A stretch of DNA of 40,985 bases from positions 1-40,985 of the forward strand of contig JAEOTE010000096.1 in the NCBI GenBank assembly GCA_016839945.1, read 5' to 3'. The notes beneath the pieces were generated by a model. That model did not search any database. It was not told the DNA's origin and saw only the letters and a list, made by a program, of their open reading frames with translations. This document shows positions 1-40,985 of the stretch, one piece after another. The position numbers were made by a program, and so were the translations under genes. The DNA comes from Candidatus Heimdallarchaeota archaeon (GTDB lineage Archaea; Asgardarchaeota; Heimdallarchaeia; Heimdallarchaeales; Heimdallarchaeaceae). Every line of letters begins with the position of its first letter. Within the stretch, counting starts at the first letter, position 1.

Positions 1-2
1 TA

Positions 3-1487
3 GTTGGGAAAGAAGAAGAAAAAAAATGTATAACTGAACTTATTAAGAAACTAAAAAGTGCAGAAGAAATTCATGATAAAATACTAATTGCAAAGGATTT
101 ATGGAAAACATTATTTGAAGTTGCAATGGTAAATATAGATCCTGATAAACAAGGTTATGATGAGCTTTTCAGTTATTTTGATGAATTTGTTTCATTTGAG
201 GAACTTATTTTCGGAGCTGATGATTTTTACAGAGATCACACTTTACACTCGTTATGGGTGTACTTCTTAGGTGAATATATCTTTAAGAAACCTGAATATG
301 ATTTCCTCCTAAACAACTTTAACAGAAACTTCCGACAAGCTGCATTGATAAGTAAATATTACAAAGCATTAGAGAAACCTACAATTTTCGGTGAATTATG
401 TGCAATTTTAGACAGAGTCGCAGGAATATTGAATTATGAAGATGCAATGAGATGTGTTATTTCCTTAACACATGACCTTGGTTATCCTTTGAAAAAAATT
501 GAGGAAATTAATACTGCAATTGGAAAAGTACTCCCATTCTTTTCAATTTCTAGCTTTGGAGAATTCAGTTTTCAATTTGAAACAATTCAACAATTTTACA
601 TTGAAAATTTACTCGAACTTCTTTCATTTAGAATTAGTTTCGAAGTAGATATAGGAGACATTAGTTTTGAAGATCGACAGTTGATTTTAGGTACAATTAA
701 CAAACTAAACCAAATAACTGCATACTTATTCAATTTGCAAGAACCAGATGAAGAAATGTTCAATGATTTGAAAAATACTTTATCCGAAGCTGGTGAAAAA
801 GAAGATGATCTTTTAAGAAGAATTTATACAGCAAGAGCTGTTATGAATAAAGAAGTAGCTACTATTCTGAGATTTTCTAACGATTTTGAACATTATAAAC
901 ATGGCATTATGAGTTCTTATTTATTGATGAAATCATTAAATGCTTTTTCTAATATCAGTATAAGTTACAGTGATCCTTCAGAAATTCCTGTGGAGAATAT
1001 GGATATTGCTACAATAAATTCTAAGTTATATATCCTGAGAGCAATGGCTGATCATACAAGCCCAGGTTTTCAAATAAGAGATTTTCAAACACATTCAGAT
1101 GTTTTGATATTAATTGATGAAATAGAAGAATTTTCAAGAATTTCAAGAGCAAATCAATACAGACAATTCATTAACGAATTTTGTAAAACAGATTTGAGTG
1201 TTAAAGATGGATGGTTGAATATTGACAATATTTTCGAAGATGTATCAGTTGTCGGTTTAGATCCTGAATTTCATTTTAGACATAAATGTAAGAAATTTTT
1301 GAGTATTTTTGAAATAAGAAATCTAGCAGAACAGATAAAAATAAGATTTAGATGCATAGGAAAATTACCTACAAACAACAATATCTACGAATTAAAGTTA
1401 CAAAATAATGAGGTTTTAGTTTCTATTAATGATGAACTCCAAGATTTATCTGATTATCTGGAAACAAAAGAAGTATTTCATTGCTAA
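3..1487 (+). CDS. HD-domain metal-dependent phosphohydrolase-like protein (5'-truncated by window edge)
   Basis: Frame is open from position 3 (VGKEEEKKC...) into the ATG at 126. HD-superfamily motifs RDHTLHS, THDLGYP, HGIMSS, DHT, IDEIEE. Confidence 0.7.
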   Translation, partial: VGKEEEKKCITELIKKLKSAEEIHDKILIAKDLWKTLFEVAMVNIDPDKQGYDELFSYFDEFVSFEELIFGADDFYRDHTLHSLWVYFLGEYIFKKPEYDFLLNNFNRNFRQAALISKYYKALEKPTIFGELCAILDRVAGILNYEDAMRCVISLTHDLGYPLKKIEEINTAIGKVLPFFSISSFGEFSFQFETIQQFYIENLLELLSFRISFEVDIGDISFEDRQLILGTINKLNQITAYLFNLQEPDEEMFNDLKNTLSEAGEKEDDLLRRIYTARAVMNKEVATILRFSNDFEHYKHGIMSSYLLMKSLNAFSNISISYSDPSEIPVENMDIATINSKLYILRAMADHTSPGFQIRDFQTHSDVLILIDEIEEFSRISRANQYRQFINEFCKTDLSVKDGWLNIDNIFEDVSVVGLDPEFHFRHKCKKFLSIFEIRNLAEQIKIRFRCIGKLPTNNNIYELKLQNNEVLVSINDELQDLSDYLETKEVFHC

Positions 1488-1508
1488 AATTCTTCTTTTT
1501 TCCATTTT

Positions 1509-1880
1509 CTATGTTAAGCTCTTTTTTGTAGTTGAATCAAGAAGTAAGTGACTGAAATAACCAAGTAAGAATCCAAATATTGCGTAGATAAATAAAAGAT
1601 GGTTATATCTTGGGATAACAACAAAGCAGAATACAAAAGAAGCAATAAATACCAGTGAGAACATAAACCAGGAATGGAAAAATTTTCTGTGGTCAGGATT
1701 TTTTGGACGTTCAATTATATCAGGAAGGATTGATCCAATAAAGATAGCAAAGAAAGAGTAGGCTAGTACTAGTATTAAACTAATAATGACGAATTCTGAA
1801 GAAAAGAAGTAATAAACACCCCCCACAATAGGTAATCCAAAAACCATTCCCCCTATAATGTGGGTTAATCTTCTAGACAT
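1509..1880 (-). CDS. membrane metal-dependent hydrolase (YdjM/LexA-binding-like family)
   Basis: Motifs THIIGG, GSILPD, HRKFFHS, GYFSHLLLD among TM helices. Likely start MSRRLTH at 1880; the ORF track extends to 1946. Confidence 0.8.
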   Translation of the reverse strand: MSRRLTHIIGGMVFGLPIVGGVYYFFSSEFVIISLILVLAYSFFAIFIGSILPDIIERPKNPDHRKFFHSWFMFSLVFIASFVFCFVVIPRYNHLLFIYAIFGFLLGYFSHLLLDSTTKKSLT

Positions 1881-1961
1881 AAAATCATTTACACCTACAA
1901 TATAATGTAAACTTTCGTATTTAAACAGAAGTAAAACTATAGTCATACAGTCGATTGAATT

Positions 1962-2114
1962 TTAATAAGCAACTTGTTTTGAATTGTCTCCCATAACAAA
2001 AACTTGTGGTTGTTGGTTTGGAAGTAAATACCAATAAACCAAATTACAAGACTTACAATAGAAGTAGTCATCTTTAAGCTTAACAGTATATCTTCCACAT
2101 TTACGACACTTCAT
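1962..2114 (-). CDS. 50-aa zinc-ribbon microprotein (not in ORF track)
   Basis: Manual translation MKCRKCGRYTVKLKDDYFYCKSCNLVYWYLLPNQQPQVFVMGDNSKQVAY*. CxxCG-x13-CxxC. GGTGT just upstream of the ATG. Confidence 0.7.
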   Translation of the reverse strand: MKCRKCGRYTVKLKDDYFYCKSCNLVYWYLLPNQQPQVFVMGDNSKQVAY

Positions 2115-2324
2115 TATTACACCATATAGATATTCACTCTTTTATGTGTTTTTGAAAAGAAAACACAAATAAAGGCGTATAATCAAGATTTCTATTATTA
2201 AAGTATGTTTTTTTAATTTTTTAAAATTATGATTTGTGTTTGTTTAGAAGAGACCTTAATATAATCAAAGAAAAAGTTTATCTAAAAGCTAATTTTACAA
2301 AAATAAAATGTAAAAGGTTTTATA

Positions 2325-3296
2325 ATGAAGATTAAAGAGCATTTACAGAAAATCAAGAGAAAGCATGTCATTTACAGCATTTTGATATCTATATTCATAG
2401 TAATTCTTGTACTTTATTTGTACAGTAGATTTGTTCCAGGGAATTTTATTGAAAACTTGTATGAGAATAATAAATGGAATGAAGAATTATCCTATATAGA
2501 TTTTCTCAAAAATTACATAGATTCACTTTTTATTTATGCATTTAGTGCTCTAATATTACTCTGGATAGCAAACATTGTTCTTCATGTAGTAAAAAAGAGA
2601 GTATCTCCAGATGTTCATAATACTCTTCATGTTTTAATGCGAGTAATCATCATCCCTGTTTTTGTAATTGCCTATCTTAACAAATTTGATGCATATACAG
2701 GAGCATTGATCGGTGTTGCTGCAACTTTAGGTGCTGCTTTTGGTATAGCAGCTGCAAGATCAGTAAGTGATCTCATTTCAGGATTATATATGGTTTTTAG
2801 TAAACACCATAATGTTGGTGATTACATTATTATTCCTGGCATGGAACTAGAGGGGATTGTGAAAAGTATATCGGTAAACTATCTAATCTTACTAAAAGCT
2901 GACGGAAGTAACGCTATAATCCCAAATAGTAAACTAAGAGAAGAGGAAATAATCAATACTGCCATTGTAACTTCAGAAAAAGAAAGAGATGGAATCTCTG
3001 ATTTCTTTCTCTATGGAAAAAAAGTATCTGAAACACAATACGTCTATCCCTTAAAATGGGCAAGTGATTCCGTAGATAGTCACGAAAATTGTGTTAAAGC
3101 CATTAAGAAAACTGCTACACAATTCAAAGATTACTTGGAAGGTGATATTGTGTGGCAAATAAGTCAACGAGATAGGTTGAATAGAACATATCTTATCTCA
3201 TTATTAGTTCTTAATCCTGAGACTCTCTTAACTTTAGTTGGAAATTTCATTAATGCACTTGAAAAGAATTATGAGTCATTAAAAAATAAGAACTAA
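2325..3296 (+). CDS. small-conductance mechanosensitive channel (MscS family)
   Basis: TM helices followed by GAAFGIAA..VSDLISG, NVGDYI, GIVKSI, IIPNSKL. Confidence 0.85.
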   Translation: MKIKEHLQKIKRKHVIYSILISIFIVILVLYLYSRFVPGNFIENLYENNKWNEELSYIDFLKNYIDSLFIYAFSALILLWIANIVLHVVKKRVSPDVHNTLHVLMRVIIIPVFVIAYLNKFDAYTGALIGVAATLGAAFGIAAARSVSDLISGLYMVFSKHHNVGDYIIIPGMELEGIVKSISVNYLILLKADGSNAIIPNSKLREEEIINTAIVTSEKERDGISDFFLYGKKVSETQYVYPLKWASDSVDSHENCVKAIKKTATQFKDYLEGDIVWQISQRDRLNRTYLISLLVLNPETLLTLVGNFINALEKNYESLKNKN

Positions 3297-3310
3297 CAAG
3301 TGATACTAAT

Positions 3311-4294
3311 ATGGAACTCGAAGAAATTGAGATAGATTTAAAGAAGAAATATACTATCACATGGTCAGCTATTATTGCAATTTTAGCAATGTATGTTATT
3401 ATTCTAATAGTACCAAATTATCTCCTAAACAAATTTGCATCTGGAAGCTTTAAAACTTACTTGGAAAATAATCCCTATCTATCTTTCTTGGTTAGTTTCA
3501 TAGCAATGGGGATTTTGTTGTTGATATTACTCCCATTTCTGCTAGATATATTAGAAGGTAGAAAGTCTTACAAACAATTTCTTAAAAACCTAAGGATTAC
3601 AAAAATCAAACCTGTTTTACGGATACTAGGTTTAGGCATTCTTTCAGCTGTAATAGTTTTAGCTCTTGCTAGATTTGCAGCCTACTTAGGAACAATCAAG
3701 TCAGGCTTCTATCTCTTTGACATTTCAAGAATATTAGGCAAAGAATCTCCTCTTTACACATCCTTATTCCCTGGAATATGGGAAGAAGTTGTTTTTAGAG
3801 GGATAATACTTACTATGCTTCTACGAATCTATTCTGAAAAGAAGTCCATTATCATTAATGGATTACTTTTTGGTTTCTTTCATTTGGTAAACCTTCTGAA
3901 TTTTCTTTTTGGAACAGCATTTACCATAGAATCTCTAGTTTCCATACTTTTTCAAGTAGTATATGCAACTGCAATAGGATTCTTTTATGCATACCTTTTT
4001 GTTAAAACTAAAAGCTTAATCCCCTCAATAATTAGTCATTATTTGATAGATGCTTTCCTTATCCTCATGATCAACGTAGGAAATGTTGATTTCTATCTTT
4101 TCATAGTTATTCTAACAATTATAGGAATTGGAATATTTCCTTCCATAATAAATCTCGCAATTGTTGGTTTATTGTATAAGAAATTCCCAGAAAAAGAAGA
4201 GGAACCTCTAAAACCTCTACCTGATGAGGAGTTAGATATCCATGAAGAAGATGTAGTTAACGTTGATGTAAAACATTCTGAAGATGATGTCTGA
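3311..4294 (+). CDS. CPBP (CAAX/Abi) family intramembrane metalloprotease
   Basis: EEVVFRG, FGFFH and SHYLID motifs in a multi-TM protein with an acidic C-tail. Confidence 0.9.
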   Translation: MELEEIEIDLKKKYTITWSAIIAILAMYVIILIVPNYLLNKFASGSFKTYLENNPYLSFLVSFIAMGILLLILLPFLLDILEGRKSYKQFLKNLRITKIKPVLRILGLGILSAVIVLALARFAAYLGTIKSGFYLFDISRILGKESPLYTSLFPGIWEEVVFRGIILTMLLRIYSEKKSIIINGLLFGFFHLVNLLNFLFGTAFTIESLVSILFQVVYATAIGFFYAYLFVKTKSLIPSIISHYLIDAFLILMINVGNVDFYLFIVILTIIGIGIFPSIINLAIVGLLYKKFPEKEEEPLKPLPDEELDIHEEDVVNVDVKHSEDDV

Positions 4295-4308
4295 AATATT
4301 CCCTTCTC

Positions 4309-5655
4309 TTAATCACTGGGTTTAGTAATCTCTGTTTTTTGTGTAATAGTAATTTCTGACTCACTATCTACAACATCCCCATAAAGATTTCTTATTATAT
4401 TTAATCTCGATGCATCTCTTCTCGTTGCGAAACTTGCAACCTTACCATTTAACCACTCAAGTGTTCCAATGAATTTCGCTTTCTCCCATAATTTTAATAT
4501 TACAAACCATAAAAGAATGAGTGTGAATCCATAGATAAATGCTAGATAACCATAAGAAGACCAATTAGGAAATATTTTATCTAAGATAAGGATTTTAATT
4601 GAATTACCCAAAAAAGGTTCGAAAACAAAAATCGTTAAGGTTACTAATCCAAACCTTCGAACGAATGTGCTTTGAAATATTTTGCGAATTTTGTTTTCTT
4701 CTGATGTATAATGAATTCGATACAAACCTGTACAGACTAAAATTAGTGCACCAATTTGGAGAAAACTCCATTGATTTGGTAGAGTCTGATTTACTTCATT
4801 TATATCAGGATTACCATAAATCCCTAAGAGAACAGATCCTGAGATTAAATATGCTATACCGCTAGAAGTTCCAATTGCTACAACTCTCCTATGACTTATT
4901 TTTTGTGAGAAAGCTATTCCAAACATACCTCCATAGAGTGCATATCCAACAAATGGAAATAATGGATAGATATCTCCTATTAGAATTGAGTATAATGCTC
5001 CCTTAACATGCTTATTGTTCAGATAAGCATCATACCAAATAGGACGTAACAGTTTTTTCATAGGTTGAGTTATTAATACAATTGTTGTAGCTAGAATTCC
5101 CATTATAATCAAATTTCTGTTAACTTTCTTATATCCCTCTTTGATACATAATAATCCAACTACTAAACCTGTACAAATAATACTTAATCCTATTATAAAC
5201 AAAGCAGAGGTTCTATAAACCAGAGTAAAAACACTTGGTAATTGAAGTTCTCCTGTTTGCATACTACCAATTATTAATGTATATTGAAGTGGACCTTCAG
5301 GATAAGGATTTTGTAAATCACCAATCATTGTGTGATTAAAAATTCCGACTTGTATTTTACCCAATAAAATAACCCATAATCCTGTAAAGAATGATCCTAG
5401 AATTATATGTATAGGTTTATTTCTACCTGAACTTGCACGATTGTACATGCTTAGTGCATTTGACATTCCAGAAATAACTGCAAATATTCCAGCTGCTTTT
5501 GCAATCAACAATGTAAGTCCAGCGATTGGATTACTTAAAATTTGATTCATCTGATTTCTACTAGGAAGGTTTTCCCAGTAGTATGAACCATGAAAGAATA
5601 ACATAATCAAGATAGCTGCTCCACGTAACCAATCAACTACTTGAATACGTTTCAT
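4309..5655 (-). CDS. heparan-alpha-glucosaminide N-acetyltransferase-like (DUF1624) membrane protein
   Basis: N-terminal RIQVVDWLRGAAILIMLFFH, YPLFPFVGY, C-terminal GTLEWL; about 10-12 TM segments. Confidence 0.7.
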   Translation of the reverse strand: MKRIQVVDWLRGAAILIMLFFHGSYYWENLPSRNQMNQILSNPIAGLTLLIAKAAGIFAVISGMSNALSMYNRASSGRNKPIHIILGSFFTGLWVILLGKIQVGIFNHTMIGDLQNPYPEGPLQYTLIIGSMQTGELQLPSVFTLVYRTSALFIIGLSIICTGLVVGLLCIKEGYKKVNRNLIIMGILATTIVLITQPMKKLLRPIWYDAYLNNKHVKGALYSILIGDIYPLFPFVGYALYGGMFGIAFSQKISHRRVVAIGTSSGIAYLISGSVLLGIYGNPDINEVNQTLPNQWSFLQIGALILVCTGLYRIHYTSEENKIRKIFQSTFVRRFGLVTLTIFVFEPFLGNSIKILILDKIFPNWSSYGYLAFIYGFTLILLWFVILKLWEKAKFIGTLEWLNGKVASFATRRDASRLNIIRNLYGDVVDSESEITITQKTEITKPSD

Positions 5656-5749
5656 TCAAAAACTACTATGCGTAACCTATGTTAAAAATATTTTGCGTTG
5701 AAGATTATAAAATTAAATAAATTTATTTACAACTGATTAACAATATCAA

Positions 5750-6685
5750 TTGAAAGTATCTATAACAGAAAAGGAGAAGAGAAGTATGATTTTAGTATCC
5801 AATTTGAAAAAAGATAATAGATTCGTGTCATTCACAGTTTGTTTTTTCGCATACATAATTGCATTAGGAATAGCAATAGGTGTTGGTTATGGGTTGAGAA
5901 ACTATCTTCATCCGATATTAATAGCATTTATTATAGATATTATCGCTACATTGTTTATTTTCTTCTTAAGCAGTATTTTCAAAAATACAAGCTTATATGA
6001 CCCATATTGGTCTGTTGCTCCAATCCCCATCTTTATCTACTGGTTGATTTTTTCTGGAGCTTTTTCAAATCTTACAACTAGACAAATCATAGTTTTAGCT
6101 ATTGTTGCTTTCTGGGGAATTAGACTTACACTTAACTGGATAAGAGGATGGCAAGGACTAAATCACGAAGATTGGAGATATACTAAATTTAGAACAGAAA
6201 AACCAAAAATATTCTGGTTCATTAATCTTACTGGTTTGCAGCTCATGCCAACAATCATTGTTTTTCTTGGTTGTTTGTCTCTCTTTCCTGTTGCAGCTTC
6301 CACAGATCCTACTATTGGAGTTTTAGATATTATTGGCATTATAATAACTGTAATTGGAATATTAATGGAAACAATAAGTGATGAACAGTTAAAAAAATTC
6401 AAGAAAACAAAAAAAGGAGAACTAATGACCAAAGGTTTGTGGAAAATATCCAGACACCCTAACTATTTTGGTCAAATAATTTTCTGGTGGGGATTATACT
6501 TCTTTGCTCTTTCTATTAACGGAGAATACTGGTGGATGATTGTAGGTCCTATCGTAATGACAATCTTGTTCATTGTAATAAGTATTCCAATGATGGAAAA
6601 AAGATTAGTTGAGAAATACCCACAATTCTTGGAATACAAAAAAAGAGTTTCAATGCTAATTCCTTGGATTCAAAAGAAAAAATGA
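5750..6685 (+). CDS. DUF1295 family protein (steroid 5-alpha-reductase-like membrane enzyme)
   Basis: YDPYWS, WGIRL, EDWRY, ETISDEQL, GLWKISRHPNYFG. Start may be the ATG at 5786. Confidence 0.9.
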   Translation: MKVSITEKEKRSMILVSNLKKDNRFVSFTVCFFAYIIALGIAIGVGYGLRNYLHPILIAFIIDIIATLFIFFLSSIFKNTSLYDPYWSVAPIPIFIYWLIFSGAFSNLTTRQIIVLAIVAFWGIRLTLNWIRGWQGLNHEDWRYTKFRTEKPKIFWFINLTGLQLMPTIIVFLGCLSLFPVAASTDPTIGVLDIIGIIITVIGILMETISDEQLKKFKKTKKGELMTKGLWKISRHPNYFGQIIFWWGLYFFALSINGEYWWMIVGPIVMTILFIVISIPMMEKRLVEKYPQFLEYKKRVSMLIPWIQKKK

Positions 6686-6691
6686 AGAGGT

Positions 6692-8803
6692 TTATTCTCG
6701 AGTTAATATCTTTGGGAGTAAATTCTTTTTTCTGAGAATAACATAAGTCGCTACAAGACCACCAGTGAACGCTATTGAAACACATGAAATTATTATTTTA
6801 TTACTTGTGGATAATCCTCTAAAATACAACAGCTGAATACTTTGGATGCCGTCTTGATTCTCAATAATCAATTCGATTTCTTTAGCATTTTTCTGTATGT
6901 TGCTTAGAGAAACTGAAAGATTAAGAGGTTTCCAATGAGCTGGAAATTCAAATGTATCTGAATATATTTCTTCATTATCTACGATAACATAAACGGATCC
7001 TGGAGTTGTGTAATCTCTTCTATAACAGTCCCAAACAGAGAAATTGAGATTTAAAATTCCATTAGAAACATCGAGAAGATTATCTTGAATGTTGATTACA
7101 GGTTTTTCATAGAATTTTTGAAAATTCTGCACCCAAAAGTATGTATTATTTTCACCATCTATCACTAATTCCCAAGCTATTTCTCCTCCTGAAGTTACTT
7201 CTGTGATAAATATTGGATCTCGCATATTTAGAACCATAGCTTTGTTTGCAAACACTCCTATTGTGTTCCCATCAGGTAATCTATTCAAGTCCCCTGCAGA
7301 TTCTGGAGTGTAATAGCTGTCATTTGAAGGAACCCATGACCATCTCTCCTTAATTGTTTTATTAATTTCATTTATTTCAAATTCAAGTAGTCGTGAATAA
7401 CCTTGAGAACCCTCTAATGTCATAGTTTCAGGATTGGTTACATTGTATAGATCATTATCAAAGATAATAAATCTCCCATTATCAATTCTCTCAAATCCAT
7501 GAGGAGAATAGAAAATTGTAGGAACGATTTCTCCTTCCTTATTATATATAGTAAAATTACTTCCTTCTCCAGCTTCCCAAATAATATCTTTAGTATTATA
7601 GTCTATTTTTGCTATTACATTCAGATTACGAATATTTAGGTAAATTGTTCCTTCTTCTTTATCCCAAGAAAAGCTATTGCTATGCATCCAATCAGCTCCA
7701 CCTAGGAAAGTGAGATTCATTCCTAATCTTGTATGTCTTGTTGAATTAAATGGAAACTTAACTCGTCCATCCCACTCCCATATTAAATCACCATTTCTAT
7801 TATATTCACTTAGTTTGTCATAGAGGATTCTGAATCCATCCCATGTTTCTGATGTATTTGAATAAACATTTTCTAAAACCATGATAGTATCAGTTTCAGG
7901 ATTATAATCAAAATCATGATGACCTGCAGGAATATTAAGTAATTCAACTACATCTGTTTTATAATTCCAGATCTCCATGAAGCCTTGTTGACCTCCTATT
8001 AGAACACTTGTTGAGTTAATGAATTTATGAACAGTATGAGCAGTATCTTCCAATTCTGCAACTGTTTCTCCAAGATGATTTATAATTTTTAATGTACCAG
8101 GTACTAGATTTGATACGTGGGGAACTCCAATTTGATCAGATCTAAGGTTAATTTGAATAATAGGTAATAATGCAAGACCATTTTTGTTATAGAGATCTCT
8201 TTTATCTAATCGAACTGATATATCACTCGAAATATCTTGAGGTCCTATATAAGTTCCCATTATAGTAGCTGCAGCAGTTTCAACAATTTGATTAACTCTT
8301 AGAACTTTTTTGAAATCTCCTTCAAAATGTAAAGTACCTTTCATCACAGCTTTTTGAGGTGTTATATCTTGTCTTAAAATATCTTTAGTTAAACTAAAAT
8401 CTAATTCAATCAAAATTCCGTAATTTTCTGGAGGATTCGGACCTATTTCAAAAATTATAGAATTATTTCCTATAAAAAACCACATATCATCTTCATCAGT
8501 TATATTGAAGTAGACAATTTCTTCCCAATCTTTTATTAAATCAAAAATTACTGGACTGTGATCTCCTATATATTGGCCAAAAATTACAAAATCTGACATA
8601 TCACTCCATGTAAAAGTATCTAATTTTAACTTCTCTCGAAGATCATCTCTGATGTCTAGAATATGTTGAGGTGCATCTTCTAAATTAAAAGGCACTGGAC
8701 GGAATTTAATCTTAATATAAAAGAAAAGACCCAGTCCTGTAGCTATAATAATAAGAAACAAACTACCAATTGCAATTAAAATTATCTTAGTTCGTTTTCT
8801 CAT
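6692..8803 (-). CDS. membrane-anchored aryl-sulfate sulfotransferase (ASST) with N-terminal SCP2-like domain
   Basis: ASST motifs GHHDF, WMHSNS, IRN, PHG, IFDND. SCP2-type DITPQKAVMKGTLHFEGD. N- and C-terminal TM helices. Confidence 0.75.
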   Translation of the reverse strand: MRKRTKIILIAIGSLFLIIIATGLGLFFYIKIKFRPVPFNLEDAPQHILDIRDDLREKLKLDTFTWSDMSDFVIFGQYIGDHSPVIFDLIKDWEEIVYFNITDEDDMWFFIGNNSIIFEIGPNPPENYGILIELDFSLTKDILRQDITPQKAVMKGTLHFEGDFKKVLRVNQIVETAAATIMGTYIGPQDISSDISVRLDKRDLYNKNGLALLPIIQINLRSDQIGVPHVSNLVPGTLKIINHLGETVAELEDTAHTVHKFINSTSVLIGGQQGFMEIWNYKTDVVELLNIPAGHHDFDYNPETDTIMVLENVYSNTSETWDGFRILYDKLSEYNRNGDLIWEWDGRVKFPFNSTRHTRLGMNLTFLGGADWMHSNSFSWDKEEGTIYLNIRNLNVIAKIDYNTKDIIWEAGEGSNFTIYNKEGEIVPTIFYSPHGFERIDNGRFIIFDNDLYNVTNPETMTLEGSQGYSRLLEFEINEINKTIKERWSWVPSNDSYYTPESAGDLNRLPDGNTIGVFANKAMVLNMRDPIFITEVTSGGEIAWELVIDGENNTYFWVQNFQKFYEKPVINIQDNLLDVSNGILNLNFSVWDCYRRDYTTPGSVYVIVDNEEIYSDTFEFPAHWKPLNLSVSLSNIQKNAKEIELIIENQDGIQSIQLLYFRGLSTSNKIIISCVSIAFTGGLVATYVILRKKNLLPKILTRE

Positions 8804-8910
8804 CTCAACCCTTTTTAAACCTAGAGTTTTTCAACATTTTGGTTTGAATTTTCAATAAAAAATACCTAGAGAAATATTCTTCAATTGCTATGTACTATTT
8901 CCATTGAAAT

Positions 8911-10047
8911 ATGTTTAAGCGTAAGAAAAAATCAAAAGAACCAGACGAATTCAAGTTTCCGATACCAATGTATTATCTTGCTAGATTCTTCTACAACCAT
9001 TTCAAATTTAATATGAAATTGGGTAATTGGGAAACGAAATGTCTTAAGAAAAAACTAGAGAAAATAACTATTAGAAATCCTATTTTTGTTATGGGTTTTG
9101 CAAGAGCTGGAACTACAGTTACAGTTGAAATGATAGGAAAACATTCAGATGTTGCATACCATAAATATTTACATTTAATTAATTCATTTATCCCTCATTG
9201 GTTGCAAAAAGTAGCAAATATGGTTCCTATAGTGTTTAAAAAGCCTGTAGTAAGATTACATAAAGATTCATTATTAGTAAATAGAGATAGTCCTGAAGCT
9301 GTAGAAGAAACAATATGGATGAGATTCATTGATTCAGTACAAAATGAAAATGTTTCTAACATTTTAGATACAAGTACATCAAATTCTGAATTTGAAAATT
9401 TCTATAAGAACAACATAAAAAAACTACAATATAATCAAAAAGGCTCAAGATACTTGACTAAAAATAATTACAATGTTTCCAGAATTAAATATCTTGAAAA
9501 ACTCTTTCCTGATTTAAGATTGATAATAATCATCCGTCATCCTGTGAATCATATAGCTTCTCTAATTAAACAAGATCGTGTACTTGGAGAGTTAGAAACA
9601 GAAGATAAGCGATTATTACATTGGACTCAATTAATGGGTCATAGAGAATTTGGAACTTACAAGCTTATAGTTAATTTTAATGATAATGAAAAAGTAAAAT
9701 TAATACGCAATTTATGGGAAAACAAAAAAACATGTGTTGAGGGATGGGCAATTTACTGGAAATGGACTTATGAGTATTTGTTAAATCTACTAAAGGAAGA
9801 CAAAGATTTAGCTGCTAAAACACTAATTCTTCGATATGAAGATTTAACCGATAAGTCAGAAGAAGCAATTGACAAGATTGTTGAACATATAGGACTTTCT
9901 CATGAAGATTTTAAGCCTATTAAAGAAGAATACGTAACTAAACTAACTCAACCTAAATACTACAAACCTTCTTTTAGTGAAAGTGAATTGAAAAAAATAA
10001 AAGAAATTACTTATGACATCGCTAAGATTTACGATTATTACAAGTAA
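8911..10047 (+). CDS. PAPS-dependent sulfotransferase (Sulfotransfer_3-like)
   Basis: 5'-PSB loop PIFVMGFARAGTT, 3'-PB IIIRHPVNHIASL, LRYEDL. Confidence 0.9.
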   Translation: MFKRKKKSKEPDEFKFPIPMYYLARFFYNHFKFNMKLGNWETKCLKKKLEKITIRNPIFVMGFARAGTTVTVEMIGKHSDVAYHKYLHLINSFIPHWLQKVANMVPIVFKKPVVRLHKDSLLVNRDSPEAVEETIWMRFIDSVQNENVSNILDTSTSNSEFENFYKNNIKKLQYNQKGSRYLTKNNYNVSRIKYLEKLFPDLRLIIIIRHPVNHIASLIKQDRVLGELETEDKRLLHWTQLMGHREFGTYKLIVNFNDNEKVKLIRNLWENKKTCVEGWAIYWKWTYEYLLNLLKEDKDLAAKTLILRYEDLTDKSEEAIDKIVEHIGLSHEDFKPIKEEYVTKLTQPKYYKPSFSESELKKIKEITYDIAKIYDYYK

Positions 10048-10109
10048 CTTATTGAAACTATTGCACAGTAAATTTATTAAGCCCATACTAAATAATTCTG
10101 TCGTAGAAA

Positions 10110-13100
10110 ATGCTAATCCCTAGAAATAATCGCTTGAATTTTATTGCAAGGATTTGTCTGAACCTTATATTAATTACACTTTTAGTACTAAACACTCTTA
10201 ATCCACTACTTATAATTAGAAATCAATCTATAGAAATTGGTGCTTTGAATAAGGATAACAAAGAAAATATAAAGTCATTTAATCTTAACAATGATATATT
10301 TATCTCTAAAGCAGACGTATCTGAATTTAATAGTGATTTTTTTGATATAGTAGATTATGGGGATTCATTTGAGGGATTAAACCTTTTCATTATTGCTAAC
10401 ATTTCTCATATTCATGCCCCCATCCAATTCCATTTACTTGTAACCGATATGATGGGTAACATTATCTCTCAAGTATACTTGGGGGCAAATATTGATACAA
10501 GTTATTATACTGCTAAATTCATTAACACAACAACTGTAATTGTTGAAGGATTAAATTATCCCTTTCTGTGGAATTTTTATGATAATTCAACATATTATCT
10601 AGACTTCTTAACCCATCATGATATAACATTTAATCCAAATCATAACTCCTTCTTTGAACTGGAACAAAGAAATGTAACAATTGGTGAAACACCCTATATT
10701 TTTGATGTTATAAAGGAATATTCAATGGATGGTGATTTATTATGGGAACTATCAAGTGATGGTTTTGTATCACCCACAGAAGGTTGCCATTATACTCATT
10801 ATATAGAATTAACAGAATATGTGACACATGCAAACACTGTTTTCTTTGATTCTGATGAAAACATGCTATATGTTCACATGCGAAATCAGAACACATTCTA
10901 TAAAATTTCTTATACTTCAAAAGAAGTCTTATGGTCTATTGGACAATTTGGGGACTTTAACCTTTATGATCAAAATGGGAATCTAAAACAAAGCTTGTTT
11001 TATCATGCACATGGCTTGGAAAAAATTGATGAGAATACCTTTATTCTCTTTGACAATGATCTACATAATCAATCTCTACCTGACGATGTTTATAATACTA
11101 GAATTATCGAAATCACTGTCGATGAGGGAAAAAAAATAGCAAATGTAACTTGGTCGTGGATACCTCCTGATGGATATTCATGTCGGATATGGGGGGATTC
11201 TGATAAACTTCCGAATGGTAATAGATTAGGAACTTTTGGACAAATTATTCCTTTCTATAATCAAACCAAATCTCGAATTACTGAAATAACACCAGAAGGA
11301 GAAATAGCTTGGGAAATGAAACTGAAAAGTGAACTAAATACTAATTTATTTCTGTATTGTACAGATCGTTTTCTATTAAGTCCTTATCTTTCATTAGCTG
11401 AAAATATAACACAATATGTGGGAGATAATGTTACAATAGACTGGGAAACTGCATATAATTTCAAAACTGTACAAAACAAAACTGGGTCCTATAAACTGTT
11501 TCTTGATGAATCAATGATTGATAATGGAATGTTAATTTTTAATAAATATTGGAGAGCTACAACTCATTCAACTCAATTAGGAAAACTTGCTGTTGGTTCT
11601 CATAATTTCACTATAGAAGTAATAGATGATGCAGGTCATAGCACTATTAAACAAATGAATATCACAATTACGCCTTTCTATATAGATCGAAATGGTCCAG
11701 AGAATATAGAAAAGAACCAAGATAATACTGTTGTGCAATGGACTGGAGAAACTATTACTCCGCTTATGATGAATATAACAATTAATGGAACCTTAAACAG
11801 TTCAAGAACTTGGAATGGAGAGCTTGTTGAGTTGGATCTTAACTCACTTATAATTGGAAAACATTCTATTTCTTTGGTACTCATTAATAATTCGATTGTG
11901 ATACATAATGACACATTTTGGTCAAATGTATACCCCTTAGAGGTTCCGCAGATTTTAGATTCACCAAATGATCAAATTATTGAATGGGGGGATGAGTGTC
12001 TGTTGTCTTGGATTATTCAAGATTCAACGCCCTATAAATGGGAAATTTATGTTAATGATAGTATATACCTAACAGAACATTGGTATTCTCAATACTATGA
12101 GTTGGAATGGATTTTTCCAATACTAGATGAAAGTGTATACAATTGTACATTAGTTCTATACGATTATGCAAATCAAACCTCATCTGATTCCTTTTGGATA
12201 ACAATAATACCTCCAAGTCCACCAATTATCTCAGAATATCCAGTTCAAACGGATTTTCAATATGGTGTTGATATAATAAGTTTATCTTGGGAAGTTCATG
12301 GAGGAATTAATTATACTCTGTTTGTTGATGGGTTAAAATCCTATGAAGGTTTAGTAATCAGTAATATTATTTTAATTGAGGAAAGTAATTGGAATTTAGC
12401 CATATGGAGGCCTGGAGAACATAATTTAACATTACACGTTTCAGATATTCTTGGAAAAACAACTACAGGTCAACTATCAATATTCATCTGGTTAAATCTA
12501 GGTGATCCATTTGTGGACACTTATTTACCTAATGTTTCAGATTTATATTATTCTGGAGAAAATGTTATTGGAGCTCCTGATGGAGAATATACTTCTTTAG
12601 TTCTAGGTTACACAAATGGATACATTACATTAGACATGGGCTTTCAAGAGGAAATAGTTGACAAAGCTGGGAAAGACTTTACTGTAGTTGCAGGTTCTGG
12701 AACATATTCTGTATGGATTAGTAATGATCCATTAATACCCTTTATTTTCCTTGATTCAGGATCTGGAACACAAGGATTCGATTTAGATACATCTACATTT
12801 GATCAAGTTAGATATCTAAGAATAGAATATGTGAGTGGAGTTATAGTAGAACTAGATGCAATCGTTGCTTTGCATTATAATGAACCAGAATGGGATGATG
12901 AACCTCCTATAATTGAAAGTCCAGGAGATTTCTGGATTTGGGATGATCAAGTAGAAGTTTCTGTAAGGTGGAATGTATCAGACCAACTACCAAATAACTA
13001 CTCAATTTTTGTAAATGATGAACTCTTCTTCTCAAGTGACTGGAATGGAACAGATATCACTTGTACTATACCAATCTCTGGTTTAAGCGAATTAAATATT

Positions 13101-13283
13101 ACACTAATAGTATTTGATTTAATGTCTCTAAAAGCCGAAGATACAATAAGAATAGAAATACGTGAAAAATCGAATTTGGGTAGGATCCTTAAACTAGTTC
13201 TTATACCAACTTGCAGTGTTTTGGTTGCTGGAGGAATTACTTGGACTGTTCTTAGATTCTTAAAGAAAAAGAAGATAAAGTAA
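10110..13283 (+). CDS. large cell-surface aryl-sulfate sulfotransferase with Ig-like repeats and C-terminal TM anchor
   Basis: Signal/TM at N-terminus. THHD, THAN, MRN, HAHG, LFDND motifs. Repeated beta-rich ~90-aa modules. C-terminal TM followed by KKKKIK. Confidence 0.8.
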   Translation: MLIPRNNRLNFIARICLNLILITLLVLNTLNPLLIIRNQSIEIGALNKDNKENIKSFNLNNDIFISKADVSEFNSDFFDIVDYGDSFEGLNLFIIANISHIHAPIQFHLLVTDMMGNIISQVYLGANIDTSYYTAKFINTTTVIVEGLNYPFLWNFYDNSTYYLDFLTHHDITFNPNHNSFFELEQRNVTIGETPYIFDVIKEYSMDGDLLWELSSDGFVSPTEGCHYTHYIELTEYVTHANTVFFDSDENMLYVHMRNQNTFYKISYTSKEVLWSIGQFGDFNLYDQNGNLKQSLFYHAHGLEKIDENTFILFDNDLHNQSLPDDVYNTRIIEITVDEGKKIANVTWSWIPPDGYSCRIWGDSDKLPNGNRLGTFGQIIPFYNQTKSRITEITPEGEIAWEMKLKSELNTNLFLYCTDRFLLSPYLSLAENITQYVGDNVTIDWETAYNFKTVQNKTGSYKLFLDESMIDNGMLIFNKYWRATTHSTQLGKLAVGSHNFTIEVIDDAGHSTIKQMNITITPFYIDRNGPENIEKNQDNTVVQWTGETITPLMMNITINGTLNSSRTWNGELVELDLNSLIIGKHSISLVLINNSIVIHNDTFWSNVYPLEVPQILDSPNDQIIEWGDECLLSWIIQDSTPYKWEIYVNDSIYLTEHWYSQYYELEWIFPILDESVYNCTLVLYDYANQTSSDSFWITIIPPSPPIISEYPVQTDFQYGVDIISLSWEVHGGINYTLFVDGLKSYEGLVISNIILIEESNWNLAIWRPGEHNLTLHVSDILGKTTTGQLSIFIWLNLGDPFVDTYLPNVSDLYYSGENVIGAPDGEYTSLVLGYTNGYITLDMGFQEEIVDKAGKDFTVVAGSGTYSVWISNDPLIPFIFLDSGSGTQGFDLDTSTFDQVRYLRIEYVSGVIVELDAIVALHYNEPEWDDEPPIIESPGDFWIWDDQVEVSVRWNVSDQLPNNYSIFVNDELFFSSDWNGTDITCTIPISGLSELNITLIVFDLMSLKAEDTIRIEIREKSNLGRILKLVLIPTCSVLVAGGITWTVLRFLKKKKIK

Positions 13284-13308
13284 AGAAAAAAGAAAAATAT
13301 TTTCGATT

Positions 13309-13857
13309 TTATAATCCTGGTGTCCATAGATAAAAGAAGTATAATAATAATACTCCTGCGACTAAGATAGCTAGTCCATTAAAGAATAAGAATAGCTTAG
13401 AAGCTCCTGCTTTCATAGTTTTTCTACCATCAGAATTTCTCCAATAAATATGTACTAGAGCTGATCCTGCCCACTCCTCGGGATTAAGATCTAAGAATAA
13501 ATGAGAAGCATGACCAATTAAGTACATTGCAAAAATTGGTACTAGAAATTTAGTTTCTGAATTAACGAAGTATAAGGGGAGACAAATTAAAACTGGGAGA
13601 AAGAGAGAATGGGTAACCACATTCCTATGGGGAAGAACTTTTTTCCAAATAACGTCATAATCTGGAAGCTGTGCTCCAAAATGACATGCTAGAAAAGACA
13701 AAACTATCCATATAGAATGATTAGATGCAAATTCTACTGCTGTATATTCACCAAGAATATAATAGACTGCTATAGCAACACCCCAAAAGAGAGTAGCGCC
13801 AACAAGATGTCCTTTTCGATGCAAAATATCACCATATTTTCTACTAATTTTATACAT
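13309..13857 (-). CDS. membrane metal-dependent hydrolase (YdjM-like)
   Basis: HRKGH, GAQLPDYD, HRNVVTHS, GHASHLFLD. Confidence 0.8.
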   Translation of the reverse strand: MYKISRKYGDILHRKGHLVGATLFWGVAIAVYYILGEYTAVEFASNHSIWIVLSFLACHFGAQLPDYDVIWKKVLPHRNVVTHSLFLPVLICLPLYFVNSETKFLVPIFAMYLIGHASHLFLDLNPEEWAGSALVHIYWRNSDGRKTMKAGASKLFLFFNGLAILVAGVLLLYFFYLWTPGL

Positions 13858-13891
13858 AGGTTATTATTAAGTTTTACACATCCATTTCAAA

Positions 13892-14344
13892 CTAGTCTGA
13901 TAGAAAACCATATTCAAAACTTGATAAACAAACCATGGTATGAGTTCTTTGAACTCCTTTTATTGAAGTGATGATAGCGAGATTATTTTCCAATGTTGTT
14001 ATATTCTTAGTCTTCATTTTAATCATAACATCATACTCTCCTGCTAAGTGATGCATTTCAACAATTTCCAACTCATCTTTTCTTGTCCATAATTTCTCTG
14101 CAGTAAATTTCCAGAGACTTGCAGCTCTATCAAGCATTATTAATATAACAGCGGTAACTTCTTTTCCTAATTTATTGTCGTCAGTTATGCATGTAAAACC
14201 TATAATAATATTATTGTTCTTTAATGCCTTAACTCGAGTATGAATAGTTTGACGAGTTGTTTTTAGCTCTTTAGCAATACTTTCAAATGAAGCTCTAGAA
14301 TCTTTCTTCAAAATACCTACAATTCTATGATCTATTTCATCCAT
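13892..14344 (-). CDS. Lrp/AsnC family transcriptional regulator
   Basis: MDEIDHRIVGILKKDSRASFESIAKEL helix-turn-helix plus RAM domain (HLAGEYDVMIK). ATG at 14344; the ORF track uses TTG at 14359. Confidence 0.95.
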   Translation of the reverse strand: MDEIDHRIVGILKKDSRASFESIAKELKTTRQTIHTRVKALKNNNIIIGFTCITDDNKLGKEVTAVILIMLDRAASLWKFTAEKLWTRKDELEIVEMHHLAGEYDVMIKMKTKNITTLENNLAIITSIKGVQRTHTMVCLSSFEYGFLSD

Positions 14345-14362
14345 TAACACTTTAATCAAATC

Positions 14363-14514
14363 TTCACAATTGTTAATTAAATTATTCTTTAATGTTTTTT
14401 TTGTAAATCACTGTATTGAACATTAATATAAATACTTTACGATTGTCAATTAAAAATATGCTTAATCCTTTAATGTGGTAATGTGAATCTTTATAATTGC
14501 TCGACAATTGTCTA
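14363..14514. promoter_or_regulatory. three imperfect palindromic operator candidates in the Lrp/aminotransferase divergent promoter
   Basis: TTCACAATTGTTAA (14363-14376), TTTACGATTGTCAA (14436-14449), TCGACAATTGTCTA (14501-14514). TATA-like TTTATAAT at 14490-14497. Confidence 0.55.
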
Positions 14515-14540
14515 GCACAAGCAATGTTGGTAGTTTGATT

Positions 14541-15887
14541 ATGGTATCAAAAGTAGTACAAAAAAAAGATAAAAATAATCTTGCTGAATGGGTTGATAGG
14601 ATACCTGAAAGTGAAATCAGAAGAATATTAAGATTTTCACCTAAGTATTATTTTGCAGGAGGAAAACCTGGGTTAATACCAGTGGAAACATTCCACAGAA
14701 TAATCACAGAGATTATCACAGATGAGAAGGAGTTACTAAAGCAAAATTCAGATTCTGTAATTGATAATTATAATTATGGTAAAACAGAAGGGAATGATGA
14801 ATTAAGAGAAATTTTGGCAGATCGTTTGCAAAAACATGATAGAGTAAACTGCTCAAAGGATGACATAGTTATAACTACAGGATCACAACAAATACTTTAT
14901 GCGATAAATGACATATTAGTAAGACCTGGAGATATCATTCTAACAACTAGACCAACTTATCTTGGTTTTATGCTTGTTGCTGAGAAGCTAGGAGCAAGAA
15001 TTGTTACATTACCTTCTGATGTTGATGGTTTGATGGCAGAACATTTAGATGATGCAATTGAGCTATGTATAAAGCAATTTGGTAGAACACCCAAAGCACT
15101 TTATCTCGTTCCATACTCAGATAACCCAAAGGGAACAACTCTACCTGAGAAAAGAAAGAAGATGGTTTTGGATTCTATTCTCCCAAGAGAAGATATTCTA
15201 CTTGTTGAAGATGCAGCGTATAAAGAAATTCAATTTGATGATAAGAAGTATGTCCCATTGAAAGAGAGTGATCCCGAAAATGAGAGAGTAGCATATCTTT
15301 CTACAACAACAAAAGAAGCTGCATCATTTAGATTAGGATATAGTGTGTTACCAGATTGGTTGAAAGAGAATGTAGTAAAAGCAAAAGGTTTCTATGATTT
15401 ATGTACTTCAGAATGGGTACAAAAAATAGCATCAAGATATTATGAATATTATATTGATGACCAAATACCTCTGCTACAAGAAGGTTACAGAGCGAGAAGA
15501 GACGCTATGGTAAGAGCAGTAGAAGAGTACATGCCAGAAGGATCTTTTACAAGACCAACTGGAGGATTCTTTGTATGGTATGAATACCAAGATGTAAACT
15601 TTGACACAAAGAAATTTGTTGGTTATGCTATAGATAAAGGAGTAAGTTACGTTCCTGGTTATCAGTTCTTCCCATCTAATGGATATGCGTTCACAGAAGA
15701 ATCAGAATTAATTCCATTTAAAGGACCTACAAATACAATGAGGTTATGTTACTCCTTACTTAAACCTGAAGAAATAACAGAAGGTATTAAGTTACTAGGA
15801 AACATATTAAAAGAAGTCGAGAAGAATAGTCAAAAAGATAAATTCAGAGAAGAAATATTGCATGATCAAGGGAGATATTTAGTTTAA
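14541..15887 (+). CDS. PLP-dependent class I/II aminotransferase (LysN/ARO8-like)
   Basis: FAGGKP, ITTGSQQ, DNPKG, VEDAAY, LSTTTK (PLP lysine), RLGY, PTGGFFVW, MRLCYS. Likely ATG at 14541. Confidence 0.9.
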   Translation: MVSKVVQKKDKNNLAEWVDRIPESEIRRILRFSPKYYFAGGKPGLIPVETFHRIITEIITDEKELLKQNSDSVIDNYNYGKTEGNDELREILADRLQKHDRVNCSKDDIVITTGSQQILYAINDILVRPGDIILTTRPTYLGFMLVAEKLGARIVTLPSDVDGLMAEHLDDAIELCIKQFGRTPKALYLVPYSDNPKGTTLPEKRKKMVLDSILPREDILLVEDAAYKEIQFDDKKYVPLKESDPENERVAYLSTTTKEAASFRLGYSVLPDWLKENVVKAKGFYDLCTSEWVQKIASRYYEYYIDDQIPLLQEGYRARRDAMVRAVEEYMPEGSFTRPTGGFFVWYEYQDVNFDTKKFVGYAIDKGVSYVPGYQFFPSNGYAFTEESELIPFKGPTNTMRLCYSLLKPEEITEGIKLLGNILKEVEKNSQKDKFREEILHDQGRYLV

Positions 15888-15904
15888 AATGAAGTGGTAA
15901 TGAA

Positions 15905-16339
15905 ATGAGTGAAAAAAATATTGTAGATGAAGCATTTAAGTATTGGAATAATAACCACAATTGCGCACAATCTGCAGCAAGTGGAGCTTTAGATTATTTT
16001 GGATTTGAGGAAGAAAGTAAAACACTTTGCAAAGCATGTCTTCCATATGGAGGAGGAGTTGGTGTAAGAACAATCTGTGGATCTTTATTAGGAGCTTTAG
16101 CAGCATTAAGTTTTCTCCTTAAGGAAGAAGGTGCAGCCAATGAACAGATCTATGAGAAAATAAAAGCATTAAAGCAAGAATTCGGAGAAAAGAACGGTTC
16201 TATGTATTGCAAAGAGCTATTACAAGATTACATTTTTCCTGATGGAAGCTTAGATAGAGACAATCCTGATAGAAGAAAAGTTTGTGATAAAACAGTAGAA
16301 ACAGCTGTTTTAATTGTAAAAAATCTAGTTGAAAATTAG
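15905..16339 (+). CDS. C-GCAxxG-C-C family putative redox protein
   Basis: NCAQS, GGG...ICGSLLGA, GSMYCKEL, VCDKTV. Starts 17 bp after the aminotransferase stop. Confidence 0.85.
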   Translation: MSEKNIVDEAFKYWNNNHNCAQSAASGALDYFGFEEESKTLCKACLPYGGGVGVRTICGSLLGALAALSFLLKEEGAANEQIYEKIKALKQEFGEKNGSMYCKELLQDYIFPDGSLDRDNPDRRKVCDKTVETAVLIVKNLVEN

Positions 16340-16361
16340 AAGTTGGGAAGAAATAAGTAGA

Positions 16362-16463
16362 TTAAAGATAACCTCGGTGTAAGACCAATAATTCTCTTGC
16401 ATCATTTCTTATTTTCTTCATTCTTTTTTCAATACTTTCTTGATGTTTTATTTGTTCATTCAT
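16362..16463 (-). CDS. 33-aa helical microprotein (not in ORF track)
   Basis: MNEQIKHQESIEKRMKKIRNDARELLVLHRGYL*. AGGTGA Shine-Dalgarno 6 nt before the ATG and TTTAAATA about 30 nt upstream. Confidence 0.5.
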   Translation of the reverse strand: MNEQIKHQESIEKRMKKIRNDARELLVLHRGYL

Positions 16464-16510
16464 TTTTTTCACCTACTTCAACACTAGTTCCTATTTAAAA
16501 AAGAGTTGAC

Positions 16511-16534
16511 CACACTTTGTGAACACAAGTTGTG
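16511..16534. promoter_or_regulatory. tandem CACA-N3-TGTG palindromes (candidate operator)
   Basis: CACACTTTGTG-AA-CACAAGTTGTG between divergent genes. Confidence 0.4.
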
Positions 16535-16606
16535 ACTATAAGACAAAATAAATCGCAAAAGATTTAGTTGAAACATTTAAATTTACAGAACTGAATTGTA
16601 TAAAGA

Positions 16607-17104
16607 ATGAAACGTGAAATTCGATTAGATCATTTATTCATGACATATGGAAAAGAACGTTTTCTTAATTGGTGTCGTTCATTAAACATATTTAGATTTT
16701 GTAGATCACATCCGTATCCAGATGATTTGCACCCAGATCGATTCGTTACTCTAATTTATTTTTATGATGATAATGAATTAAACGAGCTCCTAACATTGAT
16801 GAAAATTAAAACAAAAGACAATGATAATAACACTGTAAGAATAGAAGAAATCGAAACAACTTTTTCAAGCTTAGTAAAAGTGAATAATGAGAAATGTTAC
16901 ATTTATATTAACAAGATATTAAAAACAATAATTTTAGAGGTTTCAGGAATCGAGAATGATCCCTTCTCATTGGATGATACAACTTTCCAGAGGACAAAAA
17001 GGATAGATGATTTTTTGGATACACTAGATATAAATTTCATTAGTTCTCCATATGATGATGATTATTGCATTACTCCTGAATTCTATCCTCAAGTCTGGAA
17101 ATAA
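16607..17104 (+). CDS. hypothetical protein
   Basis: 165-aa ORF with ATG start and normal composition; no recognised motif. Confidence 0.7.
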   Translation: MKREIRLDHLFMTYGKERFLNWCRSLNIFRFCRSHPYPDDLHPDRFVTLIYFYDDNELNELLTLMKIKTKDNDNNTVRIEEIETTFSSLVKVNNEKCYIYINKILKTIILEVSGIENDPFSLDDTTFQRTKRIDDFLDTLDINFISSPYDDDYCITPEFYPQVWK

Positions 17105-17186
17105 ACAAACTCACTTTAAGAAATTGAATTATTTTGCGAAGCAAATGTATTTAAATTTATGCTGAAATTCTTTTCTGATTACACAG

Positions 17187-18260
17187 ATGAGTAATACTGG
17201 CAATGTTCCGTTTTTATTTAAGAAATACCCTAAACTAAAAGAGAAAATTCCTTGGGTAAAATTACTCCCTGAAAAAACTCCTGTTGAAAAACTATCGAAA
17301 CTAATAAACCAATTTAACGTAGATTCACTTTGGATTAAAAGAGATGACATATCATGCCTGAATTATGGTGGAAACAAACCAAGGAAACTTGAGTTTATTT
17401 TAGCAGATGCAAAAGGTAAAGGATACAAAAAAGTATTAACTGTAGGTGGTTTTGGTTCTAATTTTTGTGTGGCAAATGCTGTCTCTTGTAATAAGCTAGG
17501 ACTGAAAGCTATAGCGTTTTTGGTTGATCAACCTATGGTTTCATTTGCCAGAAAGAATTTGTTACTTAATGTATATTATGAGAATGAGCTAATTTATGTC
17601 AAGAAAAGAAGTAGGATTAAATGGTTTAAACTCTTCAAGAAATTATTTGATTCAAGCATCTATTTTATGTTAACTTCTGGTGGAAGTGTTCCTCTTGGAA
17701 CATTGGGTTTCGTAAATGCAGCTTTTGAATTAGAAGAACAAATCAAAAATAAAGAAATGCCTGAACCTGATCATATTTTTATTCCTTATGGATCAGCAGG
17801 AACTGTAGCAGGATTAGCTCTTGGTTTAAAACTAGCTAATATCAAATCTCAGGTACATGCTATTCAAATAGCGAGTTCTGTTGACTTTGAAGATTCACTA
17901 AAGTTATCCTATGACACTTTGAAATTGATAAAAGAATATGATGAAACAATTCCTGAAGTTGAGATAGATAATATAAAATTTGATACAGAATTTTTCGGAG
18001 AAGGTTATGCACTACCAACAAAAGAAGGAACAGAAGCTATAGAAAAAGGCAGAGAAATAGAGAACATTGATTTGGATATTACCTATTCAGGAAAGACTTT
18101 TGCTGCGTTTTTAAAATTCGTTGAAGATAACAAACAAACACTAAAAGATAGAACAATACTTTTCTGGAATACGTACAACAGTATTGATGCTTCAGAAGTC
18201 ATTGAAAATGTTGATTATAGGAAATTACCTAGAAAACTTCATTGGATTTTTGAAGAATGA
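17187..18260 (+). CDS. D-cysteine desulfhydrase / ACC deaminase family PLP enzyme
   Basis: WIKRDD, YGGNKPRKLEF, GSAGTVAGL, LDITYSGK. Confidence 0.9.
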   Translation: MSNTGNVPFLFKKYPKLKEKIPWVKLLPEKTPVEKLSKLINQFNVDSLWIKRDDISCLNYGGNKPRKLEFILADAKGKGYKKVLTVGGFGSNFCVANAVSCNKLGLKAIAFLVDQPMVSFARKNLLLNVYYENELIYVKKRSRIKWFKLFKKLFDSSIYFMLTSGGSVPLGTLGFVNAAFELEEQIKNKEMPEPDHIFIPYGSAGTVAGLALGLKLANIKSQVHAIQIASSVDFEDSLKLSYDTLKLIKEYDETIPEVEIDNIKFDTEFFGEGYALPTKEGTEAIEKGREIENIDLDITYSGKTFAAFLKFVEDNKQTLKDRTILFWNTYNSIDASEVIENVDYRKLPRKLHWIFEE

Positions 18261-18284
18261 AAAGGATAATCTGGATTTGATGAA

Positions 18285-19541
18285 TTGGAAGTAGAAGTTA
18301 CAAAGAACTCAGGCTTGAAACACTGGTTTAGCTTTGAGAAGAATGAAATTTTCCTACTTCTGAGCCTTTTCTTTTTTGGTATTGCATTTGCAAATTATGA
18401 ACCTTACGCTCCTATTTGGTTACGTCAGATATTTCAGGAAGATTCTTTTCTAATAATAGGACTTGTCGCAGTTATTCCTAGTACAATGGTAGCTATAGGG
18501 ACAACAGTATGGGGATTTTTTGCTGATAAATTTGGCACAAAAAAATTCGTGTTGCTTGGGATTGTTGCTTATGCTTTAATGTTTTTCAGCTTGATTTTCA
18601 CAACGTCTTCCCAATATTTTCTTGTAATTGTACTCATAGGAAGTCTTCTTGGATCAGCTCAAACTGCAAATTACTTCGCATTAGCAACAAAATCAATCAA
18701 TAAACCTAAAGGAATGGTTTTAGCAAAGATGACAATAACTAGTAGTTTGTCTTGGATGATAGTGAGTCCAATAATTGGTTGGATTTATGATTCCTTTCTT
18801 AACTCAATGACTATCCAACTTATAATTGCTATAACTACATGTGTAATTACTGTAGCATTCGCTCTTTTGATAAAAGAAGGAACAAATGATGGAAAGCAAG
18901 TTCAAAAAGAGGAAGTAAAACAGAAAAAATCTCCACTTACTCCTTTCATTTTTATTTTCATTGGTATATTGTTGCTTGCTTTTACTTACCAAATAACAGG
19001 TGGATTCTGGGCGTATACTTCAATCTACTTTCTTGATACTCTGAATATCAAAGGATTCTTCTATTCATTCTTTCTTATAGCGAAAACAGCATTAGCCATA
19101 CCTTTGGCTTTTCTTGTAGGAAATGTTAGAAAAACAAACAAAATTACGTGGATTATAATATTATTTTCAGGTTGGTTAGTAATTGCTTATCTCATTATGA
19201 TGCTTTTCCCTACTCAATGGATTCTAATCCTAATCATTTACAGCTTACCGATGTATCCAATATACAATGTTTCTTTCTATTCATTAGTAACAAGATTTTC
19301 ATCATCTACCAGGAGAGCAACGGCTTATGGAATATTTAGCACACTTGGTACAATTGGATATATATCTGGAGTTTTAATCCTTGGTGTAGTAGCTGATAAT
19401 TTTGCAGAAGGTATTTTCAGTATGTTACCAACCTCAGTTATTTTTGCTTCAGTTTCATTATTTTTTGCAATTATGTTTTGTATTTTAATCTATTTAAAGA
19501 AAAAAGAAGTCCAGAATGTAGATGAAAATCTAGAGGAATAA
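18285..19541 (+). CDS. MFS transporter
   Basis: About 12 TM segments; motif A GFFADKFGTKK; RRATAYG. Confidence 0.9.
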   Translation: MEVEVTKNSGLKHWFSFEKNEIFLLLSLFFFGIAFANYEPYAPIWLRQIFQEDSFLIIGLVAVIPSTMVAIGTTVWGFFADKFGTKKFVLLGIVAYALMFFSLIFTTSSQYFLVIVLIGSLLGSAQTANYFALATKSINKPKGMVLAKMTITSSLSWMIVSPIIGWIYDSFLNSMTIQLIIAITTCVITVAFALLIKEGTNDGKQVQKEEVKQKKSPLTPFIFIFIGILLLAFTYQITGGFWAYTSIYFLDTLNIKGFFYSFFLIAKTALAIPLAFLVGNVRKTNKITWIIILFSGWLVIAYLIMMLFPTQWILILIIYSLPMYPIYNVSFYSLVTRFSSSTRRATAYGIFSTLGTIGYISGVLILGVVADNFAEGIFSMLPTSVIFASVSLFFAIMFCILIYLKKKEVQNVDENLEE

Positions 19542-19547
19542 AAGAAA

Positions 19548-20723
19548 TCATGGTGGTAGGAGCTTCTGTTTTTCAGCTGACTTCAACTTGTTAAGTTGTG
19601 AATGAAACAGCATAGCTAATCCTGTTTTCAAAAGACCAGTTTCCAGATAGTTTTGCAGTTCAGAATTTTCTTTGAAGATATTAATTTCTCTCTCCTGATT
19701 TCGTATAGTCTGTGAAGTAACACCTTTCATTAATTTAGTGTACAACTCTAAAGCATCTTTACCCTTTTTTTCAGCTTTTAAGATAGATTTAGCGACTAAT
19801 CTACCTGAGAGAGCAGCTGAATCCATTCCAACTCCACGAGTTTGATCAATCAATCCTGCAGCATCACCAGCCATCAAAATACGGTTTTTTCCCAACCATA
19901 CACGATTCTTGGAGTACATGTCCATTGATGTTTTATACCCCTCTCTCTTAACAATTTCACCAACTAGATTATATTCCTCTTTAATGTGTTGATAGAATTT
20001 TTCCTGTCTTTCATTTACATTAACATCATTGCACCCAGTACCAACTACCCAGTAATCTTTACCATCATCTAATGTCTTAGTATAGACCCAAGCAAACATC
20101 ACATTATTCCATTCTAGATTCCAAAACTGATAAAGTGTTTCAGGATCCATATCTGGATTTCCATCAATGTAATAATTTATTGTAGCACCTACAGATTCCT
20201 TTGAAAAATCCTCAGGACGAAGTTGAGTTCGGATTTTAGGTCTCAAACCTGTTGCATCTACTAGATATTTTGTTTTATATTGAAACTTCTTTTTTTCTTT
20301 AGGTTTAACTAAATTAACAATAACATGATCTTCCTTTTCTTCAACACTTTGACAAACACAATCATCCAAGAATTCAGCTCCAGCTTCTTGAGCAAGAATA
20401 TTTAGCCAATCATCAAATGGTTTACGCATAAAATTGAACATCTTAAAGGGAGAACTAAAGGATTTTCCATCAGGCAAAACGATACTTACTTTGTTTAATT
20501 CAATATTACAAAGACGTTCTTTAGGAATTTTTTCTCCTAAGATTTTTTCGAAATAACCAAACTGTATTCCAGAACAGGATTTATCTCTGGGAGTTTTATG
20601 TCTCTCAACTAATAGTGTTTTGAGACCACCTCTAGCTGCAAACTTTGCGGCTGTAGAACCTGCAATTCCTCCACCTGCGATGATTATGTCATACTCTGTC
20701 ATTAGAGTTTCTTTTTGTTCCAT
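19548..20723 (-). CDS. FAD-dependent oxidoreductase, geranylgeranyl reductase family
   Basis: DIIIAGGGIAGS, PRDKSCSG, RKPFDDWL, VDATG, AGDAAG..GVGM. Confidence 0.85.
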   Translation of the reverse strand: MEQKETLMTEYDIIIAGGGIAGSTAAKFAARGGLKTLLVERHKTPRDKSCSGIQFGYFEKILGEKIPKERLCNIELNKVSIVLPDGKSFSSPFKMFNFMRKPFDDWLNILAQEAGAEFLDDCVCQSVEEKEDHVIVNLVKPKEKKKFQYKTKYLVDATGLRPKIRTQLRPEDFSKESVGATINYYIDGNPDMDPETLYQFWNLEWNNVMFAWVYTKTLDDGKDYWVVGTGCNDVNVNERQEKFYQHIKEEYNLVGEIVKREGYKTSMDMYSKNRVWLGKNRILMAGDAAGLIDQTRGVGMDSAALSGRLVAKSILKAEKKGKDALELYTKLMKGVTSQTIRNQEREINIFKENSELQNYLETGLLKTGLAMLFHSQLNKLKSAEKQKLLPP

Positions 20724-20793
20724 ATATAATATAATTGTGTTATACCTATAGCACCGTGAAATATTTTTAAGAGATAAAGAAGTACTAACTAAT

Positions 20794-21444
20794 ATGAGTA
20801 AAAAGAATCCTCATTGTATCTGTATCTGGGAAGATGAGGAATCGTGTGATGAATGTAAACTAAAGGGTAGATTACACTGTCATTTAGACAAAAAATATGC
20901 AATTATCTTTGGAATACCTTTCTTTTTAGCATTCATCCCTACATTTGTAGGATTAATTCTGCTTGGTTACCCCTTGAACTTGATTTCAACATTAGTATGG
21001 ATAGGTTATATCATTTTCTTCTTTCTAGTTTGGGAACCTCCTATTTTATGTGCTCATTGTCCTTATTATGCTGAAGGAGAGACAAAATTTCTACATTGTT
21101 CTATAAATTATGGCTTCTTCAAAACTGCCAAATTCAAACCTGGACCTACTAACTTATGGGAAAAGATTCAGTTTCTGATTGGGGCAAATTTGATATTTGT
21201 TATTCCCATCGTGTTTTTAGCAATTGGACAGAAATGGATATTTCTTGGTGTATGTATTGCTGGAGTTATTTTGTGGTATATTGTAATCCAGCTTAAAGTA
21301 TGCACAGACTGTATCAATTTCTCCTGCGTACTGAATAGAGTTCCAAAGGAAATAAGGGATGAATTTCTGAAAAAGAATCCAGAGATGTTTGAAGCTTGGA
21401 AAAAAAGCGGATATAAATTTGAGAGTGAGATAAATGAAGATTAG
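20794..21444 (+). CDS. cysteine-rich 4-TM membrane protein of unknown function
   Basis: Cys clusters CIC..CDEC..HCH, CAHCPYY, HCS, CTDCINFSC alternate with TM hairpins. Confidence 0.75.
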   Translation: MSKKNPHCICIWEDEESCDECKLKGRLHCHLDKKYAIIFGIPFFLAFIPTFVGLILLGYPLNLISTLVWIGYIIFFFLVWEPPILCAHCPYYAEGETKFLHCSINYGFFKTAKFKPGPTNLWEKIQFLIGANLIFVIPIVFLAIGQKWIFLGVCIAGVILWYIVIQLKVCTDCINFSCVLNRVPKEIRDEFLKKNPEMFEAWKKSGYKFESEINED

Positions 21445-21958
21445 AAGAGCAAAATTCTCTGATATCAAAGATATTGCATATGTTCAGGTAAAATCTTGGG
21501 AGACTACTTACCCAGGATTATTACCGGATGAAACTATAAAAAGTAGAACAGTGGAAAGTAGAACACAAAAATTAACAGAGTTTTGGCCAGATCTTGAGAC
21601 ATCTACAAAACGATGTGTGATTGTTGCAGAAACAGAGGAAGGCAATATTGTGGGTTTTGTTGTTGGAGGTAGAAGTTTTGATAATAATCTTCCTTATGAG
21701 GGGGAAGTATATTCAATCTATATCATAAAAGAATATCAGAATAAAGGATTGGGAACTACTTTAATGAAAGAAACAGTTAAATTTCTGGAGAATTTAGGTT
21801 TTAAAACAATGATCGTTTGGGTATTGGAAGGAAACAAACAAGCAAGTTTATTTTATGAAAAGTTGGGGGGAATTGCTAAAGAAAGAAAGATGAAAGACAT
21901 CGAGGGGAAGGAATATCTAGTTAATGGATATGTTTGGGAAGATATCAGTAATTTCTAA
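21434..21958 (+). CDS. GNAT family N-acetyltransferase
   Basis: IYIIKEYQNKGLGTTL, WVLEGNKQASLFYEKLG. Overlaps the upstream stop by 11 bp. Confidence 0.9.
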   Translation: MKIRRAKFSDIKDIAYVQVKSWETTYPGLLPDETIKSRTVESRTQKLTEFWPDLETSTKRCVIVAETEEGNIVGFVVGGRSFDNNLPYEGEVYSIYIIKEYQNKGLGTTLMKETVKFLENLGFKTMIVWVLEGNKQASLFYEKLGGIAKERKMKDIEGKEYLVNGYVWEDISNF

Positions 21959-22024
21959 TTGTTTCCCAAAAAATCACATCCATCTGTCGATTGGGAAACT
22001 GATTTAAATACTTAAAATTTAGCG

Positions 22025-22441
22025 TTGAAGAACATCATGGCAGATTACTTTGAAAAGAAATCTAGAAGGAAATCTGAATTCGATGAAATTGAACGCAATT
22101 TCGTCGAATCAGAGCATGTAGATGTATTCATCTCTTTCCATGATGATTCAAGTTATTTCATGTACATGGCTTACACAGACTTTGACCATCAAATAATGTC
22201 GTTTGAGCACTTCATTGATTTAATTTATGGTGAAATTGATTATCTTGTATCTGAAAGACAAGAACCAGATTTAAAAAATGAAGTCTTTGAGTTTTTTTAC
22301 TTAGAAGATGAAAATTTAATTCCTTTTAATTCAAAAAATTATCTTGATGTGATAGAAAAAATGAATATTGTCATTTTTGCTACTCAGAATAAAACAAATG
22401 CCATTAAATTATTTAAAAGAATCTTAGAAACAATTGGTTGA
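22025..22441 (+). CDS. hypothetical acidic protein
   Basis: ORF fills the gap between genes; probable ATG at 22037. Confidence 0.6.
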   Translation: MKNIMADYFEKKSRRKSEFDEIERNFVESEHVDVFISFHDDSSYFMYMAYTDFDHQIMSFEHFIDLIYGEIDYLVSERQEPDLKNEVFEFFYLEDENLIPFNSKNYLDVIEKMNIVIFATQNKTNAIKLFKRILETIG

Positions 22442-22444
22442 AAA

Positions 22445-22657
22445 TCAGTTAGCATCTATTTTCTTTCTATATAGAACATATTCAACAGGAACAATATGAC
22501 CTTTATTATAATGATCTAAAACTGCTTCAATATTATCTGCTAGATAATGTTCATTAATACAACATAATGCTGATAGTTCAGAGATTTCATACCAATTATT
22601 ACCATCAACGCTGCATAATACAAGGTTGTATTGTTTAATGTATAGTTTGTTTTGCAT
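22445..22657 (-). CDS. small hypothetical protein
   Basis: 70 aa, AGGTG upstream of the ATG, overlaps no other gene. Confidence 0.55.
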   Translation of the reverse strand: MQNKLYIKQYNLVLCSVDGNNWYEISELSALCCINEHYLADNIEAVLDHYNKGHIVPVEYVLYRKKIDAN

Positions 22658-22725
22658 CTTAACACCTTAATGCTTTTTCAGTTTAAAAAGAGAGAAAATA
22701 TCCTCATTTAAAAAGAAAAAAAGGA

Positions 22726-23508
22726 TTATTTTGCTTCAACCATTTTATCCCTATCTACAACAAAAAACTTCAGTACAGAGAAAAGTGATGCCAATCCTAC
22801 CGTTCCAGCTATAACAATGAATGGCCATAACTGCCCTACATCAAGTAAAATGAAATACACAAGTAGCATGCTTGTACCAATTCCAATGAACATTGACCAT
22901 CCCCAATAAAACAAGGAATCTATCCATGAAATAGTTGGTTCTTTTAAGACAAAGTACGCAATTATCACCAATCCGCTCCAGATGCTTGTTCCTATTATTG
23001 GATATATTTGAAAATCTTCCCAACCGCCAGTTTCTATAAAAAGTCCAAATCCTAAAGCAAACATTGTTGTAAGAGTAGTAATGAATAAGATTACAGTCCA
23101 TACTAGAAGAAGATACAAAGGTTGTCGCTCTTTTTTCATCAAGGAGAAATGAACTCCTCCTGCCCATAAAATTAAATGAAAAGTACCCATTAAGGGCATA
23201 GCTTGAAAATCTTCCCAAGCTCCAAAATTAGCATATGCTAGAGCTAGCATACTGAAAGTAGTTGCTAAAAATAAGAAGAAAAACCAAATAATAACAATTA
23301 TACTAGATTTAATTTCTTTCTTTCTTGCTATAAACAAGAAAGCTGTCATTAGTATTATTAAGTAGACCATACCCAAAGTTGGACTACCAAACCATTCAAT
23401 ACCAGTTAGATCATCTTTCAATACGAATACGAATATGATTGCAATTATGCTTCCTATTATCCAGGTCCAAATAGTTATAGCGAGGAGAAATTTTTGTTTA
23501 ACCATCAT
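22726..23508 (-). CDS. polytopic membrane protein built from internal TM-hairpin repeats
   Basis: About 8 TM segments; WEDFQ twice; W-x4-F-x6-M three times. Confidence 0.75.
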   Translation of the reverse strand: MMVKQKFLLAITIWTWIIGSIIAIIFVFVLKDDLTGIEWFGSPTLGMVYLIILMTAFLFIARKKEIKSSIIVIIWFFFLFLATTFSMLALAYANFGAWEDFQAMPLMGTFHLILWAGGVHFSLMKKERQPLYLLLVWTVILFITTLTTMFALGFGLFIETGGWEDFQIYPIIGTSIWSGLVIIAYFVLKEPTISWIDSLFYWGWSMFIGIGTSMLLVYFILLDVGQLWPFIVIAGTVGLASLFSVLKFFVVDRDKMVEAK

Positions 23509-23602
23509 AAGGAATCACATAATCTGACTTTACAACACTTATAATGGTTCTTACAAAAAAATGAGTAAGTCTTTCTATTGTATTTAATCTCTCATTTAAC
23601 GT

Positions 23603-24088
23603 CTATTGATTGATATTATCTTCTAATTCCCTCATAAAAAAGAAACTAATAGTATTTTTATGAAAGAGAGTATACAAACCAACAATACCTAAAGCAAGTA
23701 CTAGGAACAAGTGAATAGGGATAGTAAATATTGAATACTTAATCATAACCTCAAACCCTCTATATATCATATAGATAGTTAAAATTGTTCCAGCGAGATA
23801 GATCCCAGATAGTGAAATCCATCCAATACGTTTTCTATTGATATAAATAATATTAACTGCTATACTAATTATAGCGATTACCAAAAAGACAATTCCTACA
23901 AATTTCAACAATGGTTCAAAATTGGCTAGATCATCAGGTTCAGGTTCAACAAATAGCTCAGTATTCCAAGTTAAAATAAGAAGAAAGATTCCCAAAGATA
24001 ATCCAACTACAGATAAGATATACGTTAAAACTGCAGTTATCTTTGCTCTTGAAGGGAAAGCATCTTCCTGTTTTGGAAAAAGTATCAT
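23603..24088 (-). CDS. 4-TM hypothetical membrane protein
   Basis: Four hydrophobic segments; RKRIGW loop. Confidence 0.7.
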   Translation of the reverse strand: MILFPKQEDAFPSRAKITAVLTYILSVVGLSLGIFLLILTWNTELFVEPEPDDLANFEPLLKFVGIVFLVIAIISIAVNIIYINRKRIGWISLSGIYLAGTILTIYMIYRGFEVMIKYSIFTIPIHLFLVLALGIVGLYTLFHKNTISFFFMRELEDNINQ

Positions 24089-24246
24089 AGTATTTCTAGT
24101 TTAATTTACTTTTCAAGTATTTATAAGTTTATAATAAAAAATCATTAATTTGACAGCCATTAAAATAATGTTTTTATACAAATATCTGAGGTTTTTATTC
24201 AGTTTATTCTTGGTACAAACCTTAGAGAAACTGAATCACATAAAAG

Positions 24247-24777
24247 GTGACAATCATTAGAAAACAGAGAATAATTAAAGACTATGAATCCTTAAGGAAG
24301 CTTCATAAAGAAGGAATTATTGGACAAGTGAAATCCTTTCCAAAGAAGAAGAAATCTATGGAACATCTGGCTATTGGTTTTAAGGCTCCTAAAGGAACAC
24401 CCTATGAAGGAGGAAAATATAAACTAGAAATCCTTTTTGGTCCAAATTATCCTTACAAACCTCCATTTGTAAGACTTCACACTTTTATTTGGCATCCAAA
24501 CTTTTGGAGCAATCCTAAAGAGTACCCAGGCAAAAGAAACATATGTTTAGCATTAGTTGATAATGAGATGGTAGGTAAACATGACGGTTGGTCTCCCGCT
24601 AAAAACATTACTACAGTTATTCATTCAATATTAGCAATGTTTAATGTTGAAGGAGCATATGTTAACCCTAAGGATGTTTTTAACAGAGAAGCTGCTTTAG
24701 AGTTCTTAAGAGATAAGAAAAAATTCCTAAGAAAAGCAAGAGCAGTAAGTAAAAAATACGCTACCTCTTACTGGTAA
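24247..24777 (+). CDS. ubiquitin-conjugating enzyme E2
   Basis: GTPYEGG, YPYKPP, WHPNF, active-site ICL, WSPA. GTG start. Confidence 0.95.
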   Translation: MTIIRKQRIIKDYESLRKLHKEGIIGQVKSFPKKKKSMEHLAIGFKAPKGTPYEGGKYKLEILFGPNYPYKPPFVRLHTFIWHPNFWSNPKEYPGKRNICLALVDNEMVGKHDGWSPAKNITTVIHSILAMFNVEGAYVNPKDVFNREAALEFLRDKKKFLRKARAVSKKYATSYW

Positions 24778-24797
24778 ATAAAGGTATAAAAGAAGCC

Positions 24798-25532
24798 ATG
24801 GGTATTGGTGTATTGACAATGGACAAAGAAGAAGATATTCCTGAACAGTACAAAGAACTTATGAGAAAAATAGAAGCTATCGAGAAAGCATTAGGACTCT
24901 CAGATATTGATAAAATAGTTGAGGATATCGAAAAAGAAAGAGAAATAGTTATCACTGAAGAAGATATTCAAATAACTCCTGAAACTGAAATAATCATTAA
25001 ACCTAAAGCATATCTCAAACTAGCAAAACATGCTTTATCATATGCAAATTCATTTATCCCAAAAAAAGATTGGATAGAAATTATAGGTTTATTAACAGGA
25101 CGAATAAAAAACGAAGAAACTCCTTTAGAACAAATTATTGTTGAGGATTATTGGCCTGTTGATCAAGGTGATGCTGTTAGTGTAGAAATTGTCGATCAAA
25201 AAATCTTTACAGAGATTTTCCATAAAAAAGATTCAAAACATTTCATAATTGGTTGGGCTCATTCCCATCCTAGTTATACTCCCTTTCTAAGTGATGATGA
25301 TTTTAGAACACATCTAAGATATCAAACATTTTGGAATAAATCCATAGCTGTTGTGATTGATCCTATACAAATATCCTTGGATGATTATGGATTAGGTGTT
25401 TTCAGAATAAAAGATGATAAGCGATCATATCATGAATTAACAAAAGAAGTTGAAGGAATGAGTACTGTAGCAAGTTATGAATCTATAGAGATGTTTATGA
25501 AAAATCAGTTTAAAGAAAAAAACAATCAATAA
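24798..25532 (+). CDS. JAMM/MPN+ metalloprotease (Rpn11/CSN5-like deconjugase)
   Basis: EIIGLL, GWAHSHPSYTPFLSDDD (HxH-x7-S-x2-D), AVVIDP. Acidic helical N-extension. Confidence 0.93.
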   Translation: MGIGVLTMDKEEDIPEQYKELMRKIEAIEKALGLSDIDKIVEDIEKEREIVITEEDIQITPETEIIIKPKAYLKLAKHALSYANSFIPKKDWIEIIGLLTGRIKNEETPLEQIIVEDYWPVDQGDAVSVEIVDQKIFTEIFHKKDSKHFIIGWAHSHPSYTPFLSDDDFRTHLRYQTFWNKSIAVVIDPIQISLDDYGLGVFRIKDDKRSYHELTKEVEGMSTVASYESIEMFMKNQFKEKNNQ

Positions 25533-25553
25533 CATAATAGGGTTGGTCAAGAA

Positions 25554-26657
25554 TTGGACTTGAATAACATCAAAGTATATGCATCTATAGCTATTGTAGG
25601 TACAATGGTTGGGGTATTATATCTAGCAATTCAAAAAGATTTACCTGTTGCATTAATTTTCTTTTATGTTACACTTTATGTTGTTGTCACACTACGTTAT
25701 GTTCTAGAAAGAAGACATTATAAAAAACATAAAGCAGCTTTAGCTAGTTCTCAATTCCTGTTATTACCTTTTAGCGTTATGCTAATGGGGAACTATATCT
25801 CTCCAGCTGCTGCTAATCCTAGAATTTTCTTAATAAATATTGATCTTGTTGGGGGGGATTCTCTACGAATTTTCTTTAATATCATTTCGCTATCTATGAT
25901 TATCCCATTAATAGTTCTCTCATTACATTTCAATAATTTCTATTCAGGAAGATGGCCTGCAATGGCTATTAATAGAAAAATAAAAAGAAAGAAAATAATT
26001 CCAATACTCTTTTTCACTTCCTTTGTTTTCATTTTACTAATTGGTTTCTTCATAAATTTGACAATTGATTTTGTTAGTTTAATTTTTGTACTTATCTACA
26101 TCGTTCTCTCAATAAACCATTTTATTGTTGCTCCAGCTAGAAGTGCAAGAGTAAGGGCAATTCAAAGAGCTCCAACAAGTACAACTAGAAGAACAGCATC
26201 TACAACTAGGCAACAAGTCCGCACAGTTCGTTCGAGTTCAACAAGAGCAAGGCGCACTACTTCAACTACAGCTTCTAGAACTACTAGAACCGCTCAACGT
26301 TCTACAGCACGTGTTGCTATTGATCCAGGGATAGATGTAAGGACTACAAGAAAAACCACTGCAAAAGCTGTATCTACCAAGATAACAGATAAAAATATAT
26401 TCCCTATTGGTAAGGTTTCAAGTTCTGAATTGAAATGTATAATCTGTTATATGGATTTTAATAAGAGAGATACAAGAAGAGTTGTTCTTTGTCCTCATTG
26501 CAGATATCCAGCTCATGAGGATGAATTCTTGAATTGGTTCAAGACTTCCAAACTTTGTGCAAGATGTAACAAACCTATCTCAACCAAATACATTAAGAAA
26601 CCTATATACAGACTAACTACAAAAATATATATTGAAAGAGTAATTGAAAAAGTATAA
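25554..26657 (+). CDS. multi-pass membrane protein with C-terminal RING-variant domain (putative E3 ligase)
   Basis: About 6 TM segments in aa 1-190, an R/T/S-rich linker, then CxxC-x14-CxxC-x4-H-x2-E-x3-W-x6-CxxC. Confidence 0.8.
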   Translation: MDLNNIKVYASIAIVGTMVGVLYLAIQKDLPVALIFFYVTLYVVVTLRYVLERRHYKKHKAALASSQFLLLPFSVMLMGNYISPAAANPRIFLINIDLVGGDSLRIFFNIISLSMIIPLIVLSLHFNNFYSGRWPAMAINRKIKRKKIIPILFFTSFVFILLIGFFINLTIDFVSLIFVLIYIVLSINHFIVAPARSARVRAIQRAPTSTTRRTASTTRQQVRTVRSSSTRARRTTSTTASRTTRTAQRSTARVAIDPGIDVRTTRKTTAKAVSTKITDKNIFPIGKVSSSELKCIICYMDFNKRDTRRVVLCPHCRYPAHEDEFLNWFKTSKLCARCNKPISTKYIKKPIYRLTTKIYIERVIEKV

Positions 26658-26739
26658 TAAATACAATGTCCATATGTATCAAAAGACATTTCACTAGAAA
26701 TCAAATATATATTCAGAAAACGACTACAAAGGTTGGATT

Positions 26740-27327
26740 ATGGGAACAATATCACACTTAACAGCTTCTTTCTTCATTTCATTATCTCTTGTTGGAGTAT
26801 CAATTTACTATTTTATTGAAGGAGATAACTTAATGGGGAAGGTGTTTGTGTTCATTGGCATTTTTGTTTTCATCTCATTTTTCTTTATTTTCAGAAGTAT
26901 ATACTACTTGAGACATAAAGCGACATTTAACGAATTCATCTACGTGTTTATTCTCCCTCTAATTCCAGTTTTGATACTTTTTGCCCAAGAAATGTTCAAT
27001 TTCAATGATATATTCTTAATTTCAACAGGAAATATTAAAACTAATGGAATAGATTATGATTTCTATATTACAATTATAGATTTTCTATTACTTCCTTATT
27101 ATTTAGCGAGTAACTATTTATTATTCAGATCGTTTATTCGTTATCCATTTATCAGATTCAAAAGTACAAGTGAAAAAGGTATGCCGCCAAAATTAGCAGG
27201 ATTAATTTTAATGTTAGCAATTCCAGCTCTATATATTGCTAGCTCCCTCACATATTTCCATAATTTCTTCTTGTTAATCTTTGGTATAGTCTATTTCTAT
27301 CTTGGCACAGTTGCTCTGTTTGTCTAA
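26740..27327 (+). CDS. ~6-TM membrane protein, apparent paralog of the E3 membrane domain
   Basis: Motifs colinear with the 25554 ORF: YxxHKA, LP, IFLI, II...P, R[WY]P, LIF..[IV]Y. Confidence 0.75.
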   Translation: MGTISHLTASFFISLSLVGVSIYYFIEGDNLMGKVFVFIGIFVFISFFFIFRSIYYLRHKATFNEFIYVFILPLIPVLILFAQEMFNFNDIFLISTGNIKTNGIDYDFYITIIDFLLLPYYLASNYLLFRSFIRYPFIRFKSTSEKGMPPKLAGLILMLAIPALYIASSLTYFHNFFLLIFGIVYFYLGTVALFV

Positions 27328-27343
27328 GAATAGTAATTTTTTT

Positions 27344-27991
27344 CTACTTTCGTGGTTTTTTCTGTTTAGGAATCTTTTGTTTTGGAATCTTCTGTTGAGG
27401 AATTTTTTGTTTAGGTATCTTTCTTTCTACTTCTTTTATTTGGGTAGTAACAGGTTCTTCTCTTTCTTTCTTCTCTTTCTCCCTTTCTTCTTTTGGAGCA
27501 GGTTTAGATTCTTTACTTTCAATTTCAGAGAACTTATCACTATCATTAACAGGAGGTGGAACTGATTTCTTTTCTTTTTTCTCTTTTTCTGGACTTATAA
27601 TATTTTCAACAGGTTTCTTTTCTTTTAGTTTTGTTTTTTGAGGTGGTCGAGTTTCCTTAGGTTTCTTCTGCTTTGTGTGTGTGTCTTTAGGAATGTAATT
27701 TATAGGCTTGGAGCTTGTGATTTTATCTTGTTTAGGTATCTTTGATTTAGGGATTTTTTGCTTAGGAATGGATTTACTTTTCTTTTCAGTTCTAAAACTT
27801 GTTAAATCGGATTTTGGCGGTTTTGAAGAATCTATTTTTTTCTTCTGTTTTTTTGGTGGAACTATATAATCCTCCCTGATTTTCTGTTTAGGGGGTCCAT
27901 CTGATGGAATTTTTGTTTTTGGTATTTTATCAGATGGTATTTTCTGTTTAGGAATCTTCGATTTTACTTTACTTTTTTTCTTCTTAGCCAT
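27344..27991 (-). CDS. lysine/proline-rich low-complexity protein with KIPxx pentapeptide repeats
   Basis: About 30% Lys by manual count. Ten KIP motifs in three blocks. ATG start MAKKKK. Repeat codons vary synonymously. Confidence 0.75.
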   Translation of the reverse strand: MAKKKKSKVKSKIPKQKIPSDKIPKTKIPSDGPPKQKIREDYIVPPKKQKKKIDSSKPPKSDLTSFRTEKKSKSIPKQKIPKSKIPKQDKITSSKPINYIPKDTHTKQKKPKETRPPQKTKLKEKKPVENIISPEKEKKEKKSVPPPVNDSDKFSEIESKESKPAPKEEREKEKKEREEPVTTQIKEVERKIPKQKIPQQKIPKQKIPKQKKPRK

Positions 27992-28232
27992 CTGTAATTC
28001 ACATCAATATGTTAAATTCCTATTATAATTTGTTTTTAATCAAATATATTATTTCTGATAGTTAAAGAATTACTCTTTTTAATTTAATCGCTTCTTTATT
28101 GAGTTATGCGTAAAAAAACCAAATTTAAAACATTAAAGTGGAATGTTTATCAAATAGGAAACTAAAGTAATTTTTAAAAGGCAATTTATATAAGTAAAAC
28201 TCGATATATTAATATCTAAAAGGTTGATAAAA

Positions 28233-28583
28233 ATGAGCGAAGAATTTGAAGAATTATCGTTTGATGAAGAAGAGGAAGAAGTAGTAGAAGAAACTGAAAT
28301 AGTTTCAAAGACTCCCTCAACAAAAACTCCCGCAGGAAAGAAAATAAGTGTATATTTCCAAAGTACAATTGGTCCAACTCCAAAACAAGAAAAACTTGTT
28401 GTTGCAACTGAAACACCTATCAGTGATCTCAAATATACTGTAAGTCAAATATTTGGACTTCCTCCAGAGGAATTTCATCTATCTCACGCAGGAAGAACAT
28501 GCGATCCTGATGACATTCTAGAAGATTATGGGGTTGAAGATGGAGATACAATGCTCCTAATACCAGTTTCAACTGCAGGATAA
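28233..28583 (+). CDS. ubiquitin-like protein with acidic N-terminal extension, ending ...STAG
   Basis: PISDLK..GLPPEEFHLSHAG..LEDYGVEDGDTMLLIPVSTAG aligns without gaps to ubiquitin residues 22-76. ATG at 28233. Confidence 0.9.
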   Translation: MSEEFEELSFDEEEEEVVEETEIVSKTPSTKTPAGKKISVYFQSTIGPTPKQEKLVVATETPISDLKYTVSQIFGLPPEEFHLSHAGRTCDPDDILEDYGVEDGDTMLLIPVSTAG

Positions 28584-28601
28584 ACTAATATTTTTTTAAT
28601 C

Positions 28602-28636
28602 AAAGAGACATAACAATAAGAAAGTCTCTTTTTTTA
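28602..28636 (+). terminator. hairpin plus T-tract after the Ubl gene
   Basis: AAAGAGAC (28602-28609) and GTCTCTTT (28624-28631) form an inverted repeat that runs into poly-T. Confidence 0.45.
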
Positions 28637-28738
28637 TATTATTTTTTTCATTTTTCAGAGAAACAAAATAAAAACTTATATGACTAGGAATTGCTTGTTT
28701 CAATATCAACTAATTAGTAAATATTGAAAGTGTAAACG

Positions 28739-29998
28739 ATGGAAAACAAATCTAGTGATAAATCAAATTTTTTTAGTGAAGTATTATCAGCTGACGAAAG
28801 GATAAGATTTGATAGACAATTACGATTACCAGGTTGGAATCAGAAAGCACTAAAGGATTCAACTGTACTAATTGTTGGTGTAGGTGGTTTAGGTACTGAG
28901 ATTGCTAAAAATCTAGCAATGGCTGGAGTTGGAGTGCTTCATCTTATTGATTTGGATATAATTGAGCATTCCAACCTCAATCGACAGATATTGTTCTATG
29001 ATGCTGAGGAAGGGGAGCCAAAATCCAAAGTAGCTGCTCGTACATTAAAGAAAATCAATCCTCATAGCAGATACTTTTGGCATTACTCTAATTTGGAGGA
29101 TGTGAATCCTGAAATCTATGCAAAAGCTGATTTATACATCTCTGGACTTGATTCAGTTACTGCAAGAAACGAATTAATGAGACGTGCTGTTCAATTTAAG
29201 AAGCCTATGATTGATGGAGGAACAGCTACGTATTATGGTCATGTTTATACTTATTTACCTAATGTAAATTCCTGTCTTCAATGTGATCCTCAGAGAGAAC
29301 GAGAGAGAGAAACTCTAGCAGCTTGCACTCTTGTAGGTATTCCAAGAAAAAGATCGCATTGTCTTCTAAAAGGTCAATTGTTCTTTGAATCAAAACATAA
29401 TAGACCTCCAGACACAACAGAAATGGATGAAGTTAAAATCGCGTTAGATTATGCAAATGATTTAATTAAAGAACATTTTCCAGAAACTGGATTATTTACA
29501 ATAGATGAAGCTGTAAAGATGATTGATCAACATGATCCAACTGTTATTTCAATAAATGCAGTTATTGCATCATTACAAACCCAAGAAGCTCTGAAATTGC
29601 TTCATCATCTCAAAGGAATAGAACTAGGTGTAGTAAACCCAGAATACCTTATCTACAATGGATTGGTTGGAAAATTCTTCTATTTAGAAAAACCACCAAA
29701 CAAGAAATGTTTACTATGTGGTGATAACGCACCAATAATAGAAGAAATAGAATTACCTAGAAGTTCTACTCTAGATATGTTGTATCCAATACTAAAACAA
29801 AGGGGATATCATTTTGATCCTGAGTTTTTACCAAGTTTCTGGCTTGTGGATAAAAAAGAGATGAGTGAAGCCAAAAGAAACAACACGCTTGTTGAAGCTG
29901 GTATTAGGGATTTTGAAACAATTTATGTAACAGGTCTTACAAAGAACAATGAGGAAAAAGATGTTTATGTAAGAATCCTCTTGAAGAATACAAAATAA
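28739..29998 (+). CDS. ubiquitin-activating enzyme E1 (ThiF family, UBA3/UBA2-like)
   Basis: RFDRQ, VGVGGLG, SNLNRQ, CLQC and CLLC zinc motifs, catalytic AACTLVGIPRKRSHC, C-terminal ubiquitin-fold-like TLVEAGIRDFETIYV. Confidence 0.93.
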   Translation: MENKSSDKSNFFSEVLSADERIRFDRQLRLPGWNQKALKDSTVLIVGVGGLGTEIAKNLAMAGVGVLHLIDLDIIEHSNLNRQILFYDAEEGEPKSKVAARTLKKINPHSRYFWHYSNLEDVNPEIYAKADLYISGLDSVTARNELMRRAVQFKKPMIDGGTATYYGHVYTYLPNVNSCLQCDPQRERERETLAACTLVGIPRKRSHCLLKGQLFFESKHNRPPDTTEMDEVKIALDYANDLIKEHFPETGLFTIDEAVKMIDQHDPTVISINAVIASLQTQEALKLLHHLKGIELGVVNPEYLIYNGLVGKFFYLEKPPNKKCLLCGDNAPIIEEIELPRSSTLDMLYPILKQRGYHFDPEFLPSFWLVDKKEMSEAKRNNTLVEAGIRDFETIYVTGLTKNNEEKDVYVRILLKNTK

Positions 29999-30079
29999 CT
30001 TGTGATTCTAATTAGTATAGAACATCAGATATCTCTATGTCAATAGACATATAAATTGTGTTTCTTAAGGAATCCCACT

Positions 30080-30472
30080 ATGAGTGAAAGAGACATTAAT
30101 TATTTTAAATTACTTGCTAAATACTATGGAATTAAAGAGAAGTTTTTTGATATCAAAGAAGACATTGATGAACTTGAAGGAAAGAAAGCTTATTACCAAA
30201 AACAACAAGCAAATGTAAATAGAGAATTACAAGGGATGCTTCTAAAAATAAACAAGCTAAGAAGTGATGGAAAAGCAGATAAGGCACTCAAGCAGGAAAT
30301 GAATCTTAAGAAAAAAGAAGTTAACGTAGCTAATTATAAGAAAAGTATTCAAGATATACAGAATAAAATTGAGAAAATAAAATTAGAATTTCAAAAAACC
30401 AGGACTGAGCTTGAAAAAACTGAATCACAACTAAAAATGGAATTTCCAGATAAATTCAATCAACATTTGTAA
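30080..30472 (+). CDS. coiled-coil helical-hairpin protein (possible PspA/ESCRT-III-like)
   Basis: Two long heptad-rich helices joined by LRSDGKADKA. ATG at 30080. Confidence 0.6.
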   Translation: MSERDINYFKLLAKYYGIKEKFFDIKEDIDELEGKKAYYQKQQANVNRELQGMLLKINKLRSDGKADKALKQEMNLKKKEVNVANYKKSIQDIQNKIEKIKLEFQKTRTELEKTESQLKMEFPDKFNQHL

Positions 30473-30559
30473 AACTATTCCAAAGTAGAAATATTACCTT
30501 CTATAAAGTTGAAAGAAACACAAAATAATTCTTATAAATATCTCAATAATGATTAAGAT

Positions 30560-31129
30560 ATGATCCCCTTCTTCCCTAAAGATAAAGAAGTTCCAGAAGA
30601 ATTGATTTTTGATAATATAAAAATTAGACAACTTAGAGCAACTGATAATGAGCTTGACTATCAAGCAGTAATTGAGAGTGGTTTTAGACCTGAAGGTTTT
30701 CCAAAAGAAGAGAATCTTAAACAGATTTCAAGACATGAACAAGATCATAATGATAGTAAGGAATTTGCTTTTACTATAATGAATACTGATGAGACTATTT
30801 GTTATGGTTGTATTTTTATTAAACCTATTAATCCCTTTCTGAAATTTGCTTTCTTTAATGATAGAGTTGTTGAAAGTTTGAACATTGAAGAAAATGATCC
30901 TGGGATCTCTTTCTGGATAACTCCTAAAGGATGGAAACTCAATCTGTTTGAGAAAATTCTTAAGGAATTAAAAAACTGGTTTGAGATTGAATGGCCTTAT
31001 GATCGATTGTTTTTCCTTGGAATGAGACCAAATCAAGAAGAGATAAATGAGATTGAAAAAATAAGTCTGAAAAGAAATTTCTTATTACAAATAGAAAATG
31101 AGAATTATATCCTTTGGCAGATCTATTAG
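30560..31129 (+). CDS. GNAT-like N-acetyltransferase family protein
   Basis: IRQLRATDNELDYQAV, FAFTIMN..E..CYGCIFIKP, SFW, WF..EWPY. Confidence 0.65.
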   Translation: MIPFFPKDKEVPEELIFDNIKIRQLRATDNELDYQAVIESGFRPEGFPKEENLKQISRHEQDHNDSKEFAFTIMNTDETICYGCIFIKPINPFLKFAFFNDRVVESLNIEENDPGISFWITPKGWKLNLFEKILKELKNWFEIEWPYDRLFFLGMRPNQEEINEIEKISLKRNFLLQIENENYILWQIY

Positions 31130-31148
31130 GTTTCTTAAAATGATTTCT

Positions 31149-31532
31149 TCACATTCCTGTTAACAAAACATAGTAAATATTGTAGATTATTCTTTGCAGT
31201 TTCCCATCCTTCTGAGTTTTTTCATAGACTTCTTTAAGGTTGACTTTTTTACCTGATTTATCTTTTAGGTAAAATTCTTCTCCTTCTCTTGAAAACTGTA
31301 GATTAAATTCTTCATTAAAGAATTGTTGAAGATAGCTCTCTTTTCCTTCCTCTAATACATCTTCAAATTCCATAAAAGAAATACCAAAGCCTACTTCTGG
31401 AGGGTGAACTCCTTGTTGAATAAGATTAAGCACAATATCCTTTTTCTTACAAATTGGACACCTAACGATATCAAATAAGGTACTATATTCTTCATCGAAT
31501 TCTATATTGCATTTCTTACAGAAGAACTTCAT
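31149..31532 (-). CDS. zinc-ribbon-containing hypothetical protein
   Basis: N-terminal CKKC...CPIC. Probable ATG at 31532. Confidence 0.7.
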   Translation of the reverse strand: MKFFCKKCNIEFDEEYSTLFDIVRCPICKKKDIVLNLIQQGVHPPEVGFGISFMEFEDVLEEGKESYLQQFFNEEFNLQFSREGEEFYLKDKSGKKVNLKEVYEKTQKDGKLQRIIYNIYYVLLTGM

Positions 31533-31659
31533 CCAATAATAATACAAATACTAATTTAAAAAATTATACAAATTATATAAGATTCATCTGTTTTTAGTAA
31601 ATCTTCAACAAAACTGCATCTAGAAAACTTAATATCATTGTTTTCTTTAAATAATTAAG

Positions 31660-32313
31660 GTGATTGAGATTTTTTCAAAGAAGAAAAAAGGAAAAAGCCT
31701 GAGAGAATTGTTTATAGAACTTAGTAGTTTAACAAAAGAAGCATTCAGTATGATGAAAAATGCTGTTTTGGCATATGTGGAAGGTAATTTCAAACTAGCT
31801 GAAGAAGGTGCAGAAAAAACTATTGCAATTGAAAAAAAGCAAGATCGAATTAAAGAAGAGATATTTGCAAGAATATTTTCTCGAGAAACTATGGTTTTTT
31901 CCCGTTCCGACCGAATATTTGTAGTTGAAAATATTGATAAAATTACTGATCAGATAGAATTAGTTGCTCAAAAACTTCTCTTGTATGAAACCGAAATTAT
32001 AGAACCATTACAAGAGGGTATCAAGGAGCTTGCAATTTTAAATGAACAAATAGGTGAAAAAGTTCATGAAATGGTATTAAATGTTCTTGATGATTTTGAG
32101 GAAGCGAAAAAAAATATTACGCAAATTACTGATCTTAGACGAACTGTTAGAGAAAAAAGATGGGAATTACAAAAAATGAATTATCATTTTCATGATGATT
32201 TTATGTCTTTTAGATATGTTGAAACATTAATCAAATATCTAATGGAAGCAGCGGATAGAGCAGAGATTTTTGCAGATCGAGTTTTTGTTTTAATCAATAA
32301 ATATGCTCTCTAA
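31660..32313 (+). CDS. DUF47 / PhoU-like phosphate transport regulator
   Basis: EKKQDRIK, RSDR, IDKITD, ADRAE..AD; directly upstream of PiT. Confidence 0.9.
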   Translation: MIEIFSKKKKGKSLRELFIELSSLTKEAFSMMKNAVLAYVEGNFKLAEEGAEKTIAIEKKQDRIKEEIFARIFSRETMVFSRSDRIFVVENIDKITDQIELVAQKLLLYETEIIEPLQEGIKELAILNEQIGEKVHEMVLNVLDDFEEAKKNITQITDLRRTVREKRWELQKMNYHFHDDFMSFRYVETLIKYLMEAADRAEIFADRVFVLINKYAL

Positions 32314-32340
32314 CTTTAAACTGATGGAGTAAAATAACCA

Positions 32341-33357
32341 ATGGATCCCTTAGTCATTGTTCTCTTAGTTTTGATGGTTGTTCTAGCTTTTGGCATAGGC
32401 GCAAATGATGAGACTATGGCAACATTGGTGGGTAGTAGAGTAGTAAAAACAAAATATGCAATAGGACTAGGAGCTATATTATCATTTGTAGGAGTAATGT
32501 TTCTTTCAGAAAGTGTAGGGAAAACGATAGGAGAGAATCTTCTTGGAGAATCTGTGGAATATAATGTCTTCATGCTTTTTGCAGTTATAATTAGTACAAC
32601 TATTTGGTTAGTTGTTGCATCAAGAACAGGAGCCCCAATATCAACAACACACTCAGTAGTAGGAGCTGTATTTGGAGTAGCAATAGTGTGGAGTTTCCAA
32701 GCAGAAGGTTCATTTATCAGTTCAATGAGTTGGGGTAAACTTGGTGAAGTGGCTCTAGGATGGGTATTGTCACCTGTTCTAGGTATGTTAGGTGCTGCAC
32801 TGTTTAAAATTATAATAGAAAAAATATTGTCAAAGTTCCAAAAAGGATTGGAACGAACAGAGAAAATAGAAAGAATTTTTGGTATTCTTTTAATTGGTAT
32901 TATTGGGTGGACACAAATTAGTAGAGGTGGAAATGATTCAGCTAATGCTTTAGGTATTATGTATGGATTAATCGAATCAGGACAATTTTCATCTGATTAT
33001 TCGATTTATCTTATATTAGCAACTGGAGCTGTTCTATCAGCTGGGTTAGTAATAATTGGAAAAAATGTGATAAAGAATGTTGGGAACAATCTTATAGCAA
33101 TTAAACCTTCAGATGCTGTTAGCATTGAGCTTTCAACAAGTATAGTACTCTTTCTTGCAACTATCTTTGGTTTTCCCATATCAGGAAGTCACGTTTTAAT
33201 TTTTTCTGTAGTAGGAGCAGGATTGGTGAAAGGTGAACGTCCTGAAAAAAAACCCTTCGTAAGGATAATTTTAAGTTGGATTATAACATTCCCAATTGCA
33301 GCTGTTTTATCTGGCATAATTTATGGAATCTTCTTAGGAGTTATCCCTTCTCTCTAA
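32341..33357 (+). CDS. pitA: inorganic phosphate transporter (PiT family)
   Basis: GIGANDE, PISTTHSVVGA, GGNDSANA, GFPISGSH. Confidence 0.92.
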   Translation: MDPLVIVLLVLMVVLAFGIGANDETMATLVGSRVVKTKYAIGLGAILSFVGVMFLSESVGKTIGENLLGESVEYNVFMLFAVIISTTIWLVVASRTGAPISTTHSVVGAVFGVAIVWSFQAEGSFISSMSWGKLGEVALGWVLSPVLGMLGAALFKIIIEKILSKFQKGLERTEKIERIFGILLIGIIGWTQISRGGNDSANALGIMYGLIESGQFSSDYSIYLILATGAVLSAGLVIIGKNVIKNVGNNLIAIKPSDAVSIELSTSIVLFLATIFGFPISGSHVLIFSVVGAGLVKGERPEKKPFVRIILSWIITFPIAAVLSGIIYGIFLGVIPSL

Positions 33358-33474
33358 ATATTTCTTAATTGTTGAGAATATTAATAAGTGTTCAATTTTT
33401 TATTCAACTATATCAGATTAAACTGAATATCTCACTAAAAAATTTTTAGAAAATTTAAAAGAAGGTTAAAATCA

Positions 33475-33798
33475 ATGTCTAGAGGTTATCCAGTAAAAAT
33501 AACAATTGTTAGAAAATTCAGCTCAGAGGAAGTATTTGGTTATGAGCATTACTACCCAGATGGGAGAAAATCAACTATATGCCCCCATTTCAAAGAAGGA
33601 GAGGAAATAATCATTGATCATGTTTACACAGATTTACCAACTGATTGGCCTTGTTCTTGGGCTTGGATGGACCTATGGAAAGATCTATCAGTTCTTTCTC
33701 TAGGTGGAGATTTTACTCATACTGAACCCAGAATAACTTACACTACTTGTAGGGATGGAACAAAACCAGTTGTCTTTAAATTAGAAAGAATAGAATAA
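33475..33798 (+). CDS. TIGR04076 family protein
   Basis: CPHFKEGE, CSWAWMDL, CRDGTKPVVFKLERIE. Confidence 0.85.
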   Translation: MSRGYPVKITIVRKFSSEEVFGYEHYYPDGRKSTICPHFKEGEEIIIDHVYTDLPTDWPCSWAWMDLWKDLSVLSLGGDFTHTEPRITYTTCRDGTKPVVFKLERIE

Positions 33799-33811
33799 AG
33801 GAGAATAAAAA

Positions 33812-34705
33812 ATGAAAATTGAAAATTATAAATGCTTTAGTTTAACTAAAAAAGAGAAATTTAAACCGGAAGAATTCATAAAAGGAAGACTAGAGAGAAC
33901 AGATTATGTTCTTAAAAGCTTCAAAGCAATTAAACCTGAAGAATTAAACGTTTATGTTTCAAACTTAAAAGAAAAATTTAGTGAAGTTGTTGGGAATTAT
34001 GAATTCAATATTAATGTTTTTAATTGGGATTCGATTAGAAAAGATTTAGTTGTTTTGCCTAACTTTCCAGATTTTGAGAAATTAGTTTTTCTTTTTGTTT
34101 GTAAAACTATTAATTTACCTGAAAATTATGTAAATGAACAAGGAGAAATCGAAACAATTTATTTTGATCTAAGAAAAACTTCAGAAAGAATCTCTTACTA
34201 CCTAGTAAGGACTTTGGTAGATATTTACGGGAAAGAGGAAGGTACTGAACTCTATAAACAAATTGCACCCAATATCATAAAAGAATATATCTCAAAAGCT
34301 GAAAGAGAAAAACCTAAAGACGTATCAGAAGAACCCATAGATCCCAAAACCGTTAAGATTCATGATTTCAAGAAAAATTCAACAGAAGCATGGTGTAAAG
34401 TAGGACTTGCTGATTTTACATCTTGTATAATTGATGATTATAAAGTGGTTTATCGTTTTGACAGTTGCTTAACTCCAGAAGCTTTGAAAGAGTTTAATGA
34501 TCCAGATATAGCATATTTAGCTTCATGCTACTTAGCAGATATTCCAGAATTTAATGAAGGAAGAACAATCCACCTTAGAAGAACTCAAACTCTACATCAT
34601 GCTAAATTCTGTGATGAGTTCTATTGGAATAATGATGTCCATCCAGATGCAGAACAACCAGATATAGAATTTATAGAAAATATGGGGAAGGATTTGGAAG
34701 AATAA
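33812..34705 (+). CDS. ATC-hydrolase-like (L-2-amino-thiazoline-4-carboxylic acid hydrolase family) protein, paralog 1
   Basis: RFDSC, CYLAD, LRRTQTL...CDEFYW. Confidence 0.7.
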   Translation: MKIENYKCFSLTKKEKFKPEEFIKGRLERTDYVLKSFKAIKPEELNVYVSNLKEKFSEVVGNYEFNINVFNWDSIRKDLVVLPNFPDFEKLVFLFVCKTINLPENYVNEQGEIETIYFDLRKTSERISYYLVRTLVDIYGKEEGTELYKQIAPNIIKEYISKAEREKPKDVSEEPIDPKTVKIHDFKKNSTEAWCKVGLADFTSCIIDDYKVVYRFDSCLTPEALKEFNDPDIAYLASCYLADIPEFNEGRTIHLRRTQTLHHAKFCDEFYWNNDVHPDAEQPDIEFIENMGKDLEE

Positions 34706-34723
34706 GAAGTAGGGTAAAGTAAA

Positions 34724-35596
34724 ATGAAAATAGAGAATTATCGATGTTTCAATACAACAAAAAAGGGAATGACTAATCCTGTAAATCAGATAAAAGAAAG
34801 AATGAGAAGAGTTGATTCAGTTATAAAATTTTTCAAGATTATTAGACCAGAAAATCTAAGATTATACGTTTCTGAACTGAAGAATAAATTGGATGAAGTT
34901 ATTGGAGATTATAATTTCGATTCAGGAGCTTTCAATTGGAATCAAATTCGCGAAGAACTAGAGTTATTACCTAGTTTTCCTGAACTTGAGAAATCAGTTT
35001 TTTATTACACATGTAAAACAATAAATTTACCTCATAGCTATAAATCTGAACAAGGAGAAATTGAATTAACGTATTTTGATAGAATTAAAGCAGGCGAAAG
35101 AATTGCATATTATCTTGTCAGGATTCTAGCTGATATTTACGGAAAAGAAGAAGGAACAAAAATCTACAAACAAATCGTTCCTTATTTGGTAAAGGAAAGA
35201 AAATCCCAGGACACAGAAGAAAAACCATCAGATCCTAAAACAGTAACAATTTTAGATTCTAATAAGAGATCAATAGAATCTTGGTGCAAGATTGGTCTTG
35301 CTGATTTTTCATTTTGTATCTTTGATGATCATAAGATTGTTTATCGCTTCGATAGCTGCTTAACTCCAGAAGCATTAAAGGACTTCAATGATCCTGATAT
35401 AGCTTATTTAGCTTCATGTTATATTGGTGATGTTCCAGAATTTAATGAAGGAAGAACAATTCATCTTCGAAGAACTCAAACTTTACATCATAATAAATTC
35501 TGTGACGAACTTTACTGGAATAATTTTGTTCATCCTAACACTGAACACCCCTCAATAGAGTTTATAGAAAACATGGGAAAGGATTTGGAGGAATAA
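34724..35596 (+). CDS. ATC-hydrolase-like protein, paralog 2
   Basis: C-terminal domain nearly identical to paralog 1 (RFDSCLTPEALK, CYIGD, LRRTQTL, CDELYW). Confidence 0.7.
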   Translation: MKIENYRCFNTTKKGMTNPVNQIKERMRRVDSVIKFFKIIRPENLRLYVSELKNKLDEVIGDYNFDSGAFNWNQIREELELLPSFPELEKSVFYYTCKTINLPHSYKSEQGEIELTYFDRIKAGERIAYYLVRILADIYGKEEGTKIYKQIVPYLVKERKSQDTEEKPSDPKTVTILDSNKRSIESWCKIGLADFSFCIFDDHKIVYRFDSCLTPEALKDFNDPDIAYLASCYIGDVPEFNEGRTIHLRRTQTLHHNKFCDELYWNNFVHPNTEHPSIEFIENMGKDLEE

Positions 35597-35599
35597 GAA

Positions 35600-36469
35600 T
35601 TGGAAGTTTTTAAATCAGGAAAATATCATATCAGCGATCTTGATAATCTACAAGAATTGCAACCCTTAGAATTTGCTAAGAAAACTGTCTTAAAAAGACT
35701 GAATTACTTAATAGGTTTCATTAAAAAAGAGAAACCTGAAATTCTACAAAACTATGTTACTAAATTAAACAATAAATTCGTCAAGCTATTAAATCAATCT
35801 TATGTAAATAAAGGAGATATAAAACCGACTGAAATTTATAATAATTTTATTCATCTGAAAGTTTATCCGGATTTAATAAATAGTTGCATAAATTATTATC
35901 TACAACTACTTGATCTTGATTCTTTAGAGAATTGGATGAAAAGCAAATTCCAAATCCCAAATAAGAATTATATTCAATCCTTTCTTCACCATAGGTACTA
36001 CAATGCACTAGTTTTAACTGAAATTATTGAGAGGAATCAAGCCGTTCAATTATTCAAAGATTACATTAATGCATATGTTAAAACCATATCAGCAGAGAGA
36101 AGTAAATATGAGACGCTAGAAGAATTTAGATCCGCTAGAATCCCTCAAGAAGGAGATCCACCAAATATAGGTTGGGAAGCTGTTCATGGGATTATTGAAA
36201 ATGGTAAATATCCACAACGAAAAGATACTTGTATGTGGGATGATGCTATCAAAGAGCTACCAGATATAGAACTTAAATATCTAGCTGCTTGCTATGGTGA
36301 TTTTCAGAGTTATAATAATATCAATGAGAATTTCTTACTAACAATGAGTCATACAATAGTCGAAGGTTATCCCTATTGTGATTGTATCACACATGATATA
36401 AGAATAAACAAAGATTTAACACATCCACCAAAAGAATTCTTTGATAGTATGTGGCCTTTGAATGAGTAA
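35600..36469 (+). CDS. ATC-hydrolase-like protein, divergent paralog 3
   Basis: RKDTCMW, CYGDF, LTMSHTIVEGYPYCD, HPPKEFFDSM. TTG start. Confidence 0.7.
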   Translation: MEVFKSGKYHISDLDNLQELQPLEFAKKTVLKRLNYLIGFIKKEKPEILQNYVTKLNNKFVKLLNQSYVNKGDIKPTEIYNNFIHLKVYPDLINSCINYYLQLLDLDSLENWMKSKFQIPNKNYIQSFLHHRYYNALVLTEIIERNQAVQLFKDYINAYVKTISAERSKYETLEEFRSARIPQEGDPPNIGWEAVHGIIENGKYPQRKDTCMWDDAIKELPDIELKYLAACYGDFQSYNNINENFLLTMSHTIVEGYPYCDCITHDIRINKDLTHPPKEFFDSMWPLNE

Positions 36470-36519
36470 TATGAAAAAAGCAGGAATTAAGAAAATAAAC
36501 AATAATCGAAAACAGTTTC

Positions 36520-38319
36520 TTAAATCTTCAATGAAAACAGCTTTCTGTAAGTAACCGTTTCTTCTTGTTGTAACTGCTTCATAGATTCCTCTATTTTCAC
36601 ATATTGCAAAGTTTCTTCTAAAGGAGCTTCTCGTTCTTGAAGTTCCTCCCAAAGTTTGATATGTTGTTCTAGCCTATTCTGTTCTTCACGTATGTTTAAT
36701 GCAATGTTCTCAAGACCTTTTTCTTCAGCAAGAGCAAGTCCTTTCTGAAATAACTGACCAGTTTCCTTCAGATTAAGTTCTGCAAGAGCAAGTAAAGCTT
36801 CCAATCTATATATTTCAGCAAGAATTGAATCAGAAGATTGTTCTTTAGCAATTTCTTGAAGTTTATGTACTAAATCTTTAATCTCACCTAATAACTCAAT
36901 TTCTGCTGTTTGTTTTAGTTCTTGTGTCAGCATATCACAAAGATGAATTAATGCTTTAACAGTTAGTGAATGGTCTACAATTTCTTCTTCAATTATTTGC
37001 TCAAATAGTACTATTGCTTTTGTTTTGTTGCGAGGTTGTTCGCTGCTTTTAAGTGATAGTGCTTGTGCTAAACGATAACGTTGATCAACAGAACGAATTT
37101 TCACAGCTTTATTGATTTGTTGTAATTTTTCCAAATATTCTTGTGTTAATTCCTGGTTGTTTTGATCAATTGCTTCAATTACAAGTTGAAAAAGAACTAA
37201 TGCAGATCCCAGACTGTTCCCCAATTCTTCATAGATAATCAAACTTCTCTTAAAATATTCAAAAGCTTCCTTAAAATTGCCTTTTAATTTACAATTTGAA
37301 CCAATATTAGCTAATATTAAAGCTGTTTTTTCTTTAATACCAAGCTCTTTGTAAAGCTTCAAGCTTCGTTCATAATACTCTATAGCTAAATCAGGATTAC
37401 CCTTTAAATCAAAAATATTTCCTATGTTGTTTAGTGCAAGAGCAATATTAGACTTGTATTCTATCTCTTCACTTAGTTGCAATCCCTTTTCATAATAATC
37501 CAATGCATAGTCGAGTTCACCTTTCAATTGAAATATTACACCTACATTAATATGCGAGATAGCACTGCTTCTTTTATATCCAAATTTCTTATTAATTTCC
37601 AAACTACGTTGCTGATTTTCTAACGCTTTGTCTAACTCTCCTTTCGATGTGTATACATTACCTAAATTAGACAGAATGCTAGCAATTCTTTGATTCATTC
37701 CAAGTTCCTCAGAGATAGATAAAGCACGTTTGTAATATTCAATTGCTTCATCGATTTCACTTTTTGACCAATAAACGAGACCTATATTATTATAAGAACT
37801 TGAGATGGAACTTTTGTTGTTAATCTCTTTCCCAAGAGCTAAACCTTGTTTGTGATATTCTAGAGAGGTATCAAGTTCACCCTTGAACCAAAATAAAATA
37901 CCTCCATTTCGAAGAAAATCGCTTTTTTTCTTCTTGAAAAATGTCGCTTTATTTTTTGGAACCTTGTGTTGTAGTTTCGTTATTACGTCTAAGTGTTCTT
38001 CAAAAAATTTAATACCTTCATCAAATTTCCCTAATGTCCAAAATGCGTTTGATTTAATATTTGAGTAATATAAGATCAGAATCGGATTTTCCATTTTTCT
38101 GATATTCGACCAAACTTTTTCTACTTCTTCAATTGCTTGTTCTCTTTTACCTAAACTGAAATTTATATGAGAATCTAGTAATGTACAAACAATTTTATCT
38201 TCAACTGTCAACTTCTCTCCTTTTGAAATTTCTTTTAAAAGCTCTAATGCTTTGTTATCATCTCCTTCAGTCATTAATTGTTCTACTTGGAGTAATTCCT
38301 CAAACACTTTTTCAGTCAA
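36520..38319 (-). CDS. tetratricopeptide repeat protein
   Basis: About six ~40-aa repeats of the type NNIGxVYxxKGELDxALEYYxRxL. Confidence 0.92.
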   Translation of the reverse strand: MTEKVFEELLQVEQLMTEGDDNKALELLKEISKGEKLTVEDKIVCTLLDSHINFSLGKREQAIEEVEKVWSNIRKMENPILILYYSNIKSNAFWTLGKFDEGIKFFEEHLDVITKLQHKVPKNKATFFKKKKSDFLRNGGILFWFKGELDTSLEYHKQGLALGKEINNKSSISSSYNNIGLVYWSKSEIDEAIEYYKRALSISEELGMNQRIASILSNLGNVYTSKGELDKALENQQRSLEINKKFGYKRSSAISHINVGVIFQLKGELDYALDYYEKGLQLSEEIEYKSNIALALNNIGNIFDLKGNPDLAIEYYERSLKLYKELGIKEKTALILANIGSNCKLKGNFKEAFEYFKRSLIIYEELGNSLGSALVLFQLVIEAIDQNNQELTQEYLEKLQQINKAVKIRSVDQRYRLAQALSLKSSEQPRNKTKAIVLFEQIIEEEIVDHSLTVKALIHLCDMLTQELKQTAEIELLGEIKDLVHKLQEIAKEQSSDSILAEIYRLEALLALAELNLKETGQLFQKGLALAEEKGLENIALNIREEQNRLEQHIKLWEELQEREAPLEETLQYVKIEESMKQLQQEETVTYRKLFSLKI

Positions 38320-38498
38320 ATTGATCCCCTAACTCAAAGTTATTCTTGTAAAGAAGTTGGAAGTGTCAATAATCCAATCTCAATCCTAACTTAAAAAAGT
38401 TCTTACAAATCTCGAAATTATAGAAAACCAATGAGTTCCCATAGAAGAAAAATTTACACAAATGTAAAAGTCAATCACAGTTCTTGTTTTGTCGTATT

Positions 38499-39080
38499 TT
38501 ATTCCTTTTTCTTCAATCCGAGTTTTTTTGCTAAGAAAATGTATTTTCCCCATTTTTTTTCTTCTTCCGAAAATCTCACTTCTTCATGTATTATCAACCA
38601 TTTATTATCAGACTCTTTTAGTGCATTCCTTAGTAAACCCTCTTTCAAAGATAAGCTCCCTATACGTTCATCTGAATAAGGAACTTTTATAAAAAGCAAA
38701 CCCCCTTCTTTAGTATACTCTATAAATTTGTTTAGAATACCTATTTGCTCAATATGATAAAAGAAATAATGAAATATGTAACTTAATACAATGATGTCAA
38801 ATTTCTCGGAGAAGTTATATTCTTGAATATCACAAACCACTCCTTTAACCTTAGAATTCTCACGTTTAGCTTTTTCGTTCATCATACCAATAGCTATTTC
38901 TGACATATCAACTCCAATGACCTCATAACCTAATGATGCAAGATAGAAACTGTTTCTCCCAAGACCACAAGCAACGTCTAAGGCTTTTCCATTGTCCACT
39001 TCTTCTAGAAACTTTAACAAATCTCCGTCAGGTTCATCAACAAAACAATAAGAGTAATACCACTCTTCAGTTGAAACCAT
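38499..39080 (-). CDS. class I SAM-dependent methyltransferase (TehB-like)
   Basis: KALDVACGLGRNS, GVDMS, FDIIV, TKEGG. Confidence 0.9.
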   Translation of the reverse strand: MVSTEEWYYSYCFVDEPDGDLLKFLEEVDNGKALDVACGLGRNSFYLASLGYEVIGVDMSEIAIGMMNEKAKRENSKVKGVVCDIQEYNFSEKFDIIVLSYIFHYFFYHIEQIGILNKFIEYTKEGGLLFIKVPYSDERIGSLSLKEGLLRNALKESDNKWLIIHEEVRFSEEEKKWGKYIFLAKKLGLKKKE

Positions 39081-39260
39081 AATGTATACATCTCTGAAGA
39101 AATAAAATAAATCTTGTCATGATTAATCATCTTAGATAAATTATAGTAAAAACTGATATGAAAAAACATAGATATTAATGAATTTGATATATAACCTTAA
39201 TAGCCTATTAAAGAAAAAATGTAAGATATTTCAATAATATCGTACTTTTACTAAGTTTAA

Positions 39261-39458
39261 TTATGCTGTCTTAAGATTAACAGCTTGTTGTCCTCTATCA
39301 GTATCTTCAACATCGAATTCTACAGTATCTCCTTCTCTTAAATTACCGAATTCTACAGTTACTCCAGAACTATGGAAAAAAATATCTTTTTCTTCTCCTT
39401 CTGTTTGGATAAAACCAAAGTTTCTATCATACATGACTCTTTTGATTGTGCCTTTCAT
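39261..39458 (-). CDS. cspA: cold-shock domain protein
   Basis: MKGTIK, RNP1 NFGFI, RNP2 DIFFHSS, GQQAVNL. GGAGG Shine-Dalgarno. Confidence 0.93.
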   Translation of the reverse strand: MKGTIKRVMYDRNFGFIQTEGEEKDIFFHSSGVTVEFGNLREGDTVEFDVEDTDRGQQAVNLKTA

Positions 39459-39788
39459 TTAGCATTACCTCCATTAATTTTTCACTTTTAGGATGTGACA
39501 CCCAATAAATCTAAAACCTATTAATCAGATGCCGCTAAATCTTGAGAAGAATTAAAACAATCATAACTAACTAGTTTAAATCTACTTACGTAACTCTTAA
39601 TTGAGGATTGATAAACTATTGGGTAGGTTCAAATTTCTTAAATGGCAATTGAAGATTTAAATACTGATGATTTAAGGTCTTCTTTAGGAATTGAAATTTT
39701 CTTATGCAGATTTTGTTTAATATTTATTTTGTTATATCTTTTCATTTCTTCAAAAGCTTTAATAAATGAGTATTTGCTTGAAGAAGTG

Positions 39789-40682
39789 ATGGAAAATATA
39801 TTGAAAAGACTGAATGAACTTGAAACCAAATTACTTACTCTCAGTGATGGAAGAAAAGTTTCCTACCTTGATATAGGTGATCCTAAAGGCACTCCACTAC
39901 TCTATTTTCATGGCTCTCCAGGTTCAAGATATGAAGCTTTGTTTGCTGAAAAATCTGCTATTAGTAACAATTTGAGAATAATAGCACCTGATCGTCCAGG
40001 ATTTGGTGATTCAGATTTTAAAAACAAATATTCTTTACATGATTATAATAATGACATTATTGAAATAGTAGATCAACTAAACGTATCTAAATTTGGAATT
40101 GTGGGGGTATCAGGAGGGGCAATAACAGTTTTATCTCTAGCTTATGAATATAGTAATAGGTTGTTATTTGCAATTGATATAAGTGGATATGCACCAGTTC
40201 ATAAAACGGAATTATCCAAGATTATGGCTCCTTTAGATAAATTATTTATTGGAATAGGAAAGATTTCTCCTCGATTGTTCAAATTAGCTCATTCATATAT
40301 GGGTAGGATTGTAAGAAAAAAATCTCCTCAAAAGTTTTCCAAAATGTTTAAATCTGCATATAGTGAAACTGATGCAAAAATTTTAAAAGATGAAGAAATG
40401 GCTAAATTTTTTAAATTGGATATGGAGGAAGCTTTCAAGAATGGAGCTGATGGACCATCTTGGGATGCAATAAACATATACTCAGATTGGGGATTCAAAT
40501 TACATGATATAAGTTTCAAAATACATCTCTTCCATGGAATTGAAGATATAACTGTTCCTTTGAAATTTGCAGAATATAAAGCAGAACATCTACAAAATAG
40601 TTCATTTACCAAGTATAAGGATGAGGGACATTTTATGTTTGTAAGAAAATTTGAGGAAATTCTCTCAGAAGTAATTCATTAG
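39789..40682 (+). CDS. alpha/beta fold hydrolase
   Basis: FHGSPG, APDRPGFG, nucleophile GVSGG, HGIED, EGH. Likely ATG at 39789. Confidence 0.9.
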   Translation: MENILKRLNELETKLLTLSDGRKVSYLDIGDPKGTPLLYFHGSPGSRYEALFAEKSAISNNLRIIAPDRPGFGDSDFKNKYSLHDYNNDIIEIVDQLNVSKFGIVGVSGGAITVLSLAYEYSNRLLFAIDISGYAPVHKTELSKIMAPLDKLFIGIGKISPRLFKLAHSYMGRIVRKKSPQKFSKMFKSAYSETDAKILKDEEMAKFFKLDMEEAFKNGADGPSWDAINIYSDWGFKLHDISFKIHLFHGIEDITVPLKFAEYKAEHLQNSSFTKYKDEGHFMFVRKFEEILSEVIH

Positions 40683-40800
40683 TACAACAATCTCATTTAC
40701 ACAATTTATTCAATATTTATTCTTCTTGGAAAGAGAAATATGTGTTTTGTTTTGATATGTATATATAGATTGAAGTCCCTTCTTTTATTGTATCAATATT

Positions 40801-40985
40801 ATGTCGATGGTGAAACTATTGGATAGAGAAATACTCAAAGAAAAACAAAGAGAATTAAAAGAAAATGTCAGAGGAAAACCATATCTGAAAACTCTAGTGT
40901 CTAAGTTTCGATTTTTGATAGAAGTTCTAAAATTAGTTTTTGCAGATATTAAATCACATAGACCATTTCGTTCCAAGAAAACGCA
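40801..40985 (+). CDS. hypothetical protein, 3'-truncated by window edge
   Basis: Open from ATG 40801 to the window end: MSMVKLLDREILKEKQRELKENVRGKPYLKTLVSKFRFLIEVLKLVFADIKSHRPFRSKKT. Confidence 0.55.
   Translation, partial: MSMVKLLDREILKEKQRELKENVRGKPYLKTLVSKFRFLIEVLKLVFADIKSHRPFRSKKT

Follow-up and report, generated by a model that had tools for sequence, protein, structure and literature searches.

An Asgard archaeal ubiquitin-like conjugation locus whose candidate ligase is a six-helix membrane RING protein

The window, a 40,985-nucleotide stretch of DNA from a Heimdall-group archaeon, carries what its sequence indicates is a complete ubiquitin-like (Ubl) conjugation gene set, in which a six-helix membrane protein (TM-RING) is the sole candidate for the ligase. 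We consider it likely that this is a second, self-contained Ubl conjugation system, conserved across Asgard archaea, with its ligase in the cell membrane. Given the Asgard-wide conservation of the core set, membrane-bound ubiquitin-type tagging is probably older than eukaryotes, with no sign of an ERAD-like working. All eight open reading frames of the first-pass annotation were found again at the same coordinates, and its layout was reproduced: E2, JAMM, TM-RING and a membrane paralog (TM195) spaced by gaps of 20, 21 and 82 bp, a convergent K-rich gene on the minus strand, then Ubl, E1 and a coiled-coil gene on the plus strand. Of the "eight-gene set" claimed there, the five-gene core (Ubl, E1, E2, JAMM, TM-RING) stood, whereas TM195, the K/P-rich gene and the coiled-coil gene have a narrower distribution; Ubl-E1-E2-JAMM-TM-RING alone is the core, and TM195 and the K/P-rich gene are extras found in the window's class.

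The claims of a complete conjugation set and of intact catalytic signatures were upheld by the Pfam families and by the catalytic residues of E1, E2 and JAMM, which are invariant in family alignments. The E2 (UBC fold; 24247..24777, plus strand; Pfam UQ_con 5e-25) keeps the HPN motif and Cys100, with H83, P84, N85 and C100 invariant in a 23-sequence alignment (mean identity 86%), and its best PDB matches are eukaryotic E2s (2.6e-15). Alignment to these enzymes revealed two 7-residue insertions, one on either side of the active site; both loops that canonically bind E3s, Y-P-Y-K-P-P and W-S-P-A, are retained. The JAMM/MPN+ metalloprotease (24798..25532, plus strand; Pfam JAB 3.3e-12) is Rpn11-like with a helical N-terminal extension; E94, H155, H157, S165 and D168 are invariant in 29/29 sequences, and the closest solved structure is the Caldiarchaeum Rpn11-like protein 6fju (1.5e-12). 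The single-chain E1 (28739..29998, plus strand; Pfam ThiF 5.5e-52) comprises adenylation and catalytic-Cys domains, a tetra-Cys zinc site and a C-terminal ubiquitin-fold domain, with C196 and the zinc residues C179, C182, C324 and C327 invariant in the family alignment. It matches UBA3 by phmmer (3.6e-32), C196 aligning with the UBA3 catalytic Cys, and its AF2 model (pLDDT 83) matches UBA3 by Foldseek over its full length (7.3e-26, 419 columns).

The Ubl (28233..28583, plus strand) exceeds the Pfam ubiquitin cut-off (1.7e-6, 28.1 bits); ortholog comparison places its start at the ATG at 28233 rather than at 28224. Its acidic aromatic N-tail, with the SKTP..KTP motif, leads into a beta-grasp domain; the C-terminus is S-T-A-G directly before the stop codon, and every ortholog terminates in STAG plus 0–3 residues. 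The family profile matches ubiquitin and the Caldiarchaeum Ubl (8e-7), and UFM1 is missing among its top 60 matches. One distant locus (L045) encodes a tandem di-Ubl whose units are joined directly at ...AG|V. Given this tandem form and the 1–3-residue extensions in relatives, Ubl precursors would need processing, for which, as for deconjugation, JAMM is the candidate enzyme. The SKTP motif of the N-tail is phylum-wide and related to the K-[T/I]-P repeats of the K-rich protein; the tandem precursor, the tail motif and these repeats are new here.

The candidate E3, TM-RING (367 aa; 25554..26657, plus strand), was characterised by AF2, hydropathy and a family alignment (A1). AF2 places helices at residues 6–27, 30–59, 66–82, 110–130, 148–168 and 173–205, and hydropathy concurs, in agreement with the earlier statement that the locus has a single RING and that this is joined to a ~6-TM domain (mean pLDDT 74; membrane domain 73–93, finger 75–88). 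The membrane helices (~6–205) lead into a disordered, Arg/Ser/Thr-rich, Lys-poor linker (~206–285) and a C-terminal RING-fold finger. The zinc-finger core (26436..26567, plus strand), C295-x2-C298...C313-x2-C316-x4-H321-x2-E324-x3-W328-x6-C335-x-R337-C338, is invariant in 31 sequences, among which H315 is unconserved; the ligand pattern is C4-H-E-C2, with Glu (E324) as sixth ligand. Glu is an unusual zinc ligand. The motif is present in 59/70 representative relatives, with Glu at ligand 6 in 58/59, and a soluble paralog on another contig (C82) has His at this position.

We weighed the reading in which the finger is non-catalytic, the membrane protein being an anchor, a receptor or the main substrate while the E2 conjugates without an E3. 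The Pfam RING match falls short of its threshold (zf-RING_2, E 0.002, 18.7 bits versus a 27.3 cut-off), ligand 6 is Glu, no Arg follows the last Cys as the canonical linchpin (a (near-)invariant Arg stands one residue before that Cys), and the E2-RING co-fold described below lends little weight, all of which would suit such a finger. Against these points, RING and U-box domains are the top Foldseek matches (probability 0.9–1.0, but E > 0.1), the finger retains the E2-contacting Trp and the hydrophobic residue two positions past the first Cys, and its residues are under strong constraint. Furthermore, a profile search of 1.84 billion representatives found only 70 proteins with this membrane domain, and the RING is fused in all full-length ones. 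The linker holds 2.9% Lys and 19.4% Arg (7.1% and 5.3% elsewhere in the protein), and 41/106 linkers are Lys-free; this composition suggests that the tether puts the finger beside an active, Lys-directed transfer site. A non-catalytic finger therefore appears improbable to us.

Modelling of the E2-RING complex, proposed as a check in the first-pass annotation, gave a co-fold score of 0.60 against 0.22 for the best control, with partner pLDDT of at least 80 and run agreement of at least 97% of contacts. The mark passed here was reached by 58/80 solved complexes and 2/110 mismatched pairs, and scores of 0.60 or below included only 7/80 solved complexes together with both passing mismatches; the pass may also reflect memory, because E2-RING is a textbook pair, and we count it as weak support. 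In the six-helix N-in/C-in model, the RING, the Arg-rich linker and both basic loops lie on one side, which the positive-inside rule would make cytosolic.

We propose that JAMM would trim the precursors (tandem Ubls, and relatives' forms with 1–3 extra residues), baring the C-terminal Ala-Gly; the UBA3-like E1 would adenylate the Ubl and carry it as a thioester on C196, its ubiquitin-fold domain recruiting the E2; and Cys100 of the E2 would deliver the Ubl to the RING-fold finger. With the finger held on the cytoplasmic side by its Arg-rich, Lys-poor tether, the lysines tagged would therefore be those of proteins at the membrane or close to it, and JAMM would also undo the tagging. In the window's class, the RING-less TM195 probably pairs with the ligase, and the K/P-rich protein is likely a dedicated substrate, adaptor or decoy.

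An alternative target is the membrane itself: the ligase would put the Ala-Gly Ubl on an amino-lipid head group, marking membranes rather than proteins, for which Atg8 lipidation and Tul1-dependent ubiquitin-PE are precedents. The ligase is membrane-embedded, the single terminal Gly of the Ubl is protease-exposed as in Atg8, and the acidic F-x-x-L-type N-tail could serve for docking. We nevertheless judge this very improbable, as the E1 is canonical UBA3-type rather than Atg7-like, the E2 canonical UBC-type rather than Atg3-like, and lysine chemistry is indicated both by a tether poor in Lys and by a partner protein rich in it.

The first-pass annotation had likened the system to the ERAD, Asi and Pex ligases, an analogy that reaches no further than architecture. 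In Hrd1, Doa10/MARCH6, Pex2/10/12, Asi1/3 and Tul1, a cytosolic RING is likewise joined to a membrane domain of several passes, and the heteromeric Pex and Asi ligases offer a parallel for a membrane partner that is RING-less or paralogous. The window's finger shares the spacing H-x2-[ligand 6]-x3-W-x6-C-x2-C, which is the consensus of RING-H2 fingers such as that of Hrd1, and Foldseek matches to TM-RING include the zinc finger of Hrd1 (6a3z); in contrast, ligands 3–5 are C-x2-C-x4-H rather than C-x-H-x2-H, and ligand 6 is Glu. An ERAD-like quality control, in which misfolded or orphan membrane proteins would be tagged for Cdc48 extraction and the proteasome as with Hrd1/Doa10, would also fit the E2 insertion after the catalytic Cys, where the ERAD E2 Ubc7/UBE2G2 has a loop, and the presence of Cdc48 in the genome. 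However, Cdc48 is encoded on another contig, the locus has no linked derlin, Hrd3 or Cdc48 adaptor genes, and none of ~45 loci inspected contains proteasome, Cdc48 or chaperone genes. A DER1/derlin search found no match in the genome, although the control genomes likewise gave none. The membrane domain has no detectable homology to those of eukaryotic membrane RING ligases and no significant Foldseek match (E > 0.1) or sequence similarity to any solved protein; a VIA search returned generic helical bundles (best Z 8.3), and the HRD1-complex chain (Z 7.5) lies inside this helical-bundle noise. The Ubl lacks a Gly-Gly end, and a dedicated Lys-rich partner is more to be expected of tagging for regulation or scaffolding than of broad quality control. 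We thus regard ERAD-like quality control as unlikely, and favour membrane-proximal Ubl tagging by a self-contained system.

The first-pass reading was staked in part on relatives keeping TM-RING and its paralog together with E1, E2 and Ubl. On this point it survives, because this synteny is kept in ~20 genus-mates, a sister family and other families of the class, as well as in the distant loci L044 and L045. The membrane-domain profile matches 177/400 genomes of the phylum, mostly with one copy per genome, and Ubl-E1-E2-JAMM-TM-RING are co-directional in 14/16 further distant loci from other families. In the window's genus, an ancestral single operon would have broken into E2-JAMM-TM-RING-TM195, the inverted K-rich gene and Ubl-E1. 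The gene content (Ubl, E1, E2, JAB) is shared with antiviral systems like Bil or CBASS-Cap2/Cap3 of bacteria, and PADLOC E1-E2 models match the E1 (best 1.1e-16) and its JAB models match JAMM weakly. These matches, however, span generic adenylation and JAB cores only, and PADLOC models gave no match for E2, RING or Ubl; the enzymes are eukaryote-type, separate and unfused, and about one operon per genome is inherited phylum-wide with high conservation among housekeeping genes, not in defence islands. A defence role is accordingly scarcely credible.

By sequence, the locus is a second ubiquitin-like system of its genome, distinguished by a Ubl ending in Ala-Gly. Contig C129 encodes a Gly-Gly ubiquitin (ending GGF) with its own E1 inside an ESCRT cluster (Ub, E1, a UEV-Vps23-Vps28 fusion, Vps22/36, Vps25, Vps4 and Snf7), and soluble RING proteins are encoded elsewhere in the genome. 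Such Asgard ubiquitin-ESCRT clusters (Hatano 2022, PMC9192718) have phylum and enzyme families in common with the window's locus, but that on C129 is separate, with its own Ubl and an E1 of 334 aa versus 419 aa, and the window's locus has no ESCRT gene. Similarly, the reconstituted operon of Ca. Caldiarchaeum subterraneum encodes Rpn11, Ub, E2-like, E1-like and small RING finger proteins (PMC5654768), and its Rpn11 has been studied (PMC6043591). Both systems comprise a Ubl, an E1 with catalytic Cys, a UBC-type E2, a RING-type finger and an Rpn11-like JAMM, and imply pro-Ubl processing. Whereas the Caldiarchaeum E3 is small and soluble and its Ubl ends in Gly-Gly, the window's E3 is a ~370-aa six-helix membrane protein with a C4-H-E-C2 finger of PHD/RINGv-like spacing, its Ubl ends in Ala-Gly and has a conserved acidic and SKTP N-tail, its E2 has the two active-site insertions, and its class has the extra membrane paralog and K/P-rich protein. 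The RING E3 characterised in the Asgard literature, including the Helarchaeial E1/E2/RING cascade (bioRxiv 10.1101/2023.07.25.550441), is soluble, and our literature search found no paper describing this membrane E3.

TM195 (26740..27327, plus strand) had been called a membrane paralog, and profile-profile comparison confirmed that it is truly paralogous to the membrane domain of TM-RING while lacking the RING (hhalign, A3 versus A2: 96% probability, E 3.6e-9, 168 co-linear columns), a kinship undetected by BLASTP (E 2.7). It was found in 54 of the 400 genomes of the phylum, all from families f1, f3, f5 and f6 of the window's class, which are the TM-RING-bearing families of that class, and in no other class. 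TM195 is a candidate heteromeric partner of TM-RING.

The K/P-rich protein (27344..27991, minus strand; ~30% Lys, probably disordered), seen in the window's class alone, carries K-[T/I]-P-K-Q-K repeats, with 10 K[TI]P motifs versus 1.2 expected and 0/2000 shuffles as high. Its gene position and ordered motif blocks are kept throughout the genus, and L044 and L045 have co-directional counterparts of 257 and 277 aa after TM195. Candidate roles for it are those of a multivalent substrate, adaptor or decoy; motif enrichment and co-occurrence raise the idea that K-[T/I]-P might be an acceptor motif. SUMO2/3 form chains through their tails, and SUMO is attached at psi-K-x-E consensus sites. The window's Ubl resembles SUMO in a flexible N-tail whose conserved Lys motif is repeated many times in a co-encoded protein, so that SKTP may permit chain building in SUMO2/3-tail style; it differs in its motif, S-K-T-P or K-I-P rather than psi-K-x-E, and in its single-chain E1. 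The membership of the coiled-coil gene (30056..30472, plus strand; weak coiled-coil-type Pfam and NCBIfam matches only) in the Ubl system is uncertain: neighbourhood comparison found no linkage beyond the genus, and among genus-mates it shifts between positions upstream of E2 and downstream of E1.

The window, contig C69 of a 3.0 Mb, 88% complete genome of Heimdallarchaeaceae type, carries an eight-gene locus whose map in the first-pass annotation was reproduced exactly by our ORF list. On the plus strand lie an E2 (24247–24777; Pfam UQ_con, 5e-25), a JAMM metalloprotease (24798–25532; Pfam JAB, 3.3e-12), TM-RING, a membrane protein of 367 aa with its finger at the C-terminus (25554–26657; best RING model zf-RING_2, sub-threshold), and TM195, a 195-aa membrane protein (26740–27327). 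A convergent Lys-rich ORF of 215 aa follows on the minus strand (27344–27991), next to a shared 240-bp region that is a putative divergent promoter, and then, again on the plus strand, the ubiquitin-like modifier Ubl (28224–28583, with the true start at ATG 28233 according to orthologs; Pfam ubiquitin, 1.7e-6), an E1 (28739–29998; Pfam ThiF, 5.5e-52) and a coiled-coil ORF of 138 aa (30056–30472). The earlier observation is confirmed; its interpretation, a dedicated system for membrane-protein ubiquitylation or quality control akin to ERAD, is partly supported.

We then characterized TM-RING, the candidate E3. Hydropathy and the AF2 model (mean pLDDT 74) concordantly placed six helices within residues 6–205, with a beta-hairpin between helices 3 and 4, followed by a disordered linker (208–276) and a folded C-terminal domain. 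Both strongly basic loops lie on the same side of the membrane as the Arg-rich linker, and by the positive-inside rule the natural reading is an N-in/C-in topology, with the finger in the cytosol. In a 31-sequence alignment, C295, C298, C313, C316, H321, E324, W328, C335, R337 and C338 of the finger were invariant and H315 was variable, giving the pattern C-x2-C ... C-x2-C-x4-H-x2-E-x3-W-x6-C-x2-C, with seven invariant Cys/His positions as predicted ligands and an invariant Glu at position 6. Canonical RING fingers are cross-braced by eight Cys/His zinc ligands; the second half of this finger has the same spacing as RING-H2, but Glu replaces the Cys of ligand 6. Pfam RING models stayed below threshold (best zf-RING_2, E 0.002, 18.7 bits), and the best Foldseek matches of the model were almost all RING/U-box domains (probability 0.9–1.0), with E values above 0.1 because the domain is small. 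A RING E3 binds its E2 and promotes release of Ubl from the E2~Ubl thioester, and residues expected to contact an E2 (a hydrophobic residue at C1+2 and the Trp) were conserved. Co-folding the E2 with finger residues 283–367 and two zinc ions scored 0.60 versus 0.22 for the best control, which weakly supports the pairing; because E2–RING pairs have been solved many times, the score may echo those structures and indicates likeness rather than binding. Across 106 family members, the linker contains 2.9% Lys and 19.4% Arg, versus 7.1% and 5.3% elsewhere, and 41 of these linkers have no Lys at all; in a genome of 30% GC, this composition points to selection against lysines beside a putative active transfer site.

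A soluble protein of 194 aa in the same genome (contig C82; L041:1775–2359) combines a zinc ribbon at the N-terminus with a RING at the C-terminus. It shows the ligand spacing of TM-RING, but ligand 6 is His, the ending is C-P-x-C-R and the canonical linchpin Arg is present; orthologs of 190–200 aa occur in nearly all genus-mates.

The enzymes around TM-RING have the features of eukaryote-type archaeal E1-E2-RING operons, the kind known from Caldiarchaeum and Asgard archaea, and the intact catalytic signatures described earlier for E1, E2 and JAMM held up, the residues being invariant in family alignments. The E1 matched UBA3, the catalytic subunit of the NEDD8 E1, at 3.6e-32 (phmmer), with C196 at the position of the UBA3 catalytic Cys; this residue and four zinc cysteines were invariant (n = 26 sequences). 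Its AF2 model (pLDDT 83) matched UBA3 in Foldseek at 7.3e-26 over 419 columns, the full length, and the match takes in the C-terminal ubiquitin-fold domain, so that the adenylation, catalytic Cys and C-terminal ubiquitin-fold domains of the operon-type E1 are all present. The E2 (mean identity 86%, 23 sequences) has the UBC fold with invariant H83, P84, N85 and C100 (the HPN motif and catalytic Cys), and retains both canonical E3-binding loops; alignment with a solved E2 revealed two 7-residue insertions around the active site. For JAMM, the nearest solved structure was the Caldiarchaeum Rpn11-like enzyme CsRpn11 (1.5e-12), and E94, H155, H157, S165 and D168, which make up the E...HxH...S..D signature of the MPN+ type, were invariant in 29 sequences. 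A sulfur-carrier (MoeB/ThiS) reading of the locus was rejected, since its E1 combines a Cys domain of eukaryotic type with a ubiquitin-fold domain and is linked to E2, RING and JAMM genes; furthermore, a separate MoeB-like gene lies on contig C62. The JAMM N-terminus (window 24798–24990) and its orthologs carry a conserved amphipathic Lys/Glu-rich helix of 50–100 residues, beyond the coverage of solved Rpn11-like enzymes, which could be a docking element.

The Ubl exceeded the Pfam ubiquitin cut-off (28.1 bits), and all orthologs have S-T-A-G at the end, followed by the stop codon or by 1–3 extra residues. This is a beta-grasp modifier with an activatable C-terminal glycine, as in archaeal E1-E2-RING operons, although its penultimate residue is Ala, not Gly. 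Across the phylum, the N-terminal tail is made up of an acidic segment containing Phe and Leu and, after it, an S-K-T-P motif, often doubled. We considered UFM1 identity because of the single-Gly end and because a recent study (PMC12962969) lists, for nine Asgard clades, 'Ufm1 homologues' that may or may not be of this Ubl family, with mention of disordered termini and multi-hit proteins. The sequence gives no support for this identity: the family profile matched ubiquitin, the Caldiarchaeum Ubl, ISG15 and ubiquilin-type domains, no UFM1 appeared among the top 60 matches, and Pfam Ufm1 matched neither the Ubl nor anything else in the genome. A UFM1 system comprises a UFM1-family modifier, a UBA5-type E1 and a UFC1-type E2; here, the E1 is UBA3-like and the E2 carries HPN.

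How a ubiquitin-type precursor of this kind may be processed is indicated by a distant locus, L045, from another family of the window's class (Logan DRR620298 contig). Its tandem di-Ubl ORF (2–577, cut at the contig start) contains two full units, each ending in S-V-A-G, head to tail without a spacer, like a polyubiquitin precursor. An endoprotease is needed to separate units fused head to tail directly after Ala-Gly; for this step the linked JAMM stands out as candidate, as in Caldiarchaeum (PMC5654768, PMC6043591). Loci of other Asgard classes encode larger proteins with Ubl-related ends close to the operon. One frame, of 585 aa, pairs a P-loop ATPase-like N-part with a Ubl-family C-terminal domain and an S-R-A-G end (L059:14575–16329, minus strand); another, of ~300 aa, has a Cys-pair N-part, a Ubl-family domain and an S-T-A-G-F-F end (L055:11752–12657, plus strand); and a third, of 270 aa, has membrane helices in its N-terminal part and a Ubl-like end that lacks Ala-Gly (L050:13623–14432, plus strand).

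We investigated the distribution of the locus at three levels. Within the genus, about 20 loci read E2-JAMM-TMRING-TM195, followed by the K-rich gene in inverted orientation and by Ubl-E1, and a sister family has Ubl-Ubl-E1-E2-JAMM-TMRING with TM195 nearby. Beyond these, a membrane-domain profile searched against 1.84 billion proteins retrieved 70 representatives only; full-length proteins with this domain were 340–465 aa, all with the finger, and 58 of 59 had Glu at ligand 6. In whole genomes, the profile matched 177 of 400 from the phylum, usually once per genome, including 113 of the 135 genomes of one family of another class. Among 16 further loci from seven families, some of them in closed genomes, 14 had Ubl-E1-E2-JAMM-TMRING as one co-directional operon; of the other two, one was cut by a contig end and one had a shortened E1 frame and no Ubl match. 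The window's gene order is a rearranged derivative of this single operon. TM195 was found in four families of the window's class only, which are the families of that class with TM-RING, and in none of the 135 genomes of the large other-class family; other-class loci have unrelated genes downstream of TM-RING. These data resolve the locus into three layers: a phylum-wide five-gene core, class-level TM195 and K/P-rich protein, and a genus-level mobile coiled-coil neighbour. The eight genes do not form one unit: across the phylum only the core does so, TM195 and the K/P-rich protein join it at class level, and the coiled-coil gene only within the genus. Small GTPase genes occur beside the operon at two distant loci: an Arf-family member (Pfam) adjoins it at L045:7162–7803 (minus strand), and an ORF with a G-x4-G-K-T P-loop directly follows TM-RING at L060:10117–10704 (plus strand).

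TM195 had been described as a paralog of the TM-RING membrane domain. BLASTP gave no match between the two (E 2.7), and at 1e-3 the TM-domain HMMER profile failed to recover TM195 from the 1.84 billion proteins; profile–profile comparison of the family alignments gave 96% probability (E 3.6e-9) over 168 co-linear columns, nearly both full lengths, with a common motif at the cytosolic start of helix 3, and supports the paralogy. For neither TM195 nor the coiled-coil protein were language-model look-alikes informative.

Genus-wide, the Lys-rich protein is conserved and its motif blocks keep their order. It contains 4–10 K-[T/I]-P motifs versus ~1 expected, and in nearly every ortholog the observed count was reached by none of 2000 shuffles. 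At L045 and at L044, another distant locus of the window's class, KTP motifs also occur in a K/P-rich protein (257 or 277 aa) encoded after TM195 and co-directionally with it, which indicates that the protein truly belongs to the system at class level. The idea that SKTP/K-[T/I]-P would serve in consensus-site tagging and chain building rests on the motif common to the Lys-rich protein and the Ubl tail. In its full form, the membrane RING ligase would read S-K-T-P/K-I-P, the SKTP tail would build chains, much as SUMO2/3 chains are built through a tail (the proposed counterpart being the Ubl's own SKTP tail), and in the window's class a heteromer of TM-RING and its RING-less paralog would decorate the Lys-rich scaffold at the membrane; we regard this full scheme as rather unlikely. 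If true, it would make the system a prokaryotic precursor of the membrane ubiquitin ligases of eukaryotes, one that follows its own consensus-site logic.

For the comparison with ERAD ligases (Hrd1, Doa10/MARCH6), the likeness lies in the architecture. The membrane domain (residues 1–205) had no significant Foldseek match, and in a VIA search of 48,161 chains the best matches (Z 8.3) were unrelated helical bundles, with an HRD1-complex chain (Z 7.5) within noise. Foldseek against the PDB, the VIA wide search and the ESM Atlas produced no convincing relative of the domain, the ESM Atlas matches being mostly Asgard proteins of TM-RING's own kind. ERAD ligases act together with derlin and Cdc48 in retrotranslocation and degradation; DER1 had no match in the 88%-complete genome, and control genomes likewise gave none; Cdc48 is encoded on another contig, and no proteolysis, derlin or Cdc48 gene was present in any locus examined. 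Nothing beyond architecture supports an ERAD-like function of the locus. A defence-system reading was set aside, as PADLOC defence models gave only generic E1 and JAB enzyme-core matches.

The genome contains a further, canonical ubiquitin cluster (L040, C129:1–6731), with a ubiquitin of Gly-Gly-Phe end that is truncated where the contig starts, an E1 of 334 aa, a 465-aa UEV/Vps23-core/Vps28 fusion, an unassigned 104-aa ORF, Vps22/36 (EAP30), Vps25 (ESCRT-II), Vps4 and a Snf7-family ESCRT-III protein. Clusters of this ubiquitin–ESCRT type were described by Hatano et al. (PMC9192718). Elsewhere, the genome encodes an E2 on its own and several soluble RING proteins. With Gly-Gly ubiquitin, E1 and ESCRT genes clustered separately, the window's locus is, judging by gene content, a second system, a putative parallel pathway with its own tag.

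In eukaryotes, ERAD, import into peroxisomes and endosomal sorting all rely on RING ligases embedded in membranes, and where these ligases came from is, to our knowledge, not established. Among archaea, the nearest kin of eukaryotes have a complete, strongly conserved Ubl cascade in which the candidate E3 is always a multi-pass membrane protein, and which is kept separate from the Gly-Gly ubiquitin and ESCRT genes that this genome also holds. This makes a pre-eukaryotic origin of ubiquitin-type membrane tagging directly testable: all cascade parts are small and the soluble ones are expressible, and since closed genomes from other Asgard classes contain the operon, it may be present in cultured strains. 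The Ala-Gly end of the tag means that di-Gly remnant searches of Asgard proteomes would miss it. A membrane-embedded RING in Asgard ubiquitin operons is not described in PMC5654768 and its supplement, PMC9192718, PMC11354881, bioRxiv 10.1101/2023.07.25.550441, PMC12962969, PMC13734099 or PMC4571567; an earlier mention in the subscription literature is possible. As a putative membrane-E3 variant of archaeal E1-E2-RING systems, the locus would matter greatly for the question of how membrane-associated ubiquitylation arose.

Several ORFs flank the locus. Upstream of E2, two divergent multi-pass membrane proteins without a Pfam match (260 aa, 22726–23508; 161 aa, 23603–24088; both minus strand) keep their synteny in the nearest relative, L013; the 260-aa protein, which has three G-x-W-E-D-F-Q..P repeats between helix pairs, recurs less than ~10 kb away in several genus-mates. 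Downstream, a 189-aa ORF (30560–31129, plus strand) and a 132-aa Cys-pair, zinc-ribbon-like ORF (31149–31547, minus strand), both without a Pfam match, adjoin either end of the Ubl locus in many genus-mates, in varying order.

Follow-up and report, generated by a model that had tools for sequence, protein, structure and literature searches.

A gene for a membrane-embedded RING protein that is followed by a smaller gene for a RING-less membrane protein raises two questions: whether the second protein is a relative of the membrane domain of the first, and whether the two proteins act together as one ligase. Such a pair, here called A and B, lies in the window, the stretch of 40,985 nucleotides of Candidatus Heimdallarchaeota DNA (contig JAEOTE010000096.1) that was analysed. 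The original prediction, which placed both ORFs correctly, held that B is a RING-less paralog of the TM domain of A and that the two form a heteromeric membrane ligase. As described below, this interpretation is only partly supported, because the homology is nearly certain and the heteromer is just plausible. The part that stood comprises the paralogy and the position of the pair within a complete Ubl, E1, E2, and JAMM cluster.

The gene cluster and its two membrane proteins

The features of the locus are listed in Table 1. The E2 gene is syntenic in all related loci, the JAB/MPN gene is syntenic as well, and A is the last gene of the Ubl-E1-E2-JAMM operon in many Asgard lineages. In the window, A and B are separated by an AT-rich spacer of 82 nt that contains a TATA-like run, and they may therefore be transcribed separately. 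The Lys/Pro-rich ORF adjoins B in 27 of 40 loci (families f1, f2, and f5), and no such ORF was found downstream of A in the loci that carry A only. A Pfam scan of the ORFs around the cluster, at 13309-21958 and 30056-39080, detected no ESCRT gene.

Table 1. Positions of the genes and protein domains of the cluster within the window
Feature	Position	Strand	Description
E2 (UQ_con)	24247..24777	+	Pfam PF00179, E 5e-25
JAB/MPN (Rpn11-like) isopeptidase	24798..25532	+	Directly upstream of A; Pfam PF01398, E 3.3e-12
A	25554-26657	+	ORF, 367 aa: six-helix membrane domain, basic linker, RING/U-box-like finger
A membrane domain, residues 1-200	25554..26153	+	Regarded as founding copy of the A-TM/B superfamily
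A linker, residues ~201-286	26154..26411	+	Arg/Ser/Thr-rich, predicted disordered
A RING/U-box-like zinc finger, residues ~287-367	26412..26657	+	Stop codon included
B	26740..27327	+	ORF, 195 aa: membrane domain only, stops directly after helix 6
Lys/Pro-rich protein (30% K)	27344..27991	-	Predicted disordered; convergent with B
Ubiquitin-like modifier (Ubl)	28224..28583	+	Pfam ubiquitin PF00240, E 1.7e-6; mature form ending in -AG
E1 (ThiF family)	28739..29998	+	Pfam PF00899, E 5.5e-52

In the AlphaFold model of A, the membrane domain (pLDDT ~70-87) consists of helices at residues 6-27, 30-59, 67-82, 110-130, 148-168, and 173-204, with a beta-hairpin (strands 90-97 and 103-109) between helices 3 and 4. 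The linker that follows corresponds to low-complexity columns in alignment A2, and residues 204-276 are modelled with a pLDDT of 25-47. In the finger, C295, C298, C313, C316, H321, C335, and C338 are invariant in the same alignment; only these seven zinc ligands are clear and the eighth is uncertain. The finger matches Pfam zf-RING_2 (E 0.0021, 18.7 bits, cut-off 27.3) and Prok-RING_1 (E 0.011, 16.1 bits, cut-off 29.1), in both cases below the gathering score. When the model of A was compared with the PDB by Foldseek, RING or U-box domains made up nearly all of the top 50 rows (best E 0.089 and none at or below 0.001, with target TM-scores up to 0.74), and in a VIA search residues 287-367 matched both Ring1b and a U-box with Z 7.1. 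As modelled, the C-terminal finger of A is a RING/U-box fold with conserved zinc ligands.

The AlphaFold model of B (pLDDT 86, pTM 0.80) has helices at residues 2-26, 30-58, 66-85, 112-133, 150-173, and 176-194, and strands at 93-100 and 105-111. A Cys/His-rich domain is absent from B, as is any Cys-x2-Cys pair. The RING pattern is missing from all 12 full-length B-type representatives, and none of 45 B homologs has a Pfam domain.

Relationship between B and the membrane domain of A

Almost certainly, B and the membrane domain of A are genuine, if distant, paralogs, B being the one that has no RING. A direct BLASTP comparison finds no significant similarity (E 2.7), and a Smith-Waterman alignment reaches z=4 over whole-sequence shuffles, a null that loses the transmembrane pattern. 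The HHalign profile-profile check proposed with the original prediction gave a significant result: probability 88.7% and E 2.6e-6 for alignments A2 and A1, and probability 97.9% and E 5.5e-13, with 170 colinear columns, for the more diverse alignments A4 and A5. The controls, which preserve composition and hydropathy pattern, failed to reproduce this signal. Reversed B gave E 0.65-0.75, and the real score of 81.4 compares with 21.9 +/- 5.7 (maximum 43.8) for shuffles in blocks of 6 columns and 15.3 +/- 2.9 for blocks of 12 columns. All six motif pairs that had been aligned by eye (HYKKHKA/YYLRHKA, FLLLPF/VFILPL, RIFLIN/DIFLIS, the pair ending in MIIP/LLLP, GRWP/IRYP, and LIFVLIY/LIFGIVY) were recovered as matched columns when the two profiles were aligned.

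The two families also find each other in HMM searches. In its own genome, the B HMM matches the membrane domain of A (E 0.035), which is the sole other match in 3 Mb, and it matches the membrane domain of A in a second genome (G232) with E 3.5e-5; reciprocally, the A-TM HMM matches the B proteins of two genomes (G127, E 4e-7; G133, E 2.7e-6). F68 and P118/119 are common to A and B and nearly invariant in the merged alignment A6. The AlphaFold models of A and B have an identical order of six helices with the beta-hairpin at the matching position, and length, predicted secondary-structure order, and topology all match. Based on the profile signal, the failed controls, and the reciprocal HMM matches, the similarity is reasoned to be one of homology and not of composition. 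The reading that A and B are unrelated hydrophobic proteins of similar length, alike in composition only, has the BLASTP value on its side and is very nearly excluded by the profile alignment and its controls, by the HMM matches in both directions, and by the co-located hairpin and shared F68 and P118/119. An internal 3+3 repeat within the domain is unsupported, since hhalign of the N-terminal half against the C-terminal half reaches E 0.11 in B and 0.018 in A.

The common ancestry extends to the predicted orientation in the membrane. Basic residues (Lys and Arg) abound in loops 2 and 4 (mean K+R 2.5-3.6 and 4.8-6.1, respectively), and the hairpin, like loops 1 and 5, is acidic. This charge pattern is common to B, to A of the Heimdall class, and to A of other Asgard lineages, and it therefore points to an N-in/C-in topology in all three groups, with the RING in the cytoplasm. 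A and B are thus both predicted to be N-in/C-in, with their common motifs on cytoplasmic loops.

The six-helix membrane domain belongs to no Pfam family and has no clear match among solved folds. At E <= 0.1, Pfam gave no match for B or for the membrane domain of A. Foldseek against the PDB gave no row at E <= 0.001 for the model of B, and for the model of A it gave the RING/U-box rows described above, again with no match at E <= 0.001. In the wide VIA search, the best row for B had Z 7.9 and every row was a generic helical match. For A, the search returned chain 9uav_B, from an HRD1-SEL1L-XTP3B entry (Z 7.7, rmsd 3.7, 116 residues aligned), a row that is tied with unrelated ones and lies inside the noise range for helical bundles. 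A search of the ESM Atlas by shape with the model of B gave TM-scores that were all <0.5, the best rows being MscK-type membrane domains, and the feature search with B returned unnamed clusters only. A PDB sequence profile search with the superfamily alignment produced a single chance row (E 1.3). The papers searched contain no description of either the membrane domain of A or B.

B retains a pattern of conservation of its own. Fourteen residues are invariant class-wide, namely F25, Y56, A61, T62, N64, P76, P119, R130, R134, Y135, F137, I138, R139, and G147, and the loops carry the motifs K-A-T-F/L-N-E after helix 2 and R-Y-x-F-I-R ... S-x-x-G after helix 4. These polar loop motifs are strongly conserved in B, and A does not have them in that form. 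Asn64 is kept in 13 of 13 B proteins and in 8 of 8 A proteins from other Asgard lineages, whereas all 12 A proteins of the Heimdall class have Ala or Val at this position. Compared with the copies in the window, and over one set of genomes, B is 26-62% and A-TM 20-56% identical. Judged from these alignments, B is under its own constraint and diverges on a par with A-TM.

Distribution of the pair and the possibility of assembly

Of 301 genomes sampled from the phylum, 51 have B. They all belong to four families of the window's own class, and the same four families carry A. Counted from coordinates, 38 of the 50 B-bearing genomes besides the window's have A followed directly by B on the same strand. 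Two of the remainder have the genes convergent within ~1 kb and six have B on another contig; in four, A was not found, and their assemblies are incomplete or place B at the end of a contig. The spacing between A and B is 4-10 nt in some lineages (loci L044 and L003), and some genomes of family f2 have A and B convergent or on separate contigs. Within the class, A without B was seen in one genome only (G241, 70% complete), and the class genomes that have neither A nor B, including three that are 92-95% complete, also have no operon-type E2. The pair is present in the much-studied Heimdallarchaeota AB_125 (locus L065), so that constructs could be made from public sequence. No B-like gene was found near A in Loki-, Thor-, Odin-, Hermod-, or Borr-type genomes; it follows that the ligase can work, or at least persist, without B.

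In the tree, branching within the B clade mirrors that of the clade of Heimdall-class A. The tree contains three well-supported clades that meet in an unresolved trichotomy, and it does not date the duplication; B is equidistant from A of the Heimdall class (E 1.2e-8) and A of other Asgard lineages (E 5.9e-8). A census of the superfamily matched 110 representatives among 1.84 billion representative proteins. Of these, 72 have the membrane domain with a RING and 12 a full-length membrane domain only, the rest being nearly all fragments. As far as sequence searching of these 1.84 billion representatives detects it, the domain occurs in just two architectures. No fused or tandem form is among the 110; one candidate (P0148) proved to have merely an insertion after helix 1.

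The co-occurrence of A and B, their adjacency, their congruent trees, and the restriction of B to families that carry A constitute comparative support and suggest a heteromer; the constraint on B, the limitation to two architectures, and the complementary retention of Asn64 point the same way. It is plausible, with roughly even chances, that A and B assemble as a heteromeric membrane ligase of the ubiquitin type. In such a mechanism, A would serve a self-contained Ubl-E1-E2-JAMM system as its membrane-embedded RING E3, B would be a RING-less duplicate of its six-helix domain that was retained as a separate gene, and the two would form a hetero-oligomer side by side in the cytoplasmic membrane. 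A would bring the only RING, on an unstructured basic tether of ~85 residues, and the tethered RING would recruit the E2~Ubl of the operon; B would add another copy of the membrane domain, one without catalytic function. The best-conserved motifs, both shared and family-specific, lie on the two basic loops, predicted to be cytoplasmic, that follow helices 2 and 4. With cytoplasmic termini and conserved cytoplasmic loops, A and B would present a composite platform at the cytoplasmic face, beside the RING, and this platform could bind a membrane or membrane-proximal substrate for modification. The physical association, its stoichiometry, the substrate, and a role as channel or receptor are what we infer here. 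A fuller version is more tentative: A would supply the RING and B the second half of a composite membrane substrate site or groove, Heimdall-group archaea would tag membrane proteins with Ubl, and the Lys/Pro-rich neighbour could be a dedicated acceptor or adaptor.

Adjacency and co-inheritance can, however, also result from membership of one pathway without the products ever touching. B could accordingly be a free-standing membrane protein that keeps an ancestral activity, for example the binding of lipids, small molecules, or membrane proteins via its conserved cytoplasmic loops, or it could be a substrate or regulator of the ligase. The strongly conserved polar loop motifs that B has for itself, and the Asn64 that it retains and Heimdall-class A has lost, would fit such a role. 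So would some f2 genomes, in which B is not linked to A or faces it in convergent orientation, the many Asgard lineages, most of them, that have A and no B, and the spacer before B in the window, which may hold its own promoter. Yet B was found only in those families of the class in which A and the operon are present as well, the few B-bearing genomes in which A was not detected are incompletely assembled or carry B at the edge of a contig, and tandem-encoded paralogs of one membrane domain often co-assemble. A role for B in the pathway other than as a subunit is thus possible but on the whole unlikely.

Another alternative, and a distinctly improbable one, is that B is a RING-less decoy that pairs with A or competes for its substrates and so lowers or gates the ligase in a dominant-negative manner. 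It rests on the same comparative evidence as the heteromeric ligase; RING E3s often need RING dimerisation, and an A-B pair would have one RING only. Against it stands the class-wide conservation of B at the rate of A-TM, including the 14 invariant residues, which exceeds what a simple decoy would require.

Comparison with known ubiquitin systems and membrane ligases

The origin of eukaryotes includes the question of when, and by what steps, ubiquitin tagging came to be coupled to membranes. Eukaryotes use membrane-embedded RING ligase complexes, by which membrane proteins are marked for extraction, degradation, or ESCRT sorting. The Heimdall class is the group usually placed nearest eukaryotes, and the E3 usually reported for Asgard ubiquitin operons is a small RING protein. 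In the conserved operon considered here, the candidate ligase is a polytopic membrane protein, and the Heimdall class appears to have gained a RING-less paralogous partner gene. If A and B assemble, they would offer a simple system that could be rebuilt from five or six genes, with one membrane ligase and one partner. The pair could then serve to study the working and the evolution of a membrane E3 that has a paralogous subunit without catalytic function. On the more tentative reading, in which Heimdall-group archaea tag membrane proteins, it would parallel, in a prokaryote and on a membrane fold without a clear counterpart among solved structures, the membrane E3 complexes through which eukaryotes supply ERAD and ESCRT sorting.

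Among archaea, Candidatus Caldiarchaeum subterraneum has an operon with Ub, an E1-like protein, an E2-like protein, a small RING finger protein, and Rpn11 (PMC5654768, PMC6043591), and Asgard Ub-ESCRT clusters have a soluble RING E3 (bioRxiv 10.1101/2023.07.25.550441). The cluster in the window resembles these in its compact set of Ubl, ThiF-type E1, UBC-type E2, JAMM/Rpn11, and a single RING-type candidate E3. It differs in that the RING of A is not a small soluble protein but is fused to a six-helix membrane domain by a long basic linker, and in that the Heimdall class adds the RING-less paralog B.

Among eukaryotes, Asi1/Asi3, Pex2/Pex10/Pex12, and Hrd1 with Der1 are polytopic membrane RING E3s with paralogs or non-catalytic partners. 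A and B may work similarly, in that a multi-pass membrane domain would keep the RING at the cytoplasmic face, next to a related or partner membrane subunit. In the Asi and Pex systems every paralog keeps its RING, whereas B has none. The Pfam and PDB searches described above found neither a sequence relation nor a clear fold match, and no clear structural resemblance to the membrane domains of Hrd1, Derlin, Asi, Pex, or MARCH6 emerged. The likeness to all three systems is one of analogy and not of membership. Derlins, which are rhomboid pseudoproteases of ERAD, exemplify catalytically dead paralogs that accompany active enzymes in membranes. Unlike in Derlins, the membrane domain of A and B is not itself known to be catalytic, what B lacks is an appended soluble RING, and the fold of A and B is, as far as compared, unrelated to theirs. 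In concept, both Derlins and B may be viewed as a duplicated membrane domain that is without the catalytic module and is retained in the pathway.

The membrane-embedded RING protein A and its RING-less paralog B

The window is AT-rich (GC about 30%) and carries a compact cluster of ubiquitin-like (Ubl) system genes, all on the + strand except for a convergent Lys/Pro-rich ORF. A, a membrane-embedded RING protein, is a member of this complete Ubl conjugation and deconjugation operon. Its first 200 or so residues form a hydrophobic domain (A-TM); a linker rich in Arg, Ser, and Thr connects this to a Cys/His finger at the C-terminus. Against Pfam the finger matches RING families weakly (zf-RING_2, E 0.0021, below cut-off), and the structural matches of its AlphaFold model are almost all RING and U-box. 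The following protein, B, ends directly after its last helix, and its gene is preceded by an 82-nt spacer that contains a TATA-like run.

Features of the window and of related loci
Feature	Locus	Position	Strand	Remark
Membrane protein, 260 aa	window	22726-23508	-	no Pfam match
E2 (UQ_con)	window	24247-24777	+	Pfam
JAB/MPN isopeptidase	window	24798-25532	+	Pfam
ORF A, 367 aa	window	25554-26657	+	membrane domain, linker, finger
Residue-64 codon of A	window	25743-25745		
ORF B, 195 aa	window	26740-27327	+	no Pfam match
Residue-64 codon of B	window	26929-26931		
Lys/Pro-rich ORF	window	27344-27991	-	convergent
Ubiquitin-like gene	window	28224-28583	+	Pfam
ThiF-type E1	window	28739-29998	+	Pfam
Three tandem paralogs	window	33812-36469	+	297, 290, 289 aa
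Lys/Pro-rich ORF	L001	8617-9348	-	
Lys/Pro-rich ORF	L003	9924-10766	+	
Lys/Pro-rich ORF	L044	5614-6363	-	
Lys/Pro-rich ORF	L048	5842-6492	-	
Tandem ubiquitin-like gene pair	L003	4352-5167		f5/f2-type operon
Tandem ubiquitin-like gene pair	L044	10985-12154		f5/f2-type operon
Tandem ubiquitin-like gene pair	L045	10429-11582		f5/f2-type operon
Tandem ubiquitin-like gene pair	L048	10504-11273		f5/f2-type operon
P0179, B-type protein, 239 aa	L051	58-777		912-bp metagenome contig

As single sequences A and B are not significantly similar (BLASTP E 2.7), and their Smith-Waterman z-score of 4 is relative to whole-sequence shuffles, an unsafe null for membrane proteins. Searches found 57 homologs of A and 45 of B; where named, these are Heimdallarchaeota hypothetical proteins. 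Profile-profile comparison of close-relative alignments gives a probability of 88.7% (E 2.6e-6, 157 colinear columns). With more diverse alignments, which sample A-TM phylum-wide and B in four families, hhalign reaches 97.9% and a significant E of 5.5e-13 over 170 colinear columns, the best alignment spanning A residues 14-188 and B residues 14-191. Controls preserving composition and the hydrophobic pattern lose the signal: E is 0.65-0.75 with B reversed, and shuffling columns in blocks of 6 or 12 gives scores of 21.9 +/- 5.7 (maximum 43.8) and 15.3 +/- 2.9, versus 81.4 for the real alignment. HMM matches run both ways. In the 3-Mb genome that the window comes from, the B profile has one other match, the A domain (E 0.035), and it also matches that domain in another sampled genome, G232 (E 3.5e-5); the A-TM profile matches B proteins in G127 (E 4e-7) and G133 (E 2.7e-6). 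These results confirm the original prediction that B is a paralog of A's membrane domain, and all six motif pairs aligned by eye at that stage fall in matched columns. Mere compositional likeness is rejected on the same grounds.

The AlphaFold models have an identical order of elements, down to an unusual beta-hairpin that separates helix 3 from helix 4. B (pLDDT 86, pTM 0.80) is modeled as H2-26, H30-58, H66-85, strands 93-100 and 105-111, H112-133, H150-173, and H176-194; A (membrane part pLDDT about 70-87) as H6-27, H30-59, H67-82, strands 90-97 and 103-109, H110-130, H148-168, and H173-204. This matching order, together with the alignment, points to a common fold. No internal repeat is detectable in either family. 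In B, Heimdall-class A, and other-Asgard A alike, Lys and Arg are abundant in the loops that follow helices 2 and 4; the hairpin and the loops that follow helices 1 and 5 are acidic. The positive-inside rule gives each of the three an N-in/C-in topology, with the linker and RING of A on the cytoplasmic side alongside E1, E2, and Ubl. Features shared superfamily-wide, in A-TM and B together, are Tyr56 followed by a basic residue and Ala, Asn64, Phe68, Pro118/119 where helix 4 begins, an aromatic residue then Pro after helix 4, and Asp or Asn before helix 6. The invariant motifs specific to B lie mostly on the two cytoplasmic loops.

Distribution, linkage, and descent of the pair

Among 301 sampled genomes of the phylum searched with both profiles, B is present in 51, all in families f1, f2, f5, and f7 of the window's class, and A-TM in 111, from these families plus f14 (58/68), f15, f20, and f30. 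Named records with both are MAGs labeled Heimdallarchaeota, including AB_125; those with A only are labeled Promethearchaeota (Loki), Thor-, Odin-, Hermod-, Hodarchaeota, and Borrarchaeum, some labels being doubtful (a record called "Thorarchaeota" shares 88% identity with the window). A is everywhere the final gene of a Ubl-E1-E2-JAB-A unit, and in the A-only lineages neither a B-like gene nor a Lys/Pro-rich ORF follows it. B is co-inherited with A and nearly always adjacent: by coordinates in the 50 B-bearing genomes besides the window's, it lies directly downstream of A on the same strand in 38, is convergent with A within about 1 kb in 2, and is on a different contig in 6, while in 4 A was not found and B is at a contig end or the assembly is incomplete. 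Within the class only G241 (70% complete) has A without B. Class genomes that have neither, including three that are 92-95% complete, also lack the operon-type E2 (best matches E 1e-13 to 3e-6, versus 1e-64 or better for operon orthologs); thus the whole unit is present or absent together. The superfamily profile, run against 1.84 billion representative proteins, found 110, comprising 72 with membrane domain and RING, 12 with the full-length membrane domain alone, and nearly all the rest fragments; none has another architecture or a tandem fusion. The superfamily is small and unnamed, and its named records are all Asgard archaea.

In a maximum-likelihood tree, B (100/99), other-Asgard A (100/99), and Heimdall-class A (65/89) form three clades joined in an unresolved trichotomy, and by hhalign B is about equidistant from Heimdall-class A (E 1.2e-8) and other-Asgard A (E 5.9e-8). 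The duplication may therefore be old with later loss, or may have occurred in the class ancestor with fast divergence thereafter. The B clade branches in parallel with Heimdall-class A (f5 with f7, f2 with f1), consistent with vertical inheritance of the two together. With 14 residues invariant and a divergence rate close to that of A-TM, B is not a decaying copy. In the merged alignment Asn64 occurs in every B (13/13) and every other-Asgard A (8/8), and each of the 12 Heimdall-class A sequences has Ala or Val at this position; where A and B coexist, only B keeps this ancestral residue. P0179 has a short tail of about 45 residues, Ser/Arg-rich with an acidic end, that recalls the A linker, and this protein may represent an intermediate form linking A and B.

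Of 40 B-bearing loci of f1, f2, and f5, 27 encode a Lys/Pro-rich protein (210-310 aa, 19-30% Lys, 10-16% Pro, predicted disordered) beside B, in varying orientation. Its arrival seems to coincide with that of B, and it could serve the Ubl system as acceptor or adaptor. Related f5 and f2 operons have two tandem ubiquitin-like genes before E1, where the window has one, and Loki-type operons (L036, L038) have additional Ub-domain ORFs upstream. The 260-aa protein upstream of the cluster reads by eye as a threefold repeat with units of about 85 residues, in each of which a G-x-W-E-D-F-Q...P...G motif stands ahead of a hydrophobic helix; its gene has no counterpart before E2 in L001, the sole related locus with its upstream region inspected. 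Each of the three tandem paralogs weakly matches ATC_hydrolase (PF14196; E 3e-3 to 8e-6, below cut-off), and in L001 a comparable pair (290 and 289 aa) lies downstream of the operon.

Candidate assembly in the membrane

The original prediction also read A and B as a candidate heteromeric membrane ligase with one RING, an interpretation that is partly supported. We give an even chance to an assembly in which A and B would associate within the membrane, A supplying the single RING on a flexible basic tether and each presenting a related loop platform at the cytoplasmic face. This is suggested by the occurrence of B only in lineages with A and the operon, and by the common co-assembly of tandem paralogs of one membrane domain. 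Counting against an obligatory heteromer are the many Asgard lineages (most of them) with A alone, and the spacer before B. It is rather unlikely that B serves the pathway with no contact to A, whether by preserving the domain's ancestral function (it retains Asn64) or as substrate or regulator. That B is a RING-less decoy is more doubtful still.

Comparison with known systems

The window's cluster is of the Caldiarchaeum/Asgard operon type, in which the RING protein is small and soluble (PMC5654768, PMC6043591; 10.1101/2023.07.25.550441), whereas A is membrane-embedded and has a RING-less paralog. No mention of the superfamily membrane domain or of B was found in the searchable literature on such operons. 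The eukaryotic complexes Asi1/3, Pex2/10/12, and Hrd1-Der1, in which polytopic RING E3s have membrane partners that are paralogous or non-catalytic, appear to be the closest functional analogies to the pair. No sequence relation to them was found, and membership of A and B in the Asi, Pex, or Hrd1-Der1 families is not supported. Fold searches with the A and B models gave no clear match to these complexes and a single hit to an HRD1 complex. This structural match of A residues 1-133 (window 25554-25952) to residues 140-266 of 9uav_B, a chain of a human HRD1-SEL1L-XTP3B cryo-EM entry (Z 7.7, rmsd 3.7, 116 aligned), ties with unrelated helical proteins within the helical-bundle noise range, and 9uav_B is absent from the top 50 for the better-quality B model; it is a lead only. 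Taken together, A and B represent a membrane RING E3 with a candidate paralogous non-catalytic partner, built on a membrane domain of no known family.

Follow-up and report, generated by a model that had tools for sequence, protein, structure and literature searches.

We propose that the ubiquitin-like protein (Ubl) encoded at positions 28233 to 28583 of the window (the whole stretch of 40,985 nucleotides from a Candidatus Heimdallarchaeota archaeon analysed here) is the modifier of a self-contained Ubl conjugation system widespread in Asgard archaea, a reading that we consider probable. Such a system would consist of the Ubl, a UBA3-like E1, an E2, an Rpn11-like JAMM protease and a membrane-anchored RING protein. 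The features of a dedicated cascade are present, namely a stop codon after an invariant G116 and an operon with E1, E2, RING and JAMM. What a sequence-only reading of this DNA had observed of the Ubl (its open reading frame, alignment register and end) is borne out, and the interpretation that it offered is partly supported, with several corrections given below. The genes and their parts are as follows:

24247..24777, + strand: cognate E2 (Pfam UQ_con, 88.2 bits)
24798..25532, + strand: Rpn11-like JAMM/MPN metalloprotease (Pfam JAB, 46.7 bits), presumed Ala-Gly (AG)-specific processing and deconjugating enzyme
25554..26657, + strand: membrane protein with a basic Ser/Thr/Arg-rich linker and a C-terminal RING (weak zf-RING_2 match), presumed E3
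28185-28192, upstream of the Ubl gene: TTTATATA box, read from the DNA
28222..28227, + strand: GGTTGA Shine-Dalgarno-like box, 6 nt 5' of ATG 28233, read from the DNA
28233..28583, + strand: whole Ubl gene, 116 aa and TAA stop (Pfam ubiquitin and family profile)
28233..28298, + strand: acidic arm, aa 1-22, with 13 acidic and no basic residues; motif S-E-(E)-F-E-[DE]-L-x-F
28299..28343, + strand: Lys/Thr/Pro box, aa 23-37 (I-x-S-K-T-P-x-x-K-T-P-A-G-K-K), holding K26, K31 and K37
28344..28562, + strand: beta-grasp core, aa 38-110 (pLDDT 88-95, Foldseek, VIA)
28563..28580, + strand: C-terminal tail P-V-S-T-A-G, with Gly116 as the presumed adenylation and conjugation site
28739..29998, + strand: cognate E1, 419 aa, ThiF family (Pfam ThiF, 176.7 bits)

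The Ubl gene, its fold and its distribution

The open reading frame runs on the + strand from the ATG at 28233 to the TAA at 28581-28583 and encodes 116 aa. Its 3' end reads ...cca gtt tca act gca gga taa; hence, the stop codon stands directly 3' of the Ala-Gly, and the DNA confirms the earlier claim that the stop comes right after the terminal Gly and that a propeptide is absent. A TTG at 28224 was rejected as an alternative start, since all relatives begin with MSEEF or MSEF and the TTG falls within the GGTTGA box; ATG 28233 is preferred because the homologue starts coincide at MSEEF. The GGTTGA and TTTATATA boxes may have a role in translation or transcription.

The Ubl scores 28.1 bits against Pfam ubiquitin (PF00240), above the cut-off of 25.4, and the same profile matches all 24 family members searched with it. 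Aligning the family with ubiquitin by hhalign gave a probability of 89.7% and a score of 38.5, pairing L55 with ubiquitin L15, and CsUb (the Caldiarchaeum ubiquitin) chains rank near the top of the single-domain sequence matches (33 bits). In two AlphaFold models, built from alignments of 24 and 121 sequences, residues 40-110 are predicted with a pLDDT of 88-95. The top Foldseek match of the model is the Caldiarchaeum ubiquitin 6fno_D (E 2.2e-7), with E values of about 1e-7 to CsUb and ubiquitin, and VIA yields Z scores of 13.6-15.0 to ISG15, ubiquitin, NEDD8 and CsUb (ISG15 C-domain: Z 15.0, rmsd 1.2 A, 79 aligned residues; ubiquitin: Z 13.7, rmsd 1.2 A, 74 residues). In sequence and fold, the protein is thus nearest to ubiquitin, ISG15 and the Caldiarchaeum ubiquitin. 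Its likeness to ubiquitin is not due to chance, given the Pfam score above cut-off, the 263 related loci and the low dN/dS of the fold (0.04 among 13 same-genus orthologues).

The sequence-only reading had compared nine positions with ubiquitin residues 22-76 in a gapless alignment, and all nine proved right when checked by hand: K67 corresponds to K27, T69 to K29, I73 to K33, S84 to I44 and R88 to K48, and, in the C-terminal part, D103 to K63, V112 to R72, T114 to R74 and A115 to G75. The register offset of 40 was reproduced by four independent methods, i.e., the family profile (which gives it against the PDB ubiquitins), hhalign, AlphaFold and VIA. The predicted secondary structure places b2 at 51-58, a1 at 63-74, b3 at 81-85 and b5 at 106-111, and VIA superposes model residues 38..114 on ubiquitin 1..74. 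A shift of register that would bring back I44 or K48, which the same reading had named as the result that would overturn it, was found neither by HMM and hhalign nor in the structural alignments with AlphaFold and VIA. Between b1 and b2 the core has a long loop that contains Pro (S-T-I-G-P), and where ubiquitin has Q-R-L-I-F-A-G-K-Q-L-E, the family shows its signature F-H-L-S-H-A-G-R-T-x-D.

Ubiquitin proper is characterized by its L-R-L-R-G-G tail, Ile44 patch, Lys48 and Lys63, whereas the Ubl has I-P-V-S-T-A-G, S84, R88 and D103, and all four departures are conserved family-wide. At position 88, Heimdall-type sequences have Arg and Loki-type sequences Val, and position 103 is occupied by Asp, Asn or Glu; the claim that K48 and K63 are missing therefore extends to the whole family, in which Lys is absent at both positions. 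Ser at the I44 position is near-invariant (85/86 and 34/35 sequences). Although the replacement of Ile44 by Ser is thus well founded, the accompanying statement that the protein cannot use this patch was too strong: around S84, I46 (=L8), L108 (=H68) and I110 (=V70) are conserved as hydrophobic residues, and hence the surface has changed but has not disappeared.

The Ubl belongs to a pan-Asgard 'STAG' ubiquitin-like family. The family profile finds a match (E <=1e-5) in 196 of the 400 Asgard genomes, the best matches listed being near full-length; since about half of the genomes are without a match, the family is not essential. Across genome collections, 263 related loci were found, and among the best 80 of them every lineage-level label is Asgard (Heimdall including AB_125, Kari-, Hod-, Hermod-, Odin-, Thor- and Promethearchaeota), the other labels being only 'uncultured archaeon' or 'archaeon'.

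A separate 77-aa Gly-Gly ubiquitin is encoded in the same genome (L001), and in the same genus (L033) it lies in an ESCRT cluster of the order Ub-E1-UEV/Vps28-Vps36. It reaches 50-53 bits to Pfam ubiquitin (the Ala-Gly Ubl, 28), has Val at the I44 and Lys at the K48 position, ends in ...TKGG plus one residue, and is accompanied by a shorter, MoeB-like E1 of 334 aa. The ESCRT-linked ubiquitin of HeimAB125 binds UEV via V45 (PMC9192718; bioRxiv 10.1101/2023.07.25.550441). The two proteins share their organisms, the beta-grasp modifier fold and membership of the ubiquitin family, but the Ala-Gly Ubl forms a paralogous second system with other enzymes and another gene neighbourhood. Elsewhere in the genome there are an additional E2 and an additional JAB protein.

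Ala-Gly end, precursors and operon enzymes

In an alignment of 121 sequences, I110, P111, A115 and G116 never vary, S113 (at least 90%) and T114 vary little, and conservation drops off sharply past G116. In 54 of 85 relatives the chain continues for 1-13 residues as a propeptide, always after Ala-Gly. Moreover, head-to-tail di- and tri-Ubl polyproteins occur naturally (P0089, P0238 and P0090; P0089 is present in two independent assemblies), and in all three the acidic arm begins straight after the AG. A word-based search for longer relatives returned a single match, the tri-Ubl P0238; an exhaustive search returned mostly eukaryotic polyubiquitins, but recovered the fusions. It had been suggested from the sequence that the JAMM serves for deconjugation rather than maturation. 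This holds for the gene at 28233..28583 alone, which needs no C-terminal processing; since propeptides and polyproteins exist among the relatives, AG-specific processing belongs to the system. After R88 the chain has no further Lys or Arg, which would give a tryptic remnant of 28 residues, and hence standard di-Gly remnant proteomics would miss every conjugate.

The E1 is best matched in the PDB by UBA3 (115 bits, residues 39-329), SAE2 (111.9 bits) and Uba1, and it adjoins the Ubl at 29 of the 30 loci examined, the window counted. The E2 is a canonical UBC enzyme whose PDB matches are generic ubiquitin E2s, and it is found in the operon at 15 of 16 longer loci. The JAMM protein, likewise conserved in the operon, is matched best in the PDB by the Caldiarchaeum Rpn11 homologue (6fju/6fjv). 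The linker of the RING protein is basic in all 16 lineages examined, with a net charge of +3 to +22 over 90 aa (+6 to +22 in 15 of them; the +3 locus is part-masked). The complete set of Ubl, E1, E2, JAMM and RING is conserved at 15 of 16 distant loci. In the genus of the window, the gene order is rearranged.

From this context we infer conjugation, linkage type, targets and protease specificity. The JAMM would cleave after the invariant Ala-Gly wherever a propeptide or a further Ubl unit follows, the product of the gene at 28233..28583 presumably being ready-made; Gly116 would then be adenylated by the E1 and moved onto the E1 catalytic Cys, and the Ubl would be handed on to the Cys of the E2. 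The membrane RING may steer transfer to target lysines at or near the membrane, and the modification would be undone by the JAMM. The IP[VA]STAG tail and a polar Ser/His surface, replacing LRLRGG and the I44 patch, could make the tag orthogonal to Gly-Gly ubiquitin. To our knowledge, the modifiers of canonical (UBA1/2/3-type) E1s all end in Gly-Gly, and activation of an Ala-Gly end by an E1 of this type is without precedent.

The N-terminal arm and candidate acceptor lysines

The N-terminal extension of about 35 aa noted from the sequence is real; it measures about 37 aa, and homologues share its MSEEF start. It had been called an acidic tail, which is correct, but it also carries two conserved motifs, the acidic EF-E-[DE]-L and SKTPxxSKTP. 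F5 is found in 84 of 86 close relatives and in 34 of 35 phylum-wide sequences, and in the Lys/Thr/Pro box (n=86) K26 is conserved in 91%, P28 in 97%, K31 in 93%, P33 in 92% and K37 in 95%; this box is retained in Ubl fusion proteins too. Both AlphaFold models predict residues 1-30 to be disordered (mean pLDDT about 41-53). Among 13 same-genus orthologues, dN/dS is 0.12 for the whole arm, 0.15 for its acidic part and 0.10 for the Lys/Thr/Pro box. The arm is thus disordered yet under purifying selection. The possibility that it is untranslated was rejected because of the dN/dS of 0.12, its phylum-wide conservation and its presence inside polyproteins.

Most likely, the arm acts as a docking or acceptor element in every mature unit. 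The basic linker in the RING protein may have its partner in the acidic EF-E-[DE]-L part, the charge complementarity of linker and arm being a correlation between two conserved features, and the lysines of SKTPxxSKTP are candidate chain acceptors. The sequence-only reading had favoured chains through the tail lysines, as in SUMO. Judging from the 91-95% conservation of these lysines, arm-linked chains are plausible, but the lysines of the fold are equally conserved: position 51, near ubiquitin K11, is Lys in the Ubl itself and Lys or Arg in 99% of sequences, and K54 is conserved in 98%. The equivalence of position 51 with K11 is approximate, since the b1-b2 loop of the Ubl is 3 aa longer. Because position 51, K54 and K67 match or exceed the arm lysines in conservation, no acceptor site can be singled out. 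Position 51 and K54 had been missed by the earlier reading.

Instead of being a SUMO-style chain acceptor, the arm could be a recognition handle, either a docking motif (for the RING linker, the E1 or the JAMM) or a ready-made, unstructured site at which an unfoldase or proteasome could begin, comparable to disordered Pup in its role for Mpa. We regard this as a serious possibility, although we lean slightly away from it. The most conserved residue of the arm is Phe5, in an acidic F-x-x-L context, and no lysine; in polyproteins each AG cleavage site is followed at once by an arm, the RING protein keeps its basic linker throughout the phylum, and both AlphaFold models predict the arm to be disordered. 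However, K26, K31 and K37 are likewise 91-95% conserved, and the SKTP box survives in fusion proteins without the acidic part. Furthermore, AlphaFold gave no confident position or contact for the arm, even with 121 rather than 24 sequences, so that a docking role is structurally unsupported. A recognition handle and a chain acceptor are not mutually exclusive.

Relation to known modifier systems

The description of the Ubl as SUMO-like in architecture holds with respect to its disordered, Lys-bearing arm, but as an analogy only, with no specific tie to SUMO. We consider it very improbable that the Ubl is a SUMO-lineage modifier, related specifically and beyond a similar layout. Such a relation would account for the arm together with the absence of an I44 patch, and some scores point the same way: Rad60-SLD matches 22 of 24 family members, with weak scores, the SAE2 score of the E1 (111.9 bits) nearly equals its UBA3 score (115 bits), and UBC9 is among the E2 matches (50.5 bits). 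Nonetheless, the Ubl itself reaches only 23.3 bits against Rad60-SLD (cut-off 23.8), ubiquitin outscores Rad60-SLD in all 24 members (best E of the family 5.3e-9 vs 3.4e-6), no SUMO chain is among the best 60 PDB sequence matches listed, and SUMO2 ranks only 28th by Foldseek. The end is Ala-Gly rather than Gly-Gly, and the arm contains no psi-K-x-E site, its I-V-S-K-T-P having no acidic residue at +2. The operon, too, differs from a SUMO pathway: it has one ThiF gene without an SAE1/Aos1-like partner, a JAMM and not a Ulp/SENP Cys protease, and a membrane RING and not an SP-RING. Hardly more credible is an unconjugated Ubl, i.e., an adaptor domain of the Dsk2/ubiquilin type or a sulfur carrier of the MoaD/ThiS/Urm1 type, even though the UBL domains of Dsk2 and ubiquilin are among the top matches and membrane proteins of Loki-type loci carry non-conjugatable domains of the same family at their ends. 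Against it stand the invariant terminal Ala-Gly at which conservation ends exactly, the polyprotein precursors, the constant linkage to E2, RING and JAMM, which sulfur carriers do not need, and an E1 in which Pfam finds no rhodanese domain.

We also weighed whether the Ubl might be an archaeal homologue or ancestor of UFM1, a single-Gly modifier that works with a membrane-anchored ligase in the way UFM1 works at the ER, and find this unlikely. The resemblance was spotted by eye: the C-terminal spacing is equal (I-I-P-x4-G in UFM1, L-I-P-x4-G in the Ubl), both proteins have a long Pro-containing b1-b2 loop, hhalign aligns the loop and the spacing in register, and the E3 is membrane-bound. Moreover, a 2026 paper reported 'Ufm1 homologues' in nine Asgard clades, with long disordered termini and partial and multiple hits (PMC12962969), which would fit the Ubl family and its fusions. 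UFM1 membership nevertheless failed every profile test. The hhalign probability is 1.7% with a score of 17 (for a hand-entered UFM1 sequence), against 89.7% and 38.5 for ubiquitin, and Pfam Ufm1 (PF03671) matches none of the 24 family members at E <=10. The E1 is closer to UBA3 (115 bits) than to UBA5 (46 bits), the E2 carries an HPN motif and is of the UQ_con type rather than UFC1-like, and a JAMM stands in place of a Cys protease of the UFSP type. The best 50 structural matches listed (Foldseek, VIA) do not include UFM1, but a likeness may still rank below them. Pfam Ufm1 has no match in the genome of the window and none above cut-off in the 400 Asgard genomes; hence, the Asgard 'Ufm1' of PMC12962969 is not classical UFM1. 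The Ubl family could be these very 'Ufm1 homologues', in which case the enzymes favour a ubiquitin/NEDD8-type over a UFM1-type cascade.

Work on Asgard ubiquitin has so far dealt with the ESCRT-tied Gly-Gly protein, and our literature searches found no paper on the Ala-Gly end, the arm or the polyproteins. Our results indicate a second modifier that is just as widespread and comes with an E1, an E2, a membrane RING and an Rpn11-like protease of its own. Asgard archaea are the closest archaeal relatives of eukaryotes; if the Ubl is conjugated as proposed, the eukaryote-style diversification of Ubls (ubiquitin, SUMO, NEDD8 and UFM1) has a counterpart among them, and parallel tagging pathways are not limited to eukaryotes. 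We speculate, with considerable reserve, that two ubiquitin-type pathways operate orthogonally in Asgard archaea, one Gly-Gly and linked to ESCRT, the other Ala-Gly and linked to a membrane RING, and that in the latter the arm is a functional module of its own (for E3 docking, as a chain acceptor or as an unfoldase handle), and that parallel systems and polyproteins either predate eukaryotes or arose independently. The Ubl system is small enough for reconstitution in vitro.

A comparable operon is known from Candidatus Caldiarchaeum subterraneum, whose ubiquitin system (CsUb, E1, E2, small RING and CsRpn11) was reconstituted in vitro, CsRpn11 being shown experimentally to cut both the CsUb precursor and conjugates (PMC5654768; PMC6043591). 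Like the Asgard operon, it combines a Ubl with a single-chain E1, a UBC-type E2, a RING and an Rpn11-like JAMM, and CsUb is made as a precursor with a short propeptide, as are many relatives of the Ubl. However, CsUb has a Gly-Gly end and no N-terminal arm, while the Asgard family has an Ala-Gly end, a conserved, disordered arm of 37 aa, Ser at the I44 position, a membrane-embedded RING and the possibility of being encoded as a polyprotein; the gene at 28233..28583 differs further in lacking a propeptide and ending directly in Ala-Gly. With SUMO, the Ubl shares the position of a parallel modifier that co-exists with ubiquitin and the absence of the Ile44 hydrophobic centre; with UFM1, it shares one terminal Gly after a small hydrophobic residue and a membrane-anchored ligase. 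The polyproteins resemble eukaryotic polyubiquitin in that the whole modifier is repeated head-to-tail, a cut is needed after each terminal Gly and the last unit bears a cap, here of 2 residues. Unlike in polyubiquitin, each repeat includes a disordered arm of 35-50 aa, so that the beta-grasp domains do not directly abut, and the gene at 28233..28583 is a single unit without a cap.

The modifier, its register and its surface

The stop codon of the ubiquitin-like protein (Ubl) gene directly follows Ala-Gly (...gca gga taa, as read from the DNA).

28233-28583, + strand: Ubl ORF, ATG at 28233 to TAA at 28581-28583, encoding 116 aa

With 28.1 bits, the protein passes the curated cut-off of the Pfam ubiquitin family (25.4 bits), and its Pfam Rad60-SLD score lies slightly under the cut-off of that family. 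The sequence-only reading had compared it gaplessly with ubiquitin 22-76. Checked by hand, all nine substitutions listed there were correct, and the register (Ubl residue = ubiquitin residue + 40) was reproduced by four independent methods. It was kept by the profile of the Ubl family against PDB ubiquitins, and hhalign of the family against ubiquitin gave 89.7% probability, pairing L55 with L15 of ubiquitin. The VIA structural alignment placed residues 38..114 of the model on ubiquitin 1..74 (74 residues aligned), and the secondary structure of the AlphaFold models fits as well. A register shift, which would have refuted the reading, appeared in none of the four; the sole length difference within the fold is a b1-b2 loop longer by 3 residues.

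Two AlphaFold models agree on b1 (37-44), b2 (51-58), a1 (63-74), b3 (81-85), a 3-10 helix (96-99) and b5 (106-111), with pLDDT of 88-95 over residues 40-110 in both. Foldseek ranked Caldiarchaeum ubiquitin (CsUb) best and SUMO2 28th, while in VIA the ISG15 C-domain, ubiquitin, NEDD8 and CsUb were tied (Z 13.6-15.0); this identifies the fold as an ordinary beta-grasp of the ubiquitin type. As modelled, it is not assignable to any single eukaryotic paralogue.

Over 121 sequences, the (nearly) invariant positions are T45, G47, P48, K54, K67, T69, F74, F81, H82, S84, G87, T89, D91, Y99, G104 and L108-I110, together with P111, S113, T114, A115 and G116 of the tail. Ser occupies the I44 position in 85/86 close relatives and 34/35 phylum-wide sequences; the K48 equivalent is Arg (Heimdall-type) or Val (Loki-type), and at the K63 equivalent there is Asp, Asn or Glu. 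The absence of K48, K63 and I44 is thus a trait of the whole family. The reading had further proposed that the I44 patch cannot be used, and Ile44 itself is indeed absent, but its spatial neighbours I46, L108 and I110 remain hydrophobic. Judged by homology to ubiquitin, the patch thus appears to be rebuilt around a Ser/His centre rather than abolished. Two conserved lysines were overlooked because the comparison was limited to ubiquitin 22-76: K54 (98%) and K51 (Lys or Arg in 99%), which lies near ubiquitin K11, an equivalence that is only approximate since the b1-b2 loop is longer.

Distribution and precursor forms

A word-based search gave 87 close relatives, similar in length, from Heimdall-group metagenome bins, and a profile search found family matches in 196 of 400 genomes of the phylum, with 3-5 copies per genome in one large family of genomes; the best matches listed covered nearly the whole Ubl including the N-terminal arm (about 136-207 bits). 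Scanning 185,579 species genomes yielded 263 loci, and among the best 80 all lineage-level labels were Asgard: Heimdallarchaeota (including AB_125), Kari-, Hod-, Hermod-, Odinarchaeota and Promethearchaeota/Loki. These lineage names are record titles, and many of the 80 records are labelled just 'uncultured archaeon' or 'archaeon'. One locus labelled 'Candidatus Thorarchaeota archaeon' (L040, JBHLQZ010000166.1) carries a Ubl copy 97% identical to ours, the other near relatives all being labelled Heimdallarchaeota; the probable cause lies in labelling or binning.

Among 85 relatives ending ...S-x-A-G, 31 stop right at Gly and 54 carry 1-13 extra residues of unrelated sequence, a one-residue cap being found even in a relative about 90% identical. 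Moreover, the whole unit occurs in head-to-tail repeats in three proteins, P0089 (3 units, present in two independent assemblies), P0238 (3 units) and P0090 (2 units), in which the acidic F-motif of the next unit directly follows ...HSTAG or ...VSTAG and the final unit bears a two-residue cap. L031:59-1177 and P0118 were also among the natural poly-Ubl genes, which string together two or three full units of arm, fold and ...STAG. Together, the propeptides and polyproteins provide strong indirect evidence that AG is the mature end, that an endopeptidase cutting after AG belongs to the system and that the arm is part of each mature unit. Hence, the proposal that the JAMM serves for deconjugation rather than maturation holds for this gene alone. 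Given that the Caldiarchaeum Rpn11 homologue (CsRpn11) cleaves the CsUb precursor and conjugates in vitro (PMC5654768, PMC6043591), the Rpn11-like JAMM would, by analogy, be the obvious candidate for this protease.

Relatives also carry the domain in variant and fused forms:

L019:5768-6613, L022:8332-9135, L023:8986-9792, L024:7399-8196: membrane protein of about 270 aa between Ubl paralogues in Loki-type loci
L026:8796-10550, L025:9694-11454, P0145, P0117, P0136: large proteins with a C-terminal Ubl domain and SKTP box

The C-terminal Ubl domain of the Loki-type membrane protein is divergent and lacks the AG end (...ALIPSKKK), so it would be non-conjugatable and membrane-tethered. The large proteins, for example a P-loop NTPase-like one (564-585 aa, GxxGxGKT) and coiled-coil or acidic ones, end ...SSRAG or ...STAG and may conjugate themselves as cargo.

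The N-terminal arm and the operon

Residues 1-22 of the arm include 13 acidic and no basic ones, and residues 23-37 include four lysines. Its pLDDT is low (block means of 41-53 for residues 1-30, whether 24 or 121 sequences were aligned). Among 13 same-genus orthologues (synonymous divergence about 0.5), dN/dS is 0.04 in the fold, 0.10 in the Lys/Thr/Pro box and 0.15 in the acidic stretch; the arm is under constraint despite the low model confidence. Two motifs are conserved phylum-wide: S-E-(E)-F-E-[DE]-L-x-F at the extreme N-terminus (F5 in 84/86 and 34/35 sequences) and I-x-S-K-T-P-x-x-K-T-P-A-G-x-K (K26 91%, K31 93%, K37 95%). A basic S/T/R-rich linker precedes the RING (window 26130-26390; RING genes of L015-L030) in all 16 Asgard lineages examined, conserved in parallel with the acidic arm; its net charge over 90 aa is +3 to +22, and +6 to +22 in 15 of the 16, the lowest value coming from a part-masked sequence.

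Of 16 longer loci, taken from distant lineages, 15 have the order Ubl (1-3 copies)-E1-E2-JAMM-membrane RING; in Heimdall-class loci a membrane paralogue lacking the RING comes next. The genus of the window has the same genes rearranged, as E2-JAMM-RING-TM, an antisense Lys-rich gene and then Ubl-E1.

27344-27991, - strand: Lys/Pro-rich repeat protein, between the membrane genes and the Ubl

This antisense gene lies at the same place in 13/13 same-genus loci and is absent from the operons of the other Asgard lineages compared, so it is a genus-level insertion alongside the operon rearrangement. Just 3' of the Ubl stop, an inverted repeat (28602-28635; aaagagac ... gtctcttt, 8 bp, 14-nt loop) is followed by a T run; such a terminator-like site between Ubl and E1 could keep the modifier in excess over E1.

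The E1 matches UBA3 with 115 bits over residues 39-329, SAE2 and Uba1 being close and UBA5 far behind (46 bits); the E2 is a generic UBC by its matches, and the JAMM is nearest to the Caldiarchaeum Rpn11 homologue and Rpn11 itself. By these matches, the operon enzymes are of eukaryote-like kind. We postulate that the JAMM would cut after AG where needed, that E1, E2 and membrane RING would pass the modifier to target lysines and that the JAMM would reverse this. The analysis shows the family membership, the fold and its register, the conservation, the operon linkage, the precursor forms and the second system; all catalytic steps are putative, as are the targets, the type of linkage and what the arm does.

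A second ubiquitin system and comparison with known systems

The window's genome encodes a second ubiquitin (L001, G000:C129:1-1695, at a contig end), which outscores the Ubl (50 bits) and ends ...ARTKGG-F, followed by a 334-aa E1, MoeB/ThiF-like along its full length, and a UBC-fold gene; elsewhere, this genome has one more canonical E2 and another JAB protein. In a more complete same-genus genome (L033:4210-8216), the order is Ub (77 aa)-E1-UEV/Vps23core/Vps28 fusion-?-Vps36. This cluster is the Heimdall ubiquitin-ESCRT locus already in the literature; the ubiquitin there uses V45, the Ile44 equivalent, to bind UEV (PMC9192718). In each of five Asgard genomes, which represent four families, a short Gly-Gly-type ubiquitin is accompanied by further weaker ubiquitin-profile matches; these include the mapped STAG (Ala-Gly Ubl) gene in 4/5; in the genome G015, the match to the STAG profile reached just E 2e-6. 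The differing tails (I-P-V-S-T-A-G vs A-R-T-K-G-G) and surfaces would be expected if the two pathways must avoid cross-reaction, and the same argument was made by Fuchs et al. for CsRpn11 vs CsJAMM.

That Asgard archaea carry Ubl-E1-E2-RING-JAMM clusters has been clear from their first genomes onwards. In the literature searched, Asgard ubiquitin studies concerned Gly-Gly ubiquitins only, and no account of the Ala-Gly end, of conserved motifs in the arm or of genes for polyproteins came to light. The likeness to SUMO proposed from the sequence is architectural only, and the defining features of SUMO (Gly-Gly, psi-K-x-E, a heterodimeric E1, a Ulp in the operon) do not apply; no psi-K-x-E site occurs in the arm. 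The Ubl shares with UFM1 a single-Gly end, the same I-P-x4-G spacing and a long Pro-rich b1-b2 loop, but the operon enzymes are not UFM1-type. Every profile test of UFM1 membership was negative, including hhalign of the family against UFM1. Structure-detected 'Ufm1 homologues' with long disordered termini and partial and multiple hits, described in nine Asgard clades in a recent report (PMC12962969, 2026), could be the Ala-Gly family. The poly-Ubl genes (P0089, P0238, P0090, P0118, L031:59-1177) are an archaeal equivalent of polyubiquitin genes. Of the characterised systems, the nearest is the Caldiarchaeum operon, which has the same enzyme set but differs in its Gly-Gly end, its modifier without an arm and its small soluble RING.
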